From positions 483,650-515,649 of the forward strand of contig JBHLRO010000001.1 in the NCBI GenBank assembly GCA_048882505.1: 32,000 nucleotides of DNA, read 5' to 3'. Under the pieces are notes generated by a model. It saw nothing but the letters and a program-made list of their open reading frames with translations, did no database searches and was not told the DNA's origin. This DNA is from Candidatus Thorarchaeota archaeon (GTDB taxonomy: Archaea > Asgardarchaeota > Heimdallarchaeia > Hodarchaeales > Hodarchaeaceae). This document shows, piece after piece, positions 1-32,000 of this stretch. A program made the position numbers and the translations under genes. Each line of letters opens with the position of its first letter. The stretch's first letter is position 1.

Positions 1-2
1 TT

Positions 3-2843
3 GGGGAATGGACAATTAGAGCCGTGGTCACGACTCAGACAGGGCAAGGCATTCTAGCAAAAACAACACTAAAAACATTCATTCCTTTCTTTGTGGATCT
101 GGATAAACCTTCCCAAGTCCTTCAGGATGATATGTTCATTCTAAAGGGTGTGGTTTATAATTATTTGGATGAACTTGTCACTATTCAGGTAAAAATTGAA
201 ACAGCTAAGGGACTCCTTCTCTTAGGAAATGTAGATCAGCAATTGCGGCTTCCTGCAGGATTTATTGGTGCCATTAGCTGGACAACATTGGCACTGGAAA
301 CAGGAAACCAAAATGTCACTTTCTATGCTAGTACAAGGCTGATTAATCAGTCTCTATTCACTGATGCGATACGTAAGCCTGTGTTTGTAAACCCAAACGG
401 AATTACCCAGGAGGTTCACGAAAGTGGATTTATATCGAACGGGGTGATTATCAACTACACTCGGTATACTGAGAGGGTTCAAACAAGTGAGTTTTTAGAG
501 CTCTCTTTGGGCTTAGGTTCCGTGGCATTAAACTCATGGGAACGCCTGATTGGCTATCCTTATGGTTGTACTGAGCAAACAATTTCTCGTTTAATACCTG
601 ACGCATTGGTATATCGATATCTTGACAGTACTGGAGAATTACAAAATGATACTAAAGCCCTGCTTCGAGATATGATTGCCTCAGGTTTATCCCGTCTTTA
701 TAGCCAGCGACACCCCGACGGCGGATGGGGATGGTGGTCGAGTGACACATCACGCGTCTATATGACGACCATCGTACTCCAAGGCCTCATAGAGATCAAC
801 CGGACTGGTATTTACACGGACTCGAATATTATCAAAGAAGCACTTACATTTATCGTCAACCAACAAAATCAGGACGGCAGTTGGAATCAGGACTCTTGGG
901 GTCATATTGACAAGAATGCTTTTACTGGTTTTGTGTTACGCGCAGTTCTCGCCTGGAAGAATCTTTTGAAAGACGATACGCCAATCAAAAAAGCGGTCGC
1001 CTACATAGAAACCAAGTGGACCAATCCTGCAAACCAATCTCCCTACCTTGCAGGTCTGTACTTGGACTCAATTCCGGGATCAGGGTACGGAACGCCAGGG
1101 ATTTCCGCTTCTCTCATCGCCTACTTATACCAAGAAGCCGTACCTACATCAACGGGATATTATTGGAGATATTCATCTGACGATAAGGTTATATGGAGAG
1201 CCCTAGGTGGGGATACAGAAATCACCGCCTTGGCATTAAAAGGTCTTGTATTACATGATACCATGGTATCTATGCCTGTTGTTAGAGGTGCCCTCCATTG
1301 GTTACTAGAAAGACAGAGCTGGTATGGTTGGGGTAACACGGCTGATACAGCTGCAGCTATTTCCAGCATTATTGCTATCAGTGAGAGTGCTATCAGTTCA
1401 GATGCAGACACAGTTGCGAGCCTGATCATCAATGACGTCCCAATAAGGAATTTAAGTCTCTCAATCAATAATTATTCCTCCTTCTATCTCGATATCGAAT
1501 CCTATCTAATCAACGGGGTAAACACCATTCAGCTCGAAAAAGTCGCGGGAAGTGGGAATATAAGCTTTTATTTCCAAGCAATCCAAACCCTTAGAGCGTT
1601 ACCAATAATCGATATCCCCCCAGAGTTTATCAGCGGTGTTGGAGCGATCGATACAATAACAATTGATCTAAACCCATCATCTTCATATGTTTTAGCGACG
1701 CAAATCCAAATTTCTCCCCTTCCTGGGAGCAAGGTACAACTGACTCCGACTGTCCAGAACATCAAGCTACTTGCAGATCCGAACCAAGTTTTATTTACAT
1801 TCCAAGCCCCAAATGAGGTAGGAAGTTATGAAATCCCAGGATTTGAAATTAAGTATCAGCTAACGAATCCGATCCAGTCTGTTCTGTCTCCAGGGATCAT
1901 ATCACGTTACTATGGTCCAATTCTTATTTCTGTGATCGAAAACTCGGAGTTCTTCCTACCTTCAGATCTTGGTCCAGCACCTCTTGTACATCGTTCGACA
2001 GGTTTTGACTCCAAGATTCAGGAAGACATTCAATCAGAGCTACTGCTAACACGTTCATACTCAACAACAGGAAAAACCCGCCTCGGAGACTTGATTACCG
2101 TTACCCTAACGATTTCAAACACAAAAGCTCGGGAAAATTTCCTTATGTTGAAAGATTTTCTCCCTGTTGGATTCTCAATAGACGAGAGCACAATCCAACA
2201 CCCACAGGTAGCATACACACGAACGGAGTCTGGGATTACGTTCTTTTTCCCGGTATTAGAGATGGGAGATACCATTGTTAAGTATGGATTAGTTGCTGAC
2301 AATCCTCGTCAGTCTTTAGCTCCGCCAGCCGAACTATCATCTATGTATGATGAATGGATTGTTAAGAGCAACTCGGCCGTTTTAGGGGCTAGCCGTATTC
2401 GAATTGATCCTGTCACCAACAGTATTTTGAGAGATCTCCAAAAGCCGATCCTTGAAGATTTATCAATTGCAGAGGTTTTACTAGAGTTTTCTCCAGCTGT
2501 TGCAATATCTGTGAAAGCTACTGACAATTGGAGGATTAGTAGTGTTCGAGTGTATGCGGGAAACTCTAACGAGGGTAAATGGATTGTTCTGGATTGCGAA
2601 GAGCAACCTGACTCCTGGTCTACTCTCACATCCAACTTAGAAGAAGGACAAACCCAATTTTATGTTGAAATCATGGATGAGGCTGGCAATGTCTTGGTTA
2701 CGGATGCTATATCCTATTATGTTGAGTTTAGGGATCTTGTGATACCTTTCCTCCCAATAATTGGGCTTTTGATCCTAGCCTTTCTGACAGGACTCGGTGC
2801 TTCGGCTTTTGTCAGACGTAAGACGAAAGGGAATTTAGGCTAA
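3..2843 (+). CDS. Alpha-2-macroglobulin-like thioester-containing protein, C-terminally membrane anchored (5' end outside window)
   Basis: The frame is open from position 3 (GEWTIRAVVTTQTG...FFVDLDKP, typical of the A2M MG7 region). It has the thioester motif YPYGCTEQT, then an alpha/alpha-barrel TED (QHPDGGWGWW, QNQDGSW), a receptor-binding-like domain (TRSY...GDLITVTLTI...LKDFLPVGF), an Ig-like domain and a terminal TM helix (IPFLPIIGLLILAFLTGLGASAFV) followed by RRK. Confidence 0.9.
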   Translation, partial: GEWTIRAVVTTQTGQGILAKTTLKTFIPFFVDLDKPSQVLQDDMFILKGVVYNYLDELVTIQVKIETAKGLLLLGNVDQQLRLPAGFIGAISWTTLALETGNQNVTFYASTRLINQSLFTDAIRKPVFVNPNGITQEVHESGFISNGVIINYTRYTERVQTSEFLELSLGLGSVALNSWERLIGYPYGCTEQTISRLIPDALVYRYLDSTGELQNDTKALLRDMIASGLSRLYSQRHPDGGWGWWSSDTSRVYMTTIVLQGLIEINRTGIYTDSNIIKEALTFIVNQQNQDGSWNQDSWGHIDKNAFTGFVLRAVLAWKNLLKDDTPIKKAVAYIETKWTNPANQSPYLAGLYLDSIPGSGYGTPGISASLIAYLYQEAVPTSTGYYWRYSSDDKVIWRALGGDTEITALALKGLVLHDTMVSMPVVRGALHWLLERQSWYGWGNTADTAAAISSIIAISESAISSDADTVASLIINDVPIRNLSLSINNYSSFYLDIESYLINGVNTIQLEKVAGSGNISFYFQAIQTLRALPIIDIPPEFISGVGAIDTITIDLNPSSSYVLATQIQISPLPGSKVQLTPTVQNIKLLADPNQVLFTFQAPNEVGSYEIPGFEIKYQLTNPIQSVLSPGIISRYYGPILISVIENSEFFLPSDLGPAPLVHRSTGFDSKIQEDIQSELLLTRSYSTTGKTRLGDLITVTLTISNTKARENFLMLKDFLPVGFSIDESTIQHPQVAYTRTESGITFFFPVLEMGDTIVKYGLVADNPRQSLAPPAELSSMYDEWIVKSNSAVLGASRIRIDPVTNSILRDLQKPILEDLSIAEVLLEFSPAVAISVKATDNWRISSVRVYAGNSNEGKWIVLDCEEQPDSWSTLTSNLEEGQTQFYVEIMDEAGNVLVTDAISYYVEFRDLVIPFLPIIGLLILAFLTGLGASAFVRRKTKGNLG

Positions 2844-2875
2844 TTCCTCGTCCTTTTCCCTTTTTATTTTCAACC
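2844..2875 (+). terminator. Probable oligo-T archaeal terminator after the A2M-like gene
   Basis: Pyrimidine/T-rich run ttcctcgtccttttccctttttattttc directly after the stop codon, between convergent genes. Confidence 0.4.
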
Positions 2876-2901
2876 CAGTCCACTGGATTTTCTGGGATTC
2901 G

Positions 2902-5229
2902 TCATCGCGCATCTGCCGTTGAAGTTAGGAGTCCTGTAACTAGCCTGTTTAGGACTTTGTACTCATGAGTAAGATCAGAGACTATTTGCTTTTGAACCAC
3001 CAGTTTTTTCCATTTCACTTCTTTAATGGAATTAAATGCCTTTTTTTTGCCTTTATTATTCATATATTCCTTTTTTTGCCATTCTAATGCAATTTTTCTA
3101 GCTTTCAATTCCATTTCACCGCCTAATTTTTGAATTGCCGCATGTGATCTGTCTTCAGGGTTGTAAATCGGAATATTGATTTCCCAAGGGCGTTTGTGAA
3201 GGTTTCGAACCCCGCCACCAGCGCCTTCCGATGACCGTATTCGAACATCTTCTGCTACGCAGGGTGCATTAAGTATTCCTAAGAGATAGTGCCCTTCGTC
3301 TATTGTCGGTACAGGAACATAATAGAGTGATACATCTATGATGGTGCCTGGCTTGCGGATTAGGGCGGCTTTAACAAAGCCTGCACTTGCAGGAGTAACC
3401 ACCTTTAATGGAGCTAACTGGGCAGAATGGGTAAGTTTCTTTCGAAAATTCAAATTTTCCCAAAGGTCTTTAGGCTTTTTTCCTTTCGGCTGTCGGGTTT
3501 CATAGATGGAGGTCAATTGCTCATAATGTTTTCGTGCCTTTAGATTTGGAACTTTGGGGGAAGTTCCGTCAAAATCCAAGAAGGTGTCGAAAGTGATAGG
3601 TAAAAACACGGAAGTCCTATCCAATATCAAGAAAGGAACGCAGAGGTCAGATTTTACTGTATAGAATATATGGTCCGATTCTACGGTTGCCTCGTCAAAT
3701 GGACGAAAATTCCATGGCATTTTGACATGATTCTGTATATTTGGTTCGATATGTACCAAATTATGGGTTTGGTTCAAGATATTGACAAAGATCAATGATC
3801 GAGGGTAGAGGTCAGCACCTTTGCGACAATGGGCGAAATAATGATTCTTTTTACTAATTAAGCGAGGTAGAAGATTTTTGTGAGAAGAAACAGGTATTAA
3901 TTTCTCTGCTCCTTCACGTATTCCATCCAATCCTCTGAGAATTTTGATTGGGGTGTACTTTTCTTTTTTTCTTTTTATGAATTCGGTCGACCCATCTTTA
4001 CTAAGAATATCATAGTGAGTTACAAAGACAGAAGGGTACTTGATAGGAGAGGCTTTAATGTTCTTTTTTGCGATAAAACAGATGTTATGAATTCTAAAAA
4101 GATCCCTGGAAAACCTCCATATACGAATATGATCCATATTAAGAAAAGCTCTCGTCCCATTATGTTGACTCCCGTTTATTATTGCATTACTGATCAAGAA
4201 TGCAACAGTCCCACCATCTCGCAATGCGTGAGCTATCGATTGATGGAGAAAAAGAGCAGACACCTCGATGTTTGGTAAATTCCTAGCACGAGGATGTAAC
4301 CCAAAATGACGGGCCAAATCTCTGAGACTTGATTTGTAGCTAGAAGAACGAATTCCACTTAGCACTAGCCATGGAGGATTTCCAATTACGAGATCGAAAT
4401 TCTCCTCGTCCATATGTTTTACTGAAGGGAAATCAGTGTTGGATGTGGGTAGAGGAGAAAAGTTGGAAACACTATTCGGAAACAAAAAATCATCCCAAAC
4501 CACATTATGGGTTAATGGTTGTGAAGTTGTCCTAGCCGTGTGGAGAGCGAGATTGACCTTGGTAGTAAAAACTGCAATTGGATTAATGTCCATCCCAAAT
4601 AAATTTTGAAGCGCAATATCTTTCTTTTTTTGAGTCAATGGAGCAAACAATATTCTGTTTACCAAAGCAAGTAAAAAGGTTCCACTACCACAGGATGGAT
4701 CTAATACGCGTGCACCTAGCGTGTATGTCTCTTTCACGACCGTTTCCGCTAGAGAAAACGGTGTATAGTATTCCCCAAGCATTAATCGTGTATTGGGAGG
4801 TATTAGTTCCTCATAAAGTTGGTTAAAAACATCTTCTGCATTAATTTTTACCCCTCTAAAGAATAGAGCTATACGTTGCTTGATTTCCTTAATTTCATAG
4901 GCCCACATGGAGAAATCTAATGGAATTAATAAAAAACTTTGACGAATAAGGTGGGAGACAGCATTCTTCACTATGAGAATGAAGTAATTGTGTTGAATAA
5001 AAAGATCAATTGTGAGAGATTGTTCAGGATAGATTCCCTTGAATAAGCTTTTCCAGCTTTCATATACTTCGTTCAGTTCATTTTTGTGCCTTTTATAGTG
5101 CTGAAATAATGTTTCCTGTGCCCATTCTTTGAATGGAGAACCCTTTCCAAAGAATTTCTTCATGGTCTCAGAATCCAGAATTCCTGACATTTTGTCGGAG
5201 ACGATCAGTCCTACTCTCCATTCTAGCAC
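2902..5229 (-). CDS. N6-adenine DNA methyltransferase (gamma class, Eco57I/type IIG-like M+TRD) without a recognisable nuclease domain
   Basis: Motifs in the order GEYYTP, VLDPSCGSGTFL, GMDINP, FDLVIGNPPW; C-terminal TRD-like segment EGHYLLGILNAP. The start may instead be the ATG at 5190. Confidence 0.9.
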   Translation of the reverse strand: MLEWRVGLIVSDKMSGILDSETMKKFFGKGSPFKEWAQETLFQHYKRHKNELNEVYESWKSLFKGIYPEQSLTIDLFIQHNYFILIVKNAVSHLIRQSFLLIPLDFSMWAYEIKEIKQRIALFFRGVKINAEDVFNQLYEELIPPNTRLMLGEYYTPFSLAETVVKETYTLGARVLDPSCGSGTFLLALVNRILFAPLTQKKKDIALQNLFGMDINPIAVFTTKVNLALHTARTTSQPLTHNVVWDDFLFPNSVSNFSPLPTSNTDFPSVKHMDEENFDLVIGNPPWLVLSGIRSSSYKSSLRDLARHFGLHPRARNLPNIEVSALFLHQSIAHALRDGGTVAFLISNAIINGSQHNGTRAFLNMDHIRIWRFSRDLFRIHNICFIAKKNIKASPIKYPSVFVTHYDILSKDGSTEFIKRKKEKYTPIKILRGLDGIREGAEKLIPVSSHKNLLPRLISKKNHYFAHCRKGADLYPRSLIFVNILNQTHNLVHIEPNIQNHVKMPWNFRPFDEATVESDHIFYTVKSDLCVPFLILDRTSVFLPITFDTFLDFDGTSPKVPNLKARKHYEQLTSIYETRQPKGKKPKDLWENLNFRKKLTHSAQLAPLKVVTPASAGFVKAALIRKPGTIIDVSLYYVPVPTIDEGHYLLGILNAPCVAEDVRIRSSEGAGGGVRNLHKRPWEINIPIYNPEDRSHAAIQKLGGEMELKARKIALEWQKKEYMNNKGKKKAFNSIKEVKWKKLVVQKQIVSDLTHEYKVLNRLVTGLLTSTADAR

Positions 5230-5322
5230 AGATAACCTATTCGATCATGGTGGTATCCTCGTTATATTTCGTTGTGTAGACCACGCAACGCGAAGTAGGA
5301 TTTTTCAGACCTTAATTCAGCC

Positions 5323-5338
5323 AAGAAAAAGTTTTAAG
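5323..5338 (+). promoter_or_regulatory. BRE/TATA promoter of the m4C methyltransferase gene
   Basis: aagaaaaag (BRE-like) followed by ttttaag (5332-5338), about 37 nt upstream of TTG 5375; ggag at 5363-5366. Confidence 0.5.
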
Positions 5339-5374
5339 CCAAATCTGCCTATGTGAAACTACGGAGCCGACTTA

Positions 5375-6682
5375 TTGACCCTTGATAAATATTTAGGAAT
5401 CGAGCCATCCTTTGGTTTTATCGAAAAAGAATCATATTCCCGATATCGAACCATATGGCGAGACCTCTTATCTGGGCGACTAATCGACACTTTTGACTTA
5501 GAATTCAAGAAAAGATTTGCAACTGAACGTTACTCTCAAGAATTCTATAATTCAAAATACAGAAGAACCCTTCCAAACGCTCTTAGGCATTTGGAGAGTG
5601 TGGGGTGGCGAAATGATCCCTATGATAAGCAACATTGGGGGAACTGGTTGCACTCCCTATCGCCATATCAAGGTAGAATAACGCCGTCGTTTGCCCATTG
5701 GTTGATCAAAATCTTCTCCAAACCTAACGATACAGTATTGGATCCTTTCATGGGAGTTGGAACAATTCCCCTTGAGGCAGATTTTCTTAAAAGGAAGGCC
5801 ATTGGAGTAGACCTGAATAGGTATGCCTGGGTAGTAGCACAAGGTAAATTCGAACGAAAATCCCTCCATTATTATCTGGATTATTTAGCGGATTTAAGGC
5901 ATCTCAACACATCTGATATAGATCTTGGAGAAATACCAGATTGGATTCGGGCCTATTATGATCCCGAAACATTAAAAGAGATCGTAAAATTAAATGCTCT
6001 TCTCCAAACCGATGAAGAATGGTTTCTTCTAGGTTGTTTGATGGGCATACTACACGGGAACAGACCAGGGTATCTGTCGGTCTATACGGGCTGTATTATT
6101 CCAATGACTCCGAGACCAATTACGCATCCAAAATATCGTCCCGAGAAAGATAAACCCGAATATCGTGCAGTGATTCCTCGGATGGCTGCAAAGGTAATGA
6201 GGATGTTTTCGACTGGAATTCCGTCTCATATGCAAGCTAGAATTTACCTTGGGGATGCTCGGGCGCTTCCTCTCGAAACTGACTCTGTCGACGTTGTTGT
6301 CTCTAGTCCTCCCTACTATAATACCCTTGATTATGTTGGCCAGAACCGAGTTAGATTATATTTTCTTGGATTTGATAGAAACGCTCAACTTGAGTTGAAA
6401 AAATCTCATATCCAGGATACCAAGACCTATCTGGCAGAAATGGCCAAAGTCGGCAAAGAACTACAACGAGTGTTAATTCCCAAGGCCTTGCTTGTTTATG
6501 TCTTAGGGGACGTACATCGTACAAAATCCTCTATTAATACTGCAATGAAGGTCTCGGAGGCGTATAAAAACCTTGGATTCAAACAGCTCTCTATCGTAGA
6601 TGATGAAATCCCGCTAAACAAGGTCGCTAGCAGATCTAGAAGGAAGAAATTCGATCGGGTTTTAGTTCTCAAGAATCCATAA
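5375..6682 (+). CDS. Site-specific DNA methyltransferase, probably N4-cytosine (alpha class)
   Basis: HSLSPYQGRITP...TVLDPFMGVGT (SAM-binding motif I) comes first, and DSVDVVVSSPPY (catalytic motif IV) lies after the TRD. TTG start. Confidence 0.88.
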   Translation: MTLDKYLGIEPSFGFIEKESYSRYRTIWRDLLSGRLIDTFDLEFKKRFATERYSQEFYNSKYRRTLPNALRHLESVGWRNDPYDKQHWGNWLHSLSPYQGRITPSFAHWLIKIFSKPNDTVLDPFMGVGTIPLEADFLKRKAIGVDLNRYAWVVAQGKFERKSLHYYLDYLADLRHLNTSDIDLGEIPDWIRAYYDPETLKEIVKLNALLQTDEEWFLLGCLMGILHGNRPGYLSVYTGCIIPMTPRPITHPKYRPEKDKPEYRAVIPRMAAKVMRMFSTGIPSHMQARIYLGDARALPLETDSVDVVVSSPPYYNTLDYVGQNRVRLYFLGFDRNAQLELKKSHIQDTKTYLAEMAKVGKELQRVLIPKALLVYVLGDVHRTKSSINTAMKVSEAYKNLGFKQLSIVDDEIPLNKVASRSRRKKFDRVLVLKNP

Positions 6683-6732
6683 GATCCAGAAATTAGTTGC
6701 TCTCTCTATTTTGGTTCAAGGAAATTTGTCGT

Positions 6733-6748
6733 TATAAAAACTTTAAAA
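6733..6748 (+). promoter_or_regulatory. BRE/TATA promoter of the RHH gene, probably a leaderless transcript
   Basis: tataaaaa-ctttaaaa ends 28 nt before ATG 6776; there is no SD sequence. Confidence 0.45.
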
Positions 6749-6775
6749 TCGTTACCATCATGCTAATCTTTAATT

Positions 6776-7228
6776 ATGACAGAAAAAGATACAGATAGGC
6801 TATTAATGGAGATAAACACGGAATTAGCTGCCAAGATTGATGTTCTAATTGAGAAAGAATATTACCCGAATCGAACTGAGTTCATCGAAAAAGCAATCGA
6901 AGCTCAATTAAATCTTCATGCAGAGACTTTTCAAGAACTTGAGAGACAACATAGCTTTGTTATAGGTTTCGTCAATTATTCACGAGCTGATCTAGAAAAA
7001 GTAGCTGGATTAGGAAAAAAAATTGATTTGAAGATCATTGGGAGGCTTTCCTTTTCCAATGATGTGACTCCCGAACTGATCGAGCGGACTATTTCAGAGA
7101 TTCATATGGCTGGGATTTTAAAAGCACCTAAAACGCTTTTACCTCAGCTTAATGCAATAAGATACTCAATTTTAGGAAATAAATTCGATTCTGGGAAAGA
7201 GATTGAATTCCACAACCATGAAGATTAA
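6776..7228 (+). CDS. CopG/ribbon-helix-helix family transcriptional regulator
   Basis: N-terminal RHH pattern (LAAKIDVLIEKEYYPNRTEFIEKAI) plus the C-terminal domain seen in the bacterial CopG-family proteins with GxxxYSRxDLE...DVTPELIERTI. Confidence 0.8.
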   Translation: MTEKDTDRLLMEINTELAAKIDVLIEKEYYPNRTEFIEKAIEAQLNLHAETFQELERQHSFVIGFVNYSRADLEKVAGLGKKIDLKIIGRLSFSNDVTPELIERTISEIHMAGILKAPKTLLPQLNAIRYSILGNKFDSGKEIEFHNHED

Positions 7229-7533
7229 GTAGAGAGTAAGAGTATTTTCTCGAGAAAGGCCGAATGGGTTCTAAATCGACGGATATTTGGAACAATGTTT
7301 TCAGCACAAGGCGTGGACTCGAAGTTCAATCCCCGGAAACAAGTCATCACCGACTAATAAGACGATCACTGGGTAGATGAAAAACGGAATTTCAACTGAA
7401 CCGTGAATATTGAACGGACTGAAAAGGCTGAGATAAGGTCCATTCCGATTGTTTAATTCCATTGTGCAAAAGCCACGAAATAGGCTGATTTAAAAGGTAC
7501 CCTTTAAAAAATGGTCTTTTCAACTTATTTACA

Positions 7534-7587
7534 AATTGAAACATGGAAGACTGAGAAGCCAGTCTTCGTGAAAACAGTTTTTCAATT
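7534..7587 (+). promoter_or_regulatory. Extended hairpin in the putative 5' UTR of the PC4-like gene
   Basis: gaagactg (7546-7553) pairs perfectly with cagtcttc (7560-7567); the outer stem is aattgaaa (7534-7541) / tttcaatt (7580-7587). It ends 3 nt before the SD aggtg (7591-7595). Confidence 0.5.
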
Positions 7588-7601
7588 GGTAGGTGTTAAT
7601 A

Positions 7602-7877
7602 ATGTCACTCTTAGAATTTTTAACCGATCCGGTAGAAGAATTTCCCGTGAGCAAGAACATCAAAGTTATAGGGGGAAAGCGATTAGCTAAGACATCCACT
7701 TGGCTTAAAGCGGTATGTCTGGTTGAAACAGGAGGCAAACACCAAATCAGACTGTATGGATGGCAAAAAAATAAAGAAGGCGAGTATAAGGTGAGACAAA
7801 AGTTCAATATATCCAAGGGGTATGCCAATAAATTAAGCAATATCTTTAAGGCCTTTAGCGAGTTTGAATCTGAGTGA
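7602..7877 (+). CDS. Small basic protein, PC4/Whirly-like nucleic-acid-binding fold (inferred)
   Basis: SD aggtg precedes ATG 7602. The pattern WLKAVCLVE...IRLYGWQK..GEYKVRQKFNIS plus a C-terminal helix resembles the PC4 beta-beta-beta-alpha motif. 91 aa, Lys-rich. Confidence 0.6.
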   Translation: MSLLEFLTDPVEEFPVSKNIKVIGGKRLAKTSTWLKAVCLVETGGKHQIRLYGWQKNKEGEYKVRQKFNISKGYANKLSNIFKAFSEFESE

Positions 7878-8059
7878 AAAATCGCTCCAGCTACTCAGAA
7901 TTAACCCCATGATGGTTAAACTATTGTAAATGTCTGGTTTTGAATAAATTGAAATCTTGATGCTGTTGTACTGTACAAAAGTTGAATTGAAGTGAAAAAG
8001 TATTCTTCTTCTCTTCAAACGCTAGTTTTTTATTTGCGAGTGTTCATTACCAGGGCATC

Positions 8060-9097
8060 ATGGCTATCAAGACTCCAATCACAAAAATGTTAGGTGTTCG
8101 ACACCCGATCCTTGCGGCCCCCATGGGTCCCTTCTATACGACAGCACTAACGATTGGTGTATCGGAGGCGGGAGGACTGGGAGTACTCTCTCACACAGGT
8201 CTGATAGACAGGAACCCTGTTGAGGAAATGAAAGAAAACATGCTTTCAGTGGTCGAACACACTGATAAGCCTTTTGGCTTCAACATTCGAACTAGTAGGA
8301 TGGAACCTGCATCCGATTTATTATGTCGTGAAATACCAGAATTCATTATGGAACATGAGAAAATCAGGGATCAATGCGTATATGCTTTAACAAGCGCTGG
8401 ATCGGCCAAGTCTTTACCGGCCTCAAAGTCATTTCAAGATCTGAAAAACAGTGGTTCTCCGATAAAGCATTTTCACGTGGCGCCTGCTCTTTGGCTGGCC
8501 GACAAATGTGTCCAGGCTGGTGTAGATGGTATCGTGGTGACAGGAAACGAAGGGGGTGGTCATCAATCCTATGAAAAAGTAAGTACGTTGGTTCTACTTC
8601 AACAAATACAGGAAAAATACCCGGAACTTCCCAAAATCGCGTGTGGTGGTTTTGCCACTGGCTATGGTCTTGCTGTTGCCCTAGCCAGTGGTGCAGGCGC
8701 TATCGCAATGGGATCAAGGTTTATCGCCTCAAAGGAATCCGAATTTCATCAGAACTATAAGGAGGTCATCCCTCCTGCTCGTTCTCAGGATACTACGATG
8801 GTAACAGGATTTCTGGGGCCCATACGTCTTTGGAAAAACAAGTATACCGATCATATATCCCTCGTTAGAAATAAAGAAGAGAAGATGGCCAAAGAAAGAA
8901 TGCTGACACAAGATGACATAATAGAAACGGCACGTGCTTATGAGTTAGCTTATGAGGGTAATGTAAAAGATGGTGCGGTCCTACTAGGACAATCTATCGG
9001 ATTGATTAACCAAATAGAATCAGTTTCAGACATTATAGAGCGAATTGTGGACGAAGCGTCCGTGGCTTTAAGTAACAGCTATCGTTATATCCACTAG
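8060..9097 (+). CDS. Nitronate monooxygenase / FabK-like FMN-dependent oxidoreductase
   Basis: KTPITKMLGVRHPILAAPM, VSEAGGLG, GVDGIVVTGNEGGGH, PKIACGGFATG...ASGAGAIAMGSRFIASKES, GQSIGLI. Confidence 0.92.
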   Translation: MAIKTPITKMLGVRHPILAAPMGPFYTTALTIGVSEAGGLGVLSHTGLIDRNPVEEMKENMLSVVEHTDKPFGFNIRTSRMEPASDLLCREIPEFIMEHEKIRDQCVYALTSAGSAKSLPASKSFQDLKNSGSPIKHFHVAPALWLADKCVQAGVDGIVVTGNEGGGHQSYEKVSTLVLLQQIQEKYPELPKIACGGFATGYGLAVALASGAGAIAMGSRFIASKESEFHQNYKEVIPPARSQDTTMVTGFLGPIRLWKNKYTDHISLVRNKEEKMAKERMLTQDDIIETARAYELAYEGNVKDGAVLLGQSIGLINQIESVSDIIERIVDEASVALSNSYRYIH

Positions 9098-9187
9098 AAC
9101 AGAGTTGGTTTTTCTGGTTTAATGAGGGGAAACGTTTTAATCCGTAACAATGATTGATAACGAGTTGGTTATTAGGAAGATCGTATC

Positions 9188-9763
9188 ATGGGAACGCTTA
9201 AACGTTGCGAATGGACGGGAAATGACCCATTAATGATTGAGTATCACGATAAAGAGTGGGGAGTTCCTGTACACGATGATAAGGTATTATACGAGTTCCT
9301 AGTATTGGAGGGAGCGCAGGCTGGATTAAGTTGGTCCACAATACTCAAGCGCCGTGAAGGATATTGGCGCGCCTTCGAAGAATTTGATGTCCAAAGGGTG
9401 GCTCAATTTGATGAAAAAGACATCGAACGGCTTCAACAAGATTCAGGCATTATCCGAAATAAACTAAAGATAAAAAGCGCCATTATCAATGCCCAACGGT
9501 TTATCGATGTTCAAGAAGAATTCGGTTCCTTTGACCAATACCAGTGGGGATTCGTAGATCACCAACCAATACAAAACTCCTTTAAAACCCTTTCAGAAAT
9601 TCCCGCAACAACGGGACTGGCAGAACGCTTTAGTAAGGATTTAAAGAAACGAGGATTTTCCTTTGTCGGCCCAACGATTTGTTATGCACACTTGCAAGCC
9701 ACTGGGGTGGTGAACGATCATCTGATCCATTGTTTCCGGTATCCAGAGGTTATGAAGATATAG
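9188..9763 (+). CDS. tag: DNA-3-methyladenine glycosylase I
   Basis: RCEW...YHDKEWGVP, LEGAQAGLSWSTIL, GIIRNKLKI, LKKRGFSFVGPTICYA, GVVNDHLIHC (Zn ligands present). Confidence 0.96.
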   Translation: MGTLKRCEWTGNDPLMIEYHDKEWGVPVHDDKVLYEFLVLEGAQAGLSWSTILKRREGYWRAFEEFDVQRVAQFDEKDIERLQQDSGIIRNKLKIKSAIINAQRFIDVQEEFGSFDQYQWGFVDHQPIQNSFKTLSEIPATTGLAERFSKDLKKRGFSFVGPTICYAHLQATGVVNDHLIHCFRYPEVMKI

Positions 9764-9776
9764 ATATGGCAGAATA

Positions 9777-10376
9777 TCATCTGATTGTACGTGAGCCAAA
9801 ATAGTACCCTATGGCGAGTTCTAAGATCTGGTTGAACATAACAATTCGCCCCGAGTCCATTGGAATGATCACGGATACAATGTTTATTCCACATACACCC
9901 ATTACCACTAGTAGAATTACAGCTGCTTGAAAATGCTCAAGAATTTCCTTTACTTGGCCTTTTTGACCAGTTTTGGGAGGAAAGACTTTAATTACTATTT
10001 TTTTGATGATTATGCCTAGTATGAATCCAAAAATCGTCAAAATTACAGTGATCATGAAGATAGGGATTTCTTGTTGTTTAAAGAACGTGATAACAACACT
10101 TAGGATCACTATGATGGCCAAAGATACACGTACGGTTCGAGTTGGGAGATAAAGAGGTGGAGGAGACTCTAAGTCAGGTAAATCAGCCTTTTCCGTGAAG
10201 AGGGGAGTGCTAGCTCGAGTGCTATAGTAAAATGCCACTGAAACAATCAAGACATTCCCTAACGCTCGAGGTATCTGTTCCTTGGTCACCAATACCATAA
10301 ATAATGTTGTAAGCGCAACGCTTATAGTAAGAAGAGCTCGAATACTCCCTTTGGGGAGCCATAAAGGATTTGCCAT
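9777..10376 (-). CDS. Multi-pass membrane protein with internal duplication, function unknown
   Basis: About six hydrophobic segments; repeated motifs PLWLPKGSIRA / PLYLPTRTVRV and FYYSTR / YYFGSR. Confidence 0.75.
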   Translation of the reverse strand: MANPLWLPKGSIRALLTISVALTTLFMVLVTKEQIPRALGNVLIVSVAFYYSTRASTPLFTEKADLPDLESPPPLYLPTRTVRVSLAIIVILSVVITFFKQQEIPIFMITVILTIFGFILGIIIKKIVIKVFPPKTGQKGQVKEILEHFQAAVILLVVMGVCGINIVSVIIPMDSGRIVMFNQILELAIGYYFGSRTIR

Positions 10377-10622
10377 CAGCCCAGCCTATTATCCTCATGC
10401 CTTGATATATTACTACCCTATCATTTTGTATTCTGCTGATGGCATCAATATGGGGTATAATCGCCCCCGTTGAAATGTGAAATCGAAAGGCGTTACATGA
10501 ACAATTTCAGGCTAATATCATCTTCAAGCAGACCCTCCAATGCACTATACTTGAGATCACTACCTAAGCTTAAGCAATAATCCCATGTGATGTTGTTAAA
10601 ACGTTTAGAAGGTCTATCTAGG

Positions 10623-11024
10623 TTAAACTTTCTTTTTCAAATCCGCAAACAACTCATGGATATTACCATCGGGGTCTGCAAAAAAAGCTGTTCGCTGATT
10701 CCATGGCATATTCTCAGGTTTCTTTATAGGAACCGCTCCCTTCTTAATAATATCATCATAAACTATGTCAACCTCTTCTGGGGACTCTAAAACAAAAGCT
10801 AATTCAAAGGATTGACCATGACGCCCCTCAGAGTAACTTTGGTGCTTTGTGGCTTCTTTCATTACTGATCTGGTTGTCAATGCAAATCTCACAGTTTCAG
10901 AAAGAAACTCGACATACTGTTCCAATTGTAATTGGATTTGAAATCCTAACACGTTTTTATAAAATTCTGTAACTCCCTCTAGATCATCAGTAATCACCGA
11001 TATAAGGTCTATTTTAGGTTTCAA
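10623..11024 (-). CDS. VOC / glyoxalase family protein
   Basis: ITDDLEGVTEFYKNVLGF and MPWNQRTAFFADPDGNIHEL; SD aaggtga before the TTG start. Confidence 0.92.
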   Translation of the reverse strand: MKPKIDLISVITDDLEGVTEFYKNVLGFQIQLQLEQYVEFLSETVRFALTTRSVMKEATKHQSYSEGRHGQSFELAFVLESPEEVDIVYDDIIKKGAVPIKKPENMPWNQRTAFFADPDGNIHELFADLKKKV

Positions 11025-11803
11025 TAATTTTTCACCTTAATTCCGTGGATTCCTAGAACCAATATTAGTATCCCTACCCATTAAAAGAAGCTCTTGGAAA
11101 TCGGATGAAGTCTTGTTGAATAAAAGGGATCAGAGAAAAAAAAGTTCAAAACTGTCGAGCTGGTTTGGTTAGTAAAATAAATATCAGAAAAAGGATCAGG
11201 ATTCTTATTTTGGATAAATATATTCTGGAAAATTGATCGTAAGTAAAGCATTTTCGGGAAAACTCAGGTTTTTAAATTTATAATTTTCGACTGAAAAGGT
11301 GGGACTATCTACTTTTACATATGAAATTATAGAGCTAAAACGAGTTTTCAATATCATCCGCCCTCAGAAATCTCGTGAAATTGAATTCGCATCAATTAGT
11401 GATCGGGAGTATATTCCATCATTAAAAAAAGTGATATCTATACTAAACTGACATTTAAGAATAATCTAGGAATTAATAAAAGCATTCTTTAGCTCTACTG
11501 AAAGCCATTAGGCCATGCCACAAATCAAAGGGTAACCAATGAATCGCTTAATCAACAAAACAGTAAAGAATTAAGAGGATTATACGAAAATCGAGGCTTT
11601 TATTATAAAAAGTTTTTTAACTAATTTTACTTCATCGCCGGGGGACGAGAACTGACATCATATCACTACCTTTCAATCGTTAGCAAGATTAGACAGTGGG
11701 GAAAAATCAGAACTCGTTGCAAATGAGCGTATTCATTGAGAAGTGAGATGGAATAAGTCTTACTTCAAAAGTGAAAAGCTAGAGGTAAATAGGAGATGAG
11801 ATT

Positions 11804-12337
11804 GTGAGTACATCACAAATTTTGAATAAAAGAAAAAAACTCTTTGCGGCATTGGTGTTCATTGTTTTTTTGTTTTCAATCGCACCAAAAGTAGCAAACG
11901 GCGATACTACTGTCACAGTGAAAAAGTTACAGATAAAAATCACCACTGTATCACACTCAGGTGGGACATTCGGATCTTATGCATTTGATATTCAAATGAA
12001 AGTTTTCTGGAAACGTGTCTATAATAGCTATTGGGGTTACTGGGCGTCAGATGGAACTTATGAAGATAACCAATTGGGAGCTACCTATAATACAGGCTTT
12101 TCATCTTCTCCATCAGGAACTGACACTTGGAATGTTTATTCCGACATGTGTTATTCAAAACAAAACTTAAAGGTCGAATTCAGAGTTCGGGGATGGGGCT
12201 GGTGGCTTGGTGCATATATTTATGAAACGAGCCACCTCATGGGAACTAGGTATTACTATAATTATGATGGTGCCGAGGAAATACCTTATTCATATGGTTC
12301 CTTTTCTGTAACGGTCCACTTTCAAGTACTTACATAA
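11804..12337 (+). CDS. Secreted Tyr/Trp/Gly-rich beta-strand protein, function unknown
   Basis: SD aggag and GTG start; class I signal peptide (KRKK-LFAALVFIVFLFSIA-PKVANG); no C-terminal anchor. Confidence 0.75.
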   Translation: MSTSQILNKRKKLFAALVFIVFLFSIAPKVANGDTTVTVKKLQIKITTVSHSGGTFGSYAFDIQMKVFWKRVYNSYWGYWASDGTYEDNQLGATYNTGFSSSPSGTDTWNVYSDMCYSKQNLKVEFRVRGWGWWLGAYIYETSHLMGTRYYYNYDGAEEIPYSYGSFSVTVHFQVLT

Positions 12338-12467
12338 ACAAGCAAAACAAGACCAAAAATCTAATAGAAGTTGATTTAGTATAGAAAGTATGATGATTTC
12401 ATTAGAAATAATGATAATTCTTCATACTTTCCTTTATATTTTTTGCTAATTTAAAAGAAGATGCCAA

Positions 12468-13256
12468 ATGCCTGAAAGAGGAATTATAATGAAAAATATA
12501 ATAAATCCATCATTCTCATATGCCCTTTTCCTATTAATTGTTCTTAATCCCTTTATGATTAACTATGAAAACATTAGTGGTAATACACCAGTGTTATACT
12601 ATGGGAGAACGGTAGAAGAGGGAGTAAACATTCCCCTGAATCTTAATGCCTTTAATGGATCCCAATCTGTGCTTGATGAGCTCAATCAATCAGACTCAGT
12701 CAATGTTACATGGATGACACTGAACGTTTCCTTTTCTCTAAATATGAGTATTTGGAATCACGTTGAAATAGTTCATATTAATGCATCGGGATATTTTGGA
12801 AGGATCACCGCCTATGATAGTGAATTTAGAAATGTTTGGTATCTTTCAGAAATTATAAACGTAACTAACGTCATTGTGTGGAAAGATAATGATCATTCAG
12901 GAGAATATTACTATCGAGAAGCCCTAAAATCGAATTCATTACCTAATATCTCTGGTTCATATGATCAAGAGAAGAATGAATTTGTTATATCAGAGTTTGA
13001 TGAAAGTGAAAATATTTCTACACGTTTAATTGTTGATACACTAAGAGGTGTAACTAAAAAAATTGTCCTCTATGAATCTTCTGCATCGTACAAAGGTACC
13101 TTTAACTGTGATCGCATAGAAATATCTGTAGGTCTGTATGTGCCGCAAAACGATGATGAGAACTTCTTACAGATCATATTTGTTTCGGGTTTTCTTATCG
13201 TGATATCGTTTGTTGGATTTCTTTATAAATATCGAAGGATGAGTCAGAACCAATAG
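12468..13256 (+). CDS. Membrane-anchored surface (glyco)protein
   Basis: N-terminal hydrophobic segment, 10 N-x-S/T sequons and a C-terminal TM helix followed by KYRR. The start could be ATG 12489. Confidence 0.75.
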   Translation: MPERGIIMKNIINPSFSYALFLLIVLNPFMINYENISGNTPVLYYGRTVEEGVNIPLNLNAFNGSQSVLDELNQSDSVNVTWMTLNVSFSLNMSIWNHVEIVHINASGYFGRITAYDSEFRNVWYLSEIINVTNVIVWKDNDHSGEYYYREALKSNSLPNISGSYDQEKNEFVISEFDESENISTRLIVDTLRGVTKKIVLYESSASYKGTFNCDRIEISVGLYVPQNDDENFLQIIFVSGFLIVISFVGFLYKYRRMSQNQ

Positions 13257-13263
13257 TAGACGA

Positions 13264-16065
13264 ATGACTTATCGAGGAAGGAATTTGTTTAACAAAATCC
13301 GTATTCTTCTTTTTCTTCTAATAGGACGGAAAAGAAAGTTATTTTTTACAATTTTCTCTTGTACAGTATTTATTGTCAATTTTCAGGCCTTATTATTCTT
13401 TAATTTTACTAGTATCAATCCTTTCCAAACCTTTGTGAATGATCTCAGCGATGACACGATAACTCTCTATCTGGGTTCTGATGAATTTGACAATACTACT
13501 TCTTTTACTGATATTATGAATGCTTACACATATTTTACAAAGAATCTACCTCAATCTATTCAAAACTATGATGTAAAAAAGACCATATATGCACCTTTTA
13601 ATGTATTTAATCATCCTAATTTTACTGTGATTGACAAGAACTCTTCTAATTATGGTGAGTTCGATAATAGTATTTTTACTTTGGAGAATAGTTTTAGAGA
13701 TCTTCTTCATCAAATAAACAGTTCTGAAAACGGAAGAATCATAACAGGAACAAATAAAATCGAAGGCATAATCTTTTCAGCAGAGCTGGAAAGCTCATCA
13801 GTTTATAAAACAGCCGAAATCCAGATTATTGACTACAAAGAAAACAATAGTAGAATTCTCACAACATTTACTTTCTTAGTGCTAAATCGTCTGCTTTTTG
13901 ATAGTGCTAATTCAATTTCAAGTAATTTTCCTGAACTTGCTTATAATCCTAAAATTATCATACCCTTTAATCAATCGTACAAATTGGGTTGGTTTCGTGG
14001 TTATTTTTCAACTTTTATCACTTTGGAGCTACAAAAAAACGCCTTAACGAATATCGTATTAAATCCTATCCTTAAGGTAAAGTATTTGAATTTTTTAACT
14101 GATTTTCATAAGTATTTAGCGAGTTATCAGTGGGAAGGTATCCATAACTTTCATATTGATAATCAGATTGTTACAATGAGTAAATTAGTGGACGATATAT
14201 TAGTTATTTTCCTAATATTGCTAGCTTTGACATTGATACCCATAATTATTTCTATTCTGTTTTTGATTATATATTCTGAAAATATCCGAAATCATACCTT
14301 CAAAAAAGATTATTTGAAAAAACTATTGTTTCGAGGATATTCCAGAAACTTTATTCTCTTTTATTATTCATTTGAATCAATTGTTATCGTATCTTCTTCA
14401 ATTTTTCTAAGTTTTATCCTCTCATTTGCAGTTTTTGAGACCATTATAATCCAACTCCCTGACATAATTGAACCAGACGCGATATTGGGATTCATTACTG
14501 TAGTAATGAATCCTGTAAATAATGTTGTTTTCCTTTTTTTCCTATTTTTTACTCTTATCTTATTGAATGGAAGGGGTTTATTTCTAAATATACATGATCA
14601 AGCTTTAAAAACTGAAGAATATACAGATCCACAGATAACTGAATACCAACTAAATAAAATCCCTATCCTTGTATTTAGTATACTATTGATCTTATTTATT
14701 AGCTTGACGGTTATTTTTTCTTCAGGGAAGGAGATACCTCTATTTATTGGACTCCTAATCTTCTTATTTGGGATTTGGTTATGGGTAGTTTGTGGACTGT
14801 TTTTTCTGAAAAAAATTTATCGATTTTTTTCCGAAAGATATGAATTAGTTATTGCTTTGAATCTGTTTCATAAGAATTATTTCTCCCAAAGAAAGTTAAC
14901 GGAAGCTTTATTCTGGATATTATTGATCTCTTTTACAGTTCCTTCGTTAATGGATACCTTTGATTATAATCTTCAGAGAGATGCCTATTATAAAACAGGA
15001 GCTGATATTCAACTACAAATTGACCCTTTCATTAACCATGAAGAACTCTTTTTAAAACTAAATGAGGTTCCCGAGATAACGAACTTTGATCTTGTTTATC
15101 AAACGAGCCTTACATTTGGTACTGAATTTACCTCAGTTCCTAATATGTATGAGATAATAGGACTTGATCCAAGAACTTTCTTTTCAAGAAAAAGTTTTGA
15201 ACCAAATTTTCTCGAAGGAATTTTGGTTGATGAGGCAATAGAAGAACTGTCACGTCAGGGAACGGTTCTTATTCCCAATAAGGATATAATGAGACTAAAT
15301 TCTGATATAGAAGAGAATTTCTCGATTTTTGGTTATATAGACTATCCTACTAAAAGTACCAAAGAATATGATCTAAAAATTATAGGGGGTGTGAAACATT
15401 GGCCTTCAAAAACCCTTAAACAGCTTACTGATTATCAAATTCAACTTTTCACATCAATGCAAACTTTATTTGCCCTTATCGATGATTGGAACGTATCTGT
15501 GACACAAATGGTATTAATTGATCTTGTCAATTCAAGTCTCTCTCAAGAATCATACAATTATCTCCTCAATAATCTCTCCAGTAGTGTCTTACTAAATGTG
15601 AACGTACAATTAGAGAATAAAACCTCTTCATATACATATTCGAATCTACAAGGTCAAATATTCGAAATTTTTTCAATTATTGTTTCTAATGCTACGATAT
15701 TAGTTATAGTACCGATTTCATCCATTTTTTTGTTCTATTTGTCCTATAGAATGGAGAACAATGTTGGTATACTGGAATCTATTGGATTTAAGAAGAAAAA
15801 TATTGGTTTAGCTTTTACAGGATACTTTTTTATGCTGTTTGTTATTGGTCTAACAGGTGTTGGAATACTAGGAATATTTTTACTGGAAGTAATTTCCATT
15901 TCAATCACGACTCCGTCCGGCCTCGAGCTAATTCCAAAAATACGAATTGGGTTTTTGGTTATTATATTTTTCATTGAAGGTTTGGTTCTTTTTTTAATTG
16001 CCTTAATTTTCAATAAGCACTACCTAAGAGAGCAACCAGCCAACTTAATAATGAGGAGGGATTAG
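13264..16065 (+). CDS. FtsX/MacB/LolC-like ABC transporter permease (two fused modules)
   Basis: The pattern TM + large extracytoplasmic domain + 3 TM occurs twice; QRDAYYKTGADI; C-terminal GILESIGFKKKNI...FTGYFF; the gene sits 5 nt upstream of an ABC ATPase. Confidence 0.85.
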   Translation: MTYRGRNLFNKIRILLFLLIGRKRKLFFTIFSCTVFIVNFQALLFFNFTSINPFQTFVNDLSDDTITLYLGSDEFDNTTSFTDIMNAYTYFTKNLPQSIQNYDVKKTIYAPFNVFNHPNFTVIDKNSSNYGEFDNSIFTLENSFRDLLHQINSSENGRIITGTNKIEGIIFSAELESSSVYKTAEIQIIDYKENNSRILTTFTFLVLNRLLFDSANSISSNFPELAYNPKIIIPFNQSYKLGWFRGYFSTFITLELQKNALTNIVLNPILKVKYLNFLTDFHKYLASYQWEGIHNFHIDNQIVTMSKLVDDILVIFLILLALTLIPIIISILFLIIYSENIRNHTFKKDYLKKLLFRGYSRNFILFYYSFESIVIVSSSIFLSFILSFAVFETIIIQLPDIIEPDAILGFITVVMNPVNNVVFLFFLFFTLILLNGRGLFLNIHDQALKTEEYTDPQITEYQLNKIPILVFSILLILFISLTVIFSSGKEIPLFIGLLIFLFGIWLWVVCGLFFLKKIYRFFSERYELVIALNLFHKNYFSQRKLTEALFWILLISFTVPSLMDTFDYNLQRDAYYKTGADIQLQIDPFINHEELFLKLNEVPEITNFDLVYQTSLTFGTEFTSVPNMYEIIGLDPRTFFSRKSFEPNFLEGILVDEAIEELSRQGTVLIPNKDIMRLNSDIEENFSIFGYIDYPTKSTKEYDLKIIGGVKHWPSKTLKQLTDYQIQLFTSMQTLFALIDDWNVSVTQMVLIDLVNSSLSQESYNYLLNNLSSSVLLNVNVQLENKTSSYTYSNLQGQIFEIFSIIVSNATILVIVPISSIFLFYLSYRMENNVGILESIGFKKKNIGLAFTGYFFMLFVIGLTGVGILGIFLLEVISISITTPSGLELIPKIRIGFLVIIFFIEGLVLFLIALIFNKHYLREQPANLIMRRD

Positions 16066-16070
16066 ATTCA

Positions 16071-16781
16071 ATGGCTAAAGTCATTGCAGAGTTGGAATGT
16101 AGTGAATTAGTCAAGATTTTCACCACCGAAAATTCTAATGTTTCAAGAGCTGTATTAAAAGGGATTGATCTTAAATGTAAAACTGGAGAATTAATATGCA
16201 TCATTGGGCCAAGCGGTTCTGGAAAAACTACCTTACTTCAAATAATTTCAGGGTTTTTAAAACCCGATGCTGGATTTGTAAAACACGACACACAAATTAT
16301 CAACAACTTTAGTCGAAAGAAACTTGAGGAATATTGGAGAGAAACTATTACCTTTATTTATCAAGATCCTTATGATAACGTCTTTCCACATCTCCCTATC
16401 AAAAGAAATATCCTTATAGCATGTAATCTGAGCAAAAATAGGAGGTTTTTGAACGATGAATTTATTTCAAGGGTATTACTGGAGGTGGATTTGAAAAAGC
16501 ATCTATCCACACCTAGTAATCGCTTATCTGGTGGAGAAATACAGAAATTGGCTTTTGCGATTGCAATTATTCGAAATTCTCAGCTGATCTTACTTGACGA
16601 ACCTACAGGAGAAATTGATGCTGAAGCAAGCCAGAACATCTTTCAAATACTCACCTCTTTATGTCACAGAAAAAAAATGATTGGCATTTTAGTGACTCAT
16701 GATAAACTTGCTTTGAAATATGCAACAAGAGCCTTTTCTCTAACAGAAGGAAGGCTGAATGAAATAAAATTGAATAAATAA
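16071..16781 (+). CDS. ABC transporter ATP-binding protein (LolD/MacB-like)
   Basis: Walker A GPSGSGKTT, Q-loop IYQDP, signature LSGGEIQK, Walker B ILLDEPTG, H-loop VTHD. Confidence 0.95.
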   Translation: MAKVIAELECSELVKIFTTENSNVSRAVLKGIDLKCKTGELICIIGPSGSGKTTLLQIISGFLKPDAGFVKHDTQIINNFSRKKLEEYWRETITFIYQDPYDNVFPHLPIKRNILIACNLSKNRRFLNDEFISRVLLEVDLKKHLSTPSNRLSGGEIQKLAFAIAIIRNSQLILLDEPTGEIDAEASQNIFQILTSLCHRKKMIGILVTHDKLALKYATRAFSLTEGRLNEIKLNK

Positions 16782-17217
16782 ATTGGTGAATCTAATGAAG
16801 TCGACTCTCTTTTCCAAAATTGCCATTTTTTTTCTATTCACATCGGGGATTCCTTTTTATTTTTGCCTGGGCATCATTTTTTACTGATTTTTCTTCCTGA
16901 CGTATTTTTTAACAGTACACACGAACGACAGTAATTTTGACACCTGGTCATCCTGATCCTCCTTTAGGTTTCTTACCAATTGATTTCGTGATGAAATGAA
17001 TAAAATCATTTTGTGAGAAGATGCTATTTCCTATAAGAAAATATTCAAGCAGTCACCTACCAAAAACGACTCAACAAGCGACTAATTAACGGCAAAAACA
17101 GTGAATGTTTCATTAAGAACTAAAAAATGATTCCTTTGCTATGATTTCCTGAAAGTCTTTGATTTTTTTCTCTAATCTCTTTTATTCATCAGAAAACGTA
17201 CATCTGATCTAGAATTC

Positions 17218-17967
17218 CTATTTTTCCTCAGATACCACAGATCTGATCTTCTTTAATTCGGACAACATCTGTTTTCGAAGAATCGCAATACCGGTCGCTC
17301 TGTCTTCCTCTCCGGCAGATCGCTTGGAGCTTCTAAGAGGACTAACTGGGGACGGAGGGGTTGGTTTGGTCACGCCAGGAAAAGAAATTTTCGGCACTGA
17401 AGGACTTAAATGTTGTTTTTCTGGCATGGGAGGTTTTGAAAGGCTCGATGCCGTTGACGAAGGAGTAGGCGATGAAGTGGTTGGCTTGGAGATAGAGGCA
17501 GTTTCTGGAAACGAAAAACTAATTTCGGGCTTAGAAGTAACAGGGGTGGCAGGAGGGGAGGGGGAGATTTTGGCTTCAGGAGCTGCGATTTTTGGAATAG
17601 AAGCACTGGGAATCGGCTCTGGAACTGGAGCAGGCTGTATTGGTTCAGATGGTGGTACCTCCCGTTCATGAGGTGACAGTTCTGTTCTCCCTCCAAAAAG
17701 CCTAGTCACTGAATCGAACTTCGGAATATCTAGGTCTCGAATCTGCTCAAATTGAAACTCTCGCGAAACTCGTTCAAGTGTCGTAGAAGTAATATGACCT
17801 TCAAGAAGGCTTTCCTTTAACATATGTTCAAAACGGAGAGCGTTAACTTGAAATGCGTGTGCCACATGAGCATACTCTTCAAGAGGGAGGCCTCGAAGTT
17901 TGAGAGAGGTGTCGAATCGAAAATCTCGTTGCGTCTTGTCTGTCTTTTTCTTAAACAGCCTTACCAA
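17218..17967 (-). CDS. Protein with helical N-domain, long Pro/Ser/Thr-rich disordered linker and amphipathic C-terminal helix
   Basis: SD gagga and TTG start; about 110 aa of low-complexity P/S/T/K sequence; C-terminal EDRATGIAILRKQMLSELKKIR. Overlapping ORFs in other frames look like shadows. Confidence 0.8.
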   Translation of the reverse strand: MVRLFKKKTDKTQRDFRFDTSLKLRGLPLEEYAHVAHAFQVNALRFEHMLKESLLEGHITSTTLERVSREFQFEQIRDLDIPKFDSVTRLFGGRTELSPHEREVPPSEPIQPAPVPEPIPSASIPKIAAPEAKISPSPPATPVTSKPEISFSFPETASISKPTTSSPTPSSTASSLSKPPMPEKQHLSPSVPKISFPGVTKPTPPSPVSPLRSSKRSAGEEDRATGIAILRKQMLSELKKIRSVVSEEK

Positions 17968-18559
17968 GGTTGGTCAATCCTCGAGCCTATAATGTACCGA
18001 CGAAAGGGTATAGTTCAATTTTTCGGCTTTAAATCTTAGGATGGATATTCCATCCAATTATCATCAAGAGAGTTTAATAGTTATATACTTTTATTATTAT
18101 ACATTCGAATTGTGTTGCCACTCCTCTTCGTGTATTAAGATTGACTAGGTTCTTTATTCTTCTACCTAAGATTAAATCGCGTTTATCTAATGATTGATCC
18201 TGCTTGTGTACTTTTCCCCCTATCTTCCATACATACAGACAATGAATTAGGACATACTTGAACGTCAATGCCCCCTCCTAGGCCTAATCCTCGAAAAAAT
18301 CAAAATTCCATCTGTGGCCATTTGTCATCTAGTAAGACCGAACTTAGTTTTCAAAGGTCTTATACATACTCCACTTACGATAAACTTGTGAAGGGAGGCT
18401 TAATGAACGCTCTAGAGTTCTATGTTGTTCTCTACTTCACATTTTGAAAACGGAAGTTAAAGACCCAAATACTGAACACCAAAAGTTAAAAAGAGAAACT
18501 AGGACCAACCATTTTACGGGATAGCACCTGGAATTATCGTAAATACTGAGGTATTACAT

Positions 18560-19624
18560 GTGTCAACAGTTAGAATAGTATTGGTCGGGGTTGGCAACGC
18601 CGCTTCATCGCTTACCCAGTCTTTGGTTTATTATAAAGATCGCCCTAGTGGGACAAAATATGAAACGATTGGAGATCTTCGGATAGGTGATATCGAAATC
18701 GTGTCCGCTTTTGATGTCGTTAAAGGAAAAGTCGGGAAAGATCTAGGGGAAGCGATCTTTGCAGAACCAAATGTTGCCCCGAAATTTATTAATTTCCAAC
18801 GGCCGACTGGGGTTGAGGTAAAGAAGGGACCTACGCTTGATGGAATATCACCATTACTCGCCGAAAGCATTGAATTAAGCCCTGTACCAGAAATGGATAT
18901 TGTTAAAGAATTAAAATCCGCTGAGGCCGATATGATGGTTTCTCTATTACCCACGGGTGCACAACAGGCTACATACGCTTATGCGGAAGCTGCCTTAACT
19001 GCAGGCCTTGCTTTCATTGAAGCTGCTCCGACACGGATATGTTCCGATGATAAATGGGTTAGGAGATTTAAGCAGGCTAATTTACCCGTTGTAGGAGACG
19101 ATCTTCAGTCTCAGATTGGAGGAACCCGTATTCATAAAGGTATCCTCGAAATGCTAGACTCATTTGGGGCCAAGATAAAGAACACTTACCAGCTTGATGT
19201 TTCAGGAGGGAGTGAAGGAATGAATACCTTGTATACTGAAAGACGTGACGAAAAACGGAAAATCAAAACGCAATCTATTAAGCGAACCCTTCCTTATCTT
19301 TCAGACGATGATATTGCATCAGGTACGACGGATTATTTAGATTTCCTGGAAAATGAACGGACAGGATATTTTTGGATATACGGGGGTTATTACTTGGACA
19401 CCCCATTCAAGATTGACGTCACAGTAAAAACATTAGACGGCCCTAATGGCGCAGGCACTCTCGTGGATGTCATTCGGGCAACCAAACTCGCATTGAGGCA
19501 AGGCATTGATGGTCCACTCATCTCAGTGTCGGCCTACGGATTCAAATACCCTCCTATTCATATTGGAGAGCACGCTGCGGTGGCTCGATTTGAAGAGTTC
19601 ATTGCAGGTGAGAGGCAGGATTGA
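18560..19624 (+). CDS. ino1: myo-inositol-1-phosphate synthase (archaeal/actinobacterial short type)
   Basis: IVLVGVGNAASS, IEIVSAFDV...KVGKDLGEAIFAEPN, LPVVGDDLQSQIGGT, TYQLDVSGG, DGPNGAG..VDVIRATKLA; SD gaggt and GTG start. Confidence 0.92.
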   Translation: MSTVRIVLVGVGNAASSLTQSLVYYKDRPSGTKYETIGDLRIGDIEIVSAFDVVKGKVGKDLGEAIFAEPNVAPKFINFQRPTGVEVKKGPTLDGISPLLAESIELSPVPEMDIVKELKSAEADMMVSLLPTGAQQATYAYAEAALTAGLAFIEAAPTRICSDDKWVRRFKQANLPVVGDDLQSQIGGTRIHKGILEMLDSFGAKIKNTYQLDVSGGSEGMNTLYTERRDEKRKIKTQSIKRTLPYLSDDDIASGTTDYLDFLENERTGYFWIYGGYYLDTPFKIDVTVKTLDGPNGAGTLVDVIRATKLALRQGIDGPLISVSAYGFKYPPIHIGEHAAVARFEEFIAGERQD

Positions 19625-19667
19625 TATTAATCCACGTCAAATCAATAAAGCAAAGTTTGGGTTTGAG

Positions 19668-19952
19668 GTGCTGAAGTCAGTAAAAATTTTCGTATCAGGC
19701 AGAGTCCAAGGTGTTTTCTTTAGATCTTATACCAAGGAATTTTCAGAAAGACTTGATGATGTTACAGGTTATGTGAAGAATCTACAGGATGGAAGAGTAG
19801 AGATCTATGCAGAAGGATCCGAAGCTTCTCTTCGTGCCCTTGCAAAATGGGCTAAAATCGAAGGTTCCCCTGCATCTAAGATACAGGGAACGGAGGAAAT
19901 CTGGGGAGATCTACCAACGCGAAATTTTGGCGACTTTCGAATCAGGTTTTAA
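19668..19952 (+). CDS. acyP: Acylphosphatase
   Basis: VSGRVQGVFFRSYT, GYVKNLQDGRVEIYAEG, GSPASKI. The start was moved from 19506 (inside ino1) to GTG 19668. Confidence 0.93.
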   Translation: MLKSVKIFVSGRVQGVFFRSYTKEFSERLDDVTGYVKNLQDGRVEIYAEGSEASLRALAKWAKIEGSPASKIQGTEEIWGDLPTRNFGDFRIRF

Positions 19953-19957
19953 GGGAA

Positions 19958-19983
19958 TCATTTTTCTTTCTTTTTTTTCTTAA
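19958..19983 (+). terminator. Oligo-T terminator after ino1-acyP
   Basis: catttttctttcttttttttctt begins a few nt after the stop codon. Confidence 0.55.
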
Positions 19984-20156
19984 ATTCCGACCATTCTTTT
20001 TCGGTCAGAAAAGACACAGGCTTTTATCTTGAGGCCACTTCGATAATTGATCCCCTCTGGTCAATAACCTTGGAACTTCTGGTTCCAATATACAGATAAG
20101 GAACTGGCTTATAATCGCAATAAGTTAAAAACTTCGGTTTTTCAAACAAAATTTAG

Positions 20157-21095
20157 ATGGAATCTGGAATGGAAAGATCAGTGGAATACGAGGCACGAAT
20201 CGTTTGTGATGCCGATTGCCGAGTATGTGTAGCAAAGAGAGAGAAGGATGTAAGTACCGAAGGAGGAGATATACTCCATTTTTGTCGTTCGTGTCAAGAA
20301 AAATATCTCTGTCCCGTAATCCTACCAACCACCTCGCGAGGGAAGGAATATCAGTGTCCAAAATGCTCTGAGAAATTGACGGAAATGACCCTAGAGCGCG
20401 CTCAACAAATAGGCCTGGCCTTTGGAGTCCAGCTCACCCGTATCAAACCTGAACGACGCCCAGTCGAAGAAATTAAACGAACATGGTTTTATTCGCCATC
20501 AGACCAAGGAGTCCTTTCTGAAAACTATGTCAAAGACCTATTGAATTACAAGGGTTTGGGGGTTTCCCAACTTACGGATTTGATGTACCACGCAGATTTT
20601 TCGTACCGTCCAGAGGCTAACCTTGAAAAACGACGTATGTTATGGGACATATTTGCTAAAAAACCACAGATTATTAGATCCCTTCATAACAGCTTGATTA
20701 CTCGCTCTGAACATCGTCGTGTCGACCTAGTTATTCGGACGCTAATGCAGCACGAGACGTTAGGATGTACCTATATTAGTTCTATTATCCCCAAGCATCT
20801 TGCAGGAACTATTGATCTCATTGGGATAGATCGGAAAACTGGGGGACTTGTCTGGATTGTTGTTCACGAAGATCGAATTGATGAGCAATTGATCAATACC
20901 CTCTTCAACGAAATCTTGAGCCTTCCTCCTCTCGAATTTATGGGTATTGAACGTTTAATCTTACTCACCAGAAAATGGATATGGATGGGAGCCGAAATTG
21001 CCAGACGGCAAGGTAAGGTCTTAACTAGATGGAAACAACTGACGATGGAACTTTGGGAGGAAAATCCGAATTTTACATTGCAAAAGCTTGCGTAG
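20157..21095 (+). CDS. Cys-rich Zn-binding domain fused to an apparently inactivated PD-(D/E)XK nuclease-like domain
   Basis: C17-x3-C21-x2-C24, H41-F-C43-x2-C46, C52, C67-P-K-C70. The C-terminal GTIDLIGIDRKTGGLVWIVV matches the NucS/Mrr-type IDILAxD..G.LVVIELK pattern but has lost ExK. Confidence 0.65.
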   Translation: MESGMERSVEYEARIVCDADCRVCVAKREKDVSTEGGDILHFCRSCQEKYLCPVILPTTSRGKEYQCPKCSEKLTEMTLERAQQIGLAFGVQLTRIKPERRPVEEIKRTWFYSPSDQGVLSENYVKDLLNYKGLGVSQLTDLMYHADFSYRPEANLEKRRMLWDIFAKKPQIIRSLHNSLITRSEHRRVDLVIRTLMQHETLGCTYISSIIPKHLAGTIDLIGIDRKTGGLVWIVVHEDRIDEQLINTLFNEILSLPPLEFMGIERLILLTRKWIWMGAEIARRQGKVLTRWKQLTMELWEENPNFTLQKLA

Positions 21096-21254
21096 AGGGA
21101 GTCATCAGGTACCAATAGAATATTCAAAAATGCATTCCCAACGAAAAAGGGATCACTGCAGAAAAATTAAAATTTTAAGTATAGTTGCCCATAGGACGGA
21201 AAAATCACAGACTCAAATAGCAAATGCACTAAATTTACTAATGGAGTAAATATT

Positions 21255-21285
21255 TAAAGAAAAGGGTAGAACAGAAAAAAACTAG
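21255..21285 (-). terminator. Oligo-T terminator after the Rab-like GTPase
   Basis: The minus strand reads ctagttttttttctgttctacccttttcttt downstream of the stop codon. Confidence 0.45.
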
Positions 21286-21310
21286 GGAGGTGATTCTCGA
21301 AATCTTTTGG

Positions 21311-21877
21311 CTAGGTCTGCTGCTGTTGTCGCTCCACATAATCCAGATATACATTCCCAAGCATATCAAAGGCTGCAGACACATTTAAACCTGTTTTAGC
21401 AGAAGTGGGCATAAATTTCACTGGAAAACCCGATTCCATAGTCTTTTTTGAAAGATTTACTGAAAATTCCTCTGCCTGACCATCGGTAACGTGGTTGGGA
21501 AATTGTTCCCGCAAGTCCACTTTGTTCCCCAGAAGTACGATCGGAATCATACCCTTTCCGTTATGTTGGAAAATTTCATCAAGCCAAGCTTCTAAATTTG
21601 TGAATGTATCAGGCCGAGTAACATCGAACACCAGAAGGGCACCCAGGCATCCATAATAATAGACGCTCCGGACTGTCCCAAATCGGGGTTGACCAGCCAA
21701 GTCCCATATCTGAAATTTGATGGATTTATCCCTGATTGTAGCTTCTTTGAGTGCAAAATCGGCTCCTATGGTCATCATATAATTGCTGGAGAATCCTTTC
21801 CCAAGGTAGCGCTCTCGGAGGGCGGTTTTGCCGACTGCGCCATCACCTGCGAGTACTATCTTCATTAAGAATGACAT
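21311..21877 (-). CDS. Rab-like small GTPase (Ras superfamily, Asgard type)
   Basis: G1 GDGAVGKT, G2 MTIG, G3 WDLAGQ, G4 NKVD, G5 TSAK; RabF1-5-like IGADF, KFQIW, RFGTVR, YYYGC, LVFDVT; no C-terminal prenylation Cys. Confidence 0.95.
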   Translation of the reverse strand: MSFLMKIVLAGDGAVGKTALRERYLGKGFSSNYMMTIGADFALKEATIRDKSIKFQIWDLAGQPRFGTVRSVYYYGCLGALLVFDVTRPDTFTNLEAWLDEIFQHNGKGMIPIVLLGNKVDLREQFPNHVTDGQAEEFSVNLSKKTMESGFPVKFMPTSAKTGLNVSAAFDMLGNVYLDYVERQQQQT

Positions 21878-22039
21878 GGTTATACCTCATTAGAGTATCG
21901 CGTGAAATGTATTAATTGGATGGTTCAGAGGGATAGTTCCCCATTCTAATTGACTGCTGGGGAGTATTGTATTGATTAATCATATTCTTTAATGTCGATA
22001 TTTAAAGCTGATTATTTGTTTGAAATAAATATTCCACAG

Positions 22040-22738
22040 CTAAACAGCGATTTGCTCGATGGAGTTTACAACACGGGCACCCGAAAGACTTGGAATCGTG
22101 GCAGTACCCATTAATAGAAAGATGTAGCGGTCTTTTGCGAACTTTTTATAACCTTTGGTAAGGTAAGAGATAGTATCTACTTCAGATTCATCCATAGCAA
22201 ACCAGATGGCCACGCGTTTCTTCTTGAACCCCCCTTTCTCCGCGACCAGATCAACGGGAGTCGCTTCGCTTACGATCGCCCGAACATTCTCTTGAACCTT
22301 GTACCCAGCCTTAGAGAATCTTGATCGCAGCGCAGCGGTCAGCAAGTAAGCTTTTATCTCCCCCGCTTTTCGTAAGTATTTTTCTCCTTCAAATTGTTGA
22401 CCCAAACGATCAAATGCTCCTGCCATCTTCCGAAACACACGGAAAAGAAGTTCGTTAGGGTGGACAGCGGTGGGGGGAAGCTCGAGAGTTTCTAATTGTG
22501 TCATCGCCGCGACTAGGTGGCTCAAGGCTTCTTGATCCTGCCGTTCAAGAATCTTTGTGTCCGCTAAACCTTCTTGAATCTCAGATTCGAGTAATAGGCG
22601 ATCAGTCTGGCTGAGCGTATCAGGAGGTTGAGACTGAAGAGCTGCGAGAGCATTGGTAAGGATCGTATGTGCTTGCTCAGTCTGCTTCGCGACTATGAGT
22701 TTCTTTGCTTCTTTTAGGGACAATTCAAAATCCATCAT
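22040..22738 (-). CDS. TPR-like helical domain fused to an apparently inactivated PD-(D/E)XK (Mrr-like) domain
   Basis: About 135 aa of amphipathic helical hairpins, then LRSRFSKAGYKVQENV...PVDLVAEKG...RVAIWF, where IECK-type catalytic residues are replaced by IWF. Confidence 0.62.
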   Translation of the reverse strand: MMDFELSLKEAKKLIVAKQTEQAHTILTNALAALQSQPPDTLSQTDRLLLESEIQEGLADTKILERQDQEALSHLVAAMTQLETLELPPTAVHPNELLFRVFRKMAGAFDRLGQQFEGEKYLRKAGEIKAYLLTAALRSRFSKAGYKVQENVRAIVSEATPVDLVAEKGGFKKKRVAIWFAMDESEVDTISYLTKGYKKFAKDRYIFLLMGTATIPSLSGARVVNSIEQIAV

Positions 22739-22945
22739 AATTCCTCTCGGGTTATAGCGAAACCTTATCCCATTTTCGATAAATTTCTGCTATTAGGGGA
22801 ATCCTAAATACTCCATTATAATCTTCTTCCGTGTAGCTGTAGGTATCGAAAACAGATCTTGTTAACAATCGGAACTGGTAATTCCTTGGCCGCAAGAATC
22901 CAAAGTTTTACGCATTTTATATCTGTTTGATGAAAGATGGTTTCC

Positions 22946-23671
22946 TCATTCATGGGTAACAAGGCGCGAAATTTGCGTAAGATATGTTTCGATACTATGT
23001 TTAGGTTTAAGGGCAACCAAAAGGATTCTCTCTGCATCCATGGTGTAGAGGAGGAGTGTATTAGTTCTTCCAGTCACTGCAATACTTTGTGCAGTCCCAC
23101 CCATGACTTTTGTAGGTAAACTTAAAGCTGAGGAGACCGCAGCCAATTGAGCTGGGTCAACATCAAGACCAACCAAAAACTCGCTCAGTGGAGCCCCGAC
23201 AGTTGTGAAGATAAGGATTGCTTCAGCTTCAGGAATAGAACGTTTTAGGCGCTCAATAAGGCTGTCTTCTATGTCGAGGGTCTTTATGATCGCGTTGATA
23301 TGATCAGCCGCTTCTCGGAGCTGAGTTCGGAGCTCCGCCATTGGTGGTCGTTCTTCAAATGATGATTTAGGGACAATAATTCTTGTAATAAGGATTGTGT
23401 CTCTTGCAAGGGTTGCCACAACGATCGCATCCTCTTGAAACACAATATAATCTAGTGTATGATCATTTAGATTCTCATCCATGAATTTTTCAGATATGGC
23501 TAATGCACTGGTAACGGCAGCGGGCAGAACATAAAGTTCATCCCCCGCAGTTGACCTCCTGGTTCGTTCAACGAGCGGAGACCCGTCTAGTGCGGCCACA
23601 ATGCATTGATGGACGTGCTGATTGCTAAACAATTTATCTAGGATTTTCTCGATTTCTGGATTATCGATCAA
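22946..23671 (-). CDS. Tandem roadblock/LC7 (MglB-like) domain protein
   Basis: Two copies of helix, short beta-hairpin (CIVAALDGSPL; AILIFTTVGAPL), helix (LPAAVTSALAIS; LAAVSSALS) and three strands; SD gaggtga and TTG start. Confidence 0.8.
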   Translation of the reverse strand: MIDNPEIEKILDKLFSNQHVHQCIVAALDGSPLVERTRRSTAGDELYVLPAAVTSALAISEKFMDENLNDHTLDYIVFQEDAIVVATLARDTILITRIIVPKSSFEERPPMAELRTQLREAADHINAIIKTLDIEDSLIERLKRSIPEAEAILIFTTVGAPLSEFLVGLDVDPAQLAAVSSALSLPTKVMGGTAQSIAVTGRTNTLLLYTMDAERILLVALKPKHSIETYLTQISRLVTHE

Positions 23672-23704
23672 TGCCGAATTTCACCTCTTAATAGGATACT
23701 TTTG

Positions 23705-23865
23705 GGGACTCGGAAGATCTGGGCTTGTCTCGTTTAAAAACCTGACGATTTCAATATTCCGAGACCCTTTGACGAGTACTCAGAGAGTTTGGTATAACCC
23801 TAAGTGGGCCGCTCTCTCTTTCTGGGTATGATCCTATTCATACCTGGTCTAAATATATCACCAGG
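23705..23865. repeat. Cluster of inverted repeats in the gap-roadblock spacer
   Basis: gggactcggaa (23705-23715) / ttccgagaccc (23757-23767); agagag (23782-23787) / ctctct (23812-23817); ggtatga (23825-23831) / tcatacc (23838-23844); cctggt (23843-23848) / accagg (23860-23865). Confidence 0.6.
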
Positions 23866-23880
23866 ACAGCAAAACTTCTT

Positions 23881-24963
23881 CTAAGATGAGAATAATTCGT
23901 TTAGAAATTCCGGTTTATAATTTCCACTTCTATGGATTCCTAATGCTTCGTCTGTCTTCTTCATACATTGTCCAACATTTGTTTCCCTAGCTAAAAGGGC
24001 GCGGATGGCATCAATGGTCTCGGGGATCGGAATAGATTCCATATGAACATCGTAAATCAGATACAGATTTTTTTGAGAATCCAAATTCAACGTTTCTTCC
24101 CAAATAAAGACCTCTGGGCGATCATATCTAGGTCTACCCAAATCACGAAAATACTCTACTAATTGCGCCGAATCGTACAATCCCTGACGGCCGGGCTCAA
24201 TGAGAATACGAGGCATCTGTTGGAATAGGCTAATTACTTGCTCACGGTTTAGTTCGGATGCCATAGTCACTTTCAGCATATGAACATGGGAGAGGGTCCA
24301 GCTCCCAGCAATTGCTAATGAATAAATCCTGTCTTTCATTTGGGGCATGACAGTTACAAGGTCGGGACCATGATGAGAAACTCCAAGGACGGGTGTTACA
24401 GCATTGATTGGACCACGGTTCGTTCGAGCTGGATCGCCGGCTCGCCTAGCAAGGGCGACAAAAGCCTCTGAAACTCCAAATTTGTGGGCTAAAGAGGCGA
24501 TAATTCGTGTTAACGCGGTCGTATTACACGAGACAACCCGAGTTTCGTCTACTCCTATGTTTTCGGCATAATTACCAAAAGTCGAAAACGATCGGTTGGT
24601 TAGCGAATGGCTTTCACCCCCGTGCACAATATACTTGACTCCATGCTTTTGGTAAAGAGGAATATTGTTACGGGGAACTCCTGAGGGAGTACAATCAACC
24701 ATAATATCTACATTCTTAACCAGATCTTCGAGAAATCCCACGATTTCAAATCCTGCATCCCGCATCTTAGGAGCGAAATCGGATACACTGCAATATATTG
24801 GATATCCACGTTCGACCGCGATTCGGAGACGAACGTCAGAGATAATATCGGCTATTCCGGTTAATTCCATATCTTTCTGAGCATAAACTGCATCTGCAAC
24901 CCTTTTCCCAATAATACCATATCCAACAACCCCTACCTTGGCTTTGTCATTTGCAGGACTCAC
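23881..24963 (-). CDS. gap: Glyceraldehyde-3-phosphate dehydrogenase, archaeal type II (phosphorylating)
   Basis: KVGVVGYGIIGKRVADAV, DCTPSG, HGGE, RVVSCNTT (catalytic Cys), RRAGDP, GPINA, SHHGPD. The start was moved to GTG 24963, just after the upstream gene's stop and a gagga SD. Confidence 0.95.
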   Translation of the reverse strand: MSPANDKAKVGVVGYGIIGKRVADAVYAQKDMELTGIADIISDVRLRIAVERGYPIYCSVSDFAPKMRDAGFEIVGFLEDLVKNVDIMVDCTPSGVPRNNIPLYQKHGVKYIVHGGESHSLTNRSFSTFGNYAENIGVDETRVVSCNTTALTRIIASLAHKFGVSEAFVALARRAGDPARTNRGPINAVTPVLGVSHHGPDLVTVMPQMKDRIYSLAIAGSWTLSHVHMLKVTMASELNREQVISLFQQMPRILIEPGRQGLYDSAQLVEYFRDLGRPRYDRPEVFIWEETLNLDSQKNLYLIYDVHMESIPIPETIDAIRALLARETNVGQCMKKTDEALGIHRSGNYKPEFLNELFSS

Positions 24964-24973
24964 AACGCTTTCC

Positions 24974-25411
24974 TCAGAATAAATTTGATGATTTCCTCTC
25001 TTCAATAAGTCCCTGAAGGAGTTTTTTCCCTTCCTCGGTCAGATAGAACATCCGAATGACGGTGGGATCAGCGATTTCAGTAATACTTTGCCCCAAATAA
25101 TCCAGGGTTTTCTTTACCATAGCGACGTCATGCCCAACAAGTCCTATGGCTTCCAACCACCCTAATGAAAGCAATGTTTTCTCAATTGAAAGCTTAGATT
25201 TTTCTTTGATTTTTTTGTATGTGACGCCGCGAATCCCGGTAGCCCCATGATGGCCTCGATAAAATTCCTCAGGATTTTCCAGTGCAAGGATCACTTTCTT
25301 CTGATCGATATTCAGGTCTTTGATTGATGTCACGCTTGCCAACCACCGAAATAGGCTATTTTTGTGAAGGTTTTCCTGCAATAAATAAGATGGAAAGTCA
25401 GGTACATCCAT
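24974..25411 (-). CDS. Winged helix-turn-helix protein, paralog A
   Basis: YKKIKEKSKLSIEKTLLSLGWLEAIGLVGH...RMFYLTEEGKKLL fits an HTH + LxxxGLV + wing + YxLTxxG pattern; the stop lies 10 nt before gap. Confidence 0.75.
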   Translation of the reverse strand: MDVPDFPSYLLQENLHKNSLFRWLASVTSIKDLNIDQKKVILALENPEEFYRGHHGATGIRGVTYKKIKEKSKLSIEKTLLSLGWLEAIGLVGHDVAMVKKTLDYLGQSITEIADPTVIRMFYLTEEGKKLLQGLIEERKSSNLF

Positions 25412-25530
25412 TTTCCTCTCACTAATAAACTAGCATAGGGGTTTAACACACGGGTTGTGATCTTCAATATGGGCTTATTGATATGGGTAAGTTTGATGGC
25501 CCTGATATCGCTAAGAATTTCCGAAAAATG

Positions 25531-25902
25531 TCAGCTAGAGCTATTAAGGTTCGACCCAATCGCCATACCTTTTATCATCTCCCTTCCCAAACTAGAAAGC
25601 CTAAATATCCTTACGATTTTTTGACCTGCGATCTCAACATTACTTCTGCCATGATAATTGATAGTTTGTCTCTGGACGGCAGGTATATGCTCGATCAAAC
25701 CTTTCGCTTCCAGTCCACCAAGAGAGAGTAACGTTTTTTCGAATGAAAGCTGGGATTTTTCCATGATTTTCTTATACGGCAGTCCAATGAAAATTCCATT
25801 CCCACGCTCTTCGGAAACCAAATATTCAGACGGATCAAAATAATTGAGAGCAAGGATTTCCAGAATCGTGCGCATATCATTACTTAAATTCATGTACGAC
25901 AC
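25531..25902 (-). CDS. Winged helix-turn-helix protein, paralog B
   Basis: YKKIMEKSQLSFEKTLLSLGGLEAKGLIEH...RIFRLSSLGREMI; 37/74 identical to paralog A without gaps (hand count). Confidence 0.75.
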   Translation of the reverse strand: MSYMNLSNDMRTILEILALNYFDPSEYLVSEERGNGIFIGLPYKKIMEKSQLSFEKTLLSLGGLEAKGLIEHIPAVQRQTINYHGRSNVEIAGQKIVRIFRLSSLGREMIKGMAIGSNLNSSS

Positions 25903-26028
25903 TGATCCCCAGGTTTCACACTTGCTTAATTTTCCTCATAGATTTTTTTTTAAGCCTTCTTGAGTTCTTGTTTCTGGTAATGAAAAAGTAACCCCTTTCA
26001 TAATCATGAAGACGGTATAAGGGGTAAC

Positions 26029-26565
26029 TTATTCAACGGAAATAACAAGCTGGTCAATGGGGATACGTTTACTAGGAATAATATTATCTTCAGCACAGTG
26101 GCCAATAGCAATTAGCGCAATAGGCCGTTCAATAAACTGTACTGGTACCTGGAGCTTAAGAATGTTGATGACTTCTTCTTCTGAAAAGGCCCCCACCCAG
26201 ACAGAAGCGAGGCCCGCGTTAGTACACGCTAGCTGTAAGTAGGCTGCAAAAATTGTAGCGTCCTGAATGGCATATAGAATACGACCCCGTTCATGATATC
26301 TTGTGCTGGAAATCGATGGGGCTGCAGACACCACAACCACTATTGGGGCTTCTGCGAGGAAACTCTGATCACCGGCCGCATGTGCTAGTTTCTCTCGTGT
26401 AAGTCTATTCTTGACCAAGATCAATCGTAGGGCTTGTAAGTTACCCGCACTAGGAGCACGTTGGCTCAATCTGATGACACCTTTAATCGTCTCATCGGGA
26501 ATTTCTTTTTTTATGAAGAAAGACCGACAGGAAAAGCGTTGTTTGACTAGAGTTTCAAATTCCAT
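26029..26565 (-). CDS. Nitroreductase family FMN-dependent oxidoreductase
   Basis: LVKQRFSCRSF, RAPSAGNLQ, QDATIFAAYLQLACTNAGLASVWVGAF, PIALIAIGH. ATG 26565 was preferred over GTG 26577. Confidence 0.93.
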   Translation of the reverse strand: MEFETLVKQRFSCRSFFIKKEIPDETIKGVIRLSQRAPSAGNLQALRLILVKNRLTREKLAHAAGDQSFLAEAPIVVVVSAAPSISSTRYHERGRILYAIQDATIFAAYLQLACTNAGLASVWVGAFSEEEVINILKLQVPVQFIERPIALIAIGHCAEDNIIPSKRIPIDQLVISVE

Positions 26566-26864
26566 TAGTATTTCCACGAAACCTTTATTTTTCGGTTATC
26601 GGGAGGATTTCGGATCTGTTTTTCGATTTTTCCTAGTTCTGAACAGATTTCAAATGCATTTGAATGCCAAACTAAAATCGTTCGAGCGGGGTTGATACTT
26701 AGAAAGGTATCCTGGGCAGGCCATCAAGGGCCTTATTTTACCTCAACACGTCATTTCAGATATATAGGCCGATATCCATGGCTTTTGCAGATTTTACGAC
26801 CAAGATATACATTATTGTAGAATCATGAAGAGGGGTGAGTTTTTATAGAATCATCTAGATTGAT

Positions 26865-28154
26865 TTGGATAACAACTTTCGAGGAAGAAATTGGTTGGTT
26901 GAGGTGAATAAATCGCTGGCGGAGCAATTACCAAAGAAACGGTCGAACTTGCTAAGCCGCGCGAAGAGTTTCATTTTCTCAACAGCTGTTGGGGATAGCG
27001 CATCAAAATTATGTCGGCTTAACTTTCAGTTTGGATTGGCGAAAATGCATCTTGTCCAAGAGGATTTGGGGCTTCAAAGTGACGCCTCCTTTATATCGGC
27101 CCCAGATTGCACGATTTCCCGGAATGTTCATCGCTGGCGTAATGGAATTGGCTACGGAGGTAAGGTTACATGGGGAGACGGTTCACAACCTCTCGTTTTC
27201 ATCGATACGATGCCCAATGCTTGTGGGATGCTAGTAGGGGCTTTAGAAGAACCTCCTGATCCTACCAAATTAATACAAAAAATCCATGAAATGAATGATT
27301 CATCGGGCGAAGTGGAAATTGCTGGCGTACCCCTCCACTGGAATTATGGGGCTGGAAATCACTTTATTAACGTATTCGATGTAGTTCCCAATCCAGCCGT
27401 ACCAACTTCTGTGGAATTTCCACCTCACGCCTTTATTACCCATTCCTCACCTAGCGAGTTAAAGAGTGATAATAATCCAAAGAATCTTGGATTCTACTAT
27501 CACAAAAGTGAGCGTCTGCAAGAACTTGCAGAAGTCTTTGAGACCCCCTTTGGTGACATAAACTACCTTATCGACGATGCAGCATTAAAATATTATGAAT
27601 TTTATAAATGGGCAGAGGAATTTGGCGCGAAACGTCGGGAATTGGCAGCGAGTCTCCTTTTTGAAGATGGATACCGCATTATCTCGAATCATTGCCATCA
27701 AGGAATGGTTCATCCAAATGAAATCGTCTTGGGGAGCCATGTATTCAAGCCAAATGATCCGGAATTCTATCCATTAACCTTAAGAGCCGATTTACCCTGT
27801 TATTTGATGAGAGGGATCCCTAATTTTACCGAGGAGGCCTTAGAAACCTTAAATTTTCGAGAAAGAAGCCAACATCTTGGAATAGAAGAACGTCTCCTGA
27901 ATGCTAACATATTACCGCATGGGGGCGGATATACATTCCCTCATATCGTTTCAGTTCCGGAAATCTTTGAAACAGTGGAAAAACGGAGGTATTTCTCCGT
28001 TGACATGGGAACAGGGATTGGAACCTTGATATTTGAATCTCCTCGGGAGCTCCAGTTTTCTTATAGGGGCCGTAACGTTGTTATCCATACCGTAGAACTG
28101 GGATTAGGTGAAATTGTTGCACAGATGGTGCCACGGTATGCACTGAAGATCTGA
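26865..28154 (+). CDS. Highly divergent RtcB-like protein (RNA 3'-phosphate/5'-OH ligase fold)
   Basis: RtcB motifs in the correct order: APD, NACG, GAGNHF, ITHS, NHCH, PHGGG, SYR, and terminal P..ALK. The start codon is uncertain (TTG 26865 or GTG 26904). Confidence 0.7.
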   Translation: MDNNFRGRNWLVEVNKSLAEQLPKKRSNLLSRAKSFIFSTAVGDSASKLCRLNFQFGLAKMHLVQEDLGLQSDASFISAPDCTISRNVHRWRNGIGYGGKVTWGDGSQPLVFIDTMPNACGMLVGALEEPPDPTKLIQKIHEMNDSSGEVEIAGVPLHWNYGAGNHFINVFDVVPNPAVPTSVEFPPHAFITHSSPSELKSDNNPKNLGFYYHKSERLQELAEVFETPFGDINYLIDDAALKYYEFYKWAEEFGAKRRELAASLLFEDGYRIISNHCHQGMVHPNEIVLGSHVFKPNDPEFYPLTLRADLPCYLMRGIPNFTEEALETLNFRERSQHLGIEERLLNANILPHGGGYTFPHIVSVPEIFETVEKRRYFSVDMGTGIGTLIFESPRELQFSYRGRNVVIHTVELGLGEIVAQMVPRYALKI

Positions 28155-28462
28155 GGAACATTTTCGGACATATTATTGATGTAAATTGGAAATCTGAACA
28201 TAAATTCCATGTAAACTCCTAGAAAGAACACAGAGGATTTTATTCGGGACAATATCTGAGCCCTGTTAAGAAATCCAACCTACTGTTTTCTCCACGCAAT
28301 TATCGAGAAATGTAATCATCATACTCCCGAAACTTGGTCACAACAGATCTTAAGGTACTTGACGCCTTTTGGAGCAATGTTGTTCGCCTACCAGTTAATA
28401 AATCGGAACCGCGCCTCCTTTTTTGCATCAATGTTGCCTTCTAATTACATGAGTGAACCTAG

Positions 28463-31432
28463 ATGACAACCACCAGTAACAGCCTTTGGGGATTCATAGA
28501 ACGCAGCATTAAGGGGTTTCGTTTCCGGCTATTCCTGTTTATTTTCTTGATTTATGTTGCAGGGGCAACCCTCGATGTCACAAACACCAATCCTGGTTCA
28601 CGTTTCATGCTAACGAAGGCCATTGCTAAGTATGGTGAGTTTTCAATCCGGCCCGAGGACCAACAATATTATAGTTATTTGGATTACTCTGTGTTTAACG
28701 GTAGTATATTTTCCGATAAAGCCCCTGGGATCTCATTATTAGGAGTTCCTATTTATTGGGTGGGAGAATTTCTCGCGTTAAAACTATTGGGAGTGGATTC
28801 GAACAATTGGCAGCTTGTAGATAATGTTATTAAGTTTCTACTCATAATTTCTGTCTTAGCTTTTGGTGCGTTTGTGGTTGTGAAAATGTACGACCTGTTA
28901 CGCATGGTCAATATATCCCATCGGAGTTCGCACATAACTGCTGTCTTTTTTGGGCTGGGAAGCCTGTTTTATGTCTATATTGGAACGTTATTCTCCCATG
29001 GTATCACCGCAGGACTTATTCTCCTTGCGCTCTATTACGCCACATCATTCCGTCAAACATCCCGAGCAAGCTCTCTCTTATGGAGTTCAATTTTTTCTGG
29101 ATATGCAATAGTTTGTGATTATGTTCTCCTTTTTTTACTCCCCTTTTTCTTTTTATACATCTTTGTCCCTTTTCCCTGGAATCTTAAAGATATAAAAAGG
29201 CATTGGAAGGCGTATTTGAAGAGCTACGGATTAATTCTAATACTGTACGTCATTCCTTTAGTTTTATGCGGTTTATTAGTACTATTCTACAATTTTGCAG
29301 CCTTTGGAGACCCATTTAAGACTCCGTACAGCTATTCCCACGCTTTTTGGGACAGACAACACTTCGCTAACTCACAACTATATGGAATTGATGTCTTAGT
29401 GTTTTCGCGGCATCATGGTCTTTTGACATTCATGCCAATTCTATTTGTGTCTGCTTTTGGGCTCTTCGTCATGTTGAAACGTACTCCATCCTTGGGAATT
29501 CTATGCATTACCATTCCATGTTGGATAATATTGTTGTACGGTAAATACTTCCTTCCGACAGGAGGACTGGCTTACGGCCCCCGTCATCTGGTTTCTATCA
29601 CGCCCTTCCTCTTCATACCGCTGGCATTCTTATTAGATATTCATCGCTCTTCCTCACCACTCTCGTCAATAAAAAGTATAATTTCAACGAGTTTCGTTCT
29701 TATTCTGAAAATGGGAAGCTTTGTCCTTGGTTTGTTAACTTTTTTGATTTCCTTTGCTGGAGCATGGGTAGGCCCATATCCGCTGGGTGGAGAAGGAATA
29801 AGCGATCCTATTTGGGGAACAGTAGATCAGGTTGGCCATATGGGAGTCCTTTCGAGCTGGTTTAGTTTTGATATTGATTTACACGGACGAGTGGCAATTG
29901 AAGCCTTACAGGGGGTGCTTGAGGGAGGTTTTCAGTTAGATTTCATATTTTTCCGATTAAGAGTGTATCTTTCTGGTTTTGTCGCTTCATCTTTAGCCAG
30001 GGGGGAAACAAATGCATTTTTGACTCTTTTATTCCTCGCAATCCTGATTAATCCCTACTTTTCTCCATTAGAAATTGCTGATAGAGTGGCCCAAAGAACC
30101 ACACCTTGGAATGAGTCAAAAAACCAGGAAAAAATACTATCTGGCCTTTCGGTTATGCTCGCCGCTATGGTGGCGCTATTCTCAATATGGTTTGCGTTGG
30201 AATTAATAGCTCCTCTCGGGCAGGTAAGTCGGTCGACCCTCTTTACTTTTGAATCAGAAATGAAGAGGATTTACCGGCAAATCGGCCATATACCGCTAGT
30301 TAACTACGTATCCGCAGGGATGGGCTTTTTAACATTGATAATATTGAAATTGATATTTTTATCAACTGAAGAGTTCGCACTGGGCACCTTACTCTTCGTT
30401 TCTGTAGTATTCATTTCTATAACAACAATAGGTTGGATTCCTTTTAGACAAGTTCAGTTTCAGGATGTTATCCGAAAATCTAGCCCTTCCAGGCCTGTCA
30501 TCAATAAAAACAAAGATCAGGCACCGTCTCGAGATTGGTATCCCTCGTTCATATTCCAGTTTTATCAAAGAACTAGTATTGTAGGTTCTGCTCTTTATGT
30601 ATCGATTTTGATTTATATTATCGTATTTAAAATTTCAAATTTATCTTTTTACTCCAATCTAGCAATATTAGTGTATTCAATGGTTTTCACAGTACTTGTT
30701 ACGGTTGCATTAACACCATTCCTAATGAAAACCGCCACCAAAGGTCAAAGACAATCAGATGAATTCTCTCCTGAGATACGCTACCAACAGACAGTCAAAA
30801 CTTTTGCCCAAGATCCTCTGTATTCCCAGGTTCCTCTAATCATCCTTGCTCTTCTGACGACAGCCTTATTAGGTGGCCACACCTTACTGGATGTCTTCTC
30901 CATGAGGATGAATCTACCTGATTTCCTGTTTTTATTCCCTCCTACTTCCCTTACTAGCATACGGGATTGGTTTATCCCTGTGAAACACCCCGTTCAGGTT
31001 TTCTTAACAATTGCCTGCATCCTTGTATTGATTATCTGTTTAATTGCGTTTTACCCTGTCGCAGCAGAATTTAGAGGTTGGAAAGATGAATTACCTGCGA
31101 TTTCATGGGAAACTCAAATCAAAATGGAGACACGAGGATCGCACCTTTCTCGTTTCCAAAGTATCCTTTTTTTTGGTTTCATACTTATTCTATTTGACTT
31201 CCTACTCCTGACAAACTTGTACGCAACTCTGTCAACCGTTCCGGAACCGAATCTCCTACCAAAACCATGGGAAGATTATCCAGAGGAAGTAGTACTCTTG
31301 GGTTGGATAACCCTAGGATATATGATTTCCCTAATCTGGGCAGGAAGAAAGTATCTACAAGCGGATCGCTCTTCTGGTCATAACCAGAATCCCAATCACC
31401 CTTTGATCGATTTTGATTCAGCTGCTCCTTAA
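28463..31432 (+). CDS. Large polytopic membrane protein with N-terminal GT-C-type (ArnT/PMT-like) glycosyltransferase region
   Basis: First loop SRFMLTKAIA...LDYSVFNGSIFSDKAPGISLLGVP; FGDPFKTPY; RHHGLLTFMP; GGLAYGPRHL; about 20 or more hydrophobic segments. Confidence 0.65.
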   Translation: MTTTSNSLWGFIERSIKGFRFRLFLFIFLIYVAGATLDVTNTNPGSRFMLTKAIAKYGEFSIRPEDQQYYSYLDYSVFNGSIFSDKAPGISLLGVPIYWVGEFLALKLLGVDSNNWQLVDNVIKFLLIISVLAFGAFVVVKMYDLLRMVNISHRSSHITAVFFGLGSLFYVYIGTLFSHGITAGLILLALYYATSFRQTSRASSLLWSSIFSGYAIVCDYVLLFLLPFFFLYIFVPFPWNLKDIKRHWKAYLKSYGLILILYVIPLVLCGLLVLFYNFAAFGDPFKTPYSYSHAFWDRQHFANSQLYGIDVLVFSRHHGLLTFMPILFVSAFGLFVMLKRTPSLGILCITIPCWIILLYGKYFLPTGGLAYGPRHLVSITPFLFIPLAFLLDIHRSSSPLSSIKSIISTSFVLILKMGSFVLGLLTFLISFAGAWVGPYPLGGEGISDPIWGTVDQVGHMGVLSSWFSFDIDLHGRVAIEALQGVLEGGFQLDFIFFRLRVYLSGFVASSLARGETNAFLTLLFLAILINPYFSPLEIADRVAQRTTPWNESKNQEKILSGLSVMLAAMVALFSIWFALELIAPLGQVSRSTLFTFESEMKRIYRQIGHIPLVNYVSAGMGFLTLIILKLIFLSTEEFALGTLLFVSVVFISITTIGWIPFRQVQFQDVIRKSSPSRPVINKNKDQAPSRDWYPSFIFQFYQRTSIVGSALYVSILIYIIVFKISNLSFYSNLAILVYSMVFTVLVTVALTPFLMKTATKGQRQSDEFSPEIRYQQTVKTFAQDPLYSQVPLIILALLTTALLGGHTLLDVFSMRMNLPDFLFLFPPTSLTSIRDWFIPVKHPVQVFLTIACILVLIICLIAFYPVAAEFRGWKDELPAISWETQIKMETRGSHLSRFQSILFFGFILILFDFLLLTNLYATLSTVPEPNLLPKPWEDYPEEVVLLGWITLGYMISLIWAGRKYLQADRSSGHNQNPNHPLIDFDSAAP

Positions 31433-31531
31433 GAATGAGTAATTGCAAATTACAAAGAGTGAGTGAATTTGACATAGTCTGTTTTGTGTCTAAAAAGACA
31501 ACAAAGGCGAAACGATTTCCCTGATGGGCCG

Positions 31532-32000
31532 TTAGATGTTGTGTCTGGAAAACTGTTTAGCAGAATTTCCTCTCTGGTTGTTATCTAATCGCTGTGCCTT
31601 CCCTATAAATCGCTTTAATTTCTTGAATAGGCTATAATCATGGAATACCGCTATTGTTAAGGCAACCATATTGCCGATGAATGCGATAAAAAGTATCTTT
31701 ACATGATTATTTTGAAAATGCAGAATAATTGTAGTTGGTTCTATATTTTTAATTTCCATAAAGCCAATTTCGGATTCTCGATCTACTTTATATCCCCCAT
31801 GAGATTCCACAATCCATTTTGGATGGTGGGCCACCTTTATGGTAAGATTAACAGCACTTTGATTACTTGTTACGGAAATCGAAAGTGTATCCGGGGAAAT
31901 GTATTCAAAATCTGCACTGCCGAATGGATAAACATCCACCAAAGTAATGTTTTCGGGGGTTTCCCATAGCCATTTGTTCTGTTCATCATTGGTGGTAATT
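31532..32000 (-). CDS. C-terminal part of a membrane protein (YfhO-like C-terminus); 5' end outside window
   Basis: The frame is open to the window edge (ITTNDEQNKWLWETPENITLVDVY...); IKVAHHPKW...GFMEI...IILHF followed by a TM helix and a basic tail. Confidence 0.6.
   Translation of the reverse strand, partial: ITTNDEQNKWLWETPENITLVDVYPFGSADFEYISPDTLSISVTSNQSAVNLTIKVAHHPKWIVESHGGYKVDRESEIGFMEIKNIEPTTIILHFQNNHVKILFIAFIGNMVALTIAVFHDYSLFKKLKRFIGKAQRLDNNQRGNSAKQFSRHNI

Follow-up and report, generated by a model that had tools for sequence, protein, structure and literature searches.

Roadblock domains are established regulators of GTPases, as in MglB and Ragulator (PMC4316618; PMC10933270). The actinobacterial conservon (CvnA-D) consists of four genes in which the roadblock protein CvnB and the small GTPase CvnD are accompanied by two more components, one of unknown function (PMC4316618), and an Asgard operon combines a LAMTOR1-like roadblock-superfamily protein with a Rab-like GTPase and a DENN-domain protein (Liu et al., bioRxiv 10.1101/2020.10.19.343400). 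Small GTPases resembling those of eukaryotes number in the dozens in Asgard archaea, and their regulators and effectors are mostly unassigned. According to Tran et al. (PMC10933270), the GTPase genes do not as a rule share operons with genes for roadblock, longin, or TRAPPC3 proteins, such that gene order gives no guide to the partners. The cluster described here (genes A-D) is an exception, tying one exceptionally conserved, predicted Rab-like GTPase to three candidate partners, two of them of unexpected composition. These named candidates open direct binding and GAP/GEF assays in an order proposed as sister to eukaryotes, with a reach limited to that one order and with no known eukaryotic counterpart.

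Gene layout, the Rab-like GTPase, and the candidate roadblock protein

The cluster occupies positions 20157-23671 of the window, i.e., the whole stretch of 32,000 nucleotides that was analyzed. The four ORFs and the strands they lie on, along with the motifs VDLVAEKG, IDLIGID, AIWF, and VWIVV, were re-read and agreed with the original prediction, which had described a Rab-like GTPase and a tandem roadblock protein bracketed by two pseudonucleases. The features are, in order of position:

20157..21095, + strand: gene A (312 aa), an ORF with a putative Zn-binding N-terminus, a helical middle, and a predicted degenerate restriction endonuclease (REase)-fold C-terminus
20205..20366, + strand: gene A residues 17-70, with eight Cys invariant in the orthologue alignment
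20709..21092, + strand: gene A residues 185-312, predicted NucS/Mrr-like fold without (D/E)xK
21311..21877, - strand: gene B (188 aa), by sequence an intact Rab-like small GTPase (Pfam Ras, 6.4e-43)
22043..22309, - strand: gene C residues 144-232, predicted REase-like fold domain (secondary structure, shape search, language model, and family alignment)
22310..22738, - strand: gene C residues 1-143, three TPR-like helical hairpins with a long connecting helix at the end
22949..23317, - strand: gene D residues 119-241, second roadblock-like half (family Robl_LC7 matches and hhalign)
23318..23671, - strand: gene D residues 1-118, first roadblock/LC7-like half (Robl_LC7, E 1.7e-4)

The flanking genes belong to housekeeping metabolism (MIPS, acylphosphatase, and GAPDH-like), with no replication, repair, or defense genes among them, and the RNA-run listing gave no RNA holder within 20157-23671. 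An order-specific proline-rich protein is also encoded nearby, at 17218-17967; its invariant C-terminal helix-LKKI motif resembles the WH2 actin-binding motif, and its gene directly adjoins a C homologue in a distant lineage.

The nucleotide-binding motifs G1-G5 of B read as complete (GDGAVGKT, T36, DLAGQ, NKVD, and SAK), including the catalytic Gln of DxxGQ. The best match in a PDB search was a Thorarchaeota Rab (2.2e-34) followed by Rab7, Rab8, Rab2, and Rab11, and B was classed from its sequence as an intact Ras-family GTPase nearest, by PDB match rank, to the Thorarchaeota Rab and Rab7/8. The prenylation Cys of eukaryotic Rabs was not found at its C-terminus (ending ...VERQQQQT), and Pfam and sequence inspection identified the G domain only, without a fused C-terminal roadblock domain in the style of Rag/Gtr. 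MglA-type GTPases have a G3 motif without the conserved Asp. This Asp is typical of GTPases other than MglA (PMC4316618), and assignment of B to the MglA family was ruled out as its WDLAGQ keeps the residue. Identity of B across the genus was 87-93% (leaving out the near-identical G061), whereas the neighboring GAPDH-like and MIPS genes reached 71-76% and A, C, and D 52-67%; conservation so far above that of its neighbors is in keeping with a hub protein that has many partners.

The N-terminal half of D matched Pfam Robl_LC7 (PF03259) at 21.7 bits, below the cut-off of 23, and a PF03259 match is precomputed for many D homologues. For the C-terminal half, Robl_LC7 was matched by 12 of 16 family members (best E 2.9e-4). 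The two halves aligned in register by hhalign (E 6.4e-4, with a probability of only 28%), and the language-model neighbors of D were roadblock clusters at 0.97 and 0.92. D may tentatively be regarded as a single-chain double-roadblock protein, each half being a weak roadblock match.

Predicted nuclease-fold domains of A and C

Fold and shape searches supported the earlier proposal that the C-terminal domains of A and C both adopt a PD-(D/E)xK fold. Residues 1-143 of C were predicted to form a helix-turn-helix repeat solenoid with the features of TPR. The topology of its C-terminal domain is beta-beta-beta-alpha-beta(-beta), giving the REase-like alpha-beta-beta-beta-alpha-beta arrangement once the preceding helix is added. 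An Atlas shape search with the C model retrieved DUF4143 (TM 0.70 by row) and the Mrr_cat/NA-iREase1 (inactive REase) cluster (TM 0.57 by row), and the language-model neighbors of the domain were PDDEXK_3, Mrr_cat, PDDEXK_11, and AHJR-like at 0.85-0.89, all from the PD-(D/E)xK clan. Alignment by hhalign to a home-made Mrr_cat alignment gave a probability of 75% with all rows and 5% with classical rows only, and a PDB profile search with the domain returned weak local matches (e.g., MoaB 3iwt, E 0.0018 over 45 residues). PDB fold searches used the whole C model and their match lists were filled with TPR proteins, so that they bear on the repeat region only. Pfam and NCBIfam gave nothing usable for C, and no DENN or longin domain was matched in it by Pfam or fold searches. 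As modeled, the C-terminal domain of C has a restriction-endonuclease fold in which I-W-F-A (from strand 3, RVAIWFAM) and the basic hairpin KGGFKKKR stand where (D/E)xK would be; among 25 diverse members aligned, none had (D/E)xK and D163 was the sole invariant residue.

The 44 homologues of A, so far as named, were all from Hodarchaeales/Heimdall-type MAGs. Its eight Cys (C17, C21, C24, C43, C46, C52, C67, and C70), sufficient in number for two Zn sites, were invariant in 28 orthologues and also across two paralogues and the distant homologue of contig L082, and Pfam Zn-ribbon matches to this region were weak only. In the predicted structure (pLDDT 73), the C-terminal domain of A has the alpha-beta-beta-beta-alpha-beta PD-(D/E)xK fold, with a strand 3 (LVWIVVH(E)) that lacks the catalytic D...(D/E)xK signature. 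D220 and W233 were the only domain residues invariant across paralogues, and (D/E)xK was found in none of the aligned A-family members. A PDB profile search with the domain returned nothing significant, and hhalign against the home-made Mrr_cat alignment gave <1% probability despite the clear fold match, indicating that this test is insensitive. Neither Pfam nor NCBIfam produced anything usable for A, and Pfam and fold searches gave no DENN or longin match.

Loss of the catalytic motif was confirmed, (D/E)xK being absent from every aligned member of both families while the Asp was kept; beside the Asp, the nuclease-fold families retained a conserved strand-3 position occupied by Trp or another aromatic residue. 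The description of A and C as two independent pseudonucleases was compatible with the data, as hhalign comparison of the two domains gave 1% probability, in a test that is insensitive.

Gene linkage and competing explanations

The whole 10-kb neighborhood (17218 to 28154) was syntenic across the genus, and the 21 genus genomes therefore amount to approximately one observation that adds little. The cluster was found in every genus genome examined and was not located in a variable island. B flips strand within the genus, so that its co-orientation with C and D, as originally described, was not conserved; together with intergenic gaps of 160-215 bp in this genome, co-transcription is not required.

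Outside the genus, the genes were found amid differing flanks as D->C->B in G069, from another genus (gaps of 60 and 93 bp), as C->B on contig L081 (gap of 68 bp), and as a fully co-oriented C->B->A on contigs L082/L083, where A matched the A-family HMM at E 3.6e-40. An A paralogue in the same genome (L076 7400-8398) has a different Ras-family GTPase 17 bp downstream (Pfam 7e-26), a pair retained in six of the seven other genomes checked, and on contig L119 a Ras-like GTPase is flanked by two forms of the C domain, one stand-alone and the other a TPR version of 600 aa. The chance of a GTPase as immediate neighbor was estimated at ~2-3% per gene from ~52 first-look GTPase candidates in the genome and an assumed ~4,000 genes. 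B orthologues (at least 65% identity) and the C domain shared the same distribution, families f1 and f2 being the only ones in which they were found. In G070, C lay on a different contig from the B orthologue, their linkage being lost there and in L079; no GTPase neighbor was found for the C homologue P0196 or for members of the A family in G069 and G070, and D was linked in two lineages only. Conserved linkage of the four genes, named as a check in the original prediction, held for the C-B adjacency beyond general synteny and for the paralogous A-GTPase pair and failed for a uniform four-gene unit, with A outside the G069 cluster, C unlinked in G070, and B variable in orientation.

The C-B adjacency amid differing flanks, the paralogous A-GTPase pair, the L119 arrangement, the low estimated chance of a GTPase neighbor, the shared distribution, the strong conservation of B, the absence of (D/E)xK from both aligned families, and the established role of roadblock domains support the reading of A-D as a Hodarchaeales-specific small-GTPase module with a roadblock regulator or platform and dead-nuclease adaptors or effectors (probability roughly 0.55). 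B would be the switch of the module, and D, on the model of the MglB dimer and the LAMTOR roadblock pairs, would be its nucleotide-state regulator or docking platform. C (TPR plus dead REase fold) and A (Zn-binding plus dead REase fold) would each work with B as a non-catalytic adaptor, effector, or regulator. Physical association is what we infer from these data, and any assignment as GAP, GEF, or effector or of the process under control of the module would be likewise provisional. Complex prediction of B, D, and C with GTP (partner C) gave scores of 0.00, 0.33, and 0.00 and was weighed neither way.

The alternative that survives best, although unlikely, is that the dead folds of A and C still bind DNA or RNA, acting as nucleic-acid sensors or regulators read or set by the GTPase. 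It draws on the REase fold being that of DNA-binding enzymes, an invariant basic hairpin in C (K168, K173, and R175), and a two-site Zn domain in A of a kind common in nucleic-acid-binding proteins, but the flanks encode housekeeping metabolism rather than replication, repair, or defense, and inactive REase domains also serve as protein-level adaptors (cf. the Pfam name NA-iREase1). Less probable again is the absence of any functional link, with four unrelated conserved genes as chance neighbors in a slowly rearranging region. Such an origin fits the genus-wide synteny, the varying orientation of B, and the linkage lost in G070 and L079; it does not fit the recurrence of C-B in G069, L081, and L082 amid other flanks, the existence of the paralogous A-GTPase pair, or the repeated association with other family members on L119. 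More speculative still is an extension of the GTPase-module reading in which the dead REase folds would constitute a type of partner for Rab-like GTPases not recognized before, whether GEF, GAP, or effector, and the module might act on the cytoskeleton via the proline-rich protein with the WH2-like motif. A GTPase-controlled nuclease system, defense-like and McrBC in spirit, with folds active via a non-canonical site is very improbable. In its favor, metal binding is conceivable in principle for the conserved strand-2 Asp of both families and for acidic residues past strand 3 (MDE in C and HEDRIDE in A). Against it, neither (D/E)xK nor a migrated Lys pattern is conserved in either family, the flanks are housekeeping, the cluster lies outside variable islands and in every genus genome examined, and the identity of B across the genus is unlike that of defense genes. 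This housekeeping context, taken with how strongly B is conserved, led to rejection of the defense-system reading.

Comparison with known systems

The MglA-MglB polarity module of bacteria such as Thermus and Myxococcus likewise has a Ras-superfamily small GTPase gene beside a roadblock/LC7 gene. MglB acts on its GTPase as a dimer, whereas D would bring both roadblock units in one chain as a fused pseudo-dimer. B further differs by a canonical DxxGQ and Rab-like switch regions in place of the MglA-type G3, and A and C have no counterpart in that module, TPR or nuclease neighbors not being listed in PMC4316618. The conservon is also a four-gene module around a roadblock protein and a small GTPase, but its GTPase is of the MglA group and it includes a histidine kinase, in contrast to the Rab-like GTPase, lack of a kinase, and extra TPR/REase-fold and Zn/REase-fold proteins of the A-D cluster. 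The Asgard DENN operon shares a roadblock-superfamily protein, a Rab-like GTPase, and a third putative regulatory protein; it occurs in most Asgard archaea, whereas the A-D cluster is confined to one order and has predicted dead REase folds as third and fourth components with no DENN match. In the eukaryotic Ragulator-Rag system, roadblock pairs are similarly platform and regulator for small GTPases, although Rag GTPases have their own C-terminal roadblock, which B does not, and the A-D module is without sign of membrane anchoring. The Pfam family NA-iREase1 (NACHT-associated) is alike in tying a PD-(D/E)xK fold without catalytic residues to NTPase-based signaling; in conflict systems of bacteria it is joined to STAND NTPases in one protein, whereas the A and C domains are fused to Zn and TPR modules and tied to a Ras-family GTPase by gene order in a housekeeping context. 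The A-D cluster belongs to the known GTPase-roadblock kind, from whose described members it is set apart by, among other features, its predicted dead-nuclease-fold components.

Layout, orientation and neighbouring genes

Four open reading frames make up the cluster, and their translations contain the motifs quoted in the original prediction:

20157-21095, + strand: gene A, 312 aa, Zn-binding region and degenerate restriction-endonuclease-fold domain
21311-21877, - strand: gene B, 188 aa, Rab-like small GTPase
22040-22738, - strand: gene C, 232 aa, TPR-like repeats and C-terminal restriction-endonuclease-like domain (C domain)
22946-23671, - strand: gene D, 241 aa, likely double-roadblock protein

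Genes D, C, and B share one strand in the window, separated by 207 and 162 bp, and A and B converge with 215 bp between them. Housekeeping genes flank the cluster: upstream of A these are myo-inositol-1-phosphate synthase (MIPS) and acylphosphatase, downstream of D a GAPDH-like dehydrogenase. By the source names of its homologues the window belongs with Hodarchaeales/Heimdallarchaeia MAGs. Within the genus, co-orientation of B with C and D was confined to the window genome and its close relative G061 (93-99% identical); B lay opposite to C and D in 15 of the 17 members examined. The outgroups G069, L081, and L082 have C->B as in the window. In the 15 members with B opposite, where A was present, B was on the strand of A with A upstream. 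This in-place inversion of B between close relatives (window 21311-21877 versus loci L016-L031) left the order A, B, C, D unchanged; genes were flipped in place with their neighbours retained, and what is conserved is adjacency, not a single transcript.

Several further features were noted nearby. Adjacent paralogous small proteins of 145 and 123 aa without a Pfam family (24974-25411 and 25531-25902, - strand) stay in tandem throughout the genus. An AT-rich stretch (11000-17000; GC 0.29-0.35 versus ~0.42 elsewhere) is missing from the syntenic region of the closest relative, and in locus L014 g10623 is directly followed by g17218. A proline-rich protein (17218-17967, - strand) has a C-terminal ending, EEDRATGIAILRKQML(S/T)ELKKIRSVV, that is almost invariant throughout the genus and looks WH2-like. 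A 332-aa proline-rich protein of a distant lineage (L079 5869-6867, - strand) ends likewise (56% over 43 aa, E 6e-9), and its gene is convergent with an adjoining C homologue. This family has the same order-restricted range as B and C, and the protein is a possible fifth component of the module.

Folds and motif loss of the encoded proteins

B, a Ras-family GTPase by Pfam (Ras 6.4e-43), is intact, with the motifs GDGAVGKT, switch-I Thr, DLAGQ, NKVD, and SAK, and has no C-terminal Cys in its sequence; its closest solved structures are a Thorarchaeota Rab (7ezb), followed by Rab7, Rab8, Rab2, and Rab11. It is the most conserved protein of the neighbourhood, with 87-93% identity across the genus (G061 left out) compared to 71-76% for the GAPDH-like and MIPS genes and 52-67% for A, C, and D. 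D is likely a double-roadblock protein because of weak half-by-half Robl_LC7 matches (N half E 1.7e-4, 21.7 bits versus a cut-off of 23; C half in 12 of 16 family members, best E 2.9e-4), halves mutually in register by hhalign (E 6.4e-4, probability 28%), and language-model neighbours in roadblock clusters of ~240 aa.

In Atlas shape searches a DUF4143 cluster matched C residues 92-231 (TM 0.70 with normalisation by the match), and a Mrr_cat/NACHT-associated inactive REase cluster matched residues 90-232 (TM 0.57). A language-model search with residues 128-232 returned, as leads only, exclusively PD-(D/E)xK-clan clusters (0.85-0.89), including PDDEXK_3, Mrr_cat, PDDEXK_11, and AHJR-like. Sequence profiles of the domain yielded weak local similarities in the PDB (MoaB 3iwt, E 0.0018 over 45 residues), and hhalign to an Mrr_cat alignment gave 75% probability with every row but 5% with the classical rows. 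When 1.84 billion proteins were searched exhaustively by profile, the domain turned up in only 48 clusters, in three architectures of ~230 aa (TPR plus domain), ~600 aa (long TPR, linker, and domain), and ~106 aa (domain alone). The segment P-V-D...K...K-x-R-x-A-I-W was invariant in 30 C orthologues; among 25 diverse members Asp D163 was the sole invariant residue and none had (D/E)xK on strand 3. In the A fold (A, its two paralogues in each genome, and one distant homologue) only D220 and W233 were invariant. The absence of (D/E)xK with a retained Asp, noted in the original prediction, held in the aligned members of both families, which share a strand-2 Asp and a strand-3 aromatic residue. 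No relation between the A and C domains was detected by hhalign, a test that also misses A versus true Mrr_cat sequences. Both families are therefore ancient, family-wide "dead" versions and not products of recent decay. A cryptically active nuclease system would be a very unlikely alternative.

Linkage and distribution across lineages

Every genome of families f1 and f2 (23 in all) carries the C domain, and the 400 Asgard genomes searched gave only two other matches: a strong one, from another family's genome that is 72% complete, and a weak one. B orthologues (at least 65% identity; next-best paralogues at most 59%) had the same range. Within the genus of the window (21 genomes) synteny covers the whole 17218-28154 stretch, so A-B-C-D conservation there amounts to about one observation. 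Outside it, G069, of another genus of the order, has D->C->B on one strand (gaps of 60 and 93 bp) with unrelated flanks, at identities of 34% for C, 31% for D, and 67% for B. Contig L081 has C->B with 68 bp between, and contigs L082/L083 have C->B->A on one strand throughout, the A homologue matching the A-family HMM (E 3.6e-40). Contig L119 carries a lone C domain and a TPR-C-domain protein of 600 aa on either side of a gene pair, which encodes a Ras-like GTPase and a protein of 292 aa. An A paralogue (332 aa, 23% identical; L076 7400-8398) lies 17 bp upstream of another Ras-family GTPase (180 aa), the two together occupying G000:C4:217399-218956 (L076 7400-8957), and the pair is retained in 6 of 7 other genomes; this GTPase is fast-evolving (37-44% identity within the genus), unlike B.

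The proposed linkage of the four genes was borne out for C-B in G069, L081, and L082 (with D in G069 and A in L082), but A was absent near the G069 cluster and in genome G070 C and the B orthologue were on separate contigs amid unrelated genes. The C homologue P0196 had no GTPase neighbour, nor had A-family members in G069 and G070. These cases would suit a coincidental linkage. However, from ~52 first-look GTPase candidates and an assumed ~4,000 genes, the chance of an adjoining GTPase is an estimated few percent per gene. Without selection, the recurrence of this adjacency despite changing flanks is hard to explain.

Other placements were also observed. In one lineage a Rce1-like (CPBP family) membrane protease gene (L081 1792-2676) lies downstream of the B orthologue at a distance of 29 bp, although B has no CAAX box. 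Next after the B orthologue in G070 comes a Mrr_cat-like protein of 132 aa (L117 3551-3949; G070:C456), a member of the small "DWKR" family conserved across Hodarchaeales (e.g., G000:C1:215507-215842), which may be a third REase-fold kind beside B or a chance placement. In a 655-aa C paralogue (G000:C12:70597-72564; L013 1098-3065; L078 8598-10565) the same dead-REase domain is combined with a long TPR region and a disordered linker; 2.5 kb downstream of it, at a remove of three genes, is a Ras-like GTPase with 31% identity to B.

Interpretation and known systems

The best-supported reading of the cluster is an order-specific GTPase module. The analysis shows the folds, the lost motif, and the gene linkage; from these we infer binding among the proteins and their roles, in which B would be the switch, D a roadblock pseudo-dimer serving as regulator or platform (a role established for MglB and the Ragulator roadblock pairs), and C and A non-catalytic adaptor, effector, or regulator subunits. 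Alternatively, the dead folds may sense nucleic acid, as the original prediction also allowed. A defence system is opposed by the housekeeping surroundings of the cluster and by how its genes are conserved.

An adaptor role on STAND NTPases is known for inactive REase domains (Pfam NA-iREase1). A literature search found no published link between such domains and small GTPases. Established GTPase-roadblock pairs include MglA-MglB, the actinobacterial conservon (PMC4316618), and Ragulator-Rag, and B falls outside both the MglA and Rag families. Asgard GTPases generally lie outside operons of their likely regulators (Tran et al., PMC10933270), and an Asgard operon of roadblock, Rab-like, and DENN genes has been described (Liu et al., bioRxiv 10.1101/2020.10.19.343400), from which the GTPase module proposed here differs in having no DENN domain.
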